DNA of 64,000 nucleotides from positions 32,001-96,000 of the forward strand of contig JBMOPW010000035.1 in NCBI GenBank assembly GCA_049322915.1, in the 5' to 3' direction. A program made the translations under genes and the position numbers. Shown here piece after piece: positions 1-64,000 of the stretch. The notes below the pieces were generated by a model. That model searched no databases, was not told the origin of the DNA, and saw only the letters and a list, made by a program, of their open reading frames with translations. Each line of letters begins with the position of its first letter. Positions within the stretch are counted from its first letter, which is position 1. Origin of the DNA: Candidatus Zhuqueibacterota bacterium. Lineage in GTDB: Bacteria > Zhuqueibacterota > Zhuqueibacteria > Thermofontimicrobiales > Thermofontimicrobiaceae.

Positions 1-966
1 GCCACGGTCAACGCAATCACTCACACCGGCGCCACGCCCGTGCTGGTGGATGTGGATCGCAATACCGGCCTCATCGATCCGGAGCGCATCAGAGAGGCGA
101 TCACACCTCAGACCAAAGCCATTGTGCCGGTGCATCTGTACGGTCGACCCTGCAATATGGATGACATTATGGCCATCGCCGGGGAGCACAATCTCATTGT
201 GATAGAGGACGCAGCTCATGCCATTGAGACGGTTTACAAAGGCAGAAAAATCGGAACCATCGGTCATATGGCAGCCTTCAGTTTTTACGTCACAAAAAAC
301 ATCACCACCGGCGAGGGCGGAATGGTGACTACCAATGATCCGGAATTTGCCGATAAAATAAAAGTATACGCGCTGCACGGAATGAGCAAAGACGCATGGA
401 AACGTTTCTCCGATGAAGGCTATAAACACTATCAGGTCGTTGCCCCCGGTTTCAAATACAACATGATGGATATTCAGGCGGCCATTGGCATTCATCAAAT
501 GGATCATCTCGGTTCCTGGCTGCTGCGGCGCAACGAAATCTGGCAGCGTTACAACGAAGCATTCGTTGATTTGCCGGTCACGCTTCCTGCCGGGGACGAA
601 CCGGACACCGTCCATGCCCGGCATCTGTACACGCTCCTCATTGATGAAGAGCGCGCCGGCATCAGTCGCGACGAATTCATGAATCAGCTTCACAAGCACA
701 ATATCGGAAGCGGCGTGCATTATCTGGGCGTGCATCTGCATCCGTACTACCGCGACCGATTCGGTTACGAGCCATCGGATTTTCCCAATGCGACCTATCT
801 GAGCGAGCGCACGGTTTCCATTCCGCTCTCTCCGAAATTGCAGGATTCGGATGTGGATTACATCATCGGCGTCGTGCGAAACATACTCGCTGAAGCAGCT
901 CAGGAGCGAAACCAAATGCAGGTTCACAGGAGCAGTGCAATGGCTCATTCCGGCGCGACCATCTGA
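1..966 (+). CDS. DegT/DnrJ/EryC1/StrS family PLP-dependent sugar aminotransferase (5' end outside window)
   Basis: Frame is open from base 1 (ATVNAITHTGATPV...); motifs PVHLYG, IEDAAH, SFYVTKNITTGEGG (PLP Lys), GFKYNM. Confidence 0.92.
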   Translation, partial: ATVNAITHTGATPVLVDVDRNTGLIDPERIREAITPQTKAIVPVHLYGRPCNMDDIMAIAGEHNLIVIEDAAHAIETVYKGRKIGTIGHMAAFSFYVTKNITTGEGGMVTTNDPEFADKIKVYALHGMSKDAWKRFSDEGYKHYQVVAPGFKYNMMDIQAAIGIHQMDHLGSWLLRRNEIWQRYNEAFVDLPVTLPAGDEPDTVHARHLYTLLIDEERAGISRDEFMNQLHKHNIGSGVHYLGVHLHPYYRDRFGYEPSDFPNATYLSERTVSIPLSPKLQDSDVDYIIGVVRNILAEAAQERNQMQVHRSSAMAHSGATI

Positions 967-1122
967 TTCGACGTGATCTGCGCGCGGACAGCGAAAAGCC
1001 ATCGGCTCGCTGCGTTCACCGCAGGAGTGTTCTTCCGGCTGAGTCAGCACGCTGATTCAGCCAGGGAATTCATGTCGATGAAAAGACACACTTCAGGACA
1101 GAACAACAGGGAGCTATCGCCT

Positions 1123-2097
1123 ATGAAATTCGCGTCTAAAATTTCCAAACAATACTGGGAAGAGACAATTGCCCGGTGCCCCAACGCTACATTTTTTCAT
1201 ACCTGTGCATGGGCCAAACTGATGACAGCCATCTATCCCCATCTTTCGATTGCGACGATGGGATTTGAAATGTCCGACGGCGCACGCGCTGTGTTGCCGC
1301 TGCTATCGGTACGCTCCAGGCTCAAAGGCATGGTGCGCACCTTTTACACCATGGTGCCCGGCGTGTACGGCGGCATTGTCACGGACAGGCGCTGTCTGAC
1401 CCGGCTTGAACTGGAAATGGTGTTCTCAAAATTCAAAGGGCTAAAATTCAATCACATTGTGTATGTGAACAATCCGTACGAGAGTTATGATATCCCGGGC
1501 CGCTATCGCGAGAGTGAGATGTTCACTCATATTTTAAATCTGAATCAGGATTATGAGTGCATCAAAAGAAATTTTTCACGCGGCAACAGAAGCACAATCA
1601 ATAAAGCGATCCGATCCGGCGTCACCATCGAGTTAGCCCAGACCTACTCCGATTATCAGGAGTATTATGAGATGTACCAGGATTCGCTGGATCGATGGGG
1701 AGACAGGGCGTCGAGCTTCTATCCCTTTGAACTGTTTCATCACATTTTCGAACTCAATTCGCCCCACATCAAATTGTGGCTGGCAAAAGTCGATGGAATC
1801 ATCATCGCCGGCTCGTTGGTCTTCTCGTACAACAATCACGTGGTCGCCTGGCATGGCGCTGCACGGCGGTCTCATTTTGAGTATCGTCCCAATAATTTGC
1901 TGTACGCTCAAATCATCCGCGACGCCTATAATCAGGGCTATCGTTACTTTGACTTCAATCCCAGCGGCGGGCACGAAGGCGTCGTTCATTTCAAAGAGTC
2001 CTTCGGCGCAGTGAGAAAATATTTCAACGTGCAGTACTGGTCATCGAATCCACTGTATACTTTTTACTTACAACGCAAGAAAGCAGATCAGCATTGA
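1123..2097 (+). CDS. GNAT/FemAB-like N-acyltransferase of polysaccharide cluster
   Basis: ATFFHT..W N-terminus, INKAIRSGV, YRYFDF...GV.HFKESFGA C-terminus typical of FemAB-like GNATs; start at ATG 1123 after GGGAG (track start 973 probably too long). Confidence 0.8.
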   Translation: MKFASKISKQYWEETIARCPNATFFHTCAWAKLMTAIYPHLSIATMGFEMSDGARAVLPLLSVRSRLKGMVRTFYTMVPGVYGGIVTDRRCLTRLELEMVFSKFKGLKFNHIVYVNNPYESYDIPGRYRESEMFTHILNLNQDYECIKRNFSRGNRSTINKAIRSGVTIELAQTYSDYQEYYEMYQDSLDRWGDRASSFYPFELFHHIFELNSPHIKLWLAKVDGIIIAGSLVFSYNNHVVAWHGAARRSHFEYRPNNLLYAQIIRDAYNQGYRYFDFNPSGGHEGVVHFKESFGAVRKYFNVQYWSSNPLYTFYLQRKKADQH

Positions 2098-3545
2098 ACT
2101 TGAAATTGCAAACCGCCTCCGGCATGAAATGGACGACTCTGAGTTCTGCCGTGAACACCGGCCTGCGCATGATGCAACTGGTGGTTTTAGCCCGATTCCT
2201 CTCTCCTGAAGAATTCGGCCTGATGTCCATGGTCTGGATCATCATCGGCTTCATCCAGATTTACATCGACTTCGGCATTTCCAGCGCCATCATTCACCGG
2301 CAGGACGCCACGCCAAACCAGCTCTCCACGCTGTACTGGCTCAACGTGATCGTCGGACTGGCTACGTTCATCCTTGTCTGGATCAGTTCGCCTCTGGTGG
2401 CTGTATTGTTTCATGAGCCGCGACTGGTCACGTTGCTTCATGCCGTCGCCGTGGTTTTTCTCATTACTCCCTGGGGACAGCAATTTCAGATACTCCTGCA
2501 GAAAGACCTGAAATTCAATCTACTGGCCAAACAGGAAATCATTGCCACGATCAGCGGCGTTTCGGCGACCATCCTGCTCGCTGCAATGGGCCACGGCGTG
2601 TGGGCGTTGGTGCTGGGGCTCATCATGACGGAGTTGGTGAAAACACTGCTGCTTCTGCTCGTTTCGTGGGACCAATACAAACCCGGATTGCGTTTCGAAC
2701 GAAGTCATTTGAAAGGCTATCTCAGTTTTGGCCTGTACCAGATGGGCGAGCGCAGCGTGAATTATCTGGGACAACGGTTCGACCAGTTGCTCATCGGCGC
2801 CATTTTAGGCGCCCACTCGTTGGGGTATTATAATTTTGCATACAACCTGGTCATCCAGCCGATCAGCCGCATCAATCCCATTGTCACGCGCGTCGTTTTT
2901 CCGGTCTTCTCCAGAGTCCAGTCCGATGAGAACCGTCTGAAAAAGGGATACCTGAAGGTCATCTCCCTGCTGACGTCAATCAATGCGCCGCTGCTGATTG
3001 GACTAGCGGTTTCGGCCCCGGTGGCAATTCCCATTATCTTCGGTGAGACATGGACCGAGGCTGTTCGGCTTGTCCAAATTCTCAGCATCGTGGGATTGCT
3101 GCGAAGCGTGGGCAATCCGATTGGCAGCCTGCAATTAGCCCGCGGTCGCGCCGACCTCGGTTTCAAATGGAATCTTGCGCTGCTCTTCGTTTACATCCCC
3201 GGCATTTTCCTGGGTGGAAAACTTGGCGGAGTTGTTGGCATCGCCCTGACGATGATGATATTACAGATTGTCCTGCTGATCCCCTCCTACTTCTTCCTGG
3301 TGAGAAATCTCATTGGGCACTGCGCACGCGAATATTTTTCCGAGATGTTCAAACCGATTATGATTTCCGTAGAGATGGCGATAATTGTTCTAGCCCTGTC
3401 GCTGAGCTTTCGTCACGTCTCGCCGATGGTGAACCTGACCATCCAGCTTGTCGCCGGAGCGATCTCGTACATCGGCCTGACGCGAATCCACAGCCGGGAG
3501 ACCATCACAGAATTCAAATTCATCCTTGCAGCGAAACATTCCTGA
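2094..3545 (+). CDS. wzx: Wzx polysaccharide flippase (MOP family, WzxC-like)
   Basis: LARFLSPEEFGL, DFGISSAIIH, LGYYNFAY, VVFPVFSRVQ; many TM segments. Confidence 0.9.
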   Translation: MNLKLQTASGMKWTTLSSAVNTGLRMMQLVVLARFLSPEEFGLMSMVWIIIGFIQIYIDFGISSAIIHRQDATPNQLSTLYWLNVIVGLATFILVWISSPLVAVLFHEPRLVTLLHAVAVVFLITPWGQQFQILLQKDLKFNLLAKQEIIATISGVSATILLAAMGHGVWALVLGLIMTELVKTLLLLLVSWDQYKPGLRFERSHLKGYLSFGLYQMGERSVNYLGQRFDQLLIGAILGAHSLGYYNFAYNLVIQPISRINPIVTRVVFPVFSRVQSDENRLKKGYLKVISLLTSINAPLLIGLAVSAPVAIPIIFGETWTEAVRLVQILSIVGLLRSVGNPIGSLQLARGRADLGFKWNLALLFVYIPGIFLGGKLGGVVGIALTMMILQIVLLIPSYFFLVRNLIGHCAREYFSEMFKPIMISVEMAIIVLALSLSFRHVSPMVNLTIQLVAGAISYIGLTRIHSRETITEFKFILAAKHS

Positions 3546-3668
3546 CGATGAGGAATTCAGCGCGCTGACCGGCGGCGGCCGCGAAATGCGCGACGGGGCG
3601 CGTGGAATTCCGGCGCAAATGCCGCAGACAGGGACGTTCCGCGTAACAGCCCATGAACCGTCAGGACA

Positions 3669-4817
3669 ATGCCTATGAAGATTCTTCATTCCATCGAAAC
3701 ATGGTTCAATCCGACTGAAAACTGGATTTATGACCAGATCCGCGCCACAGGACTTTCCCAGGATATTCTCTGTTCCACGCTGAGAACTCCCCTGCCGGCG
3801 TTGCCTTCCGGGACTGTGTTCCTCAGAAAAAATGACGGCCCGCTGGAGCAATTGAAAATCAAACTGACCAATCGGTTCAACATCAATTTCAGCAGGAATG
3901 ACCGCTTCTCCGGCTATCACGACTACGACATTCTATTCTCGCATTTCGGCTATCAGGCATGGCAGGATCTGCTCTGTACACCGAACGCCCGCATGAAACG
4001 GATCGTTCGGTTTTATGGCATCGATCTGGATTTCACCTATCGTATAAAATACTGGCCGGAGCGCTATCGCGTCATTTTTCGGGACTATCACAAGGTCGTC
4101 GCTGAGGGCGTTGCCATGAAATTGAAGCTGCAACAGTTCGGGTGCGCGCCGGAGAAAATCGTCATCCTGCACCACGGCATCATCCCGTTCGCTGAATTAG
4201 CGGTGCGGGATTTTTCCCGAACGAACCGCGCATTCAAATGCCTCATCTGCGGCCGTTTCGCGGAGAAGAAAGGCTTTCCGGATGCGGTGCACGCATTGGG
4301 TGAATTGAAGAAAAGGTACCGCGTCCCGGTGGAACTCACCATTATCGGCGATGCAGCGCGCGACAATGATTTTCGCGAGAAGGAGCAGATGCAGGAACTG
4401 GATCGGCGTTACGATCTCCGCGCCAGATTTTTGGGCATGGTGTCGCTGGAGGAAATGAACGCGCAGATGGCGCAGAACGATTTCTTCCTGTCGCCGTCAG
4501 TCACCCCGGACAACGGCGACATCGAAGGCGGCTTCCCGACCACGCTCATTCACGCGGCTAATCACGGCATGATTCTCGTGGGGACGCACCACTGCGACAT
4601 TCCTGAGATCATCATTCACGGCAAAAACGGCTATCTCGCGCCGGAGCGGGACGTGGAGCAATTGGTGGCGCATCTCAGGGCGCTGAGCCGTGCGTCGGCA
4701 GAGGAATTGCGCGCCATGTCCGCTTACAGCCACCACCTGGTGAAAGAGCAGTTCAATCTGGCCGTCGAAGGCGAGGCACTGAAATCACTGTACCAGCAAA
4801 CCATCATGGATTCCTGA
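3669..4817 (+). CDS. Glycosyltransferase family 4 (WcaL-like)
   Basis: GRFAEKKG, FLSPSVT..GDIEGGFP..L..A, H.DIPEII..GKNGYL. Confidence 0.85.
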   Translation: MPMKILHSIETWFNPTENWIYDQIRATGLSQDILCSTLRTPLPALPSGTVFLRKNDGPLEQLKIKLTNRFNINFSRNDRFSGYHDYDILFSHFGYQAWQDLLCTPNARMKRIVRFYGIDLDFTYRIKYWPERYRVIFRDYHKVVAEGVAMKLKLQQFGCAPEKIVILHHGIIPFAELAVRDFSRTNRAFKCLICGRFAEKKGFPDAVHALGELKKRYRVPVELTIIGDAARDNDFREKEQMQELDRRYDLRARFLGMVSLEEMNAQMAQNDFFLSPSVTPDNGDIEGGFPTTLIHAANHGMILVGTHHCDIPEIIIHGKNGYLAPERDVEQLVAHLRALSRASAEELRAMSAYSHHLVKEQFNLAVEGEALKSLYQQTIMDS

Positions 4818-4818
4818 A

Positions 4819-5901
4819 ATGAACGCCCGACCCGCGAATACAGGGAACCGGATCGATGCGGCGAGTCAGCCGGGATTGGTCTCCGTGATCATTCCGACAT
4901 TCAACAGCGCCGCGCTCATCAGCCAGACGCTGCAATCCGTTTTGTGGCAACTCCATCGGCCAATGGAACTGATCATTGTGGACGATGGCTCGACCGACGC
5001 CACAGCGGAAGTTGTGTCCGAATTCGAAGCGCAGCACGCCGGAGATGAGGGCTTTGAAGTGCATTATTTCTACCAGCCCAATGCCGGCGGCGCTCGCGCG
5101 CGCAATGCCGGCCTGATCCTGTCCCGCGGCGAATACATCCAGTTTTTGGATGCCGATGATATTCTGTCCCGCACCAAAATCGCCCGGCAATACGAACGGT
5201 TGAAGGGGCTGTCCGGCGATGTTGCGGCGTACGGCGCCTGGGCCTATTTTGAAAAAAGTCAACGCGGCTATCGGATTTTCAAAACGTACGGCGAGCGACA
5301 TGCAGCGAATCAATTGATCGACTGGATCGGCGGCTGGTTCGTGCCCACTCATTCCATTCTCTGGAAACGGGCGACCATCGCAGCGTTGGGACCGTGGGAC
5401 GAGCAACTCCGCGCCGATCAGGACGGTGAATATGCGCTGCGGTTTTTACGCGCCGGCGGGAAATTCCTGTTTGTCGATCGCAGTCAGGCATATTACCGCC
5501 AGGCTCAAAATTTAAAAAAGATCGCCTCGACGGTGAGTCGTCGCGCCACAGAGGAATCGATACAATCCCGGATCGGGCTGGCGCAACGGCTGGAAGCGCA
5601 TTTCATCGAGCGAAACGCACTCGATGCTCTCGCGCGGAATGCCCTGGCGCGACGGTATTTCGAGATCGCCCGACACTGGACTCAGTCGCACCCGGACATC
5701 CGACGCCAATGCCTCGCTGAGTTCGAGCGTCTCTCGGACAGCCATTCCATCACCGCATCGTTCCTGTCGCGAACCATGTACCGAGTGTTCGGATTTACGT
5801 TCACCCAAAAACTCAAACACCTCATCCGCGGACGCATTGGCGTGCCGCGACAGTTCCGCGCCAGAGCAGTCCCTTCCCTCGAACACATGTGCGCGCTGTA
5901 A
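4819..5901 (+). CDS. Glycosyltransferase family 2
   Basis: VSVIIPTFN, IIVDDGSTD, ARNAGL...GEYIQFLDADD. Confidence 0.9.
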   Translation: MNARPANTGNRIDAASQPGLVSVIIPTFNSAALISQTLQSVLWQLHRPMELIIVDDGSTDATAEVVSEFEAQHAGDEGFEVHYFYQPNAGGARARNAGLILSRGEYIQFLDADDILSRTKIARQYERLKGLSGDVAAYGAWAYFEKSQRGYRIFKTYGERHAANQLIDWIGGWFVPTHSILWKRATIAALGPWDEQLRADQDGEYALRFLRAGGKFLFVDRSQAYYRQAQNLKKIASTVSRRATEESIQSRIGLAQRLEAHFIERNALDALARNALARRYFEIARHWTQSHPDIRRQCLAEFERLSDSHSITASFLSRTMYRVFGFTFTQKLKHLIRGRIGVPRQFRARAVPSLEHMCAL

Positions 5902-6092
5902 TTCCGCCTCGTCCTGCTTCTCGTTCAGAATCACGTGTATCAGCCCATCCTGCTGGTCGCGGTTTCCCTCGTTTCTATCGTGAAAATCAAAATGATACTG
6001 CCTATGAGAAAAAGCCTGTTTTGTCTCATTTTGAAAACAGGACTCGACTTTTTAATGGCTTAAAAATCAGATAGTTGTCCCAGCGCCGGACA

Positions 6093-6108
6093 TGGCATAA
6101 TAATTGAG
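6093..6108 (+). promoter_or_regulatory. Candidate sigma-54 (-24/-12) promoter, TGGCATAATAATTGAG
   Basis: TGGCA-N6-TTG with correct spacing, -12 reads GA instead of GC; lies in the intergenic gap before the Wzy-like gene; perfect 8-bp inverted repeat CCTGTTTT/AAAACAGG at 6015-6041 upstream. Confidence 0.45.
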
Positions 6109-6112
6109 TTGA

Positions 6113-7453
6113 ATGCAGCAAATCAATTCACTGAAGGACATCACAGAATTTTTAAAGCATGCAATGCACACGATGACCACGCTCAATGAAAAAATAACGA
6201 CCCATACCCGCATCCTCTTTTTCTTCCTGTTCATGATATTCTTTTTCATGGATGGCCATAATTTATCCCGACCATCCGAAGAAAAAGGCAGCGTCGAGCA
6301 GGAGATGACCAAGGTCGAAGATGGTCGGCTGGATCGGCGCGTCAGTCTGTTTCTGCTGTTTGGATTCGCCGTTTACAGTTTGGCCCGGCGCGGCCTGGGC
6401 CGTGTTCGGATCAACAACTTCCTGGGCTGGCTCAGCATCATGTTTTTTTTATGGGCGTTTTACAGCCTTGCCTGGTCTGAAGCGTTCGGCCTCACAGCGC
6501 GCCGGCTGATGGTTCTGGTCATGCTCTTCGTCATTGGACTGGCCCTGGCCGAGCGGTTTTCCGTGAAAACGCTGGCGACCTGGATTTTCGCCGCCACGGC
6601 TGGCTACGCCGCGCTGGGTCTGGTCGCTGAAATCGGCGCTGGCACTTTGGCCCCGCTGAATGCGGAATACCGCCTGGCCGGCACGCTGCATCCCAATCAC
6701 CAGGGCATCAACAGCGCGTTGCTCATTCTCAGCGGAATTTTTCTGAGCGATGTTTCACCGCGCCTGCGAAAATGGGCGATCCCGGCCATCATCATGGGCA
6801 TCGCCCTGCTCATTCTCACAAAGTCACGGACTTCGCTCATCAGCTCCCTTGCCGGAATGACTTTGTATTTGAGCGTGCGACTGTCCCGGGTGCAAAAAGT
6901 CGCCGCGATTTTCAGCTCAGTCATTCTCCTGTTGGTGGTGCTCATCTATTTCGGCGACACGCTTTTTCCCACGGTACAGGAAGCCGCGCTGATGGGTCGC
7001 GAAGACAGCACGGAAACGGTGCAATCGCTCACCGGCCGGGTGCCGCTCTGGCAACTGTGCCTGAGCTACGTGAACAAACGCCCCATCCAAGGGTACGGAT
7101 TCGGAGCATTCTGGAATAACAAAAATATGGCGAAAATATCTGCGTCCGAAAACTGGGTCATCGGTGAAAGCCACAATGCCTATATCGAATTAGCGCTGGG
7201 CCTGGGATTGGTCGGCTTGCTGCTGTACCTGGGATTACTCGTCGGCGGGTTTGTTTTCTCGCTCCTCCTCTATTTCAAAAAAAACAATGCTGAATATCTC
7301 TTCCTGGCTGCGCTGCTTCTGTTCAGCATCATCGACGGCTCTCTGGAATCGGCCATTGTTTTTCCCGGGCTCATCATGCAACTCTGTTTCATCGCTTTTC
7401 TTAAACTGGGCCTCATTCAGGAACGACGCAATAAGGAGTTATTCTATATATGA
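6113..7453 (+). CDS. O-antigen ligase/Wzy polymerase family membrane protein (true start may be 6164 or 6173)
   Basis: Polytopic; G.LHPNH.G, LTKSRTS, SLTGRVPLW, PIQGYG, SHNAYIE motifs. Confidence 0.85.
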   Translation: MQQINSLKDITEFLKHAMHTMTTLNEKITTHTRILFFFLFMIFFFMDGHNLSRPSEEKGSVEQEMTKVEDGRLDRRVSLFLLFGFAVYSLARRGLGRVRINNFLGWLSIMFFLWAFYSLAWSEAFGLTARRLMVLVMLFVIGLALAERFSVKTLATWIFAATAGYAALGLVAEIGAGTLAPLNAEYRLAGTLHPNHQGINSALLILSGIFLSDVSPRLRKWAIPAIIMGIALLILTKSRTSLISSLAGMTLYLSVRLSRVQKVAAIFSSVILLLVVLIYFGDTLFPTVQEAALMGREDSTETVQSLTGRVPLWQLCLSYVNKRPIQGYGFGAFWNNKNMAKISASENWVIGESHNAYIELALGLGLVGLLLYLGLLVGGFVFSLLLYFKKNNAEYLFLAALLLFSIIDGSLESAIVFPGLIMQLCFIAFLKLGLIQERRNKELFYI

Positions 7454-8454
7454 ACCATGCAAAAATCAATATCATCGTGTGCACGTACAATCGCGCGAAC
7501 ATGCTCCGCAACGCATTGACCAGCCTCAGCAATCAGGTCACCGACCGGTTGTTTCAGTACGATATTCTGGTCGTGGATGACAATTCGACGGACGACACGC
7601 CAGCCGTGGTGCGCCGGTTCATTCCCACCTCGAAGGCGCCGGTGACGTACATTCACGGCAGCGGCGAGGGAATTGCCCGCGCGCGCAATCGCGGCATCGA
7701 TGCGTCGGACGGCGACTATGTGGTCTTTTTCGACGATGATCAGATCGCTGAGCCGGACTGGTTGAAAGAAATGTTCATCACCATGCAGGAGACAGGGGCG
7801 TGCTGCGTTGGCGGGATTCGGCTTCTGAATTTATCGCGCGGGGAAGTGTCCCGGCTATCGCCCATCACGCGACGCATTCTGGGTGAAATCCATCACGGCG
7901 ATGCGGCGCGCAAGAGTCGACGCAAGGAATTTCCCGCCGCCGGCAATATGTTGATCAGGCGTTCTGTATTTAATATTGTTGGCAACTTTGACGATTCATT
8001 AGTGAAAGGCGGTGAAGACATTGAATTCGCGCGACAGGTTCGCCTGGCCGGACTCGACGCCTGGTACACGCCCAAATCGATTGTCTACCATGAAACGCCG
8101 CTCTACCGCACGAAGAGCGATTATCTGTACTGGACCTCGCTGCGCAACGGCGATAATTTCGCGTATCGCGATTACCTGGAATGGGGACTGCCCCGCACGG
8201 TGCTGGCCAACGCGCTGCGCTGGGGTCAGGTGGCGTTCATCAATTTGCCGCTTTTCCTGTGGGCGTGGTTTCAGAATAATGAAAAAGAACAGATCGGCCG
8301 AAAATGCCTGCTGCTACGCGCCAGGGCCTATTCGTACCAGACGTTGCATCTGCTTTCTCCGAAATTATTTCGATTCAAAAAATTCTTCGAACAGTTGGAG
8401 TTCCGCAAGGAACGCGAGACATTTGCCACTAACGCTATTCCGGAAAATGCCTGA
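7450..8454 (+). CDS. Glycosyltransferase family 2
   Basis: IIVCTYNR, VVDDNSTD, ARNRG, FFDDD, GGED motifs. Confidence 0.9.
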   Translation: MNHAKINIIVCTYNRANMLRNALTSLSNQVTDRLFQYDILVVDDNSTDDTPAVVRRFIPTSKAPVTYIHGSGEGIARARNRGIDASDGDYVVFFDDDQIAEPDWLKEMFITMQETGACCVGGIRLLNLSRGEVSRLSPITRRILGEIHHGDAARKSRRKEFPAAGNMLIRRSVFNIVGNFDDSLVKGGEDIEFARQVRLAGLDAWYTPKSIVYHETPLYRTKSDYLYWTSLRNGDNFAYRDYLEWGLPRTVLANALRWGQVAFINLPLFLWAWFQNNEKEQIGRKCLLLRARAYSYQTLHLLSPKLFRFKKFFEQLEFRKERETFATNAIPENA

Positions 8455-9640
8455 TATTTTGAAAATTGCGCACATACATAACTGGCACCGCTTCGGCGGC
8501 GGCTCGGAAATCGTCGTGGAAACCACGGTCAGGCTTCTGCAGGCCAGAGGTCACCAGGTCATCCAGCGGACGTTCGATAGCCGCCAGTTCATGCATACCC
8601 TGCGCGGCAAGGTCAGCGCTTTCTTCAGCGGCATTTATTCCCCGGCCGGAAGAAAGAGCATCCGTCGCATGATCGCCGAATCCGCGCCGGACATCGTTCA
8701 CATCCATGAAGTGTACCCATTTTTCTCGCCCTGGATTTTGAAAGACCTAAACCGCGCCGGCATTCCGGTGGTGATGACATGCCATGATTATCGCCTGACC
8801 TGCCCGATTTCCACCCATTTTCGAAACGGCGAAACCTGCACCCTGTGCCGCGACAAAAACGAATGGCAGTGCCTGCTCAACAATTGCCGAAACAATGTCT
8901 TCGAGAGCGCGGCCTTTGCCCTGCGCAGCGTCACGGCGCGCGCATTGCGCCTGTTCACCGACAACGTCACCTGCTACACCACGCCATCGCAATTTGTGAA
9001 GGACTGGCTCGTTCAGTCCGGTTTTCCGGCAGAGCGAATTTTTGTCCTGCCCAATGTGAACCCGGTACAGCATCCGGAGCCGAAGACGGACATGGGCTGC
9101 TACATCGGTTATGTGGGCCGAATCAGCGGCGAAAAAGGGATCGGCACGCTCCTCGACGCCGCGCGAACAACGGGCAGAACGGTGCGATTGGCCGGCGATT
9201 ATTCCGCCATGCCCGAACTTGTGCGCACCGCGCCGGCGAATGTGGAATTTATCGGAAAACTGAATCGGGACCAGTTGGCTGAATTTTACCGCCACGCGCA
9301 ATTCGTGGTGGTGCCCAGCACCTGTCTGGAAACTTTTGGCCTGGTCGCGTTAGAGGCCATGAGCTACGGGCTGCCGGTCGTGGCGTCCCGAACCGGGGGA
9401 TTGCAGGAAATTATCGATGATGGTCGCAGTGGATTTTTATTCGAAAAAGGCAATGCAGCGGAATTGGCCGACATCATGAAGCGTCTCTGGGGGAATTCGG
9501 AACTGATCAAACAGATGGGACAGGTCGGCCGGGAACGCGCCATTCGCGAGTACAACGAAGACACGTATTATTCACGATTGAACCGGATCTACACCGAAGC
9601 AATGACTCTCTCAGAAAATAACGGACATCCCCATGCATGA
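8447..9640 (+). CDS. Glycosyltransferase family 4 with Cys-rich insert
   Basis: Start re-set to ATG 8447 (MPDILKIAHIHN..GGSE); HDYRLTCP...CTLC..C...C insert; YVGRISGEKG, ETFGLVALEAM. Confidence 0.88.
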   Translation: MPDILKIAHIHNWHRFGGGSEIVVETTVRLLQARGHQVIQRTFDSRQFMHTLRGKVSAFFSGIYSPAGRKSIRRMIAESAPDIVHIHEVYPFFSPWILKDLNRAGIPVVMTCHDYRLTCPISTHFRNGETCTLCRDKNEWQCLLNNCRNNVFESAAFALRSVTARALRLFTDNVTCYTTPSQFVKDWLVQSGFPAERIFVLPNVNPVQHPEPKTDMGCYIGYVGRISGEKGIGTLLDAARTTGRTVRLAGDYSAMPELVRTAPANVEFIGKLNRDQLAEFYRHAQFVVVPSTCLETFGLVALEAMSYGLPVVASRTGGLQEIIDDGRSGFLFEKGNAAELADIMKRLWGNSELIKQMGQVGRERAIREYNEDTYYSRLNRIYTEAMTLSENNGHPHA

Positions 9641-10415
9641 CAACGATTTCTCTTTGAACCAGACAGCGAACGAGCCGCATGAATTCCATTTCGGAAAAAT
9701 CAAATGCAGCACCCACACCATTCCGCAGCAGATACAGGCTGTGCGGCAGCTACTGCATGACAGAGCATCCCGGCCGAGAACCATACTGACGGTGAATGCG
9801 CACATTTACAATCAGCTTTACACGGATACGACATTGCAAAAAATCTTCAATGCCGCCCGAATCGTCACGGCGGACGGCATGTCCATCGTGTGGGCCGCGC
9901 GGCTATTTCATACCGGATTATTCGAACGCGCCAATGCCACCGAAGCCTTCCGCGCGTTCCTGCTGGAACAGGAGATGCCGGAAAATACCGGCGTCCTCAT
10001 CGGCTGTACCGAAGAAGAAGCAGCGGCGGCAGCCGGGACAATCGAAGCCATGTCCTCGCATTGCAGAATCACCCGGACAGTGTCCGGCTACCTGAGCGAT
10101 GAACAATACCGGGACCTATTCGCGACGATGGGCCAGGTGGATTTCATTTATCTGGGAATGGGCACGCCAAAGACCGAGCGAATCGCGGCATTGGCCAGCG
10201 CCCTGGTTCCCGACGCCATCATCTGGGGCATCGGCGGCGGCACCATCCGGATTTTCGCCGGGACCATGACAGAGGCCCCGGTGTTCTGGCGGCGCGCCGG
10301 CCTGCAATGGCTTCACCGACTTATCTCAGACCCGACTGCGCTGTGGAAGCGCTACATCATCGGGAATCCGCTTTTCCTTTACCGCGTATTCAAGGCACGA
10401 CTGCTATCGGCATGA
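9633..10415 (+). CDS. WecB/TagA/CpsF family glycosyltransferase (GT26)
   Basis: TVNAH, ADGMSIVWAAR, GMGTPKTE, AP....GLQWLHRL..DP..LWKRY. Confidence 0.88.
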   Translation: MHDNDFSLNQTANEPHEFHFGKIKCSTHTIPQQIQAVRQLLHDRASRPRTILTVNAHIYNQLYTDTTLQKIFNAARIVTADGMSIVWAARLFHTGLFERANATEAFRAFLLEQEMPENTGVLIGCTEEEAAAAAGTIEAMSSHCRITRTVSGYLSDEQYRDLFATMGQVDFIYLGMGTPKTERIAALASALVPDAIIWGIGGGTIRIFAGTMTEAPVFWRRAGLQWLHRLISDPTALWKRYIIGNPLFLYRVFKARLLSA

Positions 10416-10534
10416 TACGGTTTGCCGCACAGAGTTGGGTTGCACTTTTTTAAAATTCCAAAAACCAGAATTCAAATTGCATAAAAAAAACGTAACGACT
10501 CAGGTGTTCACGATTTTGAAATGTAATGGAAGCC

Positions 10535-10572
10535 GCTGAAAGCTGATAGCTGATAGCTGAACGCTGAACGCT
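10535..10572. repeat. Heptamer tandem repeat GCTGA(T/A)(A/C) x5
   Basis: GCTGAAA GCTGATA GCTGATA GCTGAAC GCTGAAC GCT read directly. Confidence 0.85.
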
Positions 10573-12139
10573 ATCGGTTAATCTCCTGCCGTCTACGAAT
10601 GGCTTCCAGCCGCATGTAGTCTTTGGCGCTGTCGTTGCGGTCAATGGTGATCTGGTCGATGGAATGATCGGTGCCGCCGGCATGGCGCACGACTTCATAA
10701 ATCGGATCCCAGACACGGCCGATGCGGTACTGCTCGGAAATGCGAAGGACCAGATCGTAATCCTCGCCATAGTTGCGGCAGTTGTCGCTGTCGTTCATGC
10801 CAAATCCACCCAATTGCTGAATCACTTTGATGTGAGCCGAGCGCGGCGCGCCGGCGCCATTGATGCGGAGGAGATTGTTGCGGCCGTTTTCCTCAGTCCA
10901 TTCATCGTGCGTTACCACAGGTATTTCTTCCATGCGGGACAGCGCGCCGGTATGTTCATCCTTTTTCCACACCTCGTAGGAGCCAACGACCATTCCGATT
11001 CGCGCATCTGAATCGAACACCTTCAATATTTTTTCAACGGCATCCGGCTTCAGCCGATCATCCGAATCCAATTGCACATAATATTTTCCGCGCGCTTCAC
11101 GAAGTCCCTTGTTCAGACAATGGCCGAGATTGTTGATATCCTCCACGATCAATTTGACCGCCGGTTTTTTCGGATCAAATTTCTCTCCGCCGGGCAGGTA
11201 GCGCTTCACGCCCTTTATCGTGGGATCGTCCGGGCCGCCATTCACCACTACAATCACTTCCACATTGGGAACCGTCTGCGCCTGCACGCTTTCGATGGCC
11301 GTGCCGATGAACTCCTCCCGATTGAACACCGGGATGACCACGCTGGCGATACATGCTTCAAACTTCTTCTCTTCCTGAGCCGAATAGGTCACCGGATGAT
11401 AGTTCTCCCCCGGGGCCAGGCAGGCGCCAATGCGCTGCAAATGCTCTGTGACAATCTTTTCCATTTCGAGCTGCACTTCTTTTCCCGCCAGCAGATAATC
11501 GAATACATTGAAACTTTTAGCAGCCGCGTGCGCGATGTAGGTGTAGCCATTCTTCGCCGCAGCAATGTGCGCCAGCCGGAATTGCGCCGCCACCTTCAAC
11601 CGCAAATCGTACAGGAAGCCAGCTTTGAAGCGCTCGTCCAGACCACCGACCTGATGCAGCACAGTCCGGGGGAACAGCCATATCGCGCCGTAATCCATAT
11701 TGTCCCGGAGGCGGCCGGGGTGATAGTCCAGCAGGTGAATATCCTTTTCCACGCCCTTGGCATCGACGAGCCGATAGTCCGAATACACCATGCCGCAATT
11801 TTTCGTCCGCTCGGCCACGTACAGAAAAGTCTCCAGCGTGCTGAGCCGGAACGTGAGCCGCGTCTGATCGTTGTTGGCCAGCATGACATAATCTCCGCCA
11901 GCCCGCTGCAGGCCGGCGTTCAGGCTGTGGGCGCGATTGGCAAAGTCCACAGGCGCATGGATGATGTTTCTTGCCTGGAGAAATTTCGGGGCAACCGCAT
12001 GCTGCCCACGTTCATCCACAACAATCAATTCCCAATTGCTGTCATTTTGGTTTTTCAAACTCTCAATGGTTTCCGCAAATGCGTCATTGTCATAGCCGAG
12101 CTTTTCATTGTACACCATTAAAATGCTGATCTTTTTCAT
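10571..12139 (-). CDS. Two-domain glycosyltransferase family 2 protein
   Basis: Start MKKISIL at 12139 with AGGAG SD; C-terminal GT2 ASVVIPVFNR, YYVQLDSDD, YGEDYD; degenerate N-terminal GT-A domain. Confidence 0.85.
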   Translation of the reverse strand: MKKISILMVYNEKLGYDNDAFAETIESLKNQNDSNWELIVVDERGQHAVAPKFLQARNIIHAPVDFANRAHSLNAGLQRAGGDYVMLANNDQTRLTFRLSTLETFLYVAERTKNCGMVYSDYRLVDAKGVEKDIHLLDYHPGRLRDNMDYGAIWLFPRTVLHQVGGLDERFKAGFLYDLRLKVAAQFRLAHIAAAKNGYTYIAHAAAKSFNVFDYLLAGKEVQLEMEKIVTEHLQRIGACLAPGENYHPVTYSAQEEKKFEACIASVVIPVFNREEFIGTAIESVQAQTVPNVEVIVVVNGGPDDPTIKGVKRYLPGGEKFDPKKPAVKLIVEDINNLGHCLNKGLREARGKYYVQLDSDDRLKPDAVEKILKVFDSDARIGMVVGSYEVWKKDEHTGALSRMEEIPVVTHDEWTEENGRNNLLRINGAGAPRSAHIKVIQQLGGFGMNDSDNCRNYGEDYDLVLRISEQYRIGRVWDPIYEVVRHAGGTDHSIDQITIDRNDSAKDYMRLEAIRRRQEINR

Positions 12140-12502
12140 GAGCCAACTCCTGTTTTGTATTGAATCTTCATTCACTTAAGTTTCGAATTCGGTCTCCCAC
12201 GTTGCGCTGAGATTCGATTCTGAAATTCATTCAGGCAGCAGTTCCGCCGCGGATCGTATCGCATTCCCCGGCGCATCATCCTTGAAATTACCGCCCTGCT
12301 TCTTTTCAAATTTTTAGCGCACTTTGGATTCGGACGCGCCACTGGAGGTTTCTTATGACCATCAGAGTAGACGCCGCGCAAAAAAAGTTTTCAAAGATAA
12401 TCGTATTTCATTAAACTTGCAAGAAAAAAATTCCCGGGGAAGGAATCGTTTTCCTGAAAGTGGTCGCCACCGACCGGCAGCCAAATATTTCAATTTTTAT
12501 CC

Positions 12503-12531
12503 TTGACATTTTACAGAAATTATCTTAATTT
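12503..12531 (+). promoter_or_regulatory. Candidate sigma-70 promoter TTGACA-N17-TAATTT for the tetraheme cytochrome gene
   Basis: Perfect -35, 17-nt spacer, TAnnnT -10, about 90 nt upstream of ATG 12622. Confidence 0.5.
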
Positions 12532-12621
12532 ATGCGCCGTTGCTGAAAGTATAAGTTGGATTCTTACCTTGAAGTTCATATCTATCTTGTATACCTTACT
12601 ATCTAACAATGGAGGAAGTTT

Positions 12622-13167
12622 ATGAAAAAAGTAGTCGTCCTTCTCATGGCAGTGGCCGTTCTGGCAATGGTTGTCAGTTCATTTGCCCAGGATGCAAAAT
12701 TCAAGTACATTGGAGTTGCAAAATGTAAGATGTGCCACAAAGGCGAGAAGAAGGGCAGCATCTTCGAAAAATGGCAGCAAACAACCCACGCAAAAGCCTA
12801 TGAAACCCTGACCACCGATGCAGCGTTGGAAGTGGCGAAAAAGGCCGGCGTGAAAGGCGAACCCCAGAATGCCAAAGAATGTCTCGTGTGCCATGTGACC
12901 GGTTACGATGCGGCGAAAGAACCGACTCTGACCCTCGAAGAAGGCAACTCCTGCGAAGCCTGCCACGGCCCAGGTTCCGAGTACAAAAGCCTGAAAATCA
13001 TGAAAGGGATTTATGACGGCACGATGAAAGGCGCTGACTATGGTCTGATTGAACCGACAAAAGAAGTCTGTGTGAAATGCCATAATCCCAAAAGCCCAAC
13101 GTACAAAGAATTCAAATTCGAAGAAGCTGTGAAGAAAATTGCTCATCCGCTTCCCAAAGCTGAATAG
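12622..13167 (+). CDS. Periplasmic tetraheme cytochrome c (c554-like family)
   Basis: Signal peptide (..SFA-QD), YIGVAKCKMCH, CLVCH, CEACHGPGS, CVKCH; GGAGG SD. Confidence 0.9.
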   Translation: MKKVVVLLMAVAVLAMVVSSFAQDAKFKYIGVAKCKMCHKGEKKGSIFEKWQQTTHAKAYETLTTDAALEVAKKAGVKGEPQNAKECLVCHVTGYDAAKEPTLTLEEGNSCEACHGPGSEYKSLKIMKGIYDGTMKGADYGLIEPTKEVCVKCHNPKSPTYKEFKFEEAVKKIAHPLPKAE

Positions 13168-13189
13168 TCGACAATTTTTTTTTAAACAT

Positions 13190-13224
13190 AAAAGCCAACC
13201 CATACCGGTGTTGGCTTTTTTTTT
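13190..13224. terminator. Intrinsic terminator, probably bidirectional
   Basis: AAAAGCCAAC...GTTGGCTTTTTTTTT between convergent genes. Confidence 0.75.
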
Positions 13225-13450
13225 AAAAGTATTTATCTGTTCGAACAGAGTTCGTTCGGGAGCAAGGCCATAAAGTTGGGAAACCGTTAAAACGGTTTCC
13301 AACATCTTGTTTTTTCAAATTCCACCCGAATGAATCGGGGTGATTTATCTGGGTAAAATCCACCGATGTTCTCTCCCCGGAATTCATGGCTCATTTTTAT
13401 AACACGCCGTCAGCCTCTCCGCGAAGCGCATTCTTTCCAACAATACTCCT

Positions 13451-16225
13451 TTATTTGTATTGGAAAATCATGGCATAAATAATCATTCCGATCAACGCAT
13501 ACCCAAACACCAGACAGCACAGGCCAAAAATGTGCGCGCCTTTAACCAGCCAGTCGGCCGGCGCTTTGCCCAATCGCTTTCTGAGCGAACCGTCCGATTT
13601 CACTATTGCATATTCGCGGGGCCGATCGTGTTTGAATTCTTCCAGCGGAATTTTACCGGTAAAAATGACCGGGTCCATGGGAAATTTCTCCGGCCGGAAA
13701 TGCGTGTTGAAGAAGTGAAATGTGAAAATGAACCCGGTCGCCAGCAATGCTTCGTCGCTGTGCACAATCGTCGCCACGTTGATCACCCAGCCGGGGATGA
13801 ATTTTGTGAAAAATTCCGGGAACCACAGGACCAGCCCGGTGAAGCCAATCATGGCCACGCCCCAGAACACCGCGAGATAATCGAATTTTTCCCAGTAGGT
13901 CCATCGCCCATATTTCGGGCGATCTTTGCCTCCGAAGAACCACTTTATCGTCTGGAAAAATTCTTTCAAATCGGTCAGCGTCGGAGCCAGGCCGGTCTCT
14001 TTATCGAACGCGAAGTTGAAGAGCGTTTTTCCGGAGCGCTTCCAGCCCCGATAGACGAAAATGAAATGCACCAAAAAGTAGAAGAATGTTAAAATCGCGC
14101 AGAACCGGTGAATCTGTCCGGCATTCTCGAATCCGCCCAACAGGTTGGCAAAAAAGACAGCCCATTGGGTGCCGGCGAATTTCAGGATCATGCCGGTCAA
14201 TGCCAGTCCGAAGAAGCTGATGATCACGATGAGATGCAGGATGCGCCACACAGGACCGAAGCGCTCGTAATAGCTTTTCGATTCAGACCGCAGCTTCTTC
14301 TGCAATTCAAACCGATAGACCAGCGACCGAGGAATCCACAGGATGGTGTGGACGCCGAAAAATAAAAACGTCCCGACCAGCAATGCTGTCATGGCCCAGA
14401 ACGTGTAGTACAGAATTGGATACTTGACGCGGTCGTGATGCGTTGCATGGGAGAGATAGCCGGTAAATTTTCGATTCGAATTGGGATGACAGGCGCGACA
14501 GGTTTCCACGACATTGGCGCGGCTCAATGTCGATTCAGGATTTTCCGGCGGCAGCACATTGTGAGCGCCGTGGCAATCAGAGCATTTGGCCGTTTTGGCC
14601 GAGCCCAATAGCGACACCTTGCCGTGATAGGTATCGAAATAGGTGCCGGTCTCTTTTTCGTGGCAGGTGCCGCATTCATCCAGAATCTGGTTTCGGAAGG
14701 AAGCATTATCGATGCGCTCCACGCGATGGGAATTGTGGCAATCATGGCAGGTGGGCAGCTTTTCATCGGTCTTTGTCACGAGCGGACTGTGAATCGATGT
14801 TTTAAATTCCTCGTAAATTCCCAGGTGACACTGTCCGCAGGTTTCGCCGATATGCGCCGGATTCACCGTCGAGGCCGAATCCGCTGCCGGCAATTCCGAA
14901 TGCGCCTTGTGACAGCTATTGCAAACCGCCGTGACCATCAAGCCGCTCTCCAGCAAGCCTTTTCCGTGAATGCTCATGGAGTAGACATTTGAAGCGTCCA
15001 CCTCGCCGGGATCCCGCCTCACAATTTCCTCGCCATCCCGATGGCAACGGCTGCACAGGGCCGGCACATTTTTCGGGAACGTCGATGAACTCAAATTCGC
15101 CTTTGGCAGGATGCCATGGTCGCCGTGGCAGTCGGCGCAGGTCGGCGCATTGGGATTCCCCGCTGCCCCGGCCATTCCGTGGCTACTCACATGATAGGCT
15201 GCGACGGCCTCAGCGTGGCAGATGGAGCAGTCCACCGGCCCGGAATCTCTGCACACCGGGTCTTTCAAATTGCTCACATTCACATGGCATTTGATGCATT
15301 CAATATTGGTCGAATGCGCGCTGCCTTTGAGCGTTTGTCTATCCACGAAGAGGGAATCGATTTTTCCATCCTTGGTCCGGACCAATCCCGGTTTGGAATG
15401 GCATCGCATGCAATATTCGTCCGTCATGGTATCTACATAGAACACGCGCCGGATTTTATGCGGGGAATGACAGTCGATGCAAGCGGGGATGACATCCGGC
15501 GACTTTTCCCAGAGTTCGCCCCGAACCACTTTCAAATGGACCTGTTCAATCAGCGCGTGGCACCGCATGCAGGTCTCGGCAATATTCTTCCGGTTGATTG
15601 AAGAACGGGAATCAGTGTGCGGCAAAATTTCGTGAGCCGTATGGCAGCTCGTGCATACCGCAGTGCCGGTCAGTCCCCGTTTGAACAGTCCCTCGCCGTG
15701 AATGGACATGGAATAATTCTGAATGATATCCTTTTCAGGAATATCATGAACTTTCACCATATCCGATCCTTCTTTATGGCAACGACCGCACATGAGCGGG
15801 ATGTTCATCACGTACGTCTGCGAGCGGGAATCCTTCGGGGATAAAATGTAATGATAGCCATGGCAGGTCAAACAGGTTGGCGCATAGGGATCGTTCCGCT
15901 CGAACGCCTGACCATGCAGACTGATTTCGTACGACTTTTGCTCGGGCTCGTGGCATTTACGGCAGTCGACTTTTTTCAACCGATCGGCGTGGGGCAGATC
16001 GTCGGGATCGACATCGTCGTGGCAGGCAATACATGCCTCCTTGCCGTGCGATGATTTTTCAAAATCGTGCTTCCTGACAAAGAGTTGCCGCACTTTGCCA
16101 TCCCGCTCCACTGTCAGCGTCGGGTCAGCATGGCAGTCCAGGCAAACCTGATTTTGATCCTGCGCAAAAACGATCAGTGGTAAAAATATCAGCGCAACCA
16201 CAAAGAGGAAAAAATTTGTTTTCAT
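13451..16225 (-). CDS. 19-heme cytochrome c fused to C-terminal cytochrome b membrane domain (CbcL-like, extended)
   Basis: Signal peptide; 19 CxxCH counted; C-terminal RILH...IHR...YWEKFDY.AVFWG...[10 protein letters not shown]...FHFF di-heme b domain. Confidence 0.9.
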
Positions 16226-16931
16226 GTGCCAAGCCTTTTGTTTGTGAGTGGGAGCGAATTCAGCCTTTAATATAAAAATAAATTGTTTATTGTCAAGCGA
16301 ATTTTCGGGCAGCTTATCCCATTGGAAAGCGCATTCAGAAAAATCAAAAAATCGAGCGGCTTTTTTTAGAAGAAATGGTTTGAGCCACTCACCGCTGTGA
16401 ATTCAGTCCGCTTTAAATTCTCTTGTTTTTTTGAATAATCCTTCATACATTTCGGCCGTATTACATTCGCTCACCAACCCGGAAAAGCCGTTTCCCTGGC
16501 GCAAATTCGAATGCACAGGATAGTGGAACGCTGCCTTTTTCCAATTATCTGCCATTCGAATTTTTCCATCGGCTCCGCCACCCGTAATGCGATTCAGATT
16601 GTAACTGCTCAGGTATGTGTTATTGCCATAAAGACACAAGGTCATGAAGTGACACGAAGATGTCTCTTTTTTTATTCGATCAGTTAATGCGCTAATCGAT
16701 AATTTTTATTAAAACCAATGTGTAACGACTCAGGTTGGCAGGTTCAGAGTTCCGGGTTCAAGGTTAGAATCTCTTCGTTTTTTACATGTTGTAAATGAAC
16801 ATTCCTTTAAAGCCTGAACCGGGAACCATTAAACCCAGAACCCGAGCAATTACAGATTCATGTGGCTGAATAGTTACTTCAAATTCAACTGTATTGAAAT
16901 GACTCAACTCATCCATGTTATGAGGAAAATC

Positions 16932-19715
16932 ATGATGATGAAATGCTCGCCTCAGTACCTTTTTTTTCTCTTTCAAATTGCCGCATTGGGAATTATCTTT
17001 CTTGCAGTTTTGAACAGCGCGGCCCTTGCGAATCCCGCATCCAGGCCGGCAATTTCCAATGTGCGCACTGAATACAAAATCAATCCCATTGGCGTCGACG
17101 TGAGGCTCCCCCGGCTGAACTGGGAAATCACTTCTTCAGCGCGCGGCGTGAAACAGACTGCCTACCAAATCGTAGCCGCAGCGAATTCAGACGACCTGAA
17201 GCAGGGAAAAAATTTGCTGTGGGATTCCGGCAAAACGGCGTCGGATCAGTCCATTCACGTTGTCTACCAGGGCCCGGCGTTGCAGTCTGGCCAGCGGATT
17301 TACTGGCAGGTGCGCATCTGGGATGAAAGAGATCGCGTATCCGATTGGAGCAATATGGCATTCTGGGAAATGGGGCTGCTCGACCCGTCTGATTGGCGCG
17401 CGTCGTGGATTCATCCGGCCATCGAGGAAGATGCCACCAAAGCGCAGCCCTGCCCGTTCCTGAGAAAGGAATTCGAACTGGCAAAGCCGGTCAAATCGGC
17501 GCGGGCCTATGTTTCGGCGCTTGGTCTGTACGAAATGCGCGTCAATGGAAAACGCGTCGGCGATGAAGTGCTTACGCCCGGCTGGACCAGCTACAACAAA
17601 CGGCTGCAATACCAGTCCTACGACATCTCCGGTCTTTTAAAGCCCGGCCGGAACGCCATTGGCGCGATTCTCGGCGATGGCTGGTACCGCGGATTTTCCA
17701 GTTGGGATATGAAGCGAAATTTTTACGGCGACTCATTAGCGTTGCTTCTTCAGATCAAGGTGACCTTTCAGGACGGGACGTCTGAAATGATTGTCACCGA
17801 CGGGTCATGGAAATCCGCCACCGGCCCCATTCTGGAATCCGATATTTACAACGGCGAAGTGTACGATGCCCGTCTCGAAAAACCAGGCTGGAGCAATATC
17901 GGTTTCGACGACAGCGACTGGAATCCGGTGACGTTTCCCGACCATTCCAAAGACATGCTGGTGGCGTCGTACGGGCCGCCGGTGCGTCGAATTCAGGAAA
18001 TCAAACCGATCAGTCTTTTGAAAACACCGAGCGGCGAAACGGTTGTTGACATGGGGCAGAATATGGTCGGCTGGATTCGATTGAAAGTGAAAGGCCCGGC
18101 AGGGACAACAGTCAAGTTGAAGCACGCCGAAGTCCTGGACAAAGAAGGAAACCTGTACACTGAAAATCTCCGCAAGGCCAAACAGCGAATCGAGTACACC
18201 CTCAAAGGCGATACTGAAGAAATTTATGAGCCGCATTTCACGTTCATGGGATTCCGTTATGTTGCGGTCGAAGGTTATCCCGGCGAGCTTGACCTCACCA
18301 GTCTGACCGGCGTGGTCGTTCACTCCGACATGACCCCGGCTGGAAATTTCCAGTGCAGCAATCCGATGATCAATCAGCTTCAGCATAATATTCAATGGGG
18401 CCAAAAGGGCAATTTCGTGGATGTGCCCACGGATTGTCCCCAGCGCGACGAGCGCATGGGCTGGACCGGCGACGCCCAGGTGTTTGCTCCCACGGCGTGT
18501 TTCAACTATGACGCCGCATCGTTTTATACAAAATGGCTGAGAGACGTGGCCGCCGATCAATTCGAGAATGGCTCGGTCCCCCATGTGATTCCGGATGTGT
18601 TAAAGTCCGGCGGCTCCGCAGCCTGGGCCGACGCGGCGGTGATCGTTCCCTGGACGGTTTACCTGCAATACGGGGATCGACGAATTCTGGAACAGCAATA
18701 TGCCAGCATGAAAGCCTGGGTCGATTACATGAAAAGCCAGGCTGGCGAATCCTGTCTTTGGAAATCCGGCGGCCATTTCGGCGACTGGTTGGCCTTTGCG
18801 ACCAACCGTTCCGACTATCCCGGGGCCACAACCGAAAAAGACCTCATCGCCAATGCCTATTTCGCGCGCTCGACCCACATTGTCCAGCGAACAGCAGCCC
18901 TTTTGGACCGAACTGAAGATGCTGAATATTATGCCCGGTTAGCCGAGAAGGTAAAGCAGGCGTTCCAGCAGGAATACATCACGCCGAACGGGAGAATTGT
19001 TTCCAACACGCAGACCGCGTTTTCATTGGCATTGGAATTCGATTTGTACCCGGAATCCTTGAAACAGCGAGCGGCCCGGTTTTTGGCCGACGATGTGGAA
19101 AAATTTAAACATATCACGACCGGATTTGTCGGCTCTCCGCTGCTCTGCGACGCGCTCCGGGATAACGGATACATCGATTTGGTCTACATGCTTTTGAATC
19201 GGACAGATTATCCTTCGTGGCTGTACCCGATAACAAAGGGCGCGACCACTATCTGGGAGCGATGGGATGGCATCAAGCCGGACGGCAGTTTCCAGGACGC
19301 CGGCATGAATTCATTCAATCATTACGCTTACGGCGCTATCGGCGATTGGATGTATCGGGAGATTGCCGGCATTCAGATCGATCCCTCAGCGCCAGGCTAC
19401 AAACATTGTATTTTCCAGCCCCGGCCGGGCGGGAATCTTACTTCTGCGTCAGCGGAACATCATTCAATGTACGGGAAAATTCAGTCCGCCTGGAAGATCG
19501 ATGGTATAAATTTCGCGCTGACCATCTCCATCCCACCGAACACCAGCGGGACAGTTATGCTCCCGAACGCCAGACTCGATCTGGTCACTGAAAATGGGAA
19601 GCGGCTTTCTGATGTGGACGGAATTACAAATTTCTCAGAAGCACAAAATGCAGTTCGCGTCGAACTCGGTTCCGGCAATTACCTGTTTCAATATCAATGG
19701 AAAAATACAAATTAA
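16932..19715 (+). CDS. Alpha-L-rhamnosidase, glycoside hydrolase family 78, secreted
   Basis: PTDCPQRDERMGWTGD, GATTIWERW, MNSFNHYAYG; start re-set to ATG 16932 after GAGGA, then a signal-like stretch. Confidence 0.92.
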   Translation: MMMKCSPQYLFFLFQIAALGIIFLAVLNSAALANPASRPAISNVRTEYKINPIGVDVRLPRLNWEITSSARGVKQTAYQIVAAANSDDLKQGKNLLWDSGKTASDQSIHVVYQGPALQSGQRIYWQVRIWDERDRVSDWSNMAFWEMGLLDPSDWRASWIHPAIEEDATKAQPCPFLRKEFELAKPVKSARAYVSALGLYEMRVNGKRVGDEVLTPGWTSYNKRLQYQSYDISGLLKPGRNAIGAILGDGWYRGFSSWDMKRNFYGDSLALLLQIKVTFQDGTSEMIVTDGSWKSATGPILESDIYNGEVYDARLEKPGWSNIGFDDSDWNPVTFPDHSKDMLVASYGPPVRRIQEIKPISLLKTPSGETVVDMGQNMVGWIRLKVKGPAGTTVKLKHAEVLDKEGNLYTENLRKAKQRIEYTLKGDTEEIYEPHFTFMGFRYVAVEGYPGELDLTSLTGVVVHSDMTPAGNFQCSNPMINQLQHNIQWGQKGNFVDVPTDCPQRDERMGWTGDAQVFAPTACFNYDAASFYTKWLRDVAADQFENGSVPHVIPDVLKSGGSAAWADAAVIVPWTVYLQYGDRRILEQQYASMKAWVDYMKSQAGESCLWKSGGHFGDWLAFATNRSDYPGATTEKDLIANAYFARSTHIVQRTAALLDRTEDAEYYARLAEKVKQAFQQEYITPNGRIVSNTQTAFSLALEFDLYPESLKQRAARFLADDVEKFKHITTGFVGSPLLCDALRDNGYIDLVYMLLNRTDYPSWLYPITKGATTIWERWDGIKPDGSFQDAGMNSFNHYAYGAIGDWMYREIAGIQIDPSAPGYKHCIFQPRPGGNLTSASAEHHSMYGKIQSAWKIDGINFALTISIPPNTSGTVMLPNARLDLVTENGKRLSDVDGITNFSEAQNAVRVELGSGNYLFQYQWKNTN

Positions 19716-19730
19716 CGAGGAACGAAATTC

Positions 19731-21140
19731 ATGCCAGGAAAAAATATTGTCAACCATCTGAACGCTGTGGTAGAATTTGAGCGGACGCCGGTGCCGCCTG
19801 AAAAATGGAAAGGCTGGAGCAAATTCATCGGGATGTACGCCGGGGAGCACACAGCCGGGACAGAATTTGTGATTGGGCCGATGTTCGTTGCTCACGGAAT
19901 CGGCGCCAGCGATTTGCTGCTCGGCCTTTTAGCCGGCAATTTATTGGCGGTGTTAAGCTGGGCGTTTCTGTGCGCGCCCATCGCAACGAAGACGCGCCTG
20001 ACGCTCTATTACTCGCTGGAAAAAATCTGCGGCGTAAAGCTGACAAGAATTTACGACGCTGTGAACGGACTGATGTTTTGCTTTTTGGCCGGCGCGATGA
20101 TCGCTGTTTCCGCCACGGCTGTGGGGATTCCGTTCAATTTAACCATGCCCTCACTGAGCGACTGGCTGCCCAACAGCGTCGGCTGGGTCATCGCTGTGCT
20201 GCTGATTGGCGCTGCCACAACGATCGTCGCAGCGTTTGGGTACGACCATGTTTCGCGGTTCGCCAATATCGCTGCGCCGTGGATGATCCTCGTATTCATC
20301 GCGGCTGCCATCGCCATTCTGCCGAATTTGGGTGTGCATTCGCCGTCGGATTTCTGGACAGTCGCCAACGAAAAAATCTGGACCGGCGTACCTCTGGCCG
20401 GGTATAGCAAATTTACATTCTGGCACGTCATGTTCTTCGCCTGGTTCTGCAACATGGCCATGCATATCGGCATGTCCGACCTGTCGATTTTGCGCTACGC
20501 CAAAAAATGGCACCACGGCTTTTCCTCCGCGGCCGGCATGTTTGTGGGACATTACATCGCCTGGGTGGCGTCGGGAATTCTCTATTCACTGTTTTTACTG
20601 GAATCAAATTACAGCTTCGAATTTGCCCCGGGTCCAATCGCGTACCGCGCGGCCGGAATTGCCGGCCTCGTCTGCGTCATCCTCGCCGGCTGGACGACCG
20701 CCAATCCGACGATTTATCGGGCCGGTCTGGCCTTGCAGGCCATGAAGCCCACATGGAAAACGTGGAAAGTAACATTTCTGGTCGGAACGATCACCAGCCT
20801 CGCCGCCTGCTTTCCGGCCCTGGTTATGAAACTACTGGACTTTGTCGCGCTGTACGGGTTGCTGCTCATGCCCATGGGCGCCATCATTTTGATGGACTTT
20901 TACATCATCCCAAAAATCGGATTGAAACAAAATTTCTCTGAAGCGTTTGGAAGATCATTCAACATGGCCGCGGCGCTCACCTGGGTGATTTGTCTCGGCT
21001 TCTGCTTATTTCTGAATTTGTATTATAAAGTCGAAATTTTCTTTTTGGGCCTGCCCGGCTGGTTTGTGGCGGCTGCATTGTATTTGATATTCAGTAAATT
21101 TGTCCAAAAAAACTATGTGAAAAGGAGCGTCGGATTGTGA
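19731..21140 (+). CDS. Purine-cytosine permease (NCS1-like) family transporter
   Basis: YAGEHTAGTEFVIGP, AGWTTANPTIYRAGLA; about 12 TM segments. Confidence 0.75.
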   Translation: MPGKNIVNHLNAVVEFERTPVPPEKWKGWSKFIGMYAGEHTAGTEFVIGPMFVAHGIGASDLLLGLLAGNLLAVLSWAFLCAPIATKTRLTLYYSLEKICGVKLTRIYDAVNGLMFCFLAGAMIAVSATAVGIPFNLTMPSLSDWLPNSVGWVIAVLLIGAATTIVAAFGYDHVSRFANIAAPWMILVFIAAAIAILPNLGVHSPSDFWTVANEKIWTGVPLAGYSKFTFWHVMFFAWFCNMAMHIGMSDLSILRYAKKWHHGFSSAAGMFVGHYIAWVASGILYSLFLLESNYSFEFAPGPIAYRAAGIAGLVCVILAGWTTANPTIYRAGLALQAMKPTWKTWKVTFLVGTITSLAACFPALVMKLLDFVALYGLLLMPMGAIILMDFYIIPKIGLKQNFSEAFGRSFNMAAALTWVICLGFCLFLNLYYKVEIFFLGLPGWFVAAALYLIFSKFVQKNYVKRSVGL

Positions 21141-21316
21141 GGATATTTTATATTTTCATTTCGATCATCGGATTAGCCTTGACGCTGTTGCCTTCCGTAC
21201 TCGTGTTTTTCGGAAAAATTCAGTTCGAATACCACAGAACCCTGATGCTGGTTGGCACTCTGCTGTGGTTCATTGCAGCGCCCCTGTGGATGAAGCGAGA
21301 GACGAACAACGTGTAA
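21137..21316 (+). CDS. Small two-TM membrane protein, 59 aa (not in ORF track)
   Basis: GTG start overlapping the permease stop (GTGA), AAAGGAG SD at 21121-21127; MRIFYIFISIIGLALTLLPSVLVFFGKIQFEYHRTLMLVGTLLWFIAAPLWMKRETNNV. Confidence 0.7.
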   Translation: MRIFYIFISIIGLALTLLPSVLVFFGKIQFEYHRTLMLVGTLLWFIAAPLWMKRETNNV

Positions 21317-21734
21317 TGTCTCTTCGCTGTGCAGCAGTCGCTGCCACCAAATTTTTTTTCTGAAAATTTACTGTTTGAATGTATAGTAATTTCAGAGTGT
21401 TGATAGGAAGCCACTAAAAATAAGTCGCGCGATCCATGGACTGCTTTTTTGAGCGGCAGCCTTGTTAGATGCATCGCTGATCGGGCAGTATGTATCCACC
21501 AAACCAGAGGAGACATACCACACGGATGATACGGGTTTTCTCAAGTGCGAGCTTTGTGGTAAAAATTCTTTTGCACAAAAACCAAAGAATTAACTTGTTA
21601 TACTATAGACCCTGGGTGAATAAATTCGCTGAATCGATTGCGTATACCTTTTTTATAAAATGAGAGTCCCCCCTTCTGTTTTCTCGAATAAAAAAAGTCT
21701 GAGCAACCCTGGAGACAATCAATCAAGGTGCGGA

Positions 21735-24700
21735 ATGCATTATTTTCAATTCAGCAGAAGATTTTTATGTGTCATGATGCTGCTGTTTGGCCTGACTCCC
21801 ATTCAAATCCTCGCTCAAAATAACCAATTTGTATTCAAACACATCACCGTTGAAGACGGTTTATCCCAGAATCTCGTTTATGCCATCCGGCAGGATCGCA
21901 ACGGCTTCATGTGGTTTGGAACGCAAGACGGACTCAATCGTTACGACGGGTACACCTTCACCATTTTCCAGTACAATCCGTATGATTCCACCTCCATTGC
22001 TGGACATGAAATCAGGGCGCTGTTCGAAGATAAAGCCGGGAACCTCTGGATCGGTGCCGCGGGACTGAGCCGCTTCGAGCCGATGTCGGAAACATTCGTT
22101 CGATTTGTTCACCAACCGAACAACCCCAATAGCCTCAGCAACAATAACGTCCAGGCGATTTGCGAAGATCAAAACGGCGCGCTGTGGATCGGCACGGACG
22201 ATGGGCTAAACCAGATCACGCTCAAACAACGGTCAGATAACCATCGATCCACAGAATCCACCATTTCCTTTAAGCAGTATCGGCACGACCCACAAAATCC
22301 CCGAAGCCTGAGCCATTACACGATCTCAGCGCTTCTCGTGGACAGGCATGGCTCGCTCTGGATTGGCACGAATAAAGGCCTGAACCGGGCGCTCCTGACG
22401 CCGGATTCCGGTTGCGACGTTGCCTTCGTGCGTTATACCAGCGAAGCGCCGGCGCCCTGTGGCATCGCAGACGATCTCATCACCTGTCTTCATGAAGATC
22501 GACTGGGCCGACTCTGGATCGGCACGCCATCGGGTTTGTTCCGGATGAATAACGGCGGGAATGGATTCAGCCACTACCCCTTTCCGGCCGGCATTTTTAA
22601 CTGGCGCTGGCAGGGAATTATTAAGGCGATCCTTGACCGCGCCGACGGCCACCTCTGGATCGGAACATTAGCCGGCCTGGCGTTGTTCGATACCACGACC
22701 GGAGCTTATCAATTCATCCCGCACGATTGCTCCGATCCTGCCGGTATCAATGATTATGGCATTCTCTGTATCTACCGGGATCACGGCGATGTTGTCTGGT
22801 TCGGCACTGCCGGTAAGGGGATTAACCGGCTGAATCCGCATACGAAGGCTTTTGTCCACTATGGCGGTCTTTCTCAACGATCACCGGGTCAGCATGCCTT
22901 CAGTGTGGTCGCGATGAACGAGGATCAGTACGGAACGCTGTGGATCAGCGCCAACAATCGTCTTTACCATCTCGATCGCGCCGATGGAAAGTGGCGGGAA
23001 TTCGAAAGCGACATGACGCCGGTTGGTTCGATGCTGATGGATCGACTGGGGATTATCTGGTTTCCAACGAGCAGCGGCTTGTGGGAATATGACCCGACAA
23101 GTCGCCAGATGACGCGACATCGACACAACCCGGACATTGATGGAACCCTCCCCTCGGATGCCATCTGTCGCGTCATCGAGGGCGAATCTGATGCGATATG
23201 GGCGCTGACTGTTGGCGGCATGCTCTGTCGCTTTGACCGACAGAGTCGCCGGTTCACCACCACGAAAATTCCTGACGCCGAAATGGCCATGTTTTACAGC
23301 GCCTATCGGGACCCGGAGGGCATTTTCTGGCTGGGAAGCGACGCCGGGTTGATTCGTTTCAATGTGAATGATTCATCGGTGCATTACTATCGCAACGATC
23401 CCTCAAAATTATCAAGCCTGAGCGACGACGTAATCTATTCCATTCTCGCTGATCCGGGCCAGCCGCAGCGATTCCTCTGGTTAGGAACGGCTGGCGGCGG
23501 GCTCAATCGTTTCGACATTCGGGCCGAAGAGTTCGTTCATTTCACCAAGAAAGATGGCCTGCCGAATGATGTGATTTACGGGATCCTGCCGGACCGTCTG
23601 GGCCGATTATGGTTGAGCACCAATTACGGTCTATCGGTCTTCGATCCGCAGCGTAGTACATTTCGAAATTTCGATCGTCGGGATGGTCTGCAAAGCAACG
23701 AATTCAATCGCGGCGCTTATTTCCTGAACAGGAAGGGAGAGATGTTCTTTGGCGGTATTAACGGACTGAATGCGTTTTACCCGGACAGCATCCGCGACAA
23801 TCCCCACGCGCCTCCCGTTGTAATCACCGATTTTCAGTTGGCATACCAATCGGTCTCGTTCCGGGAGCCTGATTCACCGCTGAAACAGCCATTATCTGAG
23901 ACCAAAGAGATTCGTCTGGCGCATGATCAGAACACCATTGCGTTCGAGTTCGCAGCGCTGGATTTCACCGAGCCGGTTAAAAATCGTTATGCTTACAAAC
24001 TGCAAGACTTCAATCCGCAGTGGGTAATGGCCGGAACCAATCGCAGAGCAACCTATACCAATCTGTCTCCGGGCGCTTATGTGTTCCAGGTGAAGGGCGC
24101 CAACAACGATGGCGTCTGGAATGAGAAAGGGACATCGATTCGGATCATCATTGCACCGCCGTTCTGGAAGACCTGGTGGGCTTATGCCGGCTACCTGATC
24201 CTCGGCATCGGTGCGGTTATTGGCATTGTGAAAGGCCGGGTTCGCCGCCTGGAAAAACGAACGCGGGAGCTCGAAACGGCAGTTCAGCAGCGCACCGCAG
24301 AAGTCGTGGCGCGGGAGAATCAGCTCGCCATTCAAGCTGAAAAGCTTCGGGAGCTCGACCGCATCAAATCCAGCTTCTTTGCCAATATCTCGCATGAGTT
24401 CCGCACGCCGCTGACGCTGATCCTGGGACCGGTGCAACGCTTGATCAGTGAAGTGGCGGAATTAGACGTCAAACACGAGCTGCGCCGGATTCAAAAAAAT
24501 GCCGGGCGCCTGCTGCGCCTCGTCAATCAATTGCTGGATCTTTCGAAATTGGAAAGCGGCAAAATGTCCGTACAGGCGCGCCGGGGAAATATTGTTCCCC
24601 TGCTTCAGGGCATCACTATGTCCTTTGCCTCGCTGGCGGAGCAGAAGCAAATCACACTGGGCTTTCATTCCGAAGCCGAAGAGATTGTCCTTTACTTCGA

Positions 24701-26009
24701 CCAGGACAAAATCGAAAAAATTTTTTATAACCTGCTCGCCAATGCCTTTAAGTTCACGCCGGAGGGCGGCAGTGTGGACGTGGCAGTTGAAATCCCCTCT
24801 CCCGAAGAACAAAGGGTGCAAAGCGAACAGCGAAAAACGCTCGCCACGCCCAACGCTTTACGCGCCGCGTTTATTCAGATCACTGTCAAAGACACCGGCA
24901 TCGGCATCCCCGCCGACCGACTGCCGCATATCTTCGATCGCTTTTATCAGGTCGACCACTCCAGCACCCGGGAGCATGAAGGCGCCGGCATTGGGCTGTC
25001 GCTGGTGAAAGAACTGGTAACGTTGCATCATGGCAGCGTCGCGGTCGCCAGCGTCGAAAAACAAGGCAGCACATTCACTGTCCTTCTGCCGCTGGGCAGA
25101 GAAGCGTTTGACCAGGACGAAATCAGCGATTCGGTTGCGCCGACTGAGTTGATGGACACCCCGGCAGCTATTGTAGCGCCGGATGAATTTGACGGGAAAA
25201 TATCGGAATCAACATCCGTTTCCGATGACCCAAAATGCACGACCGACGAGTTGGATACCATTGTGCTCGTGGTAGAAGATCACGCCGAGGTGCGGGCTTA
25301 TATTCGCGAATTTCTCGACGCCCGATACCGGGTGATTGAAGCCGGCGATGGCGCAGAAGGCGTCGTGAAAGCACAGGCAGTTATTCCGGATCTGGTTATC
25401 GGCGATGTGATGATGCCCCGGATGGACGGCTACGAAATGTGCCAGGCGTTGAAAACCGATGAGCGCACCAGCCATATCCCGGTCATCCTGCTGACAGCGC
25501 GGGCAGCGCTCGAAGATAAAGTGGCTGGCCTCAAAACCGGGGCTGACGATTATCTCACCAAACCCTTCGAGGCAGCGGAATTGCTGGCACGGGTGGAAAA
25601 CCTCATCGCATTACGGCGTAAGCTTCGGGAACGCTGGAAGCAAACCGTCCTGCTGAAACCCGGCGAAATTGCCGCGACGCCAATCGATCAGGCGTTTCTG
25701 GAAAAAGCGCTGGCAGTGGCAGAAGCGCATCTCAGCGTAGAAGATTTCAGCATCGAAGATTTTGCCGGCCAGGTCGGCATGAGCCGCTCCCAATTGCACC
25801 GCAAGCTCCACGCCCTGACCAACCAGTCGGCCAGCTTGTTCCTGCGCTCGGTTCGTTTGCAGCGCGCCGCCCAACTGCTGAAGCAGCGCGCCGGCACCAT
25901 CGCTGAAATTACCTACCGGGTCGGCTTCTCCAGCCAGGCTTATTTCACCCGCTGTTTCAGGGAACAGTTCGGCTGCTCGCCAAAGGAATATGCATCCAGG
26001 GTCGATTGA
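21735..26009 (+). CDS. Hybrid two-component system: beta-propeller sensor, Y_Y_Y, TM, HisKA/HATPase, REC, AraC HTH
   Basis: Repeated QDRNGFMWFGT/GLNR blades, YTNLSPGAY, FFANISHEFRTPLTLI, DTGIGI, DVMMP.MDG, LHRKL...VGFSSQAYF; start probably 21735 (track start 21660). Confidence 0.93.
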   Translation: MHYFQFSRRFLCVMMLLFGLTPIQILAQNNQFVFKHITVEDGLSQNLVYAIRQDRNGFMWFGTQDGLNRYDGYTFTIFQYNPYDSTSIAGHEIRALFEDKAGNLWIGAAGLSRFEPMSETFVRFVHQPNNPNSLSNNNVQAICEDQNGALWIGTDDGLNQITLKQRSDNHRSTESTISFKQYRHDPQNPRSLSHYTISALLVDRHGSLWIGTNKGLNRALLTPDSGCDVAFVRYTSEAPAPCGIADDLITCLHEDRLGRLWIGTPSGLFRMNNGGNGFSHYPFPAGIFNWRWQGIIKAILDRADGHLWIGTLAGLALFDTTTGAYQFIPHDCSDPAGINDYGILCIYRDHGDVVWFGTAGKGINRLNPHTKAFVHYGGLSQRSPGQHAFSVVAMNEDQYGTLWISANNRLYHLDRADGKWREFESDMTPVGSMLMDRLGIIWFPTSSGLWEYDPTSRQMTRHRHNPDIDGTLPSDAICRVIEGESDAIWALTVGGMLCRFDRQSRRFTTTKIPDAEMAMFYSAYRDPEGIFWLGSDAGLIRFNVNDSSVHYYRNDPSKLSSLSDDVIYSILADPGQPQRFLWLGTAGGGLNRFDIRAEEFVHFTKKDGLPNDVIYGILPDRLGRLWLSTNYGLSVFDPQRSTFRNFDRRDGLQSNEFNRGAYFLNRKGEMFFGGINGLNAFYPDSIRDNPHAPPVVITDFQLAYQSVSFREPDSPLKQPLSETKEIRLAHDQNTIAFEFAALDFTEPVKNRYAYKLQDFNPQWVMAGTNRRATYTNLSPGAYVFQVKGANNDGVWNEKGTSIRIIIAPPFWKTWWAYAGYLILGIGAVIGIVKGRVRRLEKRTRELETAVQQRTAEVVARENQLAIQAEKLRELDRIKSSFFANISHEFRTPLTLILGPVQRLISEVAELDVKHELRRIQKNAGRLLRLVNQLLDLSKLESGKMSVQARRGNIVPLLQGITMSFASLAEQKQITLGFHSEAEEIVLYFDQDKIEKIFYNLLANAFKFTPEGGSVDVAVEIPSPEEQRVQSEQRKTLATPNALRAAFIQITVKDTGIGIPADRLPHIFDRFYQVDHSSTREHEGAGIGLSLVKELVTLHHGSVAVASVEKQGSTFTVLLPLGREAFDQDEISDSVAPTELMDTPAAIVAPDEFDGKISESTSVSDDPKCTTDELDTIVLVVEDHAEVRAYIREFLDARYRVIEAGDGAEGVVKAQAVIPDLVIGDVMMPRMDGYEMCQALKTDERTSHIPVILLTARAALEDKVAGLKTGADDYLTKPFEAAELLARVENLIALRRKLRERWKQTVLLKPGEIAATPIDQAFLEKALAVAEAHLSVEDFSIEDFAGQVGMSRSQLHRKLHALTNQSASLFLRSVRLQRAAQLLKQRAGTIAEITYRVGFSSQAYFTRCFREQFGCSPKEYASRVD

Positions 26010-26259
26010 ATGAACAAACAGCAATTTATAAAAATCAAATCTCAATGCTCAAATCCCAAATAAATTTCAAACTCAAAATTCAAAAGAACCGATGTCCAGG
26101 CTGGTAGGTTAGAGCACTGGATTGTTTGATATTTTTAATATTGAAAATTGTCTTTTATTTGTGATTTATTATTTGACTTTTGGGATTTAGTGTCTTGAAC
26201 CTCCCACCATGCTTTCGTCGAATTCCTTCTGATGATTTTCTTCAAAAAAAAATCTCCCA

Positions 26260-26292
26260 GCAACATAGCTGCAAAACTTTGCAACATAGCTG
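26260..26292 (+). promoter_or_regulatory. Tandem direct repeat GCAACATAGCTG, 21-bp period; candidate AraC/HTCS operator
   Basis: Identical 12-mers at 26260-26271 and 26281-26292, between the HTCS gene and the large secreted protein gene. Confidence 0.6.
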
Positions 26293-26427
26293 AAAGATTT
26301 TTTCACCGGGATTTATTATCTTGCCTCATCAAATCAACGACACCGGCTTGAATTCCATCGATTCATTCAGGGGGAATTAATACATGCGGGTGGGATCACT
26401 TTTAATTTTAATGCAGGGAGAAGCATT

Positions 26428-29400
26428 ATGAAAACCTTCACTCATTACATTCGATTTTTGTTGTTCACCGTTTTATTAATGGCCGTTGCCGTTCCCGGCT
26501 ATGGCCAGTTCACAGATATTGGCGCAGGCCTGACCGGGGTTTATTATAGTTCTGTTGCCTGGGGTGACTATGACAACGATGGCGACCTCGACATGCTGCT
26601 CACAGGAAACGACCTGTCCGGTGGCGCCATCGCCAAAGTCTATCAAAATACTGTTGCGGGTTTTGCCGAAATCAGCGCGGGTTTGATGGGGGTGGGACAA
26701 AGCTCTGTGGCCTGGGGCGATTATGACAACGACGGTGATCTGGATATTTTGCTCACCGGAGAAAATGTTTCGGACATCAGTATTACCAAGGTGTATCAAA
26801 ATGCGAATGGTGTTTTCACCGATATCAGTGCGAGCCTGGTCGGAGTTGATGGAGGCTCTGCAGCCTGGGGCGACTATGACAACGACGGCGACCTTGATAT
26901 CCTGCTCACGGGCGCCGGTGGTTATGGCAAAACTGCCAGGATCTATCAGAATAACGGCGGTGTTTTTACCAATATTAGCGCCAACTTGCCCGGCATATCC
27001 AGGGGTGCAACAGCGTGGGGCGATTATGACAACGACGGCGATCTCGATATTTTGCTAACGGGCAGTACCGATTCCGGCCTGATTGCCAAAGTCTATCAGA
27101 ATACCAACGGCATTTTTGCGGACATAGACGCAGGCCTCACCGGGATTTGGTACAGCGCTGTCGCCTGGGGCGACTATGACAACGACGGTGACCTCGACAT
27201 CCTGATTGCGGGCATGGCGGGCAGTACAGGCAGCAGTAATATTGCCAAAATCTATCAAAATACCGCCGGCGTTTTTACCGATATTGGCGCTGACCTGGCA
27301 AGAGTCATGAATGGCTCCGTTGCCTGGGGCGACTATGATAACGATGGCGACCTCGATATCTTGTTAACAGGACAAGATAGTTGGGGTGGGTATATTGCCC
27401 AGGTCTATCAAAATGTTAATGGCATTTTCACAGACATCGGCGCAGATCTGGCGCAAGTTACCAACGCTTCGGTGGCCTGGGGTGATTTTAACAATGATAG
27501 TAAACTTGATATCCTTTTAACGGGTATGTCCGCTTCAGGCGAGATCGCCAAAATCTATCGCAATGACGGCGCCGTCTTAAACACTGTCCCTTCGGCGCCC
27601 GGCAATTTAAGTGTCGTGGTGAACGCCAACGCCGTTGCGCTCAGTTGGGATGCGGCTTCCGATGCTCAAACTCCCAGCGCCGGGCTGACCTACAATCTGA
27701 TGGTCGGCACCAGTTCCAACGGCATTGACATCAATTCACCGATGGCAGACATTGCCACCGGCTACCGCCGCGTGGTGCAATTGGGCGGCACCAATCACAA
27801 TGAATCGTGGACACTGAAGAATTTGCCTGGTGGCGATTATTTCTGGCGCGTGCAGGCCGTGGATGCGGCGTTTGCCGGCTCGCCTTTTTCGGGAGAAGGA
27901 GCGTTCTCCGTCAGCCCCGAAATCGATGTTCAAAGCAACGCCACCTCTATTGCCAACGGCGATAACACGCCTGCAACCGGCGACGGCACCGATTTTGGCG
28001 CTGCGCCAATTCTCACCGGTGTCGTAGATCATGTTTTTACCATTCTCAATACCGGAACCGCGGTTTTAAACCTCACCGGCGCGCCGATGGTGCAAATCAG
28101 CGGAGCGAATGCGGAGGACTTTTCGGTGACGGTAGAGCCGGCAAGCCCGGTGGCGGCGGGCGGTAGCACGAATTTTACTGTGCATTTTGACCCGAGCGCC
28201 GAAGGAGTTCGTACAGCAACCATCAGCATTGCCAATGACGATAGCGATGAGAATCCGTACGAGTTTGCCATTCAAGGCACGGGCGTCCTGGAACCGTTCA
28301 CCGACATGGGCAGCATGGGCGTGGCCAGCGTGGCTAATATTGGTGATCGTTCCTTAGCCTGGGGCGATTATGACAACGACGGCGATCTTGATATTTTGCT
28401 AACGGGTAGTGCCGATTCCGACTTGATCGCCAAAGTCTATCAAAATACAGGCAGCGGTTTCACCGACATCGGCGCGGCCCTACCTGGTTTGAATACTGGT
28501 TCTGTGGCCTGGGGAGATTATGACAATGACGGCGACCTTGACATTTTGCTATCAGGCTACAACGGTCAGGGAGACAATATCGCTCGAGTATACTGCAATG
28601 ACGGCGGCGCTTTCAGCGACATTGGCGCCGGCCTGACCGGGGTTAACGAAAGTTCCGTAGCCTGGGGCGACTATGACAATGACGGCGACCTCGACATCTT
28701 GCTTACGGGCGACAGTGGCTCCGACGAAATTGCCAAAGTCTATCAAAATACCGGCGGCGCTTTTGTCGACATCGGCGCCAGCTTGACCGGAGTTAGTCAG
28801 AGTTCAGTTGCCTGGGGCGACTATGACAATGACGGCGATCTGGACATTTTGCTCACCGGATATCATCCCGGCCAAACATCAGGCGGCGAAACAACTATTA
28901 TCTATCAAAATACCGGGGGCGTTTTCTCCGCTATCGGAGCAAGTGTGAACAGAATTAGAAATGGCTCGGTCGCCTGGGGCGACTATGACAACGACGGCGA
29001 CCTCGATATTCTGCTTACAGGTAATGGCATTGCCGAAATTTATCAGAATACCGACGGCGTTTTTACCGACATCGGCGCGGGTTTGACCGGAGTCTCCAAT
29101 GGCTCCGCAGCCTGGGGCGACTATGACAACGATGGCGACCTCGACATCCTGCTCGCAGGTAGCGTCCCCCAACAATATATCACTAAAATCTATCAGAATA
29201 CCGGCGGTGCTTTCACCGACATTGGCGCAAGCTTGCCCGGACTCTCCCAAAGCTCTCCAACCTGGGGAGACTATGACAACGACGGCGATTTAGACTTTAT
29301 ACAAACAGGATATGATGTTTCAACACCTGAATATAACAAAGTCTGCAAAATCTATCGCAACAATAGCGCCGTATGCAACACCGTGCCTTCCGCGCCCGGC

Positions 29401-32187
29401 AATTTGAACGCGGCGGTGAACGATGAGGAGGTAACGCTTAGCTGGAATGCGGCTTCCGATGCCCAAACGGCGAGCGCCGGGCTGACCTACAATCTCATGG
29501 TGGGCACCACATCCAACGGCGTTGACGTCAGCTCTCCCATGGCGAATGTGAGTAACGGTTGGCGCCGCGTGGTGCAATTGGGCGGGACCAATCACAACGA
29601 GTCTTGGACGCTGAAGAATCTGCCTGTTGGCGATTATTTCTGGCGCGTGCAGGCAGTGGATGCGGCGTTTGCCGGCTCGCCGTTTTCGGCGCAGGCAACA
29701 TTTTCTGTTGGTTCGCCCGAAATGGACGTACAGGGCAACGGCGTCTCCATTGCCGATGGCGATGACACGCCTGCAACCAGCGACGACACCGATTTCGGCG
29801 AGGTCGAAGTGGCAGCCGGCGCTGTCGAGCATACGTTCACCATTGAGAATACCGGCAATACGGAGTTGAACCTCACCGGCGGTTCGCCGCTGGTGGTGGT
29901 GACCGGCAACGGCTTTTCACTGGTCACTGACGCCGCGACACCGGTAGCTGCCGACGGCGGCACTGCCACTTTCACCATTCGCTTTGAGCCAGCAACGGCT
30001 GGCGTCGTTACCGGCAATGTCTCCATTGCTAACGACGACGCGGATGAGAATCCGTATGACTTCGCCATTCAAGGCGCGGGAATGGGCGCGGCGGAGATGG
30101 ATGCGCTCGGCAACTCCGTTTCAATTGCCGACGGCGACGCCACGCCTTCTTCTGCGGATCACACCGACTTCGGCTCTGCCGATATTTCGAGCGGCAGCGT
30201 GGATCGAGTCTTCACAATTGCCAACCTCGGCAACCTGGATTTGAATCTCACCGGCGCGCCGAAAGTGCAAATCGGTGGAGCAAATGCCGCGGACTTCTCC
30301 GTGACCGTGCAGCCGTCGAGTCCAGTTGCAGCGAGCGGCAATACGACTTTCACGGTGCATTTCGATCCGAGCGTGGTTGGCTTGCGCAGCGCGACGGTGA
30401 GCATTGCCAACGACGACGCGAACGAGAATCCGTATGACTTCGCCATTCAAGGCGCGGGAATGGGTACGCCGGAGATGGACGTGCAGGGCAACGGCGCTTC
30501 AATTGCCGATGGCGATAACACGCCTGCAACCAGCGACGATACTGACTTCGGCGAGGTCGAAGTGGCAACGGGTGCAGTCGAGCACACGTTCACCATTGAA
30601 AATACCGGCAATGCGGAGTTGAACCTCACCGGCGGTTCGCCGCTGGTGGTCGTGACCGGCGACGGCTTTTCACTGGTCACCGACGCCGCGACACAGGTAG
30701 CTGCCGACGGCGGCACTGCCACTTTCACCATTCGCTTTGAGCCCACTGCGGCTGGCGTCGCTTCCGGCGCTGTCTCTATTGCCAATGACGATGCGGATGA
30801 AAATCCGTACGACTTTGCCATTCAAGGCAGCGGCGTGGTTCCGGTTGCCAGCGACTGGACCGATGTTTCTCCGGGTACGGCTCCGGCGCCGCGCTACTGG
30901 CATGCTACAGCCTATATTGGCGACGGACAAATCCTCCTGTTTGGCGGAACCAATGGCGGTTACACTGCTTACAATGATACCTGGCTGTACGATATTGACA
31001 GCAATACCTGGACAAATAAACAACCGGCCAATGCCCCCGGTGGACGCGTGCGCATGGCCATGGCCTATATCGGCGATGGCAAAGTGCTGATGTACGGCGG
31101 CAGCCCGGTGATTCCACTATTCGGCGCCAATCCGGCTTCCGAAACCTGGCTCTACAATCTGGCAACAAACAGTTGGACCAAGCTTTCCCCCAGCGGCGCA
31201 CCGCCGGCCCTGGATGGACACGGCATGTGTTTCAGCGGCGGCTCCGACAAAGTGCTGCTATTCGGCGGACGGCTCATCAAACAATATACCCGCAGCGATC
31301 AGACCTGGATTTTTGACCTGAGTGAAAATAAATGGACCCGCAAGAGCGCCAACAAGACGCGCCCCGGCGCTCGCGCCTCGTTTGCCATGGCCTACTTTGG
31401 CACAGACCAGGCCGTGATCTTTGGCGGCTTCACCGGCGTCACCCAGCTTGACGAGACCTGGCTGTATGATCGCGGTTCCGATAAATGGACGAAGCTTTCG
31501 CCCACCGAAAAACCGGCGGCTCGCTACAATCACACCGCCGCCTGGCTTGGCGACGACCGCATCATGATTTTTGGCGGACGCGCCGACATCATCAGCGATC
31601 CCAATAGCAACAGCGAAACGGTCATTTATGGTGACACCTGGGTGTTTGACCAAAGCGACAACACCTGGATCGAGGACGACAACAACGACAGCAGTCCGGC
31701 CGAGCGGGCTAATCCGCGGCTGGCCGAAACCAGCCTGGATGGCTCCAGTCGTATCGTGCTGTTTGGCGGTAATACCGATGCCGAGGTTTTCGGCGATACC
31801 TGGACCTTTGGCGGCGCCGATTATCTCGCCAAAGGAAATATCCTGGTTGAACTGGGCGGCGAGGATGGCGCTGAACAACCGCTACTGACCAATGAACCAG
31901 AGATACCATCGGAATTTGAGCTGGAACAAAACTATCCCAACCCGTTCAATCCGCAGACTGAAATTCGATTCAACCTGCCGGAAGATGGAATCGTATCGCT
32001 GAAAGTGTACGACCTGCTGGGGCGGGAAATAACATCACTGCTGGAAGGTGCGCTGCCGGCCGGCGCTCACCGCGTCATATTCGATGGACATAACCTATCG
32101 AGCGGCATTTATTTATGTGCACTGAAAGTGAATAGCCGCGATGGTAACGCTTCCATGCAAATGAAGCGGATGATCTTAATGAAATAA
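26428..32187 (+). CDS. Large secreted/surface protein: 2x(7 FG-GAP-like repeats + FN3-like domain), 4 Ig-like (choice-of-anchor D/ASH-type) domains, Kelch-like propeller, T9SS type A-like C-terminal domain
   Basis: Signal peptide; 14 WGD(Y/F)..D..LD repeats in two sets of 7; NTVPSAPGNL FN3 starts; ANDD.DENPY.FAIQG x4; LFGG...DTW repeats; LEQNYPNPFNPQTEIRF...VYDLLGRE. Confidence 0.9.
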   Translation: MKTFTHYIRFLLFTVLLMAVAVPGYGQFTDIGAGLTGVYYSSVAWGDYDNDGDLDMLLTGNDLSGGAIAKVYQNTVAGFAEISAGLMGVGQSSVAWGDYDNDGDLDILLTGENVSDISITKVYQNANGVFTDISASLVGVDGGSAAWGDYDNDGDLDILLTGAGGYGKTARIYQNNGGVFTNISANLPGISRGATAWGDYDNDGDLDILLTGSTDSGLIAKVYQNTNGIFADIDAGLTGIWYSAVAWGDYDNDGDLDILIAGMAGSTGSSNIAKIYQNTAGVFTDIGADLARVMNGSVAWGDYDNDGDLDILLTGQDSWGGYIAQVYQNVNGIFTDIGADLAQVTNASVAWGDFNNDSKLDILLTGMSASGEIAKIYRNDGAVLNTVPSAPGNLSVVVNANAVALSWDAASDAQTPSAGLTYNLMVGTSSNGIDINSPMADIATGYRRVVQLGGTNHNESWTLKNLPGGDYFWRVQAVDAAFAGSPFSGEGAFSVSPEIDVQSNATSIANGDNTPATGDGTDFGAAPILTGVVDHVFTILNTGTAVLNLTGAPMVQISGANAEDFSVTVEPASPVAAGGSTNFTVHFDPSAEGVRTATISIANDDSDENPYEFAIQGTGVLEPFTDMGSMGVASVANIGDRSLAWGDYDNDGDLDILLTGSADSDLIAKVYQNTGSGFTDIGAALPGLNTGSVAWGDYDNDGDLDILLSGYNGQGDNIARVYCNDGGAFSDIGAGLTGVNESSVAWGDYDNDGDLDILLTGDSGSDEIAKVYQNTGGAFVDIGASLTGVSQSSVAWGDYDNDGDLDILLTGYHPGQTSGGETTIIYQNTGGVFSAIGASVNRIRNGSVAWGDYDNDGDLDILLTGNGIAEIYQNTDGVFTDIGAGLTGVSNGSAAWGDYDNDGDLDILLAGSVPQQYITKIYQNTGGAFTDIGASLPGLSQSSPTWGDYDNDGDLDFIQTGYDVSTPEYNKVCKIYRNNSAVCNTVPSAPGNLNAAVNDEEVTLSWNAASDAQTASAGLTYNLMVGTTSNGVDVSSPMANVSNGWRRVVQLGGTNHNESWTLKNLPVGDYFWRVQAVDAAFAGSPFSAQATFSVGSPEMDVQGNGVSIADGDDTPATSDDTDFGEVEVAAGAVEHTFTIENTGNTELNLTGGSPLVVVTGNGFSLVTDAATPVAADGGTATFTIRFEPATAGVVTGNVSIANDDADENPYDFAIQGAGMGAAEMDALGNSVSIADGDATPSSADHTDFGSADISSGSVDRVFTIANLGNLDLNLTGAPKVQIGGANAADFSVTVQPSSPVAASGNTTFTVHFDPSVVGLRSATVSIANDDANENPYDFAIQGAGMGTPEMDVQGNGASIADGDNTPATSDDTDFGEVEVATGAVEHTFTIENTGNAELNLTGGSPLVVVTGDGFSLVTDAATQVAADGGTATFTIRFEPTAAGVASGAVSIANDDADENPYDFAIQGSGVVPVASDWTDVSPGTAPAPRYWHATAYIGDGQILLFGGTNGGYTAYNDTWLYDIDSNTWTNKQPANAPGGRVRMAMAYIGDGKVLMYGGSPVIPLFGANPASETWLYNLATNSWTKLSPSGAPPALDGHGMCFSGGSDKVLLFGGRLIKQYTRSDQTWIFDLSENKWTRKSANKTRPGARASFAMAYFGTDQAVIFGGFTGVTQLDETWLYDRGSDKWTKLSPTEKPAARYNHTAAWLGDDRIMIFGGRADIISDPNSNSETVIYGDTWVFDQSDNTWIEDDNNDSSPAERANPRLAETSLDGSSRIVLFGGNTDAEVFGDTWTFGGADYLAKGNILVELGGEDGAEQPLLTNEPEIPSEFELEQNYPNPFNPQTEIRFNLPEDGIVSLKVYDLLGREITSLLEGALPAGAHRVIFDGHNLSSGIYLCALKVNSRDGNASMQMKRMILMK
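29722..30828 (+). repeat. Near-identical intragenic duplication of an Ig-like domain (about 29722-30075 and 30475-30828)
   Basis: Both copies encode MDVQGNG.SIADGD.TPATSDDTDFGEVEVA.GAVEHTFTIENTGN...ENPYDFAIQG with long identical DNA runs, 753 bp apart. Confidence 0.85.
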
Positions 32188-32208
32188 TAATTTTCTGCTG
32201 CATGAGCT

Positions 32209-32247
32209 AAAAAAGCCGGTATTCAATTGCGAATGCCGGCTTTTTTT
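32209..32247 (+). terminator. Intrinsic terminator
   Basis: GCCGGTATTC-AATTGC-GAATGCCGGC followed by T7 and preceded by an A-run. Confidence 0.85.
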
Positions 32248-32499
32248 GGTTCAACCGGCAATCTAACAGGAAGAATTTCATTGACCTCCTCTGTTTAACT
32301 TCGCCATGGCAGTGAGACTGCATCACGTTCAATCTATGCGGTTAACTATCTGCGTCAAAAACGGATGCATGGTAAATGACTGGCCAGGCGTTGGAGAGTG
32401 CACTGCGCGGAACGCGAAACGCTGCGCACCGGACGTCCCGACATTGTATGATTCCGAGGAGGCAACTTGATAATGTCTATTCATGTGGCTAAAACGAAG

Positions 32500-32540
32500 A
32501 AAGCCGCTACCTCGTGATTCAACCGAGATAGCGGCTTTTT
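32500..32540 (-). terminator. Intrinsic terminator downstream of the 11-heme cytochrome gene (could act in both directions)
   Basis: AAAGCCGCTAcCTCG...CGAGaTAGCGGCTTT stem. Confidence 0.7.
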
Positions 32541-32615
32541 ATTATGTTGTTCAGGCGATTTCTTCAATGAATAAACATGTTTTTAAAACGATGCATTGCT
32601 GCACCCGTTTTCCAA

Positions 32616-34577
32616 TCACTCTTTCTTCGTCAATTTTTCGTATTCCATTCCATGCTCCAGCTTAATCGTTTCTTCCGACATTTTGCCGGTGAAACAGGTG
32701 GTGTTCATGGGATAGACATGGGGATCGAAGAACTGGTAATAGAAATGCCAGACAATGATAGCAACCGTGGCCAGAATGGCTTCATAATAATGAGCGACGG
32801 TGCTGACATCCGAGACCAATTTCGGGAAATACTTCAACGAGATATTTTCAAACCACAAAATGAAGCCGGTCACGCTCATCACAATGGTGCCCCAGATGAG
32901 CGCCCAGTACTCCGCTTTTTCGATGTAGTTATAATACGCGAACTTCGGGCGATCTTTCCGCAGACCCAGATTGTACTGAACATTTTGAATCACATCGAAC
33001 AGATCCTTCAATTTGGGCAGCATTTCCGTAATATGCCGTTTGCCGCGTTTTGTGGTAATGACATAGAACACGTGATAGAACGCGAGCAGCACCATCAATC
33101 CGCCAGCCAGCCGATGCAGATATCCTCGCATGGCAAACCCGCCGTCCCAGCGGGTGAATGGCGCAGCCCACCACGCTTCAGGAAATTTCAGGGCAAAACC
33201 GGTGATCACCAGGGTGATGAATGTGCCCATCAAAATGAAATGCTGGATTCGTTCGTTCAGGGACAACCGCACCATGGTAATTCCGTGCGATAATTCCTCA
33301 AAACTGTGATCCTCCACCCCTTTGATTTTCGCCTTGAATTTATGGATGAAATCGATGAGATTGTGCATGAACATGCCGCCAATGGTACCCACGATGAGGA
33401 ATATATAAAATGTGGTCACATAATAGATTGTCTTCTGCGACGTGGACGATCCTTTGATATGAATCGACCCAATCGCAACCATGTCGCTCACGCCTGGATG
33501 GCAGCTACCGCATGTTTGCTGCAGATTGGCTTTATTAACGGATGACTTGGGGTCGCTGGAGTGCAGTATTTTATGAACACCATGGCAACTGGCGCAGTTC
33601 GCTGTGACGACTGACCCGGCGCGATTTGCCAGTCCATGATAGCTGTCGTTATAACTATCCACTGCTTCTTTTTTTAGTCCGTACTTGGTGACGATCTGTT
33701 CTGCTTCATGACATCTCGGACAGGTTGTCTTTGAAATGACGGTTGAAAAGACCGTCGATTTCGGGTCGGTATGGGATTTAATATCATGTTCGGTATGGCA
33801 ATCGGTACATACCGGTGAATCCGTTGCGCCCGCCAACAATCCCTTGCCATGCACGCCAGCCATATATTCATCGAAAATTCCCTGGTGGCATTGCGCACAT
33901 GTCCTGGGAATATTGAACTTATTTGTCAGAGAAACCGGATTGCTGGAAGGCTGTAAATTGTGAGCGCCGTGACAATCGCTACATTTGGCTGCCTGCATAT
34001 TTCCTTCCTCAAGCGCAGAGCGGTAATGGATGCTCGTTTTATACGCCGCTGCCGGCTCTGAAATCGGAATATTGAACTTTTTCACAATGTTGGGATCAGA
34101 ATGACATTCACCGCAGATTTCGGGTTGATTCAGAACGAACATTGTTGACAGCGAGTCATCGATGGGGAACACGTAATGGGAGGTGTGGCAACTCCAGCAC
34201 TCAGGCGCCTCGAGATTGCCTTTGGCCAGGCTCTTCCCGTGAACGCTGGCCATATACTCCTGAGTCACATCGTCGTGGCAATTCCCGCAGTTCGGTTTTT
34301 CAAGTTTTTCGTCATGCGGAAGTTCGGTGATGGCGCTGTGACAATCGACGCAGGAAAGTCCGGCATGAACTGAATTGGAAAATTTTTCGAAATGGACAAA
34401 GAGGCTATCCTCCTTCCCATCTTCGTTCAGCCGGGTCAATGCCTTGTCGCTGTGGCATTCCATGCAGTCTTCGCTTGAAATATCCTGGCTCGCTCCAATT
34501 CCGGGAAATAGCAATACCATGGAAATTATGAAAGTCAGATAAACCGAAACCAACTTGCCTGTCATACTGTTCCTCAT
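32616..34577 (-). CDS. 11-heme cytochrome c fused to cytochrome b membrane domain (CbcL-like quinol oxidoreductase)
   Basis: Signal peptide; 11 CxxCH; ERIQH...LHR...EKAEYWALIWG...AHYYEAILA...VWHFY. Confidence 0.9.
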   Translation of the reverse strand: MRNSMTGKLVSVYLTFIISMVLLFPGIGASQDISSEDCMECHSDKALTRLNEDGKEDSLFVHFEKFSNSVHAGLSCVDCHSAITELPHDEKLEKPNCGNCHDDVTQEYMASVHGKSLAKGNLEAPECWSCHTSHYVFPIDDSLSTMFVLNQPEICGECHSDPNIVKKFNIPISEPAAAYKTSIHYRSALEEGNMQAAKCSDCHGAHNLQPSSNPVSLTNKFNIPRTCAQCHQGIFDEYMAGVHGKGLLAGATDSPVCTDCHTEHDIKSHTDPKSTVFSTVISKTTCPRCHEAEQIVTKYGLKKEAVDSYNDSYHGLANRAGSVVTANCASCHGVHKILHSSDPKSSVNKANLQQTCGSCHPGVSDMVAIGSIHIKGSSTSQKTIYYVTTFYIFLIVGTIGGMFMHNLIDFIHKFKAKIKGVEDHSFEELSHGITMVRLSLNERIQHFILMGTFITLVITGFALKFPEAWWAAPFTRWDGGFAMRGYLHRLAGGLMVLLAFYHVFYVITTKRGKRHITEMLPKLKDLFDVIQNVQYNLGLRKDRPKFAYYNYIEKAEYWALIWGTIVMSVTGFILWFENISLKYFPKLVSDVSTVAHYYEAILATVAIIVWHFYYQFFDPHVYPMNTTCFTGKMSEETIKLEHGMEYEKLTKKE

Positions 34578-34624
34578 TTATGGATGATGTGATGATTTTA
34601 CAAATGAATGTAGCAACTGTGCAT

Positions 34625-34640
34625 TGCAATTATCTTGCCA
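34625..34640 (-). promoter_or_regulatory. Sigma-54 promoter TGGCAAGATAATTGCA
   Basis: Near-consensus -24/-12 on the minus strand, 48 nt upstream of ATG 34577; a sigma-54 activator gene is adjacent. Confidence 0.75.
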
Positions 34641-35134
34641 CCCAAAACTCGCCTTAATAAAATCAATTAAATAAGAGAATTCAATGCCCGTCACTTTGTT
34701 TCAGTGAATTGTTTTTTTCAGGTCGGGTACTTTTATCTGTTTATTTTTATTTGCGTAAAACAGGCGAAACAAATCGTTTCGCAGATCATGATACCCCAAC
34801 CCGGCTCTCGTTGTTAAATCCATTTAGTTTCTGTTATTTTGAATGTTAAATCAAATCTTCCCCTTATTTTTTTCTCACAGCGCCGACTCATAATTCTAAA
34901 ATTTTTATTGAATCTTTGATTTGAAACAACTATATTAGAACACTTTGTTTCACAGAAAAGCCGGCCGAACGAGTGGATCCAGGATTGTCAATTGATCCCG
35001 GCCAAAAATCAAGCAACGACCGATAGTTCAGATTGACATCATGCTTTTTCACTGAGCGCTAACGGACCAATGAATCGATACTTCTCTTTCGCGTCCAAAC
35101 TGGTATGGGAATTGAACGAAACTGGTAACTGAAT

Positions 35135-36460
35135 ATGGAACTGAATCCATCCCTGACAAACGATATATTAGACTCAATTGGCGAAGGATTGTTCACAGTA
35201 AATAAGGATTTTAAGATTAATTATTTTAATCGGGCTGCCGAGCGAATTACAGGTCTGAAACGCAAGGACGTCTACGGCAAATTTTGCAAACATATTTTTA
35301 AGTCAAATCGATGCTTCATCAAATGCCCGATCGCCCATGTTTTGGAGACAGGGAAAAACATCTATGACCTGGAATCGAAGATCAGAAACGTCAATGGCAA
35401 TTTCATCCCGATCAAAATGAACGTCTCCATTCTGCGCAACAACGAAAATGAGCCGGTGGGCGGCGTGATTTCCTTTCGCGATATATCCGAGTTGGAGATA
35501 TTGCGTGATAAGCACATCAAAAAGAACCTGTTTTATGGCATCATCGGCCACACCAAAGTGATGCAGGAAATCTTCGAATTGATCGAGGAGATTTCCGATT
35601 CGGATGCCACTGTGCTCATTCAGGGTGAATCCGGCACAGGTAAGGAAATGGTTGCCAACGCCGTACAGGCCACAAGTCTGCGCAAAGATCAGCCGTTTGT
35701 CAAAGTGAACTGTTCGGTTTTCACGCCGCAACTTCTGGCCAGCGAGTTGTTTGGTCACGTGAAGGGCGCGTTCACCGGAGCAATAAAAGAGCGACCGGGT
35801 CGATTTGAAATTGCGGACGGTGGGACCATATTCCTGGATGAGGTCGGCGAAATGCCTCTGCAAATGCAGTTGCAGCTGTTACGGGTGCTGCAGGAAGGCA
35901 CCTTCGAGCGGGTTGGCGAATCGGAGACGCGCCGCGTTGACATTCGGGTGATTGCCGCGACGAATAAAAATATCAAAGCATCCATCGCAGATGGGCATTT
36001 TCGGGAGGATTTGTACTATCGGCTCAACGTGATTCCCATTGAAATTCCTCCGATCAAAAAGCGCCCGGAAGACATCCCGCACCTGATAAAACATTTTTTG
36101 AAAAAATTTTCATTGATCTATAATAAAAACATACACGACATCGATGATACTGCGCTCGAATTACTCACCCATTATCCCTGGCCGGGCAATGTCCGCGAAT
36201 TGGAAAATGCCCTGGAGTACGCGTTTGTGCGGACGAAAGATAAAAAGATTATCGAAGCGATTAAATTGCCGCCGAATGTTCGGGAGCACGCTGACTTATC
36301 GTTGAATCAACCAGGCGCGTGTGAAATCGATAGCGAGTCTTCTCACATCATGCACTTACTGGAAAAATATCAATGGAATAAAACGAAAGTCGCCAAAGAA
36401 CTTGGCATTGGTCGCAGCACGCTCTGGCGCAAAATGAAATCCTTCACTGAGAAGGCCTGA
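35135..36460 (+). CDS. PAS-domain sigma-54-dependent activator (one-component bEBP, Fis-type HTH)
   Basis: N-terminal PAS with C-x8-C-x3-CP; GESGTGKE, ELFGHVKGAFTGA, FLDEVG, FREDLYYRLNV, WPGNVREL, LGIGRSTLWRK. Confidence 0.93.
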   Translation: MELNPSLTNDILDSIGEGLFTVNKDFKINYFNRAAERITGLKRKDVYGKFCKHIFKSNRCFIKCPIAHVLETGKNIYDLESKIRNVNGNFIPIKMNVSILRNNENEPVGGVISFRDISELEILRDKHIKKNLFYGIIGHTKVMQEIFELIEEISDSDATVLIQGESGTGKEMVANAVQATSLRKDQPFVKVNCSVFTPQLLASELFGHVKGAFTGAIKERPGRFEIADGGTIFLDEVGEMPLQMQLQLLRVLQEGTFERVGESETRRVDIRVIAATNKNIKASIADGHFREDLYYRLNVIPIEIPPIKKRPEDIPHLIKHFLKKFSLIYNKNIHDIDDTALELLTHYPWPGNVRELENALEYAFVRTKDKKIIEAIKLPPNVREHADLSLNQPGACEIDSESSHIMHLLEKYQWNKTKVAKELGIGRSTLWRKMKSFTEKA

Positions 36461-36672
36461 GTGAATCGGGGCGCTGCCATCCGCCCTGTCGAACCATTTG
36501 AAATCACGCTACCAGTGAATCATCAGTTCGGCCATTGCTCAATGAAATAGCCGTCGAATACTGTCATGGAGAAATTGTGTTGAAGAAAGTTGAGCGCAGT
36601 TGCTTGACGCCATCAGCAGCAGCGAGAGGGCAGATTTGGAGTGCAGTTTCAGGATCAACTATCATCGTGGCT

Positions 36673-36706
36673 GTGTTTCGTTTCAAGCGAAACACTTTGT
36701 TTCACA
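36673..36706. promoter_or_regulatory. Candidate upstream activator sequence: palindrome GTGTTTCG-N7-CGAAACAC overlapping a 16-bp motif shared with 34939-34954
   Basis: Perfect 8-bp inverted repeat; AACACTTTGTTTCACA occurs at 34939 and 36691, CACTTTGTTTCA also at 34692. Confidence 0.6.
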
Positions 36707-36828
36707 AAGGATATATCTATTAATTTCAAACAACTATCATCTCGTTTTTTCTTACAGTCAGATAATTGAAACACTCTGCCCGGCGCCGAATAAGAAAATC
36801 TGGCATGTTTTTATTGAAGTTATTCTGA

Positions 36829-36844
36829 TGGCATGAAATTTGAT
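36829..36844 (+). promoter_or_regulatory. Candidate sigma-54 promoter TGGCATGAAATTTGAT
   Basis: Correct -24/-12 spacing with TTGA variant, about 130 bp downstream of the putative UAS. Confidence 0.5.
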
Positions 36845-36868
36845 GTAGCTCCGCTATTTGAGGGAACT

Positions 36869-37318
36869 ATGTCTGAAATGTTAGGAAATCAATATTTTTT
36901 AACGCGCAAATACGCGCTTGCCGCTCGGGAACTCGAATCGGCTCTGGTGAAAGATCCGCGAAGTAAAGTCATTCGACGGAAGCTCATCATTTGTTTTATC
37001 CAGACCGGCAACATTGACAAGGCGGAAGAACTGTTTCTGGACCTCGTCCAACAGGACGTATCGTTCATCATTGAATCAGATCCTATCATCGATGACTGTC
37101 CCTGTCCGGAACTGGTAAACGATGTCGAGGCGCAGATAGCCGGCGAGAAAAACTCGCCTTCGTACATGTTGAAGTTGGGCATGCTCTGGTTGTATTGTGA
37201 CATTAGAAAATCGATTCACTATTTCACGAGTTTGCAAAAAATTGAACCGAACAATCAAATGGTAAAAATTGTGCTATTCCATCTCAAGTCATTTTTGTTG
37301 AGCAAAGAGGTATTGTAG
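36869..37318 (+). CDS. TPR-like cytoplasmic protein with DDCPCPE motif
   Basis: Helical TPR-like pattern (LGNQYF...A..LE.AL..DP; LGMLWLY...Y...L.KIEP); start re-set to ATG 36869 after GAGGGA. Confidence 0.7.
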   Translation: MSEMLGNQYFLTRKYALAARELESALVKDPRSKVIRRKLIICFIQTGNIDKAEELFLDLVQQDVSFIIESDPIIDDCPCPELVNDVEAQIAGEKNSPSYMLKLGMLWLYCDIRKSIHYFTSLQKIEPNNQMVKIVLFHLKSFLLSKEVL

Positions 37319-37407
37319 CACTTTGGCGTAAGTAAGAAACACTGGAAATAATCACTGTATTTTAATCCGTCGTTACATGTCATTAAATTGTTAGCAGAGA
37401 GGAACAA

Positions 37408-38733
37408 ATGAAAGTAAAACTTTTTACCATTTGTAGTCTGTTGCTACTCTCCATGATTCTTATTTTTACCTGGGGATGTACTGATAAATACAAACCCGCT
37501 CCCAGCGTTTTCTCCTCTGTGGAAGAATCAAGTTGTACGCACTGTCACCTTGATGCAACTCTACTGAAACAAGTGGCCACGCCAATTCCCCCGGATGAAG
37601 GCGAATCAGGCGAGGGTTGAGGCGGCGCTGTGTCTCAGTTAGAGGCATGGGAAATGGTACTTGTTGATAACAGTTTTCTGAATACAAAACACGGCAGCTT
37701 CGGATGCACGTCATGTCACAAGGGTAATAAAGACGCGTACGACAAAGAGACCGCTCACGTCAGCCTGGTCGCTGCGCCGAGCGAAAATGATGCCACGTAC
37801 TGCTCCGGTTGCCATGAGGATATTGTGGCTCATTATGCATCCTCCCTTCACAAGACACAAAAAGGGTACTTCAAGCGAATCGAAAATCGATTGGGGTACA
37901 GCATAGAAAGTGACGCGGGCATAATGGAGAAATATGATGAGGAATGCGGGAAATGCCATGTCAGTTGTGGGCAATGCCACATCTCCCGACCGGTTTCAGT
38001 AAAAGGCGGATTCATCGCCGGGCACAATTTTGGCGCGCCGACGCGGGATAACAATTGCGTGGCATGTCACGGCAGCCGCGTTGGGGCAGAATACCTCGGA
38101 CAAAACGAAAACTATGCGGCTGATGTCCACCGCTACAAACCAGGCGGCAGCAATTGCACCATGTGCCACACCGGCATGGAAATGCACGGGACCGGCGAGG
38201 AATTCGACTACCGTTACCTGAATACGGATATGCCGCGCTGTGAAAATTGTCATGCAGATGTCGACACAATTAATTTCTACCATCAAAAGCATGTGTCCAG
38301 CACCACGATACCGACGCTCTCCTGTCAGGTATGCCATTCACAGGATTATAAAAACTGCAATAGCTGCCACACCGGCGGCGCCGGCATTACCGGGGATTCC
38401 TATTTCAAATTCAAGATTGCCAAGAATAAATTCAATCTCGAATCTGCAAACCGTACCTATGATTACGTGGCAGTCCGGCACATTCCGATTGCGCCGGACA
38501 CATACGCAAGTTGGGGAATAACTGATTTACCAAATTACAACACTGAACCTACGTGGAAATATGCAACGCCGCACAACATTCAACGCTGGACCGCTCGGAC
38601 AGATACGACGGGTAGCACCCGATGCTCGAGCAAATGCCATAATTCGACGACCTATTATTTAACTTCAGCCGACTTATTCGACTATGAAGTCGAAGCAAAT
38701 AAAGATATTATTATGGACGACAAACTCAAATAG
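37408..38733 (+). CDS. Putative selenocysteine-containing multiheme c-type cytochrome lipoprotein (441 aa, Sec71 at TGA 37618-37620)
   Basis: Track ORFs 37408-37620 and 37630-38733 are in the same frame, separated by one TGA plus 3 sense codons; the lipobox (FTWG-C) is only in the first part; 10 CxxCH plus 1 CxxxCH; SECIS-like hairpin directly after the TGA. Confidence 0.8.
37628..37650 (+). other. Candidate bacterial SECIS hairpin for the multiheme cytochrome
   Basis: CTGTGTCTC-AGTTA-GAGGCATGG: 9-bp stem (3 G-U pairs), loop begins 16 nt after the UGA and contains GU. Confidence 0.65.
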
Positions 38734-38778
38734 AAACACTTAATTCATTTCAAATCATTTAATTTAGGAGGTACAGAG

Positions 38779-39783
38779 ATGTACAAGAAAATTCCTGTTC
38801 TGTTCTTGATTTTATCATTAGCTTTGTTCATGGTAGTTGGTTGCGATGACGACGAAACCACGGAACCTGAAGAAATTAATGAGTTCGAACTGTTAACGGA
38901 AGTCGGTGATGTTTACGTTGCTAATTACACAACCCAGGGTGGGTTGGGCGTCAACACGACCATCACTGCTGTATTCGACAACCTGACAGACGGCAATACC
39001 GCCAATGATCCGTATATCATTGACTACCGCTCCGCTGCGGATTACGCGATTGTTCATATTAAAGGCGCCCATTCAATGGCCATGACCGATCTGGTCGCGA
39101 AACTTGATGATGGCACCATTCCCAAAGATAAAACCATTTTGAACGTTTGCTACACCGGTCAAACGGCAAGCTCCGCCACTGCATTTTTGAACCTGTTAGG
39201 ATACGAAGCACAGAACCTGTCTTACGGCATGTGCTCGGTCGATACATCCTTCAGTAACACCAAACAGTGGAAAAACGCTGTGAAAACTGACGAACATGCC
39301 GGCGATGTTGTCTCTACAGCTTCCACCACCACGACAACACACGATTTCCCGACGCTGTCCACAGGTGGAACCACCGCCGAAGAAATCTTCAAAGCACGTT
39401 TCAATGAAGTGATTGCCGCAAGCTGGCCCAAAATTGATGCCAACTTAGTGTGGGATAATCCAGGCAACTACTTCATCGTCAATTACTGGCCGGCCGCCGA
39501 ATATACCAATCCAGGCCATATTCCCGGCGCTTACCAGTTCTCACCAAATACAACGCTGCTCAGCACAGCGCAGTTAAACCTGTTGCCGACGGATAAAACC
39601 ATTGTGGTTTACTGCTACACTGGTCAGACATCGGCTCAGATTTGTACCTATCTGACCATGCTGGGCTACGATGCAAAGAGCTTGCTGTACGGATTCAATG
39701 GTTTCGCTCATGGAATTATGACGAAAAACAAGTATGCCGGTTCAGCAGCACCTGGAACATACGATGCTATTTTAGAAAAATAA
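38779..39783 (+). CDS. Tandem rhodanese-domain lipoprotein (sulfurtransferase)
   Basis: Lipobox MVVG-C; two domains (IDYR...HIKGA / GHIPGA), each with a CYTGQT active-site loop; AGGAGG SD. Confidence 0.88.
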   Translation: MYKKIPVLFLILSLALFMVVGCDDDETTEPEEINEFELLTEVGDVYVANYTTQGGLGVNTTITAVFDNLTDGNTANDPYIIDYRSAADYAIVHIKGAHSMAMTDLVAKLDDGTIPKDKTILNVCYTGQTASSATAFLNLLGYEAQNLSYGMCSVDTSFSNTKQWKNAVKTDEHAGDVVSTASTTTTTHDFPTLSTGGTTAEEIFKARFNEVIAASWPKIDANLVWDNPGNYFIVNYWPAAEYTNPGHIPGAYQFSPNTTLLSTAQLNLLPTDKTIVVYCYTGQTSAQICTYLTMLGYDAKSLLYGFNGFAHGIMTKNKYAGSAAPGTYDAILEK

Positions 39784-39796
39784 CTTAACGAGAACG

Positions 39797-39829
39797 AGCG
39801 GCATTCTTTCACAGTGGAAGAATGCCGCT
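39797..39829 (+). terminator. Strong intra-operon hairpin or partial terminator between rhodanese and porin genes
   Basis: AGCGGCATTCTTTC...GGAAGAATGCCGCT followed by TTCATTTATT. Confidence 0.6.
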
Positions 39830-39864
39830 TTCATTTATTAAAACTTAAGCTGAGTAAACGAGCT

Positions 39865-41058
39865 ATGATACCAAAAATAAGAATAGGTCTTCTCAGTCTA
39901 TTGATGGTCTCTTTGAGTGTTGGCTATGTGTACGGGATCGATTTTCACGGCAAAACGTCCAACACCGTTTATAGCTATGAAGATACAACTCAACATACTC
40001 GCCTGTTTCAATTCATTCGCTTTAGCCTGGAATCACCCAAATTGAGCAACCTCTCTCTGAATACATCTCTCAGAGCTTTAACCGATCTCAACGAAACACT
40101 GGAAGACGAACAGCGATTCAAAGCTTACGCGCTCAATTTGCAGTACAAAAATCTGTTCAACCGAGTCGATCTCGTCCTCGGGCGCCAGTTTCTCCACCCG
40201 GGCGCCGCACTTGGAGGATTGGACGGTCTGTACACCAAAGTCAAAATTTCGAACCGAATGAATATCTCGGCGTACGCTGGCGCAGAAGCCCACTTCAACA
40301 GCAGCCTCAAAATTTACAAATCAGAGGACAGTTTTGTCGCCGGCGGCTTATTCGAAATGAATCGGTTCTTCTCCACAGGGACGCAATTGTTTTACCTGCA
40401 AAAATCCAATGAAGACGGATTGTTCTGGCAACTCGCCGGACTGAACCTGACCAATAGCTCGTTGCCCCGGACCAATGTCCGGTTGCAAGCGCACTTCGAT
40501 CTTCAAACATCCGCTTTTCACAGGTTGATGTTCTCGGCTAAACATGATGTGAATGATAAAATTTCACTCAATGCCGGCTTTAAAAATCAAATGCCGCAAA
40601 TCTACGCCAACTCCTTTTTCACACTATTTGATGTCGACGGTTACACCCAATTCAATGCTGGCTGCACCTACAAAATGGTTCAGAATCTCTTTCTGAGCGG
40701 GCAGTACCAACTCGTCCAGTTCGACCAGGAGTCGGCCAACCGCATTTTTTTCACCGTCAATAATCTGAACGGCAGCATTGGCGTCATTTATGAGACAGGA
40801 TACGCCGGCGAACAATTGGGGCTCATTCTCGACTATGCCCATTCCATCACACCTGCGTTGTTAGCGTCGATCAACATTGATTATTCCCGGTATAAAACAG
40901 AAAAAGTGTTCGAATACGAAAATCAGATCGCCAATGCGGTACGATTATCCTATCGTTTTCAACGTCACTGGTCCATCGATCTAGAGTATCAATGGTTGAC
41001 AAACCGTTTTAAAGAACAGGATTCACGAATTTTAAATCATGTCCACTTTAGTTGGTAA
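39865..41058 (+). CDS. Putative outer-membrane beta-barrel (porin of a porin-cytochrome complex)
   Basis: Signal peptide from ATG 39865; alternating amphipathic strands (LVLGRQF...LDGL), C-terminal aromatic residue (VHFSW); flanked by multiheme cytochromes. Confidence 0.7.
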   Translation: MIPKIRIGLLSLLMVSLSVGYVYGIDFHGKTSNTVYSYEDTTQHTRLFQFIRFSLESPKLSNLSLNTSLRALTDLNETLEDEQRFKAYALNLQYKNLFNRVDLVLGRQFLHPGAALGGLDGLYTKVKISNRMNISAYAGAEAHFNSSLKIYKSEDSFVAGGLFEMNRFFSTGTQLFYLQKSNEDGLFWQLAGLNLTNSSLPRTNVRLQAHFDLQTSAFHRLMFSAKHDVNDKISLNAGFKNQMPQIYANSFFTLFDVDGYTQFNAGCTYKMVQNLFLSGQYQLVQFDQESANRIFFTVNNLNGSIGVIYETGYAGEQLGLILDYAHSITPALLASINIDYSRYKTEKVFEYENQIANAVRLSYRFQRHWSIDLEYQWLTNRFKEQDSRILNHVHFSW

Positions 41059-41070
41059 GGGATAATAATC

Positions 41071-41949
41071 ATGAAAAAAATTGTATGTGTCGTGCTGGGG
41101 CTTCTTGTTGCTTTCTTTTTAAGCAATGTCTCAACGGCCCAGGAATTAGAACTCATCTTTTCCCATAAATATCACGCCATAGAGGTTGAAGCAGAATGCG
41201 AAGCCTGTCATGCTGCCTCGGCAAGCATGCTGTCAACCGATAACCTGTTGCCCGACATGGAAAAATGTTATACCTGCCACAGCCAGGATGAAGAATGCAG
41301 CAAATGCCACAAAGACCCGGACAATGCCATCGTCTATCCCCGAATCACGGATTACATCGCCAAGTTCCCGCACAGCACACACGCTGCCAAAGGACTGGCC
41401 TGCGAAAAATGTCATGCCGGAGTCGCTGAAAGTGGCAACATCCTGGAAAAACACCTGCCAACCATGGCCAGTTGCACCGACTGTCACGATCAGCTTGCCC
41501 GGGAGAATTATTGCTATACCTGCCATAACACCGGCGAGGCCCTGAAGCCTGGCGATCACAATTTAGCCTGGAACAAGGAGCATGGATTGGCTTCATACAC
41601 GGCCGATAACTCCTGCAAAACCTGCCATCCGGACGATATGTGTTTGAATTGCCACCGCGGCGATAATCTGGATCATCAGGTGCACTCACTGAATTTTGTG
41701 AATAATCACAGTCTCCAGGCAAAGGGCAACAAAGAGAATTGCTACACCTGTCATGAAGAATTGTCCTTCTGCGTCGACTGCCATCGCCAGCGAATGGTGA
41801 TGCCGCGGAACCACGCGACAGCGAGTTGGTCCAATACTTCTTCCGGAGGTGGGCATGCGCGAGCCGCGAAACTGGATATGGATTCATGCCTGAGCTGCCA
41901 TTCCGATGCCGCTGGAGATCCTGTGTGCGTTCAGTGTCACCAGAAATAA
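41071..41949 (+). CDS. Periplasmic 12-heme cytochrome c (c3/c7-like repeats)
   Basis: Signal peptide (STA-QE); FSHKYH / FPHSTH; 12 CxxCH. Confidence 0.9.
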   Translation: MKKIVCVVLGLLVAFFLSNVSTAQELELIFSHKYHAIEVEAECEACHAASASMLSTDNLLPDMEKCYTCHSQDEECSKCHKDPDNAIVYPRITDYIAKFPHSTHAAKGLACEKCHAGVAESGNILEKHLPTMASCTDCHDQLARENYCYTCHNTGEALKPGDHNLAWNKEHGLASYTADNSCKTCHPDDMCLNCHRGDNLDHQVHSLNFVNNHSLQAKGNKENCYTCHEELSFCVDCHRQRMVMPRNHATASWSNTSSGGGHARAAKLDMDSCLSCHSDAAGDPVCVQCHQK

Positions 41950-41992
41950 GTTCAATGTATTGTGGAAAATTGACGTCTTAGCCTGAGGGTGA

Positions 41993-42415
41993 ATGATGAA
42001 AACTTTTTTTACTCTGCTCATACTATCTCTGTCCACGGCTCTCGTCATTCTGAGCTGCGCGGAAGATAAAAATCCATTACCAAGCACCTCGCATCCGGAT
42101 GAATGGAATACTGTTGGCGCCGATAACTTCCATGGCAGCAAAGTATTAGCCGTCGGATCCAGTTCATGCAAAAGCTGTCACGGCGTCGACCTTAAAGGAA
42201 GCGACACCGGCGAAAGCTGTTTCAAATGTCACCAGAGCTATCCCCACTCCGAGGAATGGATGATGGCTGACAGTGATAATTCTCACAGTGAATATATCAA
42301 AAAGAATAGCGACGCCATGAATAAATGTAAAAACTGCCACGGCAGCAATCTGACCGGCGGGAAAAGCGGCGTCTCCTGTTTCAAATGTCATGCGGCTGAT
42401 ACATTGCCATTGTAA
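41993..42415 (+). CDS. Tetraheme cytochrome c lipoprotein
   Basis: Lipobox ILS-C; two repeats of HP..W...H...CK.CHG..L.G....SCFKCH. Confidence 0.88.
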   Translation: MMKTFFTLLILSLSTALVILSCAEDKNPLPSTSHPDEWNTVGADNFHGSKVLAVGSSSCKSCHGVDLKGSDTGESCFKCHQSYPHSEEWMMADSDNSHSEYIKKNSDAMNKCKNCHGSNLTGGKSGVSCFKCHAADTLPL

Positions 42416-42727
42416 ATCATTCTTGCAATCTGAAACGCGATCTTATCTCGTTGAACTCAGGGAGCTTATCCAAGGGGTTTTCAATGTGTATTCATTAGCT
42501 GAAAATATCTCATGGCCACAACGGATAAGATCGCTTTTCAGGTTTTTTGTCATTATCAATAAATTACCCTCACACATATTTTCAGTATTAACTATCCCTC
42601 GTCTTTGGCACAACCATGCAAAGTTCGAAAGACTTTCATGTTGCGGCAATTCGCCGGCAGATGAAATTCCCGGATGCAACCATGACATTGTTGTTAAATT
42701 TTTTCACGTCAGGCGTCTGAAATTAAA

Positions 42728-44326
42728 ATGAAGAAATTGACTAAATTATTTTCCCGAATCAGTATCCGGCTATTCATTCTTCTCTCGCTGCACATTATCC
42801 TGGTTTTTGTGATTATCAACTATGTCAATTTCCATTATTTCGCTCATAAAATGGAAGGCTGTATGGCGGATTATGCCATTCAGGCCGGCAATTTGATCAA
42901 AGAGTCCACGCGAATCAGCATGTTACAAAACGACCGTGTGAACCTCGCTCGTATCATGACGAATTTGAACAGCGTTGAGTACATTGAAGGCATTCGAATT
43001 TATAACAAGAAAGGCGTCATTCAATTTTCCGGCGATTCCACAGAAGTAGGGCAAACAGTGAGCATTCATGACGAGCAGTGCATTTTTTGCCATGAAAGCG
43101 AAAAAGCCAGAGGCGCCATCCCTCAAAAAAATCGTTTCAGGGAATGCCCATCCACCAATGGCTATCGGGTGATGGGATTGATCAATCCCATTGAAAATTC
43201 ACCAGCATGCTATAACGCCGCCTGTCACGCGCATGCCAGCGACGAGACGATATTGGGACTGTTGGATATTCAATTGTCATTGAAAAAACTGGACGTCAAT
43301 ACCCGGGATGCGCGATCCAAGTCGTACATCTTTTATGGGATCATTACCATAATCTCGGCCATTGTATTCAACCGGATTATTCGCACGCAGATACAACGTC
43401 CGATTTCTGAACTGATTCAGGGCACGCAGCAAGTCGCGCATTTGAATCTGGAGCACATTATCCAGATCGACTCCCCTGAGGAAATGGCGAAGTTGGCCGC
43501 CTCTTTCAACAAAATGACGCTGAAATTGAAACAGGCTCAGGAAGAATTGAAAGAATGGTCCAACCGGCTGGAAGAGAAGGTGCAGCAGAAAACCGAAGAG
43601 TTGAGTCAGGCGCAGAGCCAATTGATCATGGCGGAGAAACTGGCTTCCATGGGGAAGCTTTCAGCGGTTGTCGCCCATGAGATCAACAATCCCCTCTCCG
43701 GCATTTTGACCTATTCCAAATTGATGATCAAAAGTCTCCAGCCTTATAAAAATGAACAGGCCGTCAGCAAGGCCATCGAAAATTTGAAAATCATCAGGGA
43801 CGAATCAAAGCGGTGCGGCGACATTGTCAGGAACCTGCTCATTTTTTCGAAAAAATCTTTCGGTGAGAAAAAGCAATCCAACCTGACATCGATACTCAAC
43901 AGAAGTATTGAACTGGTACAGCATAGCATCGCGATGCGCGAAATTCAACTGACAACAGATTTTGACACGGATGAAGCGCCCATCCATTGTGACGCTGCCG
44001 CTCTGGAACAAATGACGGTCGCGCTGCTGATCAATGCAATCGAAGCCATCCCTGAGGGATCGGGAAAAATAAACATCGCGTTGGAGAGAACAAATCAGGG
44101 GACGACGTACTCCATAAAAATCAGCGACAACGGCGTAGGCATCGATGAAGCGGCAATTCCCCATATCTTTGAGCCGTTTTATTCGACTAAGACCAATGAA
44201 AAAAGCGTGGGACTGGGATTAGCCGTGGTGTACGGCATCGTCGAACGTCATCAGGGCGCCATCCAGGTGAAATCACAAAAGGACGTGGGGACGATTTTCA
44301 CCATTGAGCTTCCTGTTTCAGAGTGA
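42728..44326 (+). CDS. Sensor histidine kinase with periplasmic heme-c-binding motifs, HAMP domain
   Basis: Two TM; periplasmic CIFCH and CYNAACH; EKLASMGKLSAVVAHEINNPL; DNGVGI, IFEPFYSTK, GLGLAV. Confidence 0.92.
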   Translation: MKKLTKLFSRISIRLFILLSLHIILVFVIINYVNFHYFAHKMEGCMADYAIQAGNLIKESTRISMLQNDRVNLARIMTNLNSVEYIEGIRIYNKKGVIQFSGDSTEVGQTVSIHDEQCIFCHESEKARGAIPQKNRFRECPSTNGYRVMGLINPIENSPACYNAACHAHASDETILGLLDIQLSLKKLDVNTRDARSKSYIFYGIITIISAIVFNRIIRTQIQRPISELIQGTQQVAHLNLEHIIQIDSPEEMAKLAASFNKMTLKLKQAQEELKEWSNRLEEKVQQKTEELSQAQSQLIMAEKLASMGKLSAVVAHEINNPLSGILTYSKLMIKSLQPYKNEQAVSKAIENLKIIRDESKRCGDIVRNLLIFSKKSFGEKKQSNLTSILNRSIELVQHSIAMREIQLTTDFDTDEAPIHCDAAALEQMTVALLINAIEAIPEGSGKINIALERTNQGTTYSIKISDNGVGIDEAAIPHIFEPFYSTKTNEKSVGLGLAVVYGIVERHQGAIQVKSQKDVGTIFTIELPVSE

Positions 44327-44407
44327 AATCCGCCCCGTGAAATGGTGCCGATTCCGCTGCAGATGACTTCCATCAGAACTTATTGAAAATATTTCGAGGT
44401 TTATTTT

Positions 44408-45772
44408 ATGAACAACAAAGATATCAGCATTCTGATTGTCGATGATGAATTTTCGGTGCGGGACTCGCTCTGCCAATGGTTCAAAGCAGAGGGCTTTCAT
44501 GTGGCGACAGCGGAAAGTGCGAATACTGCGTTCGAAATGTTCAAACGTCAGACCTGGGATATTGTTCTGCTGGATATCAGAATGACGGGGATGGACGGGA
44601 TCGAATTCAACAGGCACATCATGAGTGTGGACAAAAGCGTCATCGTCATCATGATCACTGCATTCGCCACCGTCGAAACGGCGGTGCAGGCGATTAAGGA
44701 TGGGGCGTTTGACTATATTTCAAAACCAATTGATCCGGAATATCTATCGCATATCGTCCGCAATGCCCTGGAAAAACGGCAACTGGCGCGGGAGAATATT
44801 CAACTTCGGGAGCGGATCGAAGATTTGACCACGCCGGATGATATTATTGGCACGTCGGCGCGGCTGCGGGACGTGCTGAAGATGGTGGCCTCGGTCGCCA
44901 AATCCGATAGCACCGTGATGATCCGCGGTGAAAGCGGCACAGGGAAAGAACTGATTGCGCGCGCCATTCACAGCAATTCCCATCGCCGGTACGCGCCGAT
45001 CATCTCCATCAATTGCGGCGGAATGACTGAGTCGTTGCTGGAGAGTGAATTATTCGGCCATGAAAAAGGCGCCTTCACCGGCGCGGAACGACTGCGGATT
45101 GGCAAATTGGAGCGCGCCAATAAAGGTACAGTTTTTTTCGATGAAATCGGGAACATCAGCATGAAGATGCAAATGGACTTGCTGCGCGTGCTGGAAACAA
45201 AGCAGTTCACCCGACTGGGCAGCGAAAAACAGGTTGAAGTGGATTTTCGGGTAATCAGCGCCACAAATAAAGACCTGGAAAAGGCGGTCAAGTCCGGCGA
45301 TTTCCGCGAGGATTTATATTTTCGGTTGAATGTCATCTCGATTGAAATGCCTACGCTGCGCGATCGAAAAGAGGATATTCCGTTGCTGGCGCGATTCTTC
45401 TTCAATAAATACAGGCAATCCATGTCCAAGCCGATCAAGGACATATCCCAGGACGCAATGGAAACACTATTGAGCTACGAGTGGCCCGGCAACATCCGTG
45501 AATTGAGAAATGTGATCGAACGCGCAGTTGTCGTCTGCGACAATATTGTGATCAAACCCGACCATTTCACATTCCCATTTCGGGACAAATTCACATCGGC
45601 GGCATTCACAGATTACAGTCTGGAGGGCGCTGAGAAGATGCAGATTCAGCGGGTGTTGAAGCAAACCGGCGGCAACATTTCCAGGTCAGCAGAGATTCTG
45701 AAAATCGACCGCACGACGCTGTATAACAAGCTTAAAAAATTTGATCTCAACAAAATGACTTCATTCGAATGA
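44408..45772 (+). CDS. Sigma-54-dependent response regulator (NtrC/AtoC family)
   Basis: REC (IVDDE, LLDIRM, KP), GESGTGKE, GAFTGA, WPGNIREL, C-terminal Fis HTH. Confidence 0.94.
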   Translation: MNNKDISILIVDDEFSVRDSLCQWFKAEGFHVATAESANTAFEMFKRQTWDIVLLDIRMTGMDGIEFNRHIMSVDKSVIVIMITAFATVETAVQAIKDGAFDYISKPIDPEYLSHIVRNALEKRQLARENIQLRERIEDLTTPDDIIGTSARLRDVLKMVASVAKSDSTVMIRGESGTGKELIARAIHSNSHRRYAPIISINCGGMTESLLESELFGHEKGAFTGAERLRIGKLERANKGTVFFDEIGNISMKMQMDLLRVLETKQFTRLGSEKQVEVDFRVISATNKDLEKAVKSGDFREDLYFRLNVISIEMPTLRDRKEDIPLLARFFFNKYRQSMSKPIKDISQDAMETLLSYEWPGNIRELRNVIERAVVVCDNIVIKPDHFTFPFRDKFTSAAFTDYSLEGAEKMQIQRVLKQTGGNISRSAEILKIDRTTLYNKLKKFDLNKMTSFE

Positions 45773-46257
45773 TCCGCGCCATTTTCACGCCATCGACGAA
45801 AGCTCCCGATTCCCCCGCCGGCCAATTCACGCGCCGGAAATAACCGCCGGACATTCAGCCATTCCGAGTTACTGCAAATGAAAATCCGCTACCTCGGTCC
45901 CACTGGTTGGGCAAAGTAACGGATATGCATTTTCCCCACTCACCGCTTGTTCCGACGCCGTCCTCTCCTGTCGTGCATTACTTCATCAAAGAAGCACGAT
46001 GAGCGGACCAGCGAGCATATTCTCCTAGTGGATGGATTGATGGACGTCTTATTTCAATTGTATGCCGCGTTCATGGTTAACAACCTGCCGCCTCTAATGG
46101 AGTGAACGGTCAGGTTGTCAGGTCTTTATTCTACCGGATGTAACTTAAAAGGCTCCTTTTCTGCTGATGGGACTGAGGCCAGTTTATTGGAATTGCTGTC
46201 GCTGTGAACTGCAGCACAGGCAACTAGCAATCACAATTTACGAACGCCTCCACTCCA

Positions 46258-47430
46258 TCACTCGAAAGATTTGCGTTGGAAGTACTCGCTGTAAGCCGCC
46301 CACAGGCTGGTAACAAAACGCTCCGTGTCGTCTGCCGGTTTCCCTTCTGCCTGTTGCAATGATTCTTCCAATTTAGTGTTGATCATCTTGCTGATCTCGT
46401 GAAATCTATCAATTTCCTTCTGATACCATTGCATTGTGTCCGAGCCAATCTTCAGCCCCGGCAGTTCATTGCTGAGATTCTCCGGTTCGATGTTGCACAT
46501 CCATCCAAGTTCATACGGCTTGATATTGACATAATCGATATGGTCTTCGAGATTGGCATTGATCGATACCACGGTTCCGCTGATGGGAGCGGGAAAATTC
46601 AGGGACTGGTCGCCGCGCTGCACGGTGAACAGCAAATCACCTTTTTTGACTTTCTGCCCCTTCTTTGGCAGAACAACGCTTTTGATTTTGCTCAAAATCT
46701 TTTGGGAGAAATCATCGATGCCGACGCGCGCCAATCCGTTCAAATCAATTCTGACCCAGGTGTGAGTCGGCGCTATGAAAATCCCGGCTGGCACATTAAA
46801 TTCATGGCTTGATTTGGACTCGCCGTGCGAAGGAGTAATGAGATGCACCGCCGGCTTGGTGACACGCTCGATCTTGTCCTGGCGCCGGATTAACGACTTG
46901 TTGACAAAATCCACCAATTCATCTTCAGTGAATGGCTTTTGCACATAATCCGTGGCGCCGTATTTCATGGTCGCCACAGCGGTTTCAATGGTCGCGTAGC
47001 CGGTGATGACGATGATATCGATATCCGGACGCAGATGTTTTGCAGCCTTGGTCACTTCAACGCCATCCATCACTGGCATTTTCAAATCCGTGAACAGGAA
47101 ATCGTATTCGGTCTTCTTCAAAAGCCCCAGGGCCTCGGGACCGGTCTCCACGGTATCGATTGAATATCCGGCCAGCACCAGTATTTTTCGGAAACTTGCC
47201 AGTACCACTTCTTCATCGTCCACTGCCAGAATTTTAGCTTTGGGATGGTCGACTTCGACCCGTTTCAGGGATTTGGCCTCTTCCGTGAAATCTAACCGAA
47301 GGCCAATGTCCAGAGCTTCTTCCCGTTCTTTCTTAAGTTTGGAATGCTCCATTTTTTTAAGAACGATTCGTAAAACGGCGTCAGCCAGAATGAAAATAAT
47401 AACGGTTACAATCAGAAATAAGACGACCAT
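46258..47430 (-). CDS. Membrane-anchored receiver domain fused to a GcvH-like domain lacking the lipoyl Lys
   Basis: N-terminal TM; REC (AVDDE, TDLKMP, QKPF); HTWV...RVGIDDF...APISGTVVSIN...PYELGW. Confidence 0.85.
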   Translation of the reverse strand: MVVLFLIVTVIIFILADAVLRIVLKKMEHSKLKKEREEALDIGLRLDFTEEAKSLKRVEVDHPKAKILAVDDEEVVLASFRKILVLAGYSIDTVETGPEALGLLKKTEYDFLFTDLKMPVMDGVEVTKAAKHLRPDIDIIVITGYATIETAVATMKYGATDYVQKPFTEDELVDFVNKSLIRRQDKIERVTKPAVHLITPSHGESKSSHEFNVPAGIFIAPTHTWVRIDLNGLARVGIDDFSQKILSKIKSVVLPKKGQKVKKGDLLFTVQRGDQSLNFPAPISGTVVSINANLEDHIDYVNIKPYELGWMCNIEPENLSNELPGLKIGSDTMQWYQKEIDRFHEISKMINTKLEESLQQAEGKPADDTERFVTSLWAAYSEYFQRKSFE

Positions 47431-47506
47431 AATTTCTCCTTCCTAATAGAATGATAATTGGGTACCACGTGCGCAGGATATTCAATGCATCATTCGCCTC
47501 ATTCAC

Positions 47507-48301
47507 TTAGATGCGGCGAAGGCTCAAGTTATTCAGGTCTTTCTCCAGATTTGTCGGAACGACTTGAATCAGCCAGCCATCATGATACGGAGAGGTATTT
47601 AATTTATCCATCTCGCGTTCCAGGCGCTTGTTCAAAGCGACAATCTTACCGCCTAGTGGCGCCCACACCATGTGATTGAGATAGTCTTCCGAGATAATTC
47701 GCACACATAAATTCCCCTGTGATATCTCATTATTGACAAGCGGGAATTCTATTGAATTGATCGTTCCCATGCAGCCAGCGAACGTTTCCCCCAAACCCAG
47801 CGTGCAGATGCCGTCGCTATTCAATTTTGTCCAGGAGTGCTGACCTAATAAATAATACGGCGCTCCTTCGCTATTCTGCTGCGCGTCGTTCTGGAGTTGT
47901 AGGGATGATTGCGTTTCAGTTGCCCGTTCACTGAATTTCTTCGCACGAAAAATGACGCCAGCCAATTCTTCAAAATCAAACGGTTTGGGAATACAATCAA
48001 ATGCACCTGTCCTGAAAATTTTCACGGCATTGGCGTGTGAAGCATAGCCGGTGATGATGATGATTGGAATTGTCGCATTCAATTTTCTGGCATATTCGAT
48101 CACTTCGATTCCGGATTTACCAGGCAACATGAGATCCGACAGTATTAATTGATATTGATTTTTATCGAGTTTATCGAAAGCGCCCTCTGCGCTTTGCGCC
48201 ATATCGACATGAAATCCTTCGACGCTTAATATTCGTCTGGCTGCTTCAGCAACCACCAGTTCATCTTCGACCAGCAGAATATGATTATTTGGGTTCGTCA
48301 T
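47507..48301 (-). CDS. Receiver domain fused to a GcvH-like domain lacking the lipoyl Lys
   Basis: REC (LVEDE, SDLMLP, PKPF); HSW...LGL...APLGGKIVALN...PYHDGW. Confidence 0.85.
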   Translation of the reverse strand: MTNPNNHILLVEDELVVAEAARRILSVEGFHVDMAQSAEGAFDKLDKNQYQLILSDLMLPGKSGIEVIEYARKLNATIPIIIITGYASHANAVKIFRTGAFDCIPKPFDFEELAGVIFRAKKFSERATETQSSLQLQNDAQQNSEGAPYYLLGQHSWTKLNSDGICTLGLGETFAGCMGTINSIEFPLVNNEISQGNLCVRIISEDYLNHMVWAPLGGKIVALNKRLEREMDKLNTSPYHDGWLIQVVPTNLEKDLNNLSLRRI

Positions 48302-49832
48302 GATTACATTTCGCAGATTCTTTTTTCGAACTGTCGCTCACCGGCAAACTCAACGTAAACGTTGTTCCTTTGCCCACTTCACTTTTCACTTCAATTTTCC
48401 CGTTGTGCTCTTCAACGATTCCCCAGACCACCGCCAACCCGAGGCCGGTGCCTTTCTGCCCCTTGGTGCTGTAAAACGGATCGAATATTTTTGAAAGATT
48501 CTCCAGGGGAATGCCACAGCCGAAGTCGGTGACATTGACTACAATACAATCCCGCTCTTTCACAATCACCCGTTCGGTAGAAATTAAAATTTCTCCGCCT
48601 TTGGGATCCATGGCATCCGCGGCATTCACTAACAAATTGATGAATACCTGCTGCAATTGATTGGCGTCCGCTTTAATCTCAGGCAAATCACCCGGTGAAT
48701 TCACCCGAACCGAGACATTCTTGAGATTCAATTGATTGCTCAGAATGTGTATTGTTCGCTCGATCACATCATCGATCCGAACAATCGAAATTTTCGCCGG
48801 CTCCTGGCGCGCGAAATCCAACAACCGTTTTACAATTTCGCGGCAACGCTTGCTCTCATGGACAATCACCTCCAGATCGCTCTTCACATCACTCGGTAGA
48901 TCCTTGCGCTTCAATAGAATGCTGCTGAACGAAAGCACGCCAGTGAGCGGATTGTTAATTTCATGAGCAATGCCGGACGTCAGCCGTCCCAATGACGCCA
49001 GCTTATCGGATTGGTAAAGCTGACGCTGCACCGCAGCGAGTTTACTGGTCATCTCGTTGAACGATTGCTCGAGAAAACCTAACTCATCATTTTTGAATTT
49101 ATCGATCTTGTATTCGAGATTTCCTGCAGCAACGATCTTCGTCGCCTTTACCAACTGGTCCACCGGCTTGCCTACCAGGTTATGTACCAAACCCAGGAGG
49201 AGCAAACTGATTGTAATGATTGCACAGACGGTAAGTAAAATGATTTTTGAACGATTGGCATGTATCTGTTGTTCCACTTCATCCAGCCTCATAGTAATAT
49301 CGAGTACACCCAGCACCGTTTGACTTTCAGGATGAGCGTGACACTCCGCCTGCCAACACCCCGGAGCATTGTAAATTGGATTGATAATAGCCAACTGCAT
49401 CTTGCCATCTCGGTTTTTAAATACTCGGGCCCGTTCCGGAATCGTCAACTTTTCCAGCGGCGCACCAACTGCATGGCAGACAAAACAGGATTCCGCTTTT
49501 TTATCCACAAGCTGGCCAATTTCCGTGCTGTCTGTGGAATAAGTGATTTCACCGAGCTTATTGAAAATGCGAATTTTATCCAGGCCTTCCTGATCGCCGA
49601 ATCCCTCGATGATGCGATAGATATGCTGCGGCTGATCCTGCAACATATCATATTCAGTTGCATTCTTGATCGTCTCACTGCACTGACTGGCGCGGTTCTT
49701 CAACTGGTCAATCATCGCTTTTTGCTCGGACTCGATGATGAAAAAAGAAAAAATTGTAATGATCGAAATGGTCACACCACACACAGCAAGTATGAGCTTA
49801 TAACTTATTTTATTGATGCTGGAATATACCAC
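48285..49832 (-). CDS. Sensor histidine kinase with periplasmic heme-c-binding motifs, HAMP domain
   Basis: Periplasmic CFVCH and CWQAECH; DKLASLGRLTSGIAHEINNPL; IFDPFYSTK, GTGLGL. Confidence 0.92.
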   Translation of the reverse strand: MVYSSINKISYKLILAVCGVTISIITIFSFFIIESEQKAMIDQLKNRASQCSETIKNATEYDMLQDQPQHIYRIIEGFGDQEGLDKIRIFNKLGEITYSTDSTEIGQLVDKKAESCFVCHAVGAPLEKLTIPERARVFKNRDGKMQLAIINPIYNAPGCWQAECHAHPESQTVLGVLDITMRLDEVEQQIHANRSKIILLTVCAIITISLLLLGLVHNLVGKPVDQLVKATKIVAAGNLEYKIDKFKNDELGFLEQSFNEMTSKLAAVQRQLYQSDKLASLGRLTSGIAHEINNPLTGVLSFSSILLKRKDLPSDVKSDLEVIVHESKRCREIVKRLLDFARQEPAKISIVRIDDVIERTIHILSNQLNLKNVSVRVNSPGDLPEIKADANQLQQVFINLLVNAADAMDPKGGEILISTERVIVKERDCIVVNVTDFGCGIPLENLSKIFDPFYSTKGQKGTGLGLAVVWGIVEEHNGKIEVKSEVGKGTTFTLSLPVSDSSKKESAKCNHDEPK

Positions 49833-49931
49833 TTTTTATCCTCACAGTTTTATTATCGATCTCCGGTCAGCATTTCATGACCCAAATGGCAAACGCATCA
49901 CTCGAACTTCTGTTCCTTGAACTGATTGCTT

Positions 49932-50735
49932 TCAACACGTAATGTCACCCAGCACACTGGTCACTAAATTGAGATAGTGCTCGGGAGGCAATGAATTGAT
50001 CAGATCCCTTGAAAATACGCCCATGTCATCCAGCAGAATATCTGATGTGAGCGAACCGGCCTGGCAGGTCTCTGACAGTTTGTACTCCAGCCATTTCATT
50101 TCATCCAGATACCAGGAGAATAACGTCTCTCCATTTCGACAATATGAAAGATCCTGGCTTAAATTTTTTGGTTCCACAATCAACATCCACCCGCGATTCA
50201 CCGGATCGAGCGTCAACTGGTTCGGCGCGAGTTGCAGTTCTGGATTCACGACTTTGATCCGGCCAGCTACCGGCGTCGGAATGGAAAAATTGTACTTCCC
50301 GCGTTTCACGTGGCCACAGCATCCGCCTTTTGTAATTTTTTCATCGACGCGGGGAAGCGTGATTTCATCGACAGAACCTAATACAACAGCGGCGACATTA
50401 TCAATGCCCAGTTTCACCTCGTGGGGACCAACAATCTCGATCCAGACATGCCGGGAACTGACAAAATAATTTTCACTCTGCTTGATTTTCACCAGGTGAT
50501 CGAGCGATGAAAAATATCTGAATGAATTGCGCGTGATAACGCTGGCGTCGGTGAAAAATCCCCGCAACGCCTTCTCCAACGGGCAGTTTTCGCACTCAAA
50601 ATTTCTATTGCAAATCTTGTAGGATAACTCTCCCAGTTCAACCCAATCACAGACACTATCACTTTTATCGATCAAGTGGGATAATGGTTTTGGTCTGGAA
50701 TTTCCCATGAGTATAAATCCCTTCTCATCTGACAT
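49932..50735 (-). CDS. GcvH-like protein with N-terminal Cys cluster
   Basis: C-x11-C-x5-C-x2-CP N-terminus (CDW...KICNRNFECENCP); HVW...KLGID...TPVAGRIKVVN...DPVNRGW. Confidence 0.78.
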   Translation of the reverse strand: MSDEKGFILMGNSRPKPLSHLIDKSDSVCDWVELGELSYKICNRNFECENCPLEKALRGFFTDASVITRNSFRYFSSLDHLVKIKQSENYFVSSRHVWIEIVGPHEVKLGIDNVAAVVLGSVDEITLPRVDEKITKGGCCGHVKRGKYNFSIPTPVAGRIKVVNPELQLAPNQLTLDPVNRGWMLIVEPKNLSQDLSYCRNGETLFSWYLDEMKWLEYKLSETCQAGSLTSDILLDDMGVFSRDLINSLPPEHYLNLVTSVLGDITC

Positions 50736-50766
50736 TGTTCCCGGTTTTCAAGATATAAAGGCAATG

Positions 50767-50782
50767 TTCAAATTCTATGCCA
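50767..50782 (-). promoter_or_regulatory. Candidate sigma-54 promoter TGGCATAGAATTTGAA for the GcvH-like/kinase operon
   Basis: Correct spacing, TTGA variant, 32 nt upstream of ATG 50735. Confidence 0.55.
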
Positions 50783-50838
50783 ATTTTCTAATGTCAAATA
50801 AAACATTACATTAAACATTCAATAAAAATATTTTCTGA

Positions 50839-50872
50839 TGTGAAAAACCACACAGGAGTTGAAAAATTCAAC
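50839..50872. promoter_or_regulatory. Paired palindromes TGTG-N6-CACA and GTTGAA-N3-TTCAAC; candidate shared UAS
   Basis: Located about midway between the two divergent sigma-54 promoter candidates. Confidence 0.5.
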
Positions 50873-50927
50873 ACTACACTCGAGCCTGCATTTTGATATC
50901 CTTCTGTTATTATTAATTTAAACTCCC

Positions 50928-50943
50928 TGGCATAAAGATTGCG
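50928..50943 (+). promoter_or_regulatory. Sigma-54 promoter TGGCATAAAGATTGCG
   Basis: Near-consensus GG-N10-GC, 80 nt upstream of the 51023 start. Confidence 0.72.
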
Positions 50944-51022
50944 TAATCGCAATAGGTGAACTTATTTTTTTTTATTATTAGATCAACGTTGCACAGTTCA
51001 ATATAACCATTGGAGGTACTCA

Positions 51023-51940
51023 TTGGAACTAACAAGAAGAAACTTTCTGAAATTCACTGCAGCCACCGGCACAGTGGGCATTGCCGGTGCTGCGAAGAAA
51101 GCGTCTGCTTATTCAGAAAAGCCTCTTGCAGCAGAATGGATGGGAGTGCTGGTCGATACGACAGTCTGTATTGGTTGTCGCAAATGTGAATGGGCCTGCA
51201 ACACTGCCAACAAGCTTTCTGAAAAATCCATTACTGAGTTCGAGGATAAGTCCGTGTTTGAGCAAATGAGAAGGCCGGACGATACCGCCTACACCGTCGT
51301 CAACGAGTATGAAAACACGAAAAACCTGCAACTCCCCTATCATGTCAAAGTCCAATGCATGCATTGCAATAGCGCGGCATGCGTCTCGGCATGCATCGTC
51401 GGAGCGCTGACAAAACACCAGCAAACAGGAACCGTTCATTACGATCCCTGGAAATGCATCGGGTGTCGCTACTGCATGGCGGCATGCCCATTTCAAATCC
51501 CTGCATACGAGTATCACAACGCATTGACGCCTCAGATTCGCAAGTGTACATTCTGCTTCGATCGGATTACACAGGCAGGTGGTATCCCTGCCTGCGTTGA
51601 GATATGCCCGGTCGAAGCGCTCACCTTTGGAAAGAGGAACAGCCTGATTCAGGTGGCGCGCGAAAAAATTGCCAGACAGCCCGAACGATACGTCGATCAT
51701 ATCTATGGCGAGCACGAATTGGGCGGAACCTCGTGGATGTACCTTTCTGGCCGACCCATGGAGGAAATGGATATGGAACGTTTCGGCAATCGCCCGATTC
51801 CCCAATATACCGAACCAATCCAGCATGCGATTTTTAAAAATTTTATACCGCCGCTTTCCTTGTTCGCGTTCCTGGGCATCATCATGAAATTGTTCAAAGA
51901 CAGGGACAATGGCCATTCAAAGGAAGGAGGTTCAAAATGA
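51023..51940 (+). CDS. Tat-exported 4x[4Fe-4S] ferredoxin subunit (HybA/HmcB-like)
   Basis: TTG start with GGAGG; TRRNFLK; CIGCRKCEWAC, CMHC....CVSAC, CIGCRYCMAACP, CTFC...CVEICP; C-terminal TM. Confidence 0.9.
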   Translation: MELTRRNFLKFTAATGTVGIAGAAKKASAYSEKPLAAEWMGVLVDTTVCIGCRKCEWACNTANKLSEKSITEFEDKSVFEQMRRPDDTAYTVVNEYENTKNLQLPYHVKVQCMHCNSAACVSACIVGALTKHQQTGTVHYDPWKCIGCRYCMAACPFQIPAYEYHNALTPQIRKCTFCFDRITQAGGIPACVEICPVEALTFGKRNSLIQVAREKIARQPERYVDHIYGEHELGGTSWMYLSGRPMEEMDMERFGNRPIPQYTEPIQHAIFKNFIPPLSLFAFLGIIMKLFKDRDNGHSKEGGSK

Positions 51941-53127
51941 GTTCTCACCATGTCGCTGCTAAACCTGTGAACAAGAAATTTTTCACAACCGGCGTAAAAA
52001 TACTGTTCGCACTGTTTGGAACCGGAATGGCCTTTGGCCTGTATCGTTTCATCTTTGGCCTGGGTTCGGTCACCCATTTGAACAACCAATTTCCACTGGG
52101 TTTATGGATTGGCGTTGACGTTGCCAGCGGCGTTGCGCTGGCTGCAGGCGGATTCACGACAGCCGCATTGATTCATATTTTCTACCGCGACAAATACGCT
52201 GTATTCGGAAGGCCGGCGCACCTCACCGCGATGCTGGGATACACTTTTGTAGCCCTCGGCCTGTTATTCGACCTGGGCCGATGGTATAACGTCTGGCATC
52301 CAATGCTGCCGATGATGTGGCAGGGGAATTCCGTGCTCTTCGAAGTCGGCATCTGCGTGATGATGTACCTGACGGTTCTTTACATTGAATTCGTACCCAT
52401 TGTTGCTGAGCGCTTCATCGGAAAATCGCCCAAATGGATCGATTCGATCCTGAGAGTCCTCAACAGGATACTGGATAAAATCATGTGGATTTTCATCATC
52501 CTTGGGGTATTATTATCCTGTCTGCACCAATCTTCACTGGGGAACCTCATGGTCATTGCTCCCTATAAAATGCATCCGTTATGGTACACTCCAATTTTGC
52601 CGCTATTATTCCTTGTCTCGGCGATCGCTGTCGGCCTGCCCATGGTTATCTTTGAATGTACCATTGCCTCGAAATCGTTCGGCTGCAAACTGGAAATGGA
52701 CGCTTTAACGCCGCTATCCCGCATCGTCGCTGTGCTGCTGAGCCTGTACCTCTTCCTCAAGGTCGGTGACCTTACCATTCGCAACGCCTGGGGATACATT
52801 TTCGATGGCACCTATCAGACCAACTTCTTCTTGCTGGAGTTAGTCGCTGGCATTCTGGTTCCGCTGATCATGTTTCTGATGAAGAAGGTGCGGCAATCCC
52901 CGCCTCTGTTATTCACGGCAGCAGCCTTATACATCGTATTCGGCGTATTACTGAATCGAGTCAATGTATTTTTCATTGCCTATCGACCTAAATATATGAC
53001 GGAGCCGTATGTGCCGGCCATCGGAGAAGTGGCAGTCACAGTCGGCCTTATTTCCGCGCTGATGATATGCTATCGGATCATTGTCACAATTTTTCCAATT
53101 CTTCCGGCGCAGGCGAAAGACTCGTAG
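51937..53127 (+). CDS. NrfD/PsrC family membrane subunit (HybB/HmcC-like)
   Basis: GLWIGVDVASGVALAAGGF, DLGR, SVLFEV..C, LHQSSLG, LNRVNV. Confidence 0.9.
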   Translation: MSSHHVAAKPVNKKFFTTGVKILFALFGTGMAFGLYRFIFGLGSVTHLNNQFPLGLWIGVDVASGVALAAGGFTTAALIHIFYRDKYAVFGRPAHLTAMLGYTFVALGLLFDLGRWYNVWHPMLPMMWQGNSVLFEVGICVMMYLTVLYIEFVPIVAERFIGKSPKWIDSILRVLNRILDKIMWIFIILGVLLSCLHQSSLGNLMVIAPYKMHPLWYTPILPLLFLVSAIAVGLPMVIFECTIASKSFGCKLEMDALTPLSRIVAVLLSLYLFLKVGDLTIRNAWGYIFDGTYQTNFFLLELVAGILVPLIMFLMKKVRQSPPLLFTAAALYIVFGVLLNRVNVFFIAYRPKYMTEPYVPAIGEVAVTVGLISALMICYRIIVTIFPILPAQAKDS

Positions 53128-53161
53128 AATTTCAAAAAACTTATTTCAGGAGAAATGAACA

Positions 53162-54292
53162 ATGCTTAAAAAGATATTTTTAATCATGTGTCTGATGGTT
53201 TCCGGATTATTCACCGTGCTTTTCGCTCAGCAGCGGACCATTCACACGACGGAAGGTGTGGATTGCTCGATCTGCCACTCGTGTAATAATCCAACAAAAA
53301 GCAAACCGTGCTTGAAAGCCTGTCCCCGACCGTTTCATAACAATGAAAAGGGCGAGAAACTTTCGTCCGAACAGGGACCCGATTTTGTCGTGCTGAACGA
53401 ACTGGAAGAATTGTACGAACCGGTTGTATTCTCACACACGATGCATTCAAAAATGACCAACATGTCCGGCGGATGCACCCTGTGTCATCATTTCACACCG
53501 ACCAACCAATCGCATCCCCCGTGTAAGGAGTGTCACAGCACTGAAGTCATTCACGAAAATCTGAATCAGCCTTGCCTGAAAGCTGCCTACCATCGGCAAT
53601 GTATTTCGTGTCACCAGGACTGGAGCGGCGACGCCAATTGTGAAAAATGTCATATGATGAAAGAGAAGATGAAAGCCGCAGGCGACAGCTATATTCAGCC
53701 AACGTATAAAAAATGTAAAGAACCTGATTTGAAAATCTACAAGACTGGCAATACAGAAGCTCCTACGGTTACGTTCTTTCACAGCAATCACGCCGGTTTT
53801 TATTGCCTGGAATGCAAAGACTGTCATCGCGATGATCCTTGCATCCGATGCCATTATCAGGGCAATGCAACTGTTTCAACCATTGATAAAGATACAGACG
53901 TCATGCACCACAAATGCTCCGCATGTCACGCCGTGGATAATCCCAGCGAGTGCGCGAAGTGTCACAGCAAAGAAGAAAAACAGGGATTTGATCATGGCCG
54001 CGATGCCGGTTGGGCGCTGAATAAATATCACAACAAACTCGCGTGCAATAGCTGCCATCCTAAAGAAACACGACTTGGCAAGCTGGATAAATCGTGCGGG
54101 AACTGCCACAAGAATTGGAATTCTCAGAATTTCAATCACGCCATTGTTGGCCTGGAATTGGATGAAATTCATCGGGATGCAGATTGCGCCGATTGCCATG
54201 TTAACCGACAATTCGACAAAAAACCAAGCTGCTCCAATTGTCACGATGAAACGCCGGAAGGCAAGCCAGGCGCCGTCACCCGGCAAAATTAG
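53162..54292 (+). CDS. Periplasmic 13-heme cytochrome c3-family protein (HmcA-like)
   Basis: Signal peptide; PVVFSH..H, LKAAYHRQCISCH; 13 CxxCH. Confidence 0.88.
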   Translation: MLKKIFLIMCLMVSGLFTVLFAQQRTIHTTEGVDCSICHSCNNPTKSKPCLKACPRPFHNNEKGEKLSSEQGPDFVVLNELEELYEPVVFSHTMHSKMTNMSGGCTLCHHFTPTNQSHPPCKECHSTEVIHENLNQPCLKAAYHRQCISCHQDWSGDANCEKCHMMKEKMKAAGDSYIQPTYKKCKEPDLKIYKTGNTEAPTVTFFHSNHAGFYCLECKDCHRDDPCIRCHYQGNATVSTIDKDTDVMHHKCSACHAVDNPSECAKCHSKEEKQGFDHGRDAGWALNKYHNKLACNSCHPKETRLGKLDKSCGNCHKNWNSQNFNHAIVGLELDEIHRDADCADCHVNRQFDKKPSCSNCHDETPEGKPGAVTRQN

Positions 54293-54569
54293 TAAACACA
54301 AAACGTATGCATTACGACAGTAAAGTGGAGTGATGGAAACATAATGATGATTTTGGAAAGTTGGAAATCCAGCCCATTCAACTTTCCACCACTCCACTTT
54401 TGCGTACTTCATCCTGGCCATCCATGGCCAGAGAGGAAAGATACATCGCTTCTGCCTCGATTGAAACAAGGATGGGTATGAGTTACACTATCCCTTCTGA
54501 GCATATCAGATTTTTGATTTTTGATAATTACCCGCCATAACGTCCATACAAACAACATTAAAAAAGATG

Positions 54570-54598
54570 TTGACATTTTAATATTTATTAATTATATT
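54570..54598 (+). promoter_or_regulatory. Sigma-70 promoter TTGACA-N17-TATATT for the mobA-fdh operon
   Basis: Perfect -35, 17-nt spacer, 5/6 match -10. Confidence 0.7.
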
Positions 54599-54600
54599 GC

Positions 54601-54760
54601 CACCTTATAATTTTTGCCCGAAGCTTTCCTTCATGTATCTAACTAAGAGGTAAATGAATGCTTAGTTACTATTGCCGTTGAGGGTGACGAGAATTATTCA
54701 TCCAAGTTTTGGATGACTCGCCATTATCAATGAGGACAAAGGTGACAAGCATTTTTCACC
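54601..54760 (+). ncRNA. Structured 5' leader, possibly Moco/Wco riboswitch-like
   Basis: Nested stems AAGC/GCTT, TTCAT/ATGAA, TATCT/AGGTA; CGAG/CTCG enclosing TCATCCAA/TTGGATGA; lies upstream of molybdopterin-enzyme genes. Confidence 0.3.
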
Positions 54761-55074
54761 TTCTCTCCTCTAACATTTACTTCCTCTTCAAAATGGACGT
54801 TTATTAATTCTGAAAATCCATTTGATTCATAGTTACTTTGTGCAGCATATGCGTGTCAATATGTTTAGCTGAGAGCACTCATTTGAATTCATGAATCAGA
54901 CCGGCATGTTTTCTTTTATCGGAAATCAGATCACGCGACGTTGAAAGACAGCCAGGTCAATCAAATCTGTTAACAGCCAACCAGTGGCAATTACGGGCAT
55001 TGCGACATGTTCGTATGTGTTCATTACCGGCCACTATCAGGAAATCAGAGGAATTCACACGGAGCATTAGACAT

Positions 55075-55653
55075 TTGACAGGCATTATATTAGCGGGTGG
55101 CAAGAACAGCCGCATTTCCATGACCAAAGCCTTCATTCAACTGGGCGAACAAACAATCATCGAAAGAACCGTTGACATTTGCAAGACGTTGTTCAATGAG
55201 GTAATCATTGTCACCAACCACTTTGATGATTACCTTTATCTGGGAACAAAATTGGTTCAGGACGCAATTCCCAACACGGGTCCATTGGGCGGTCTGTACA
55301 GCGGATTAATGGCATCGACCAATCTGTATAATTTTGTCGTTGCCTGCGATATGCCCTTTATTAATCCTGCAATCATTCGGCACCTTCAGTTATATACACA
55401 AGACGAACATTACGATGTTATTCTCCCTGAATATAATGGATTCACCGAACCATTATTTGCCTTCTACTCGAAAAATTGTATCAATACCATCGAAGTATTT
55501 TTGAACCAGAACAGATTGAAAATCCGAACTTTTTTCACCAATATCAAAGTCAAAGAAGTGAAATGCGATAAGTTCAGCGCTATAGAAAAATCATTTTTTA
55601 ACATTAATACCCGGGAAGATTTACAATTAGCAAGAAACCTCATCTGTGGATAA
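55075..55653 (+). CDS. mobA: Molybdenum cofactor guanylyltransferase
   Basis: ILAGG.NSR...KA, GPLGGL, VVACDMPF, EPL.A.Y, FFNINT.ED; start uncertain (TTG 55075 after GGAG; track start 55000). Confidence 0.9.
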   Translation: MTGIILAGGKNSRISMTKAFIQLGEQTIIERTVDICKTLFNEVIIVTNHFDDYLYLGTKLVQDAIPNTGPLGGLYSGLMASTNLYNFVVACDMPFINPAIIRHLQLYTQDEHYDVILPEYNGFTEPLFAFYSKNCINTIEVFLNQNRLKIRTFFTNIKVKEVKCDKFSAIEKSFFNINTREDLQLARNLICG

Positions 55654-56428
55654 CTTATTAGAAACTGTCAATATAGTAAAAATTGTCGATGGCACCAGAA
55701 CGGAAGAAGTCGATCTCGTTGTCAGCGAAGCACCGCTCACACTTTTCGTGAACGAGCAGGAATTGGTCACATTGTTGTGTTCGCCTTCGCATCAACAGAA
55801 TATGGCGTTAGGATTTCTTTTCTCCGAAGGTTTTATTACAAAGAAAGTTGAGATTAAAGAAATTATCGAAAATAAAAATCGAGGAATCGTCTGGGTCACA
55901 TTGAGCAGACCCTTTGAAATCGATGATAATTTTCGCAAAGGCCGGACCGTCACGACCGGCTGCGCGCGAGGGTTAACTTTTCATAAAATCTTTGACCGAT
56001 GGAACGGCGACTATATCACGAGTAAATTCACAGTGGCGGCGAAAATAATTAGTGATATATCCGCTGATTTGAAACAAAATTCAACCCTGTATCTTCAGAG
56101 CGGCGGCGCCCATAGCGCAACACTCTACTACCAAGACACGTTGCTTTTTTCCAGAGAAGATATCGGCCGGCACAACGCAGTGGACAAAATCATTGGTGAA
56201 TGTCTAATGAATGACATCAGCGGCGATGATAAAATCTTGATGACAAGTGGAAGGGTTTCTTCCGAGATTTTACTGAAAGCCGCACGCTGGAAATTTCCTA
56301 TTCTCATTTCCAGAACTGCACCCACCTCGGCGGCTGTAAAATTGTCGGATGAATTGGGAATGACCTTAATCGGATTCGCCCGCGGAAAACGGATGAATGT
56401 ATACACGAATCATTGGCGAATTAACTAA
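55646..56428 (+). CDS. fdhD: Formate dehydrogenase accessory sulfurtransferase FdhD
   Basis: E.PL, LGFLFSEG, TTGC, SGGAH, REDIGRHNAVDK, TSGRVSSE, LIGFARG. Confidence 0.93.
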   Translation: MDNLLETVNIVKIVDGTRTEEVDLVVSEAPLTLFVNEQELVTLLCSPSHQQNMALGFLFSEGFITKKVEIKEIIENKNRGIVWVTLSRPFEIDDNFRKGRTVTTGCARGLTFHKIFDRWNGDYITSKFTVAAKIISDISADLKQNSTLYLQSGGAHSATLYYQDTLLFSREDIGRHNAVDKIIGECLMNDISGDDKILMTSGRVSSEILLKAARWKFPILISRTAPTSAAVKLSDELGMTLIGFARGKRMNVYTNHWRIN

Positions 56429-56437
56429 TCACGTAAA

Positions 56438-57382
56438 ATGAGCGAACTGATGACGATTGCAGCACAGATCAACTATCTCAAAAAACACGGTCAATTTTTC
56501 GATGAATATCTGACGTTCTATCAGGAAATTTTGACGCTTCAAGAAAGTATCCGAATCTCGATAAACACTGAACGGCTCGAAGCCTTCGCGCGAACCTCAG
56601 ATCCGCGGACGCGGCTGCAGCGTGGAGAGCCATTGATAGTGAAAAAAAATCTATACATCGAGCCGCGGATCGCCACCTCCTTTTTCAACGCATTGCTCAC
56701 AATTTTCAAACAGTATCCCCAGCAGTTCCCGGCCGAAACGATTGAAACCTTACATCAGACTGAAATCAATGATAAGCATTTGCCGATCGAATTGGTACAG
56801 CATTATCTTTCTGAAAATACCGAATATTTTATTCAATTATCCGAGCAGCTAAAAATAGAATCGAGCCTGCTGGTCTTTATAGCCAAAACAACCAGTCTCC
56901 CATTCATCGAAGCGTATCTCGATTTATTCAAACCATATCTTGCAGATGTCAATAAAACATGGGAGCAATCGCTCTGTCCATTCTGCGGCAGTATTCCTGC
57001 CATGGCGAGACTGGAAAAGGAATCAGGCCAAAGACACCTCTGGTGTGCCGTGTGCCATACAGAATGGACATTCGTTCGCAACCGGTGTCCCTACTGCGAT
57101 TATGAAAACTTAGAACAAAATCGGTATTTTTTCGAAGAGCATGATAGTCTGTATCGCGTTTATGTTTGCGATCAGTGCAAGCGATACCTGAAAACAATTG
57201 ATGAAAATAAGTACCGTTTTGTCGAAAAAATCAATCTGAGTTTAGAGGATATGATAACACAGTATTTGGATGAAATCGCTGTGGCAGAGGGGTATCAGAG
57301 TCCTCTGCGATGGAGCAATATGGATTTTCAATCGCACCATGATAACCAGGGTGAAAAAGACCAAACCGATCGCCCAATGTAG
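56438..57382 (+). CDS. fdhE: Formate dehydrogenase accessory protein FdhE
   Basis: CPFCGS.P, R.L.CAVCHTEW...R..CPYC, C..C.RYLK, D.....LD..A..EGY. Confidence 0.9.
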   Translation: MSELMTIAAQINYLKKHGQFFDEYLTFYQEILTLQESIRISINTERLEAFARTSDPRTRLQRGEPLIVKKNLYIEPRIATSFFNALLTIFKQYPQQFPAETIETLHQTEINDKHLPIELVQHYLSENTEYFIQLSEQLKIESSLLVFIAKTTSLPFIEAYLDLFKPYLADVNKTWEQSLCPFCGSIPAMARLEKESGQRHLWCAVCHTEWTFVRNRCPYCDYENLEQNRYFFEEHDSLYRVYVCDQCKRYLKTIDENKYRFVEKINLSLEDMITQYLDEIAVAEGYQSPLRWSNMDFQSHHDNQGEKDQTDRPM

Positions 57383-57460
57383 TTTATAAACCTGACAATG
57401 ACTCATTTTTAATAACTAACTCTGGTACCATAATAATTCTCAGAGGAGGCAAAGGCGTAT

Positions 57461-60400
57461 ATGAATGTATCAAGAAGAGGATTCATGAAGGCTTCATGGG
57501 TCGCTGGTTCCAGCCTCGCAATCAGCAGCCTCGGGTGGAGTAATGTTTTTGCAAAAACACCCAAGGAGTACAAGCTGAAATATGCGACTGAATCGACGAC
57601 GATTTGCCCGTATTGTGCTGTCGGCTGTGGCATCATCGTCGCATCGCATAACGGGAAAGTGATCAACACTGAAGGGAATCCTGACCATCCAATCAACCGC
57701 GGTGCTCTGTGCAGCAAGGGGAGTTCGCTCTATCAATTGGCTAACAATGAGCGACGACTCACCAAAGTGATGTACCGCGCCCCTTATAGTGAAAAGTGGG
57801 AAGAGAAATCATGGGAATGGGCGTTTGATGAAATTGCCAAACGCATTAAAACCGCTCGTGATGCCTCTTTCACGGAGAAAAACGATAAGGGACAGGTTGT
57901 GAATCGAACCACGCAAATAGCTTCTGTTGGCAGCGCGGCATTAGATAATGAGGAATGCTGGCTGTATCAGAAAATGCTGCGGTCTCTGGGCCTGGTGTTT
58001 GTCGAGCACCAGGCGCGTATATGACACTCGGCAACTGTAGCGGCTCTGGCAGAGTCGTTTGGCCGAGGGGCAATGACGAATCACTGGAATGACATTGCCA
58101 ACGCTGATGTTATTCTCATCATGGGAAGCAACGCAGCGGAGAATCACCCCATATCATTCAAATATGTCACCGAAGCAATCGAGCGCGGCGCCACGTTGAT
58201 CAATGTGGATCCGCGGTTTACCCGCACTTCATCGAAAGCTCACATCTATGCCTCGTTGCGTTCCGGGACTGATATTGCTTTTCTGGGTGGAATGATCAAG
58301 TATATTCTTGATAATGAGTTGTGTGACAAAGAATATATGGTCGAGTACACCAACGCCGCCCATTTAATTCATCCTGATTTTAAATTTGAAGATGGCTTAT
58401 TTTCGGGCTATGATGCGGAGAAACGAAAATACGATAAAGCGACGTGGAGCTATCAAGTCGATGGAAAGGGAATTCCCAAACGGGATAAATCATTGCAAAA
58501 TCCCAACTGCGCGTTTCAGTTGCTCAGGAAGCATTATTCCCGATACAACCTCGACCTGGTTTCCAAAATAACCGGAACTCCGGTCGAGAAATTGCTTGAA
58601 GTATACAAAGCCTATTGTGAAACGGGTAAACCGGGCAAAGCCGGAACGATCATGTACGCAATGGGTTGGACGCAACATACCGTTGGCACGCAAAATATCA
58701 GAACCATGTCCATCATTCAACTGTTATTGGGCAATATCGGCGTGGCCGGCGGCGGTGTCAATGCGCTGCGCGGGGAATCGAATGTACAGGGCTCAACCGA
58801 TCATGGATTACTATTCCATATTCTCCCTGGATATTTGAAAACGCCGAAAGCATCGCAGACGACCCTTGCGGATTATAACGACCAATCCTTCGCGAAATCA
58901 AAGGATCCGAACAGTGCGAACTGGTGGAGCAATTATGCAAAGTACTCCGTCAGTTTTCTGAAATCCATGTATGGCGCGAACGCCCAGAAGGATAATGAAT
59001 TCGGATATGCCTGGCTTCCCAAACTCGAGGACACAGGCAATTATTCATGGATCACTCTGTTCAACGAAATGGACAAAGGAAACATCAAGGGATTCCTTGC
59101 CTGGGGTCAAAATCCGGTGTGTAGCGGTCCCAACACTGACGCCACGATCAAGGCCATGTCGAAATTGGACTGGATGGTGAATGTCAATTTATGGGAAACC
59201 GAAACTGGCGCTTTCTGGAAAGCCCCGGAAGTCGATCCGAAGACAGTGAAAACCGAAGTGTTCATGCTGCCGTGCTCCGCTTCTATGGAAAAGGAAGGTA
59301 GCATTTCCAACAGCGGACGCTGGATGCAATGGCGCTACAAGGCTGTGAATCCTCCCGGCGATGCTTTAGCAGACGCTGAAATGATTCATGAAATTTTCAT
59401 TCGTTTACGAAAAATGTATGAAACCGAGGGTGGTGCGTATCCCGATCCAATTCTCAAATTGAAATGGGACTATGCGCCGGAAGGACATGTCGATCCGCAT
59501 CTCCTGGCCAAAGAAATCAATGGCTACGATTTGACCAGTGGTAAATTGATGGCGAAATTTGCTGACCTGAAAGATGATGGAACCACTTCCTCGGGTTGCT
59601 GGATTTATTGCGCCAGCTACACAGAAGCCGGCAACATGGCTGCGCGAACCGACAATAAGGATGCATCCGGAATTGGCCTGTATTCCAAATGGGCCTGGTG
59701 CTGGCCAGTGAATCGGCGCATACTTTATAATCGCGCCTCTGTCGATCTAAACGGTCAGCCACTGGATAAGGAGCATCCGGTCATTCGATGGGATCCCCTG
59801 GCCAATAAAGGTGAAGGCGCCTGGATTGGCGATGTGCCGGATGGACCCTGGCCACCGTTAGCAAATAAAGAAAAAGGAAGATACCCATTCATCATGCGAG
59901 ATGAAGGATTCGCCCGAATTTTCGGCATGGGTTTAGCAGATGGACCATTTCCGGAACACTACGAACCATTGGAGTGTCCGGTCGAGAAAAACCTGATGTC
60001 CGGTGTGTTGCTCAATCCCACTGCTAAAGCCTGGCATAAAGTTGAAGGCGGGATGAATACCTTCGCTGCCGCATGCGATCCTCGCTTCCCGTTCGTTGCC
60101 ACGACCTATCGGGTCTCAGAACACTGGCAGACTGGCGCTATGACTCGCCAGCAGGAATGGCTGGTTGAGATGCAACCCGAAATGTTTGTAGAAATGAGTA
60201 AGGAATTGGCAGGCGAATTAGGCATTATCAATGGCGACAAAGTGATCGTGGAATCGGCGCGCAGTAAAATTCATGCCAAAGCGATTGTCACCGCTCGATT
60301 TAAGCCATTTAAATTCGGAGATGGTGCAATCATCCACGAAGTCGGATTGCCCTGGTGTTATGGATTTATGGGATTGGCAAAGGGCGACAGCGCTAACAAA

Positions 60401-60487
60401 TTAGCGCCTGCAATCGGCGATGCCAATACAATGATCCCTGAATCCAAAGCATTCTTGGTGAATGTCAGGAAGGAGGTGGCATCATGA
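57461..60487 (+). CDS. fdnG: Formate dehydrogenase-N type alpha subunit, selenocysteine-containing (Sec at TGA 58022-58024)
   Basis: Tat motif SRRGFMK, CPYCAVGC...C; HQARI-U-HSATV..L..SFGRGAMTNHW joins the two track ORFs in frame; LRGESNVQG; SECIS hairpin. Confidence 0.95.
58027..58067 (+). other. SECIS element of the formate dehydrogenase gene
   Basis: Lower stem CTCGGC/GCCGAG, upper stem GCGGCTCT-GGC-AGAGTCGT immediately after the UGA. Confidence 0.85.
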
Positions 60488-61284
60488 AGCACGTATCATT
60501 TTTAATTGATATTACCAAATGCATCGGCTGCCGAAGCTGTCAGGTCGCCTGCAAACAATGGAATCAGTTGCCTGGTGAAAGCACCGTCAACAGCGGTACG
60601 CATCAGAATCCACCCGCCCTTTCTGCAAAAACCTGGACGTTGATTACGTTCAATGAATTTGAGAAAGAAGATGGCGTCAACTGGTTTTTCACTAAAATTG
60701 GTTGCATGCACTGCGAACAACCGGGCTGCGCTTCGGTCTGTCCCGTAGGCGCGTTGGAGAAAACGGAGACTGGCGCTGTGATCTATCATGACAATAAATG
60801 CATCGGTTGCCGTTATTGCATGATGGGCTGCCCGTTCCGGATACCGACGTTTGAATGGGACAAGGCATTCCCCTACATCCGCAAATGCACATTTTGTTTC
60901 GACCGGTTATCTGAGGGCGAAATGCCGGCCTGCGCGAAAGCATGTCCCACCGGCGCCATTCTATTTGGCGACCGAGATGAATTGATCCAAACAGGAAAAA
61001 GCCGAATTCAGAGCAAATCGGACAAATACAATCCGCACGTCTATGGTGAAAAAGAAGTCGGTGGCACCTCGGTGCTGTACCTGGCTCCGAAAGAAGTCGA
61101 TTTTGCTTCATTGGGCTTCCCGGTTCTGGGCGAGCGGGCGCTGCCAACCTGGACGCACAATGCGCTGAAATTCGTTCCGAGTCAAATCGTCGTTGTGGGT
61201 GCGTTAATGAGCGCATTCTACTGGCTCACCAAGCGGAAACAAAAGAACAGAGCCGAACAGAAGGAGGTGAACCATGCCGAATAA
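60484..61284 (+). CDS. Formate dehydrogenase iron-sulfur (beta) subunit
   Basis: CIGCRSCQVACKQWN, CMHC..P.C..VCP, CIGCRYCMMGCP, CTFC...C.KACP; C-terminal TM; ATGA overlap with the alpha subunit. Confidence 0.9.
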   Translation: MKHVSFLIDITKCIGCRSCQVACKQWNQLPGESTVNSGTHQNPPALSAKTWTLITFNEFEKEDGVNWFFTKIGCMHCEQPGCASVCPVGALEKTETGAVIYHDNKCIGCRYCMMGCPFRIPTFEWDKAFPYIRKCTFCFDRLSEGEMPACAKACPTGAILFGDRDELIQTGKSRIQSKSDKYNPHVYGEKEVGGTSVLYLAPKEVDFASLGFPVLGERALPTWTHNALKFVPSQIVVVGALMSAFYWLTKRKQKNRAEQKEVNHAE

Positions 61285-62392
61285 ACAAGACAAACTCATT
61301 GGAAACGGATCAATTATACTCATTGTATTGATTGCTCTGGGACTTATCGTCGCGTTGATTCGCTACTTCTTTGGTCTGGGCGCCATCTCCAACCTGTCCG
61401 ATGCCTATCCCTGGGGAATCTGGATCAGCTTCGACCTTCTCTGTGGTGTGGCATTAGCGGCTGGTGCGTTTGTCACCGCTGCCGCGGTTCACATCTTCGG
61501 CGGCGAAACCATGAAACCGCTATTGCGCCCCGCGATCCTGACCGGCTTCTTAGGCTATGTATTGGTGGTTTTGGCGCTGTTGGTCGACCTGGGTCAATAT
61601 CAACGAATCTGGCACTTGCTCATCTTTTGGAATTTGCATTCTCCATTGTTTGAAGTAGGTTGGTGCGTAATGACCTACACGACCGTGCTGGCGCTGGAGT
61701 TCGTGCCAATCGTGTTGGAGCGTTATAAACTAAAAACGCCTCTGAAATTTTTCAAAAAAATATCTATTGGCTTGATCATCGCCGGCATTGTTTTATCAAC
61801 GATGCACCAGTCGTCTCTGGGAACCATGTTTTTAATTATGCCGGAAAAATTGCATGCCCTGTGGCACACGCCATTTATTCCTGTGTTATTTCTGACATCT
61901 GCAATTGCAGTAGGCATTGCCATGGTGATCTTTGAATCAACGATCAGCACTCGCGTTTTCAAGCGTGAATCCGAAACCGCTGCTCAGGGCAAACTGGCGC
62001 TTGGATTACCATGGGTGTTGGGTCTATATTTCATCATGAAAATCGCTGATTTAGCGGCTCAGGGTGAATTAGGCCTGATCGTTGAAGGATCGAAAGCGAG
62101 CTACCTGTTCATGCTTGAATTGATCATCGGAGTCATCATTCCATTCTTCATCTTTTTAAGCAAGAGCGTACGCAAGAGCACCAAAGCCATGTTCAATGGT
62201 TCTCTTTTCGTCATCGCCGGTTTGATCCTCAACAGATTCAATGTATCGTTATTCAGCATCAAAGCGCCGGAGCAAGCCTGGTATTTCCCGCATCTGATGG
62301 AAATACTGATTACGACCGGAATCGTCTCAGCCGGAATTTTCGCGTATTATTTAATTGCCCGGCATTTTCCAGTGTTTGCTGAAGAGCATTAA
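61274..62392 (+). CDS. NrfD/HybB-type membrane anchor of formate dehydrogenase
   Basis: PWGIWISFD...GVALAAG, DLG, SPLFEV.WC, MHQSSLG, LNRFNV. Confidence 0.88.
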   Translation: MPNKQDKLIGNGSIILIVLIALGLIVALIRYFFGLGAISNLSDAYPWGIWISFDLLCGVALAAGAFVTAAAVHIFGGETMKPLLRPAILTGFLGYVLVVLALLVDLGQYQRIWHLLIFWNLHSPLFEVGWCVMTYTTVLALEFVPIVLERYKLKTPLKFFKKISIGLIIAGIVLSTMHQSSLGTMFLIMPEKLHALWHTPFIPVLFLTSAIAVGIAMVIFESTISTRVFKRESETAAQGKLALGLPWVLGLYFIMKIADLAAQGELGLIVEGSKASYLFMLELIIGVIIPFFIFLSKSVRKSTKAMFNGSLFVIAGLILNRFNVSLFSIKAPEQAWYFPHLMEILITTGIVSAGIFAYYLIARHFPVFAEEH

Positions 62393-62410
62393 TTCATTGT
62401 TGGAGTCCGC

Positions 62411-62451
62411 GTAATCCTTTCAAACGTCGAAAATACTTTTGGAAGGATTAC
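62411..62451 (+). terminator. Hairpin after the fdh genes (terminator or mRNA stabiliser)
   Basis: GTAATCCTTTCAAA...TTTGGAAGGATTAC; no clear U-tail. Confidence 0.45.
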
Positions 62452-62527
62452 CAGTCGGCAGTGTTCCACTGGACAGATGATACAGGAATTGCAAACCCAT
62501 CATGTATAATATTTGGAAATTAAAATT

Positions 62528-63679
62528 ATGATAAACAGATTAAAATTCCTCTTTCTAATTTCAAACATGTTTTTAATTTTAATTTTCTGCAGTTCAGCAA
62601 AGGGTCAATCAGTAAAACCATTATTAAAAGCCGGCGATCCGATCCCAGCCGTTGAATTGAAAGCGAATTTGACGCCCGAACAAAAACAGTATCTGGGCGT
62701 CAAGAATGCCAAAAAATTTCGATTCGGCGATATCCAGGCATCGGTTGTGGTTGTTGAGTATTTCAATAAATACTGCCCTCATTGTCAGAAGCAAGCGCCT
62801 ATCATGAATCAATTGTATCAGCAAATCCTCCAGGATGAGTCGCTGAAATCGCAGGTGAAAATGATTGGCATCGGCTCTGGCAATAATGAGAAGCAAGTGG
62901 AATTGTTCAGGCAGGAGAAAAACATTCCATTCCCTCTCATTCCTGACGATCAATTCATTCTGCACGATGAGATCGGCAGGCCGCGCACGCCGTTTATTAT
63001 ACTCATAAAAAAATCCGGGACAGAGCAGGGCATCGTAGGCGCCACATTTTTAGGAATTGTACTGACCAATGACCAACTGCTGGAAGACATCCGAAAGCTC
63101 GTGTTTACGGACGTGATGGTGCTCGATGAACAACGTGCGGTCACGGCCGCAGATGAGAATGCGAAGGGATTCCCCAAATTAAGCGACCAGGAATTCAGGC
63201 AAATCGTGGTCGAAAAATTCCAGGCGACCCATGAGAAAGTGATGCTGTTCGAGCGAATCCTTGTATTGGATGAGATGTTTGATATCGTGTACAAAATTCG
63301 CACACAGTCGATACATCCTCAGACGAAGCAGGTGACCGAGCGATCCTTTTTCATTCGGAAAGTCTATCGCAACACAGTCTGCGGCACTTGCCATGATGCG
63401 CATTTCTGGTATACGTTTGATACCAGTGGCAAAATTCTCAATTTTTATTCCATTTACTTGACCAAGGCATATAACCGACAGTGGAACGAAAGCGAGCTGT
63501 CCACTTTTTCTCAACGCATCATTGGTAAGTCGATCGTGGACAGATTCGAATTCAATCCCATAACAGACGCTGTAACAGCAGCGACCATCACATCGAGCCT
63601 GATATTCGATACACTGGCTGAAACGAAAGACCTGTTTGCTCAATTGAAAAAGTCTGGTGCCGTGGAATACAATCACTAA
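62528..63679 (+). CDS. Exported redoxin (TlpA/AhpC-TSA fold, CPHC) fused to a domain with CxxCH and an FMN-binding-like motif
   Basis: Signal-like N-terminus; VVVEYFNKYCPHC, FPLIPD, TP; C-terminal VCGTCHD and DAVTAATITS. Confidence 0.7.
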   Translation: MINRLKFLFLISNMFLILIFCSSAKGQSVKPLLKAGDPIPAVELKANLTPEQKQYLGVKNAKKFRFGDIQASVVVVEYFNKYCPHCQKQAPIMNQLYQQILQDESLKSQVKMIGIGSGNNEKQVELFRQEKNIPFPLIPDDQFILHDEIGRPRTPFIILIKKSGTEQGIVGATFLGIVLTNDQLLEDIRKLVFTDVMVLDEQRAVTAADENAKGFPKLSDQEFRQIVVEKFQATHEKVMLFERILVLDEMFDIVYKIRTQSIHPQTKQVTERSFFIRKVYRNTVCGTCHDAHFWYTFDTSGKILNFYSIYLTKAYNRQWNESELSTFSQRIIGKSIVDRFEFNPITDAVTAATITSSLIFDTLAETKDLFAQLKKSGAVEYNH

Positions 63680-63715
63680 TCAACTGTATGTATAAACGTT
63701 AAGGAGAATGTAACA

Positions 63716-64000
63716 ATGAGAAAAGCGATTCTGATTCTGTTCCTAAGCTTTCTTTTTATCCCTGCTCTATTTGCTCAGGTGGAATTAAAACACTATGGAT
63801 TTCTCAAGGGTGACATGGTCTATGCCACAAAAGGCGTTATGTCCTTTGGCAAAGACAATCTCTCCGCTGCCCAATTGGCTTCTGGTGTCGATAATCCTGC
63901 TCTCGGCTTCACTGCCCAACATTCCCGTTTCGGGTTGAAAGGCACAGCCGGCGATGCAATTAAAGTTGGTGGTTTGTTAGAACTGGACTTCTTCTGGGGT
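63716..64000 (+). CDS. Putative DcaP-like outer-membrane porin, N-terminal part (runs off window; not in ORF track)
   Basis: AAGGAG SD; MRKAILILFLSFLFIPALFA-QVELKHYGFLKGD...SRFGLK...LELDF; open to the window end. Confidence 0.6.
   Translation, partial: MRKAILILFLSFLFIPALFAQVELKHYGFLKGDMVYATKGVMSFGKDNLSAAQLASGVDNPALGFTAQHSRFGLKGTAGDAIKVGGLLELDFFWG

What the first reader, a model, noticed from the sequence alone, without database searches (positions are those of the whole stretch)
36869..42415. Candidate outer-membrane sulfur/selenium redox conduit: Sec-cytochrome + tandem rhodanese + porin + 12-heme + 4-heme lipoprotein
Seen: six co-oriented, closely spaced genes encoding a TPR-like CPC protein, the Sec multiheme lipoprotein, a double-rhodanese lipoprotein (two CYTGQT loops), a predicted beta-barrel, a 12-heme periplasmic cytochrome and a 4-heme lipoprotein. 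Established: porin plus multiheme cytochrome clusters form trans-outer-membrane electron conduits, and rhodaneses carry sulfane sulfur or selenium. The Geobacter extHIJKL... cluster combines rhodanese, porin and a multiheme selenoprotein and has been linked to selenite/tellurite handling. Inference: an analogous but differently built system for respiring or detoxifying S0/polysulfide or Se compounds, in a non-Geobacter and probably FCB-group organism. This is my best candidate for an undescribed system in the window.
Basis: partly seen in the sequence, partly recalled or inferred. Interest (0 to 1): 0.9.

Follow-up and report, generated by a model that had tools for sequence, protein, structure and literature searches.

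The report
Selenocysteine cytochrome, rhodanese and porin conduit
This gene cluster encodes an 11-heme selenocysteine cytochrome that always travels with a sulfur-carrier (rhodanese) protein and here sits beside an outer-membrane porin and two more cytochromes, so it is probably an undescribed machine for respiring sulfur-type compounds.

Summary

- **Selenocysteine.** The in-frame TGA is almost certainly selenocysteine (Sec). It sits in a G-E-G-U-G-G motif in 23 of 25 related loci. Cys-type relatives exist, and the genome has selA, selB, selD and tRNA-Sec.
- **Core module.** The Sec cytochrome pairs with a rhodanese. All 33 loci with Sec or Cys at the site have a rhodanese gene next door. Only 1 of 5 loci without Sec/Cys does.
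- **Porin.** It models as a 22-strand beta-barrel (pLDDT 94.6). In the loci where a porin gene was found, the 12-heme cytochrome gene comes next.
- **Not an Ext ortholog.** The Sec cytochrome does not match the ExtKL/MccSep model, has 11 heme motifs rather than 5, and carries Sec in a different place.

Best reading (about 0.55): a molybdenum-free reductase for polysulfide/S0, possibly also Se. It would be fed from a quinol-oxidising c/b cytochrome through a porin-cytochrome conduit. It is analogous to Geobacter ExtHIJKL/MccSep but built from unrelated parts. Substrate, direction and surface versus periplasmic location are inferred, not shown.

The scan has noted this family before on other DNA. 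I found no paper describing it.

The parts
32616..34577 (-). Divergent inner-membrane quinol-side module: 11 CXXCH motifs fused to a b-type cytochrome membrane domain (CbcL-like by architecture).
   Evidence: 11 CXXCH. Ni_hydr_CYTB E 5e-12 plus cytochrome c7/c3 domains; formate-DH gamma-like, 64.6 bits, below its cut-off. A homolog lies near the Sec cytochrome in 9 of 25 loci at better than 30% identity (L022, L025, L026, L033, L034, L036, L037, L042, L046); a tenth, L039, has a 24% hit at E 7e-6.
34626..34640 (-). Sigma-54-like -24/-12 element (TGGCAAGATAATTGC, 1 mismatch) about 50 nt upstream of the c/b cytochrome gene.
   Evidence: The window-wide count of such matches is not above chance (77 found, 75 expected), so only its position speaks for it.
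35135..36460 (+). PAS-domain sigma-54 activator (enhancer-binding protein), the likely regulator of the cluster.
   Evidence: Sigma54_activat E 7e-71, PAS, HTH_8. A homolog lies directly upstream in L022, L023, L025, L036, L037, L043 and L046 and in L059, L065 and L071.
36829..36843 (+). Sigma-54-like -24/-12 element (TGGCATGAAATTTGA, 2 mismatches) 26 nt before the conserved TPR start.
   Evidence: Weak: the consensus match is not above chance, and only the position is suggestive.
36869..37318 (+). Small cytoplasmic TPR protein with a DDCPCPEL motif. Role unknown; possibly an assembly or chaperone factor.
   Evidence: TPR_19 E 2e-7; conserved start MSEMLGNQYF; the CPC motif is kept in 6 of the 7 sequences that cover the site, the window included (L027 ends before it). 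No signal peptide is seen. Found upstream of the Sec cytochrome in 6 of 25 loci and in L059, L065, L070 and L071.
37408..38733 (+). Lipoprotein multiheme cytochrome with selenocysteine at residue 71: 441 aa, 10 CXXCH plus one CX3CH, giving 11 heme sites.
   Evidence: There are 11 invariant motif His against 10 invariant non-motif His. The only conserved Cys or Sec outside the heme motifs and the lipobox is U71.
37618..37620 (+). UGA read as selenocysteine, inside the motif G-E-G-U-G-G.
   Evidence: TGA at this codon in 23 of 25 loci; in 35 of 40 site-covering matches. Cys-type homologs GEGCGG and GESCGG; selA, selB, selD and tRNA-Sec are in the genome; the bases TGAGGCGG are nearly invariant, third codon positions included.
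37628..37650 (+). SECIS-like hairpin: 9 pairs, loop AGUUA, apex about 21 nt after the UGA.
   Evidence: 19 of 23 homologs have an MFE hairpin with its apex about 19-28 nt after the UGA. No single conserved register was found; the RNAalifold consensus is only -0.33 kcal/mol; z-score near 0 for the 79-nt stretch.
38779..39783 (+). Tandem-rhodanese lipoprotein. Both domains carry an active-site Cys (CYTGQT twice), and an acidic run (DDDETT) follows the lipid Cys.
   Evidence: Rhodanese E 1.6e-22, 2 stretches. C124 and C279 invariant in 21 of 21; best PDB relatives are thiosulfate sulfurtransferases; acidic N-terminus.
39796..39830 (+). Strong hairpin (16 pairs) followed by a U-rich tract between the rhodanese and porin genes. 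Likely a terminator or attenuator that separates two expression units.
   Evidence: a comparable GC-rich hairpin plus U tract lies at the same junction in 7 of 7 loci checked, with different sequences.
39865..41058 (+). Outer-membrane 22-strand beta-barrel.
   Evidence: pLDDT 94.6, pTM 0.84, 22 strands; best Foldseek matches are outer-membrane porins and the FimD usher barrel; weak Pfam OMP hits in 11, 10 and 5 of 111 family members; 242 relatives at E<=1e-3.
41071..41949 (+). Periplasmic 12-heme cytochrome, the candidate for insertion into the barrel.
   Evidence: 12 CXXCH; 11 of the 12 CXXCH motifs are invariant in full in 56 homologs; the third (C76-C79-H80) and C289 of the last are conserved at 90% or more. 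It comes next after the porin gene in the loci that have one (12 nt downstream here); predicted complex with the porin has weak support, score 0.47 against best control 0.00.
41993..42415 (+). 4-heme lipoprotein cytochrome.
   Evidence: 4 CXXCH. Lipobox ILSC read. Homolog after the 12-heme gene in L022, L023, L027, L028, L034 (weak, partial hit, E 4e-9) and L037, L062, and L065 and L066.
42728..45772 (+). Sensor histidine kinase (42728-44326), whose predicted outer domain holds a CIFCH motif, and a sigma-54 response regulator (44408-45772).
   Evidence: HAMP, HisKA, HATPase_c; Response_reg plus Sigma54_activat. The CXXCH motif is read. The same pair follows the cluster in L062 at 56% and 72% identity.

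Best explanation
The cluster encodes a selenium-dependent, molybdenum-free reductase system for zero-valent sulfur (polysulfide/S0), possibly also Se oxyanions. It has two modules.

**Catalytic module (shown by comparison).** This is an 11-heme lipoprotein cytochrome with one selenocysteine in a glycine-rich loop (G-E-G-U-G-G) between heme 1 and heme 2. Its obligate partner is a lipoprotein with two active rhodanese domains.

**Proposed chemistry (inferred).**
1. The rhodanese cysteines pick up sulfane sulfur as persulfides from polysulfide or S0.
2. The selenolate of Sec71 attacks this sulfur, or polysulfide directly, giving a Se-S intermediate.
3. The neighbouring heme reduces the intermediate and releases sulfide.

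That heme is the one of the 11 for which no invariant distal histidine exists. Sec may itself be its sixth ligand.

**Supply module (partly shown, partly inferred).**
1. A quinol-oxidising 11-heme c/b fusion on the opposite strand takes electrons from the quinone pool.
2. A periplasmic 12-heme cytochrome sits in a 22-strand outer-membrane barrel and carries them outwards.
3. A 4-heme lipoprotein and the Sec cytochrome receive them.

**Regulation (inferred).** A PAS/sigma-54 activator and a heme-motif sensor kinase with a sigma-54 response regulator control expression. A hairpin between the rhodanese and porin genes sets the ratio of the two modules.
For: **Sec is real**
- One frame of 441 aa needs TGA read-through.
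- TGA sits at the same codon in 23 of 25 loci, 17 of 24 match rows among relatives and 35 of 40 site-covering matches in the phylum sample.
- Protein sequence is conserved on both sides of the TGA.
- Cys-type homologs exist.
- The downstream 367-aa ORF would have a GTG start and no signal peptide.
- The Sec machinery is complete.
- A hairpin follows the UGA in 19 of 23 homologs.

**Coupling to rhodanese**
- All 33 loci with Sec/Cys at the site have an adjacent rhodanese-domain gene. It is tandem in 30, short in L065, and single-domain in L068 and L069.
- Of 5 loci whose homolog has Arg or Leu at the site, an altered loop with neither Sec nor Cys, or a deleted arm, 4 have no rhodanese. The fifth has a 115-aa remnant.
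- Both rhodanese cysteines are invariant in 21 of 21.

**Heme count**
- There are 11 heme motifs against 10 invariant distal His, and no other conserved Cys.

**Conduit**
- The 22-strand barrel model is confident.
- The porin gene is followed by the 12-heme gene in the loci that have it.
- In L057 and L058, which lack both the Sec arm and the rhodanese, the 11-heme lipoprotein gene lies directly beside porin and 12-heme genes. By my recall this resembles the Mtr-type layout.
- Complex prediction for porin with the 12-heme cytochrome gave weak support. The median score was 0.47 (runs 0.61, 0.39, 0.47) against a best control of 0.00. Partner pLDDT was at least 72, and the runs agreed in at least 11% of contacts. 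The mark was reached by 116 of 157 solved complexes and 2 of 215 mismatched pairs. At 0.60 or under it was reached by only 18 of those 157 and by both mismatches. Mtr-type complexes are solved, so the pass may reflect likeness.

**Analogy**
- Geobacter MccSep (ExtKL) is a Sec multiheme polysulfide reductase essential for S0 respiration. It is encoded beside the rhodanese ExtH and the porin ExtI (PMC13510729, Introduction, Results and Discussion read; PMC6148476 and PMC5877670, passages read).
Against: - There is no experiment and no expression data.
- The Sec cytochrome could not be modelled (pLDDT 51). The position of Sec relative to any heme is therefore unknown, and invariant Lys315, Lys384, Tyr314 and Tyr385 are alternative ligands.
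- No sequence homology to MccSep was detected, so its chemistry cannot be transferred by descent.
- The SECIS-like hairpin has no single conserved register and is not more stable than shuffles in the window.
- Fourteen of 25 loci show no porin-cytochrome module within about 8 kb. Several of those have the c/b fusion directly after the pair. That fits a periplasmic enzyme as well as a surface one.
- The window's own Sec cytochrome lacks the acidic N-terminus (TDKYKP) that its rhodanese has.
- The support for porin-cytochrome binding is only weak.
- The losses of Sec and rhodanese come from few lineages: two genera in one family, plus one genus in another.
Confidence: 0.55

Rival explanations
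1. Same enzyme pair, but periplasmic, as MccSep is. The Sec cytochrome and rhodanese face the periplasm and take electrons from the c/b fusion and the 12-heme cytochrome. The 22-strand barrel is then an entry channel for polysulfide or selenite rather than a sheath for a cytochrome.
For: - MccSep is periplasmic (PMC13510729, Results read).
- A title in that paper's reference list proposes ExtI as a selenite uptake porin (the paper itself was not read).
- Fourteen of 25 loci have the pair without a porin module nearby. In L033, L034, L036 and L042 the c/b fusion follows the pair directly.
- The paralogs in L068 and L069 appear to lack a lipobox.
- The window's Sec cytochrome has no acidic tail after the lipid Cys.
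Against: - In the loci where a porin gene was found the 12-heme gene comes next, 12 nt downstream here. By my recall this is the pattern of porin-cytochrome pairs.
- Twenty-two strands exceeds the 16 to 18 I recall for substrate porins.
- The complex prediction gave weak support (score 0.47, best control 0.00).
- Sec-less homologs stay beside porin and 12-heme genes without a rhodanese.
- The rhodanese carries an acidic run like the Bacteroidetes surface-export signal K-(D/E)2 (PMC5080379, abstract read).
Confidence: 0.25
2. The system runs in the oxidative direction. It would take electrons from sulfide, S0, thiosulfate or metal sulfides at the cell envelope, with a Sec- or Cys-type heme site acting as in TsdA or SoxAX, and pass them inwards to the quinone pool.
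For: - His/Cys hemes catalyse thiosulfate oxidation in TsdA and SoxAX, and the MccSep authors note the mechanisms may be each other's reverse (PMC13510729, Discussion read).
- An exported rhodanese is induced in Acidithiobacillus on metal sulfides (cited in PMC6148476, passage read).
- Multiheme chains are reversible (my knowledge).
Against: - The only characterised Sec multiheme enzyme is a reductase (PMC13510729).
- The membrane partner resembles quinol-oxidising c/b fusions by architecture.
- I looked for no oxidative sulfur genes, so nothing here speaks for oxidation.
Confidence: 0.1
3. A metal (Fe/Mn) or electrode-reducing conduit, or a selenite/tellurite detoxification system, in which Sec and rhodanese are accessories rather than the catalytic centre for sulfur.
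For: - The porin, periplasmic multiheme and lipoprotein multiheme layout is that of the metal-reducing conduits described in PMC6148476 (passages read).
- Deleting ExtI impairs selenite and tellurite reduction (PMC5877670, passages read).
- MccSep also reduces selenite, less efficiently than polysulfide (PMC13510729, Results read).
Against: - Sec/Cys at the site is tied to a rhodanese neighbour (33 of 33 loci against 1 of 5). A plain electron wire does not predict this.
- Sec-less homologs that keep the porin module lose the rhodanese. This suggests the plain-conduit role belongs to those variants.
Confidence: 0.07
4. The TGA is a true stop. The locus would then encode a 70-aa monoheme lipoprotein and a separate 367-aa cytochrome.
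For: Gene callers split it this way. Most of the 120 best database homologs are 340-391 aa proteins that cover only about 80% of the query.
Against: - The second ORF would start at GTG with no signal peptide, although its hemes must be attached outside the cytoplasm.
- Frame and residues are conserved across the TGA in 23 of 25 loci.
- Cys replaces the stop in P0024, P0119 and L065.
- The Sec machinery is present.
Confidence: 0.03

Closest known systems
Geobacter sulfurreducens ExtHIJKL(MNOPQS) with MccSep (ExtKL, GSU2937-2936). Sources: PMC13510729, PMC6148476, PMC5877670.
   Same: - The list of part types matches: a multiheme c-type selenoprotein, a rhodanese-like lipoprotein, an outer-membrane barrel, a 12-heme cytochrome, a lipoprotein cytochrome and a membrane b-type cytochrome module.
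- Sec lies in a flexible loop next to glycine (D-G-U-P there, G-E-G-U-G-G here).
- Sec/Cys-type variants exist in both families.
   Different: - No detectable sequence relationship: NF040886 gives no hit at E<=10.
- 11 heme motifs here against 5 in MccSep.
- Sec lies near the N-terminus, between hemes 1 and 2. In MccSep it lies in a C-terminal Ig-like domain.
- No conserved heme-ligating Cys here; MccSep has C239.
- This protein is a lipoprotein; MccSep is soluble and periplasmic.
- The rhodanese is 334 aa with two active sites; ExtH is 49 kDa.
- The membrane module is a c/b fusion, not Rieske plus cytochrome b.
- No ExtJ equivalent was seen.
Porin-cytochrome conduits: MtrCAB of Shewanella, and OmbB-OmaB-OmcB and ExtEFG of Geobacter (PMC6148476, passages read; Mtr details from my own knowledge).
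   Same: - An outer-membrane barrel gene lies adjacent to a periplasmic multiheme gene and lipoprotein multiheme genes.
- ExtEFG likewise combines a barrel, a lipoprotein cytochrome and a periplasmic dodecaheme.
   Different: - The barrel has 22 strands; MtrB has 26 by my recall.
- No NCBIfam or strong Pfam membership was found for any part.
- The outer cytochrome carries Sec and has a rhodanese partner.
Sud-Psr of Wolinella succinogenes: a rhodanese-type polysulfide-sulfur transferase feeding a molybdenum polysulfide reductase. Recalled, not read here. Psr is mentioned in the Discussion of PMC13510729.
   Same: A dedicated rhodanese-fold sulfur carrier is associated with a respiratory polysulfide reductase.
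   Different: - The reductase here has hemes and Sec, not molybdopterin.
- The rhodanese here is a two-site lipoprotein.
His/Cys-ligated heme enzymes TsdA, SoxAX and DsrJ, and octaheme tetrathionate reductase OTR (PDB 1SP3).
   Same: - These are multiheme c-type sulfur enzymes with one non-bis-His heme.
- The family profile hits OTR chain 1sp3_A at E 5e-7 over residues 216-306.
- One heme here lacks an invariant distal His.
   Different: - The similarity to OTR covers about 90 residues only, and TIGR04315 scores 12 bits against a cut-off of 375.
- The candidate special residue here is Sec, not Cys or Lys.

Membership tests
MccSep / ExtKL (NCBIfam NF040886) | Match to the family model above its cut-off (250 bits). 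| tested here: not met
   No hit for the read-through protein at E<=0.01 or E<=10. The best match anywhere in the genome scores 34.6 bits, at another locus.
MccSep / ExtKL (NCBIfam NF040886) | Five conserved CXXCH motifs followed by an Ig-like C-terminal domain (PMC13510729). | tested here: not met
   There are 10 invariant CXXCH plus one CX3CH/CXXCH. The fold of the C-terminal part could not be judged (pLDDT 51).
MccSep / ExtKL (NCBIfam NF040886) | Sec in a D-G-U-P loop of the C-terminal domain, plus a strictly conserved heme-ligating Cys (C239). | tested here: not met
   Sec is residue 71 of 441, in G-E-G-U-G-G. No conserved Cys exists outside the heme motifs and lipobox.
Bacterial selenoprotein (Sec decoding) | In-frame UGA conserved among homologs, with Cys-containing homologs aligned at the same position. 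| tested here: met
   TGA in 23 of 25 loci and in 35 of 40 site-covering matches. Cys forms are P0024, P0119 and L065.
Bacterial selenoprotein (Sec decoding) | SECIS stem-loop directly downstream of the UGA. | tested here: inconclusive
   Nineteen of 23 homologs have an MFE hairpin with its apex about 19-28 nt after the UGA. RNAalifold finds no shared register (-0.33 kcal/mol), and the window's fold is not better than shuffles.
Bacterial selenoprotein (Sec decoding) | selA, selB, selD and tRNA-Sec present in the genome. | tested here: met
   selA 561.6 bits. selB 364.6 bits. selD 408 and 374 bits, the second with its own TGA. tRNA-Sec 63 bits against a gathering score of 47.
Bacterial selenoprotein (Sec decoding) | Selenium shown in the protein. 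| not testable with these tools
   Needs mass spectrometry or 75Se labelling.
Rhodanese sulfurtransferases (PF00581) | Rhodanese fold with an active-site Cys in a six-residue loop. | tested here: met
   PF00581 E 1.6e-22, two stretches. CYTGQT occurs twice, and both Cys are invariant in 21 of 21. The closest PDB sequences are thiosulfate sulfurtransferases. That six residues marks sulfurtransferases rather than phosphatases is my recall.
ExtH / ExtI (Geobacter rhodanese lipoprotein and porin) | Sequence membership of the Geobacter families. | tested here: inconclusive
   No NCBIfam 'selenite/tellurite reduction operon' model matched the rhodanese or porin. I did not verify that ExtH and ExtI models exist in the library, and I had no Geobacter sequences to compare.
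Porin-cytochrome (Mtr/Pcc-type) outer-membrane conduit | Large outer-membrane beta-barrel. | tested here: met
   22 strands, pLDDT 94.6. Foldseek matches outer-membrane barrels.
Porin-cytochrome (Mtr/Pcc-type) outer-membrane conduit | A periplasmic multiheme cytochrome encoded beside the barrel and inserted into it. | tested here: inconclusive
   Adjacency is met in every locus with the porin. Insertion has only weak predicted support: score 0.47 against best control 0.00.
Porin-cytochrome (Mtr/Pcc-type) outer-membrane conduit | Surface-exposed lipoprotein cytochrome that receives the electrons. | not testable with these tools
   Two lipoprotein cytochromes are encoded. Their side of the membrane is unknown. 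Acidic N-termini occur in 13 of 24 Sec-cytochrome homologs, but not in the window's copy.

The most novel reading that the evidence does not exclude
This would be a trans-outer-membrane sulfur-respiration conduit whose terminal reductase is a surface-exposed selenoprotein. Sec71 would be the sixth ligand of, or the nucleophile beside, the one heme that lacks a distal histidine. It would take sulfane sulfur handed over by a dedicated two-site rhodanese lipoprotein. That would make it an extracellular selenoenzyme and a second, independently evolved Sec-heme solution to S-S bond reduction. It would let FCB-group and other bacteria reduce insoluble S0 or polysulfide, or Se, outside the cell without molybdenum.
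Probability: 0.27. Interest if true: 0.87.

Novelty: new variant of a known kind. Interest (0 to 1): 0.76.

Why it matters
How bacteria respire elemental sulfur without a molybdenum polysulfide reductase was only answered for Geobacter in 2026, with the 5-heme selenoprotein MccSep. This cluster points to a second family, unrelated by sequence, that combines selenocysteine, hemes and a rhodanese.

- **Spread.** It is widespread in uncultured lineages (KSB1, Calditrichia and others). Forty of 151 sampled genomes of the phylum have a match, and 2315 database proteins match at E<=1e-3.
- **Annotation.** The gene is routinely mis-annotated as two ORFs.
- **If the reading holds.** It would add a large hidden group of sulfur or selenium respirers to sediment and biofilm budgets. 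It would give a natural series of Sec, Cys and no-Sec variants for studying Sec-heme catalysis. It would also make testable whether sulfur can be reduced at the cell surface through a porin-cytochrome wire.

Tried and rejected
**Structure and complex prediction**
- The AlphaFold2 model of the Sec cytochrome from a 24-row alignment was too poor to use (mean pLDDT 51, pTM 0.37). I ran no fold search on it, and the position of Sec relative to the hemes stays open.
- The complex prediction of Sec cytochrome with rhodanese was not run. The tool does not accept a protein read through a stop codon, so binding of the pair was not examined.
- The ESM Atlas look-up of the read-through protein was likewise not accepted.

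**Comparison with MccSep**
- I tried to obtain true MccSep sequences for a profile comparison.
- NF040886 found nothing above its cut-off in the own genome, in 5 other genomes that hold this family, or in 81 genomes of the phylum of G041 (no positive control).
- No direct alignment with MccSep, ExtH or ExtI was therefore possible.

**RNA and promoter elements**
- RNAalifold found no convincing shared SECIS structure.
- The sigma-54 consensus scan was not above chance window-wide: 77 matches found, 75 expected.

**Expression data**
- No RNA holder was listed for the stretch. I laid no reads.
- The two DNA holders were not examined further.

**Earlier notes and literature**
- Place-based look-up of earlier notes for this genome gave nothing.
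- Searches that found no description of this family:
  - ExtH / rhodanese / Geobacter / selenite
  - selenocysteine / multiheme / rhodanese / lipoprotein
  - KSB1 / multiheme / porin / extracellular electron transfer
  - undecaheme / selenocysteine, 0 papers
  - selenoprotein / multiheme cytochrome / rhodanese / polysulfide
- The selenoprotein table of PMC13188914 (passages around my search terms seen) named three cytochrome or CXXCH selenoproteins: ExtKL, GSU2204-family and TIGR04315-family proteins. The window protein matches neither ExtKL nor TIGR04315 (12 bits against a cut-off of 375); the GSU2204-family model did not appear among its matches at E<=10.
- PMC13490349, PMC12545173 and PMC11475568 held nothing relevant in the passages found.
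- I did not open the supplements of PMC13510729 (data S1, S2). They may list homologs that bear on overlap with this family.

Full report
**What is in the sequence.**
Between 36833 and 42415 the + strand carries six closely spaced ORFs.
- A 161-aa TPR-like protein.
- Two ORFs in one frame, split by a single TGA (37408-37620 and 37630-38733).
- A 334-aa protein with two rhodanese domains.
- A 414-aa ORF with no strong family match.
- A 292-aa cytochrome.
- A 140-aa cytochrome.

Reading TGA 37618-37620 through gives one 441-aa protein. Motif counts are 10 CXXCH plus CSSKCH in that protein, 12 CXXCH in the 292-aa protein and 4 in the 140-aa protein.

The divergent upstream gene (32616-34577, minus strand) has 11 CXXCH fused to a b-type cytochrome membrane domain. 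A PAS/sigma-54 activator lies between it and the cluster. A histidine kinase and a sigma-54 response regulator follow the cluster. Its start, 36869, is the conserved start of the TPR protein, and its "39865 protein" is the barrel from its likely ATG.

**The TGA is selenocysteine.**
- Among 41 related genomes, 22 have a match, and 17 of the 24 match rows contain exactly one in-frame TGA.
- In 25 loci from named public contigs (KSB1, Calditrichia, Ignavibacteria, Electryonea and others), 23 have TGA at the same codon. The motif is G-E-G-U-G-G or a near variant, with conserved protein on both sides.
- In 151 sampled genomes of the phylum, 40 have a match at E<=1e-40. Thirty-five of the 40 matches that cover the site carry the TGA.
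- Cys-type relatives exist: GEGCGG in P0024 and L065, and GESCGG in P0119.
- The second ORF on its own would begin with GTG and have no signal peptide.
- The genome has selA and selB, two selD copies, one itself with a TGA, and a tRNA-Sec above the Rfam threshold.
- The bases TGAGGCGG are almost invariant, third positions included.
- Nineteen of 23 homologs fold into a hairpin whose apex lies about 19-28 nt after the UGA. No single register is shared, so I rate the SECIS evidence as moderate.

**The protein family.**
- All 24 aligned homologs have a lipoprotein signal.
- Ten CXXCH motifs are invariant. An eleventh is CX3CH in most homologs and CXXCH in three.
- There are 11 invariant motif histidines but only 10 invariant histidines elsewhere. 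Apart from the heme motifs and the lipid cysteine, Sec71 is the only conserved Cys/Sec.
- One heme therefore has no conserved distal His. Sec71 is a candidate for its sixth ligand or for the residue facing its open side. Invariant K315, K384, Y314 and Y385 are alternatives.
- I could not settle this.
- The family profile has one distant hit in the PDB, octaheme tetrathionate reductase 1SP3, at E 5e-7 over about 90 residues.
- Database homologs number 2315 at E<=1e-3. Most of the best 120 are 340-391 aa fragments that start after the TGA, named 'hypothetical' or 'multiheme c-type cytochrome'.

**The fixed partner is a rhodanese.**
- In 24 of 25 loci a tandem-rhodanese gene directly follows the cytochrome gene.
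- Both active-site cysteines are invariant in 21 of 21, and the proteins are lipoproteins.
- I pooled the window, the 23 TGA loci, and the further loci fetched from genomes. All 33 loci with Sec or Cys at the site have a rhodanese-domain gene next door.
  - It is tandem in 30.
  - It is a short form in the Cys-type L065.
  - It is a 152-aa single-domain lipoprotein in the paralogs L068 and L069.
- Five loci have a homolog without Sec/Cys: Arg in L028, Leu in L066, an altered loop in L056, and the whole arm deleted in L057 and L058.
  - Four of them have no rhodanese.
  - L056 keeps a 115-aa remnant.
- These exceptions come from few lineages: one genus of family f17, and two genera of family f5. 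I give no statistic.
- The pattern still argues that the rhodanese serves the Sec residue.

**The porin module.**
- The 414-aa protein has 242 relatives at E<=1e-3.
- With 111 of them, AlphaFold2 gives a confident 22-strand barrel (pLDDT 94.6, pTM 0.84).
- Foldseek's best PDB matches are outer-membrane porins and the FimD usher barrel. A minority of family members touch Pfam OMP families.
- In the loci where a porin gene was found, the 12-heme cytochrome gene comes next.
- The module is present in 11 of the 25 named loci.
- A co-fold of barrel and 12-heme cytochrome scored 0.47 (runs 0.61, 0.39, 0.47) against 0.00 for the best of three controls.
  - Partner pLDDT was at least 72, and run-to-run contact agreement at least 11%.
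  - The tool rates this as weak support. The mark was reached by 116 of 157 solved complexes and 2 of 215 mismatches. At 0.60 or under it was reached by only 18 of those 157 and by both mismatches.
  - Similar complexes are solved, so this may reflect likeness.
- In L057 and L058 the Sec-less 11-heme lipoprotein gene sits directly beside porin and 12-heme genes. This is the layout I recall for Mtr-type conduits, and it suggests the 11-heme protein is the outer partner of the barrel.

**Two expression units.**
A 16-pair hairpin with a U-rich tail lies between the rhodanese stop and the porin start (39796-39830). A hairpin plus U tract of different sequence lies at the same junction in 7 of 7 loci checked. 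Only about 35 nt separate it from the porin start. I infer attenuated read-through rather than a separate promoter.

Sigma-54-like -24/-12 matches lie before the TPR gene and before the divergent c/b cytochrome gene. Such matches are not enriched in the window, so this is only suggestive. The adjacent sigma-54 activator is conserved.

**Comparison with the known.**
The nearest known system is Geobacter extHIJKL(MNOPQS).
- ExtH is a rhodanese lipoprotein, ExtI a porin and ExtKL a pentaheme selenoprotein (PMC6148476 and PMC5877670, passages read).
- In August 2026 ExtKL was shown to be MccSep (PMC13510729, Introduction, Results and Discussion read).
  - It is a periplasmic tetramer with five hemes per subunit.
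  - Heme 2 has His/Cys ligation.
  - Sec325 sits in a mobile D-G-U-P loop.
  - It reduces polysulfide, and less well selenite, and is essential for S0 respiration.

The window's system has the same kinds of parts but fails every membership test for MccSep that I could run.
- No match to NF040886, even at E<=10.
- Eleven heme motifs, not five.
- Sec near the N-terminus in a different motif.
- No conserved ligating Cys.
- A lipoprotein rather than a soluble protein.

The genome has no true MccSep elsewhere; the best match is 34.6 bits against a cut-off of 250. I had no positive control for that model and no Geobacter sequences, so remote structural kinship is not excluded.

**Mechanism and its rivals.**
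I favour, at about 0.55, a Sec-dependent reductase for sulfane sulfur. The rhodanese would supply the sulfur. The c/b fusion, the 12-heme cytochrome in the barrel and the 4-heme lipoprotein would supply the electrons.
- *Shown:* the selenoprotein status (by comparison), the pairing with rhodanese, the barrel fold and the gene linkage.
- *Inferred:* the substrate, the direction, the Se-S chemistry and the topology.

The main rival, at about 0.25, keeps the chemistry but places it in the periplasm, with the barrel as a substrate channel.
- It is favoured by the many loci that lack the porin module and by those where the c/b fusion follows the pair.
- The rhodanese's acidic run after the lipid Cys (DDDETT) resembles the Bacteroidetes surface-export signal K-(D/E)2 (PMC5080379, abstract read). 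The window's Sec cytochrome has TDKYKP instead, so this hint is mixed.

The other rivals rank lower: oxidative operation, a metal or Se/Te role, and a true stop codon.

**Novelty.**
Five literature searches and the selenoprotein table of a 2026 review (passages seen) turned up no description of this family.

Earlier notes of this scan report the same family on other genomes: e1-2500143, e1-1114470, e1-2132433, e1-3607559, e1-3247177, e1-4113947 and e1-2370419. They agree with what I found independently here and are not independent evidence.

I class the finding as a new variant of a known kind. It uses the same solution as ExtH/ExtI/MccSep, namely Sec, hemes, a rhodanese and a porin, but in an unrelated and larger protein family and a different envelope arrangement.

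Noticed in passing
window 13451-16225 (-) and 12622-13167 (+): A second multiheme c / b-type cytochrome fusion (923 aa; Paired_CXXCH, cytochrome c7/c3 and Ni_hydr_CYTB domains) lies next to a small cytochrome c554-like protein. The window therefore holds two quinol-side c/b fusions.
   Followed up: no
window 50928-54292 (+): A 4Fe-4S dicluster protein, an NrfD-type membrane subunit and a cytochrome c3-family protein lie in a row. A sigma-54-like element with 1 mismatch at 50928-50942 precedes them. This looks like a Qrc/ACIII-like quinone-interacting module.
   Followed up: no
window 46258-50735 (-): Three proteins carry a glycine-cleavage H-protein (lipoyl-type) domain, and two of them are fused to a response-regulator receiver. 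A HAMP histidine kinase lies among them. This is an unusual receiver-GcvH architecture.
   Followed up: no
window 42728-44326 (+): The sensor kinase after the cluster has a CIFCH heme-binding-type motif and a CYNAACH motif in its predicted outer domain (read). This suggests a heme-based redox sensor. The kinase/regulator pair also follows the cluster in L062.
   Followed up: partly
L028 6248-7993 (+), and the same position in L066: Where the rhodanese is missing, a 581-aa multiheme cytochrome sits between the Sec-less cytochrome and the porin. By eye its C-terminal end looks like a type IX secretion sorting domain; I did not test this.
   Followed up: no
G000:C2:57472-58398 (-): One of the two selD copies has an in-frame TGA, so it is probably itself a selenoprotein.
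   Followed up: no
window 21660-32187 (+): A 1449-aa hybrid two-component regulator (Reg_prop/Y_Y_Y, kinase, receiver and AraC HTH) is followed by a 1919-aa FG-GAP/Kelch protein with a Por secretion tail. An alpha-L-rhamnosidase lies at 16860-19715. This is polysaccharide-type surface biology next to the respiratory genes.
   Followed up: no
L068 4238-6087 and L069 4636-6402: Two genomes carry a second, more distant Sec-type paralog (motif K-G-E-G-U-G-G). It appears to have a plain signal peptide instead of a lipobox, and it is followed by a 152-aa single-domain rhodanese lipoprotein.
   Followed up: partly

Follow-up and report, generated by a model that had tools for sequence, protein, structure and literature searches.

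A widespread multiheme cytochrome family with a predicted selenocysteine in a Gly-flanked N-terminal motif and a rhodanese lipoprotein partner

Positions 37408-38733 of the window (the whole stretch of 64,000 nucleotides analysed here, from a Candidatus Zhuqueibacterota genome) almost certainly hold one gene, in which an internal UGA is predicted to be decoded as selenocysteine (Sec71) through a hairpin lying downstream of it. The encoded protein would be a lipoprotein anchored at Cys24 and carrying eleven hemes, with an N-terminal module, composed of the first heme and the Sec loop, set on a body resembling octaheme tetrathionate reductase (OTR). Taken as a whole, identity and mechanism together, this is very probably the best explanation of the locus; the mechanistic part, graded separately, could go either way. 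The family is widespread, routinely mis-annotated, and nearly always found beside a sulfur-transfer protein. Its recognition would allow hundreds of gene models to be corrected and would make selenium a requirement of energy metabolism in several phyla that are poorly known and mostly uncultured, while the pair formed by the Sec cytochrome and the rhodanese is a testable candidate for the handling of elemental sulfur and polysulfide.

Reading frame and comparative evidence for Sec71

The first open reading frame, 37408-37620, encodes 70 aa with a lipobox (...IFTWGC) and the heme motif CTHCH at residues 43-47, and ends in a TGA at 37618-37620. From this TGA the same frame continues through GGC GGC GCT GTG into a 367-aa open reading frame, 37630-38733, which contains nine CxxCH motifs (at read-through residues 100, 132, 180, 187, 217, 250, 278, 306 and 317), one CxxxCH (residues 406-411) and no signal peptide of its own. 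Positions 37408-38733 of the forward strand are thus read as a single gene, present in one copy in the genome, whose read-through product of 441 aa has ten CxxCH and one CxxxCH and places U71 in the sequence PPDEGESGEG-U-GGAV (Table 1). The reading frames, lipobox and motif counts given in the preliminary description all held when the sequence was rechecked.

Table 1. Features of the cytochrome locus and its neighbours (positions in the window; the best 80 loci are the best 80 of at least 585 relatives)
Feature	Positions	Strand	Evidence
Whole gene: predicted Sec-containing undecaheme lipoprotein cytochrome c, 441 aa	37408..38733	+	Stop TAG 38731-38733; homologs, full-length or read-through, align colinearly in most of the best 80 loci
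Lipoprotein signal peptide, up to lipobox Cys24 (codon 37477-37479)	37408..37479	+	Sequence; Cys24 in 71/71 aligned full-length sequences
Predicted disordered tether from lipid anchor to first heme, residues 23-38	37474..37521	+	pLDDT <50
Heme motif 1, CTHCH, residues 43-47, N-terminal module	37534..37548	+	C43, C46 and H47 in 71/71
G-E-G-U-G-G motif, residues 68-73	37609..37626	+	Conservation out of 71: G68 71, E69 66, G70 69, U/C71 70, G72 70, G73 71
UGA, predicted Sec71 codon	37618..37620	+	TGA in 73 of the best 80 loci; Sec machinery in genome
SECIS-type hairpin CUGUGUCUC-AGUUA-GAGGCAUGG	37628..37650	+	7-bp core 37630-37636 / 37642-37648; loop AGUUA 37637-37641
Putative OTR-like multiheme body, residues 92-441, heme motifs 2-11	37681..38730	+	VIA-align and PDB profile match; all motifs conserved
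Partner double-rhodanese lipoprotein; its active loops read CYTGQT (Cys124, Cys279)	38779..39783	+	Pfam PF00581, E 1.6e-22
Outer-membrane beta-barrel, 22 strands	39814..41058	+	AlphaFold pLDDT 82.1; residues 1-18 disordered
Periplasmic cytochrome, 12 CxxCH, signal peptide without lipobox	41071..41949	+	Pfam Cytochrome_C7 and c3
Small c-type cytochrome lipoprotein, 140 aa	41993..42415	+	Conserved downstream in part of the best 80 loci

At least 585 relatives were found among 601 candidate stretches from species-representative genomes, and the best 80 of them formed the sample of loci used throughout. Codon 71 in these 80 loci, which come from many phyla, is TGA in 73, a Cys codon in four and an Arg codon in one; one locus (L092) has no recognisable G-E-G-x-G-G motif, another meets a contig end at this point, and neither TAA nor TAG occurs at the codon in any of the 80. 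The Cys-type loci are L017 (TGT), L018 (TGC), L072 (TGC) and L088 (TGT), and Cys is also found in the database proteins P0024 and P0119. All four Cys homologs are uninterrupted single reading frames, and L072 and L088 read GGCGG. Cys and Arg forms are nested within Sec clades, and the flanks of codon 71 are invariant, with neither gap nor change of frame. In the window's phylum the family occurs in 43 of 167 genomes, and 38 of 46 matches there have an in-frame TGA; one of these 38 spans only residues 216-413, so that its TGA cannot be codon 71. A lone in-frame stop resembles a recent nonsense mutation, but a gene broken in this genome, or an assembly error, can practically be dismissed given a TGA shared at the same codon by 73 loci of many phyla and the in-frame TGA of the own-phylum matches, the single one away from codon 71 apart.

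The genome encodes the machinery for selenocysteine insertion: selB (364.6 bits), selA (561.6 bits), a tRNA-Sec and two copies of selD, one of which has an in-frame TGA of its own. A second Sec gene, fdnG, lies within the window, with a canonical Sec UGA at U188. Moreover, selA was found in all five TGA-type genomes tested, compared with only two of five genomes of the Cys or Arg type. The preliminary description had proposed a single 441-aa lipoprotein with Sec71, and this core claim is strongly supported, by the retention of TGA or Cys to the exclusion of TAA and TAG among the best 80 loci, by the conserved flanks, by the hairpin and by the Sec genes present in the genome.

Annotation databases present the locus otherwise. 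Gene callers stop at TGA, and of the best 120 database homologs 116 accordingly have annotated lengths of 313-392 aa, with 72-83% of the query covered. Such annotated records lose the signal peptide, the first heme and the Sec site, and carry labels such as 'hypothetical protein' or 'cytochrome c family protein'. These calls correspond to a reading as two genes, namely a 70-aa monoheme lipoprotein ending at the TGA and a 367-aa cytochrome starting at GTG 37630. A GAGG stands 7 nt ahead of that GTG, a point which the preliminary description had raised as a caveat, and some in-frame ATG, GTG or TTG is found within 12 codons past the TGA in 64 of 74 sequences. Two genes are nevertheless very improbable. 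Attachment of c-type heme takes place after export, whereas the 367-aa body has no signal peptide; only 39 of 74 sequences have a start codon at the position of GTG 37630; the internal codon is TGA in 74 of 74 sequences, whereas the real terminal stops of 67 genes vary (TAA in 29, TAG in 20 and TGA in 18); the four Cys homologs run through as single frames; and the flanking residues are invariant across the site, with no gap or frameshift. As for the GAGG, it is present (37619-37622), but is explained as coding sequence, being part of the UGA and the GGN codon that follows it.

The UGA might also be read as an ordinary residue, whether as Gly under NCBI table 25 or, through near-cognate decoding, as Trp or Cys, and the Gly run of GEG-x-GG would sterically tolerate a Gly. 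This is hardly credible: wherever the G-E-G-x-G-G motif is intact among the best 80 loci, its x is encoded by neither a Gly nor a Trp codon, the only sense replacements being Cys (four) and Arg (one), and 18 of 67 genes of the family end in an ordinary TGA stop. The complete Sec machinery, the way selA tracks the TGA form, and the canonical Sec UGA of fdnG speak against it as well. Gly decoding by table 25 in particular was rejected on these grounds.

With UGA read as Sec, Sec71 is the sole Cys or Sec of the mature protein outside the heme motifs and the lipobox. In the 71-sequence alignment, eleven heme motifs and ten non-motif His are conserved across the family, together with no Met at all; Lys315, Lys384 and Tyr314 are conserved too. 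A variable acidic and Pro-rich spacer (residues 58-67) precedes the G-E-G-U-G-G motif, and a conserved V-P-P-L-E-A-W-E-K-V segment comes after it. A lipobox was found by regular expression in 70 of the 77 loci examined. One protein alignment combined 26 read-through references with 29 database proteins.

The hairpin downstream of the UGA

The hairpin starts 9 nt past the UGA, and folding confirmed the loop position reported in the preliminary description, 16 nt past the UGA. By itself the hairpin of the window is weak (z -1.33): 25 of 200 shuffles fold equally well, as does a fraction of 0.075 of the recodings, and its 71-nt context has a z of +0.36. The case for it therefore rests on comparative evidence. 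RNAalifold returned no consensus structure from the 74-sequence alignment, possibly because the hairpin is shifted 3 nt downstream in a minority of loci, and for this reason pairs were counted on the named structure and a recoding control was applied. Pairing in the hairpin register reaches 77.1%, against 38-53% in slid registers, and both partners vary in six of the eight pairs; covariation scores 0.229, compared with 0.120, and 0 of 500 shuffles attain the higher value. Loop positions G21 and U23 are invariant in the 74 sequences. The native hairpins fold at -10.35 kcal/mol, compared with -6.02 kcal/mol for synonymous recodings (mean z -1.83), and, of the 74 natives, 35 rank within the bottom 5% of this control and 64 within the bottom 20%. 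Two of the Cys-type loci, L017 (z -2.1) and L072, still fold the hairpin, so that the pairing may partly follow from the conserved peptide. A search against Rfam gave only chance-level matches to unrelated families (E 1.9-8.3).

The likeness to the fdnG SECIS suggested in the preliminary description stands only in a generic sense. The hairpin that follows the fdnG TGA (58022-58024) exceeds that of the cytochrome in both length and strength (-22 kcal/mol, z -2.71) and has its loop at a greater distance from the UGA.

Fold and relation to known cytochrome families

The AlphaFold model of the cytochrome has a pLDDT of 87.4 and a pTM of 0.81, and residues 61-80, around the Sec motif, are modelled as ordered (pLDDT 74-87). 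VIA-align superimposes 254 of 436 residues on 1sp3_A, the octaheme tetrathionate reductase of Shewanella oneidensis, with an rmsd of 4.3 and a Z of 8.7, a moderate value close to the typical best Z for models lacking clear relatives; the next match has a Z of 4.6. The structural alignment begins only at residue 92. A profile search against the PDB also retrieved 1sp3_A, at E 2e-6, and Foldseek against the PDB gave no match at E <= 0.001, the best being at 0.14 (HAO). The model thus suggests, with moderate confidence, that residues 92-441 share the overall octaheme core fold of OTR.

The protein is distinct from OTR at the family level. The family model TIGR04315 (OTR) failed at this locus, scoring 12.6 bits against a cut-off of 375 bits, whereas a true OTR encoded on another contig of the same genome scores 596.4 bits. 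Eleven hemes are present here and eight in OTR, and the N-terminal module of heme and Sec, as well as the lipid anchor, are extra. In the structure of OTR, the catalytic heme is reportedly Lys-ligated, with an open distal site and a Cys nearby; in our family, neither Lys nor Cys is conserved in the loop aligned with the one that bears this pair in OTR. Both proteins are multiheme oxidoreductases, and sulfur compounds, the known substrates of OTR, are the putative ones here.

A 2026 selenoproteome review (PMC13188914) lists three cytochrome-type selenoprotein families, ExtKL, the GSU2204 family and the OTR family, and includes Sec-containing members of the last. The gene described here matches none of the models for these three families. 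No description or catalogue entry of our family was found in the literature searched, the supplements of PMC13510729 and PMC13188914 aside, and the Haft 2022 preprint mentions neither 'cytochrome' nor 'heme'.

According to PMC13510729, MccSep/ExtKL of Geobacter sulfurreducens (GSU2937-2936) is a multiheme cytochrome c selenoprotein and a Sec-dependent polysulfide reductase; it also supports selenite-dependent methyl viologen oxidation and has a Cys-ligated heme (C239) beside Sec. Biochemical proof for multiheme cytochrome selenoproteins came only in 2026, with MccSep. The extKL genes lie in the extHIJKLMNOPQS cluster (PMC5877670), and ExtH is a rhodanese-like lipoprotein according to a title quoted in PMC13510729.

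Compared with MccSep as described in PMC13510729, the protein of the window is likewise a c-type multiheme cytochrome whose gene has a single UGA for Sec, closely followed by a SECIS-like hairpin. In both cases annotation splits the gene at the TGA, Cys relatives are nested among Sec types, and the cluster also encodes a porin (ExtI in Geobacter) and a lipoprotein of rhodanese type (ExtH). On the other hand, eleven hemes (ten CxxCH and one CxxxCH) are found here against five CxxCH in MccSep; Sec71 is N-terminal, in GEGUGG, whereas U325 of MccSep is C-terminal, in ...PDGUPTPNR; the present protein is a lipoprotein and MccSep a soluble periplasmic tetramer; and no conserved non-motif Cys could stand in for the heme-ligating C239. 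The HMM NF040886 (ExtKL/MccSep, cut-off 250 bits) gave no match to the selenocytochrome (P0001) at E <= 0.01, and a search of the genome with it gave nothing at the locus, the best score being 34.6 bits on another contig. Neither the window's genome nor five others carrying the selenocytochrome family yielded an ExtKL, and the comparison therefore rests on the HMM and on the description in the paper. No MccSep chain was among the matches of the PDB searches, whose copies of the database (that of Foldseek extending to April 2026) may not contain it. The preliminary description had left open a kinship with Geobacter ExtKL; by HMM, heme number, Sec position and the lack of a heme-ligating Cys, the protein does not belong with ExtKL/MccSep at the family level. 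By analogy, a selenol nucleophile beside a heme chain probably acts on chalcogen bonds here, as in MccSep (PMC13510729).

Neighbouring genes and proposed role

A homolog of the rhodanese lipoprotein adjoins the cytochrome in 74 of the best 80 loci, across phyla; all 65 sequences compared keep C124 and C279, and lipoboxes are present. The barrel encoded next has Foldseek matches to OprD/Occ/AlgE porins (E about 2e-9), and its true start is probably an internal ATG near 39865. Homologs of the barrel occur in 25 of the best 80 loci, and the 12-heme cytochrome accompanies the porin in most of the porin-bearing loci of this sample. Loci labelled Dehalococcoidia have the cytochrome-rhodanese pair without the porin.

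The barrel, a periplasmic multiheme cytochrome and a lipoprotein multiheme cytochrome are encoded together here. The order of lipoprotein multiheme cytochrome, barrel and periplasmic multiheme cytochrome is that of porin-cytochrome conduits such as MtrCAB of Shewanella and Pcc and Ext of Geobacter. No significant homology to MtrC or MtrA was detected, PF22113 reaching 29.7 bits, just below its 30-bit cut-off. In contrast to MtrCAB-type conduits, the barrel here is a 22-strand one resembling OprD/Occ, and the conduit genes are present in only 25 of the best 80 loci.

A sigma-54 promoter was looked for upstream of the operon in the window, and no convincing site was found: the window has 36 matches, compared with 39 expected by chance, and a site with at most two mismatches lies directly upstream in only 7 of 70 homologous loci. 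The idea that an upstream sigma-54 activator drives the cytochrome gene was dropped, the site matches being at chance level.

From this setting, and by analogy, the selenocytochrome may act as terminal oxidoreductase on sulfane or chalcogen bonds, such as those of polysulfide or elemental sulfur, tetrathionate or thiosulfate, and possibly selenite; we give this proposal about an even chance. The substrate class we infer solely from the neighbours and from analogy. The co-anchored double-rhodanese lipoprotein would take sulfur as a persulfide and present it to the selenocytochrome, Sec71 would act as nucleophile on the S-S bond, and the heme chain would supply or withdraw electrons. With eleven heme motifs against ten conserved non-motif His and no conserved Met, one heme is left without a conserved distal His, and this would be the likely catalytic heme, beside Sec71; the eleventh heme could alternatively be ligated by the conserved Lys315, Lys384 or Tyr314. 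At this locus, electrons would pass via the 12-heme cytochrome of the periplasm, which would be threaded through the barrel of 22 strands in the outer membrane, and with such a porin-cytochrome conduit the selenoenzyme would sit at the cell surface.

The carrier arm of SoxY is a C-terminal GGCGG, and the preliminary description had likened the Sec loop to it. Rather than a fixed nucleophile, Sec71 would then be part of a mobile arm carrying sulfane sulfur or selenium from the rhodanese to a heme. The chalcogen residue between glycines and the context of sulfur metabolism are shared with SoxY, GGCGG is found in L072 and L088, the spacer of residues 58-67 is variable, acidic and Pro-rich, and the rhodanese partner is near-universal. 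Against this, the loop of residues 61-80 is predicted to be ordered, the truly disordered tether being residues 23-38; the motif is internal, whereas that of SoxY is C-terminal, and is followed by the conserved V-P-P-L-E-A-W-E-K-V segment; and no SoxY domain is among the Pfam matches of the cytochrome. A carrier arm of this kind appears unlikely.

Alternatively, Sec71 could be the distal ligand of one heme (His/Sec), either tuning that heme or giving it a function comparable to that of the His/Cys hemes in TsdA, SoxAX and MccSep. Eleven heme motifs with ten non-motif His and no conserved Met would leave room for such a ligand, Sec71 is the only spare chalcogen residue, and MccSep has a Cys-ligated heme beside Sec (PMC13510729). 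The conserved Lys315, Lys384 and Tyr314 could serve in its place. Furthermore, OTR-type enzymes are said to keep an open distal site on their Lys-ligated heme, and we hold His/Sec ligation to be quite unlikely. A role outside sulfur chemistry is given a similarly low probability, whether in the reduction of selenite or tellurite or in the extracellular reduction of metals, where Sec would serve for protection or redox sensing. The selenite-dependent methyl viologen oxidation supported by MccSep (PMC13510729) would fit it, as would the layout of porin, periplasmic cytochrome and lipoprotein cytochrome, which is that of metal-reducing conduits. However, the partner kept across phyla belongs to the rhodaneses, which transfer sulfur or selenium, while the porin and second cytochrome occur in only 25 of the best 80 loci and the porin is absent from the Dehalococcoidia-labelled ones.

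Returning to the nucleophilic Sec71 and its rhodanese donor, a broader proposal can be made only tentatively, as possible but less than probable. The family may form a second, independently evolved class of heme-selenium enzyme, a surface-anchored OTR-like undecaheme cytochrome in which a Gly-flanked selenol would gate or ligate the heme without distal His and take sulfane sulfur from the double rhodanese. It could then be an unrecognised terminal enzyme of sulfur or polysulfide (or tetrathionate) respiration in MAGs labelled KSB1, Calditrichota, Dehalococcoidia, Phycisphaerae, Gemmatimonadota and others.

An in-frame UGA joins a lipoprotein leader to a multiheme body

The 70-residue upstream ORF contains a signal peptide ending in a lipobox (...IFTWG-C24) and a single CTHCH (residues 43-47), and beyond its TGA the frame continues into the downstream ORF. 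The read-through product (P0001, 441 aa) has ten CxxCH motifs (at residues 43, 100, 132, 180, 187, 217, 250, 278, 306 and 317) and one CxxxCH (406-411); its only other Cys or Sec residues are C9 in the signal peptide, C24 in the lipobox and U71, within G-E-G-U-G-G. What the preliminary description had stated of the ORFs, frame, motifs and hairpin was borne out on reading the window.

Features of the window discussed in the text
Feature	Position	Strand	Remarks
Upstream ORF, 70 residues	37408-37620	+	from sequence; stop is TGA 37618-37620
Downstream ORF, 367 aa	37630-38733	+	in frame with upstream ORF via GGC GGC GCT GTG
Hairpin CUGUGUCUC-AGUUA-GAGGCAUGG	37628-37650	+	from fold; loop starts 16 nt after UGA
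Partner, rhodanese lipoprotein	38779-39783	+	
Beta-barrel (porin), listed start	39814		GTG; true start probably ATG at about 39865
Cytochrome c-b fusion	13451-16225	-	
FG-GAP/Kelch repeat protein	26428-32187	+	1919 aa
Cytochrome c-b561 fusion	32616-34577	-	
Sigma-54-type -24/-12 site TGGCAAGATAATTGCA	34625-34640	-	one mismatch; about 48 nt upstream of 32616-34577
PAS/sigma-54 activator	35135-36460		divergent from 32616-34577
H-protein-domain genes	46258-47430, 47507-48301, 49932-50735	-	
HAMP histidine kinase	48285-49832		adjoins H-protein-domain genes
MobA-like, FdhD, FdhE genes	55000-57382		upstream of formate-dehydrogenase-type gene
Formate-dehydrogenase-type molybdopterin subunit	57461-60487	+	annotation splits gene at canonical Sec codon TGA 58022-58024
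4Fe-4S and NrfD-type subunits	60484-62392		downstream of formate-dehydrogenase-type gene

A search over 5.8 billion proteins gave 2315 relatives of P0001; of the best 120, which were inspected, 116 have annotated lengths of 313-392 aa and align to no more than 72-83% of the query, as would result from a gene caller stopping at a TGA. The four full-length ones comprise two with Cys (GEG-C-GGAV and GES-C-GGEV), one with Arg and one without the motif. At the DNA level, species-representative genomes yielded at least 601 matching stretches and at least 585 confirmed relatives, and in each of the best 80 loci (numbered with L) the codon at U71 was read by tracing the frame back from the conserved body. 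It is TGA in 73 of the 80, Cys in four (TGT in L017 and L088, TGC in L018 and L072), Arg CGG in L036, without recognisable motif in L092, lost to the contig end in L055, and TAA or TAG in none; the proposed check, that homologs keep TGA or Cys between conserved flanks, thus came out in favour of selenocysteine. The leader (signal peptide, CxxCH and LLK-VA-P) is colinear with the body, in a single frame, in all assessable loci of these 80. TGA-type genes terminate in TAA (29), TAG (20) or TGA (18; n = 67), whereas at the internal position all 74 sequences have TGA. Across 71 aligned full-length sequences the motif is conserved (G68 in 71, E69 in 66, G70 in 69, U/C71 in 70, G72 in 70, G73 in 71), and the ten residues before it form a variable acidic and Pro-rich spacer. 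A quick maximum-likelihood tree of the 71 sequences, rooted at the midpoint only, places the Cys pair L017/L018, L072 (Cys, on a long branch) and L036 (Arg) inside Sec-bearing clades. A separate start at GTG 37630 behind a GAGG, raised earlier as a caveat, is extremely improbable: that position is a start codon in just 39 of 74 sequences, and the GAGG is the coding sequence for U-G-G itself.

With the 74 TGA sequences aligned without gaps, the helix 3' of the UGA (columns 13-20 with 24-31) has standard pairing in 77.1% of cells, a share that drops to 38-53% if the partner is shifted by 1-3 columns; both sides change in six of its eight pairs, and G21 and U23 of the loop are invariant. The covariation score (0.229; shuffled mean 0.120) was matched by none of 500 shuffles, although kin sequences may outscore shuffles even without structure, and therefore a peptide-keeping control was added, with 200 synonymous recodings of each 30-nt segment. 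Native segments average -10.35 kcal/mol against -6.02 for the recodings (mean z -1.83), and rank in the lowest 5% in 35 of 74 cases and in the lowest 20% in 64. Taken singly, the window hairpin is not significant (z -1.33, recoding fraction 0.075). RNAalifold predicted no consensus structure for the 74 sequences, which may be because the hairpin folds 3 nt farther downstream in a minority of loci, and Rfam gave no match. The Cys-type loci L017 (z -2.1) and L072 still fold well; the structure is gone in L018 (Cys) and L036 (Arg), at z -0.4 each.

The genome holds selA (561.6 bits), selB (364.6 bits, cut-off 242), two selD copies and one tRNA-Sec with anticodon TCA, so that the Sec genes to be looked for are all present. 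Furthermore, selA is above the cut-off in all five TGA-type genomes tested (MAGs, each with a different taxon label), and in only two of five Cys/Arg-type genomes, a count subject to MAG incompleteness. Codon, hairpin and Sec machinery together constitute the evidence by which selenoproteins are usually recognised in comparative work; judged from sequence, the selenocytochrome is real, and its central interpretation as one gene for a 441-aa lipoprotein with Sec71 was right.

The formate-dehydrogenase-type gene of the window has a classical ...ARI-U-HSATV site (U188), and its TGA is followed by a strong hairpin (-22 kcal/mol, z -2.71). The second selD copy (L011, outside the window at contig C2:57472-58398, minus strand) is probably itself a selenoprotein, since it contains one in-frame TGA.

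Fold, hemes and relation to known cytochrome selenoproteins

Pfam detects only generic multiheme domains in P0001, and NCBIfam nothing at E <= 0.01. The octaheme tetrathionate reductase (OTR) model TIGR04315 scores only 12.6 bits at the locus, and 596 on a real OTR elsewhere in the same genome. AlphaFold2, given an alignment of 55 sequences, yields a confident model (pLDDT 87.4, pTM 0.81), with residues 23-38 disordered; disorder after the lipid anchor is expected of a lipoprotein tether. The surroundings of Sec71 (residues 61-80) are modelled as ordered (pLDDT 74-87). This counts against the SoxY-like swinging arm earlier proposed to carry Sec, a reading of low probability.

Foldseek found no significant relative of the model. 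VIA-align against 48,161 chains singled out 1sp3_A (Z 8.7, rmsd 4.3 A; runner-up Z 4.6), aligning 254 residues across model residues 92-441, and the family profile matches this chain too (E 2e-6); the chain is the Shewanella octaheme cytochrome, the tetrathionate reductase OTR. As both methods point to 1sp3_A, the predicted body is a distant OTR-like fold with three additional hemes, preceded in the model by an added N-terminal part, residues 39-91, that carries heme 1 and the Sec loop. Each of the 11 heme motifs is kept in 69-71 of 71 sequences, but just ten His outside the motifs are conserved (95, 117, 148, 206, 241, 260, 292, 295, 358 and 389), and therefore one heme lacks a conserved His partner. 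In the same alignment no Met is conserved, and the conserved residues include Y314, K315 and K384. Ligation of a heme by His and Sec is, in our estimate, improbable.

A relation to ExtKL (MccSep), the Geobacter multiheme selenocytochrome, had also been raised. Its model NF040886 finds nothing at the locus; the best score in the genome lies on another contig and reaches 34.6 bits, where the cut-off is 250. An ExtKL-family gene is absent from all six selenocytochrome-carrying genomes searched. MccSep is described as a soluble tetramer in the periplasm; it has five hemes, Sec as U325 in ...PDGUPTPNR, heme 2 ligated by Cys239, and polysulfide reductase activity (PMC13510729). Both proteins combine a heme chain with one selenol, both genes are split by annotation, and both clusters include a rhodanese and a porin, but the selenocytochrome shares none of the defining features of MccSep in that description; identity as ExtKL was thus rejected. 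In the part consulted, the cytochrome-type selenoproteins named by a 2026 review are only ExtKL and the families of GSU2204 and OTR (PMC13188914), and the literature searched contained no description of the present family. The selenocytochrome thus represents a selenoprotein family of its own, widespread, built on an OTR-like core and so far undescribed, and adds to a kind, the multiheme cytochrome selenoprotein, that is only recently established.

Distribution, gene linkage and possible mechanism

The gene is single copy in its genome. At E <= 1e-40 it has matches in 43 of the 167 genomes of its phylum, and in 27 of the 105 that are of high quality. Of the 46 matches, 38 contain an in-frame TGA; one of these 38 has an extra TAA, and another spans residues 216-413 only, so its TGA is not the U71 site. 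Among the best 80 of at least 585 relatives, the closest, also in the tree, come from MAGs that bear the label candidate division KSB1 (70% identity); the other labels are Calditrichota, Ignavibacteriota, Planctomycetota (Phycisphaerae), Gemmatimonadota, Chloroflexota (Dehalococcoidia, Anaerolineae), Thermodesulfobacteriota and others.

The gene that follows the cytochrome gene in the window encodes a lipoprotein with two rhodanese domains, and 74 of these 80 loci have a homolog of it adjacent to the cytochrome gene, downstream in most and upstream in, for example, most Dehalococcoidia-labelled loci. In this partner Cys124 and Cys279 never vary; they lie in loops C-[YW]-[TS]-G-[QH]-[TS]. The six loci without this neighbour include L078 and L093, which have almost no flank, and L036. 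In L036 Sec/Cys is lost (GE-I-R-GG) and the cytochrome probe finds no rhodanese neighbour, with the porin and second cytochrome kept; in L092 the motif is degenerate and the rhodanese match only weak. The chalcogen residue and the rhodanese may tend to be lost together. In L038, L060 and L062 the partner has about 650 aa and three or four rhodanese active-site loops, not two.

A beta-barrel comes next in 25 of the 80 loci, the window included, where its model has 22 strands (pLDDT 82) and resembles OprD/Occ and AlgE porins (Foldseek, E ~2e-9). In the listed porin, residues 1-18 are disordered and the helix of the signal peptide starts only at residue 20, hence the later start preferred in the table. 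In the window and most barrel loci the barrel is followed by a 12-CxxCH cytochrome whose signal peptide is ordinary, and often also by a small cytochrome; Dehalococcoidia-labelled loci have the cytochrome-rhodanese pair without a porin.

The data above show the gene structure, the comparative signs of Sec, and the fold similarity and gene linkage; for substrate class, role of Sec, cell-surface location and direction of electron flow, we infer the following. Sec-cytochrome and rhodanese would form a conserved functional unit anchored on the same membrane face, in which the rhodanese would capture sulfane sulfur as a persulfide, Sec71 would attack the S-S bond and the hemes would supply or accept electrons. 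In the window organism, a porin-cytochrome conduit would feed a surface-exposed selenoenzyme. Selenite or a metal as the substrate has a low probability.

Two large fusions of the window (13451-16225 and 32616-34577) join many CxxCH to a cytochrome b (Ni_hydr_CYTB) membrane domain, of b561 type in the latter, and are candidate quinol-oxidising entry points for a chain that could feed the conduit. Given the sigma-54-type site and the divergent arrangement, the PAS/sigma-54 activator may control 32616-34577 rather than the selenocytochrome. Elsewhere, three neighbouring genes carry lipoyl-carrier type domains of the glycine-cleavage H-protein, which in two of the genes are fused to a response-regulator receiver domain, an unusual combination. 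The FG-GAP/Kelch repeat protein ends, at its C-terminus, in a Por secretion (T9SS) sorting domain.
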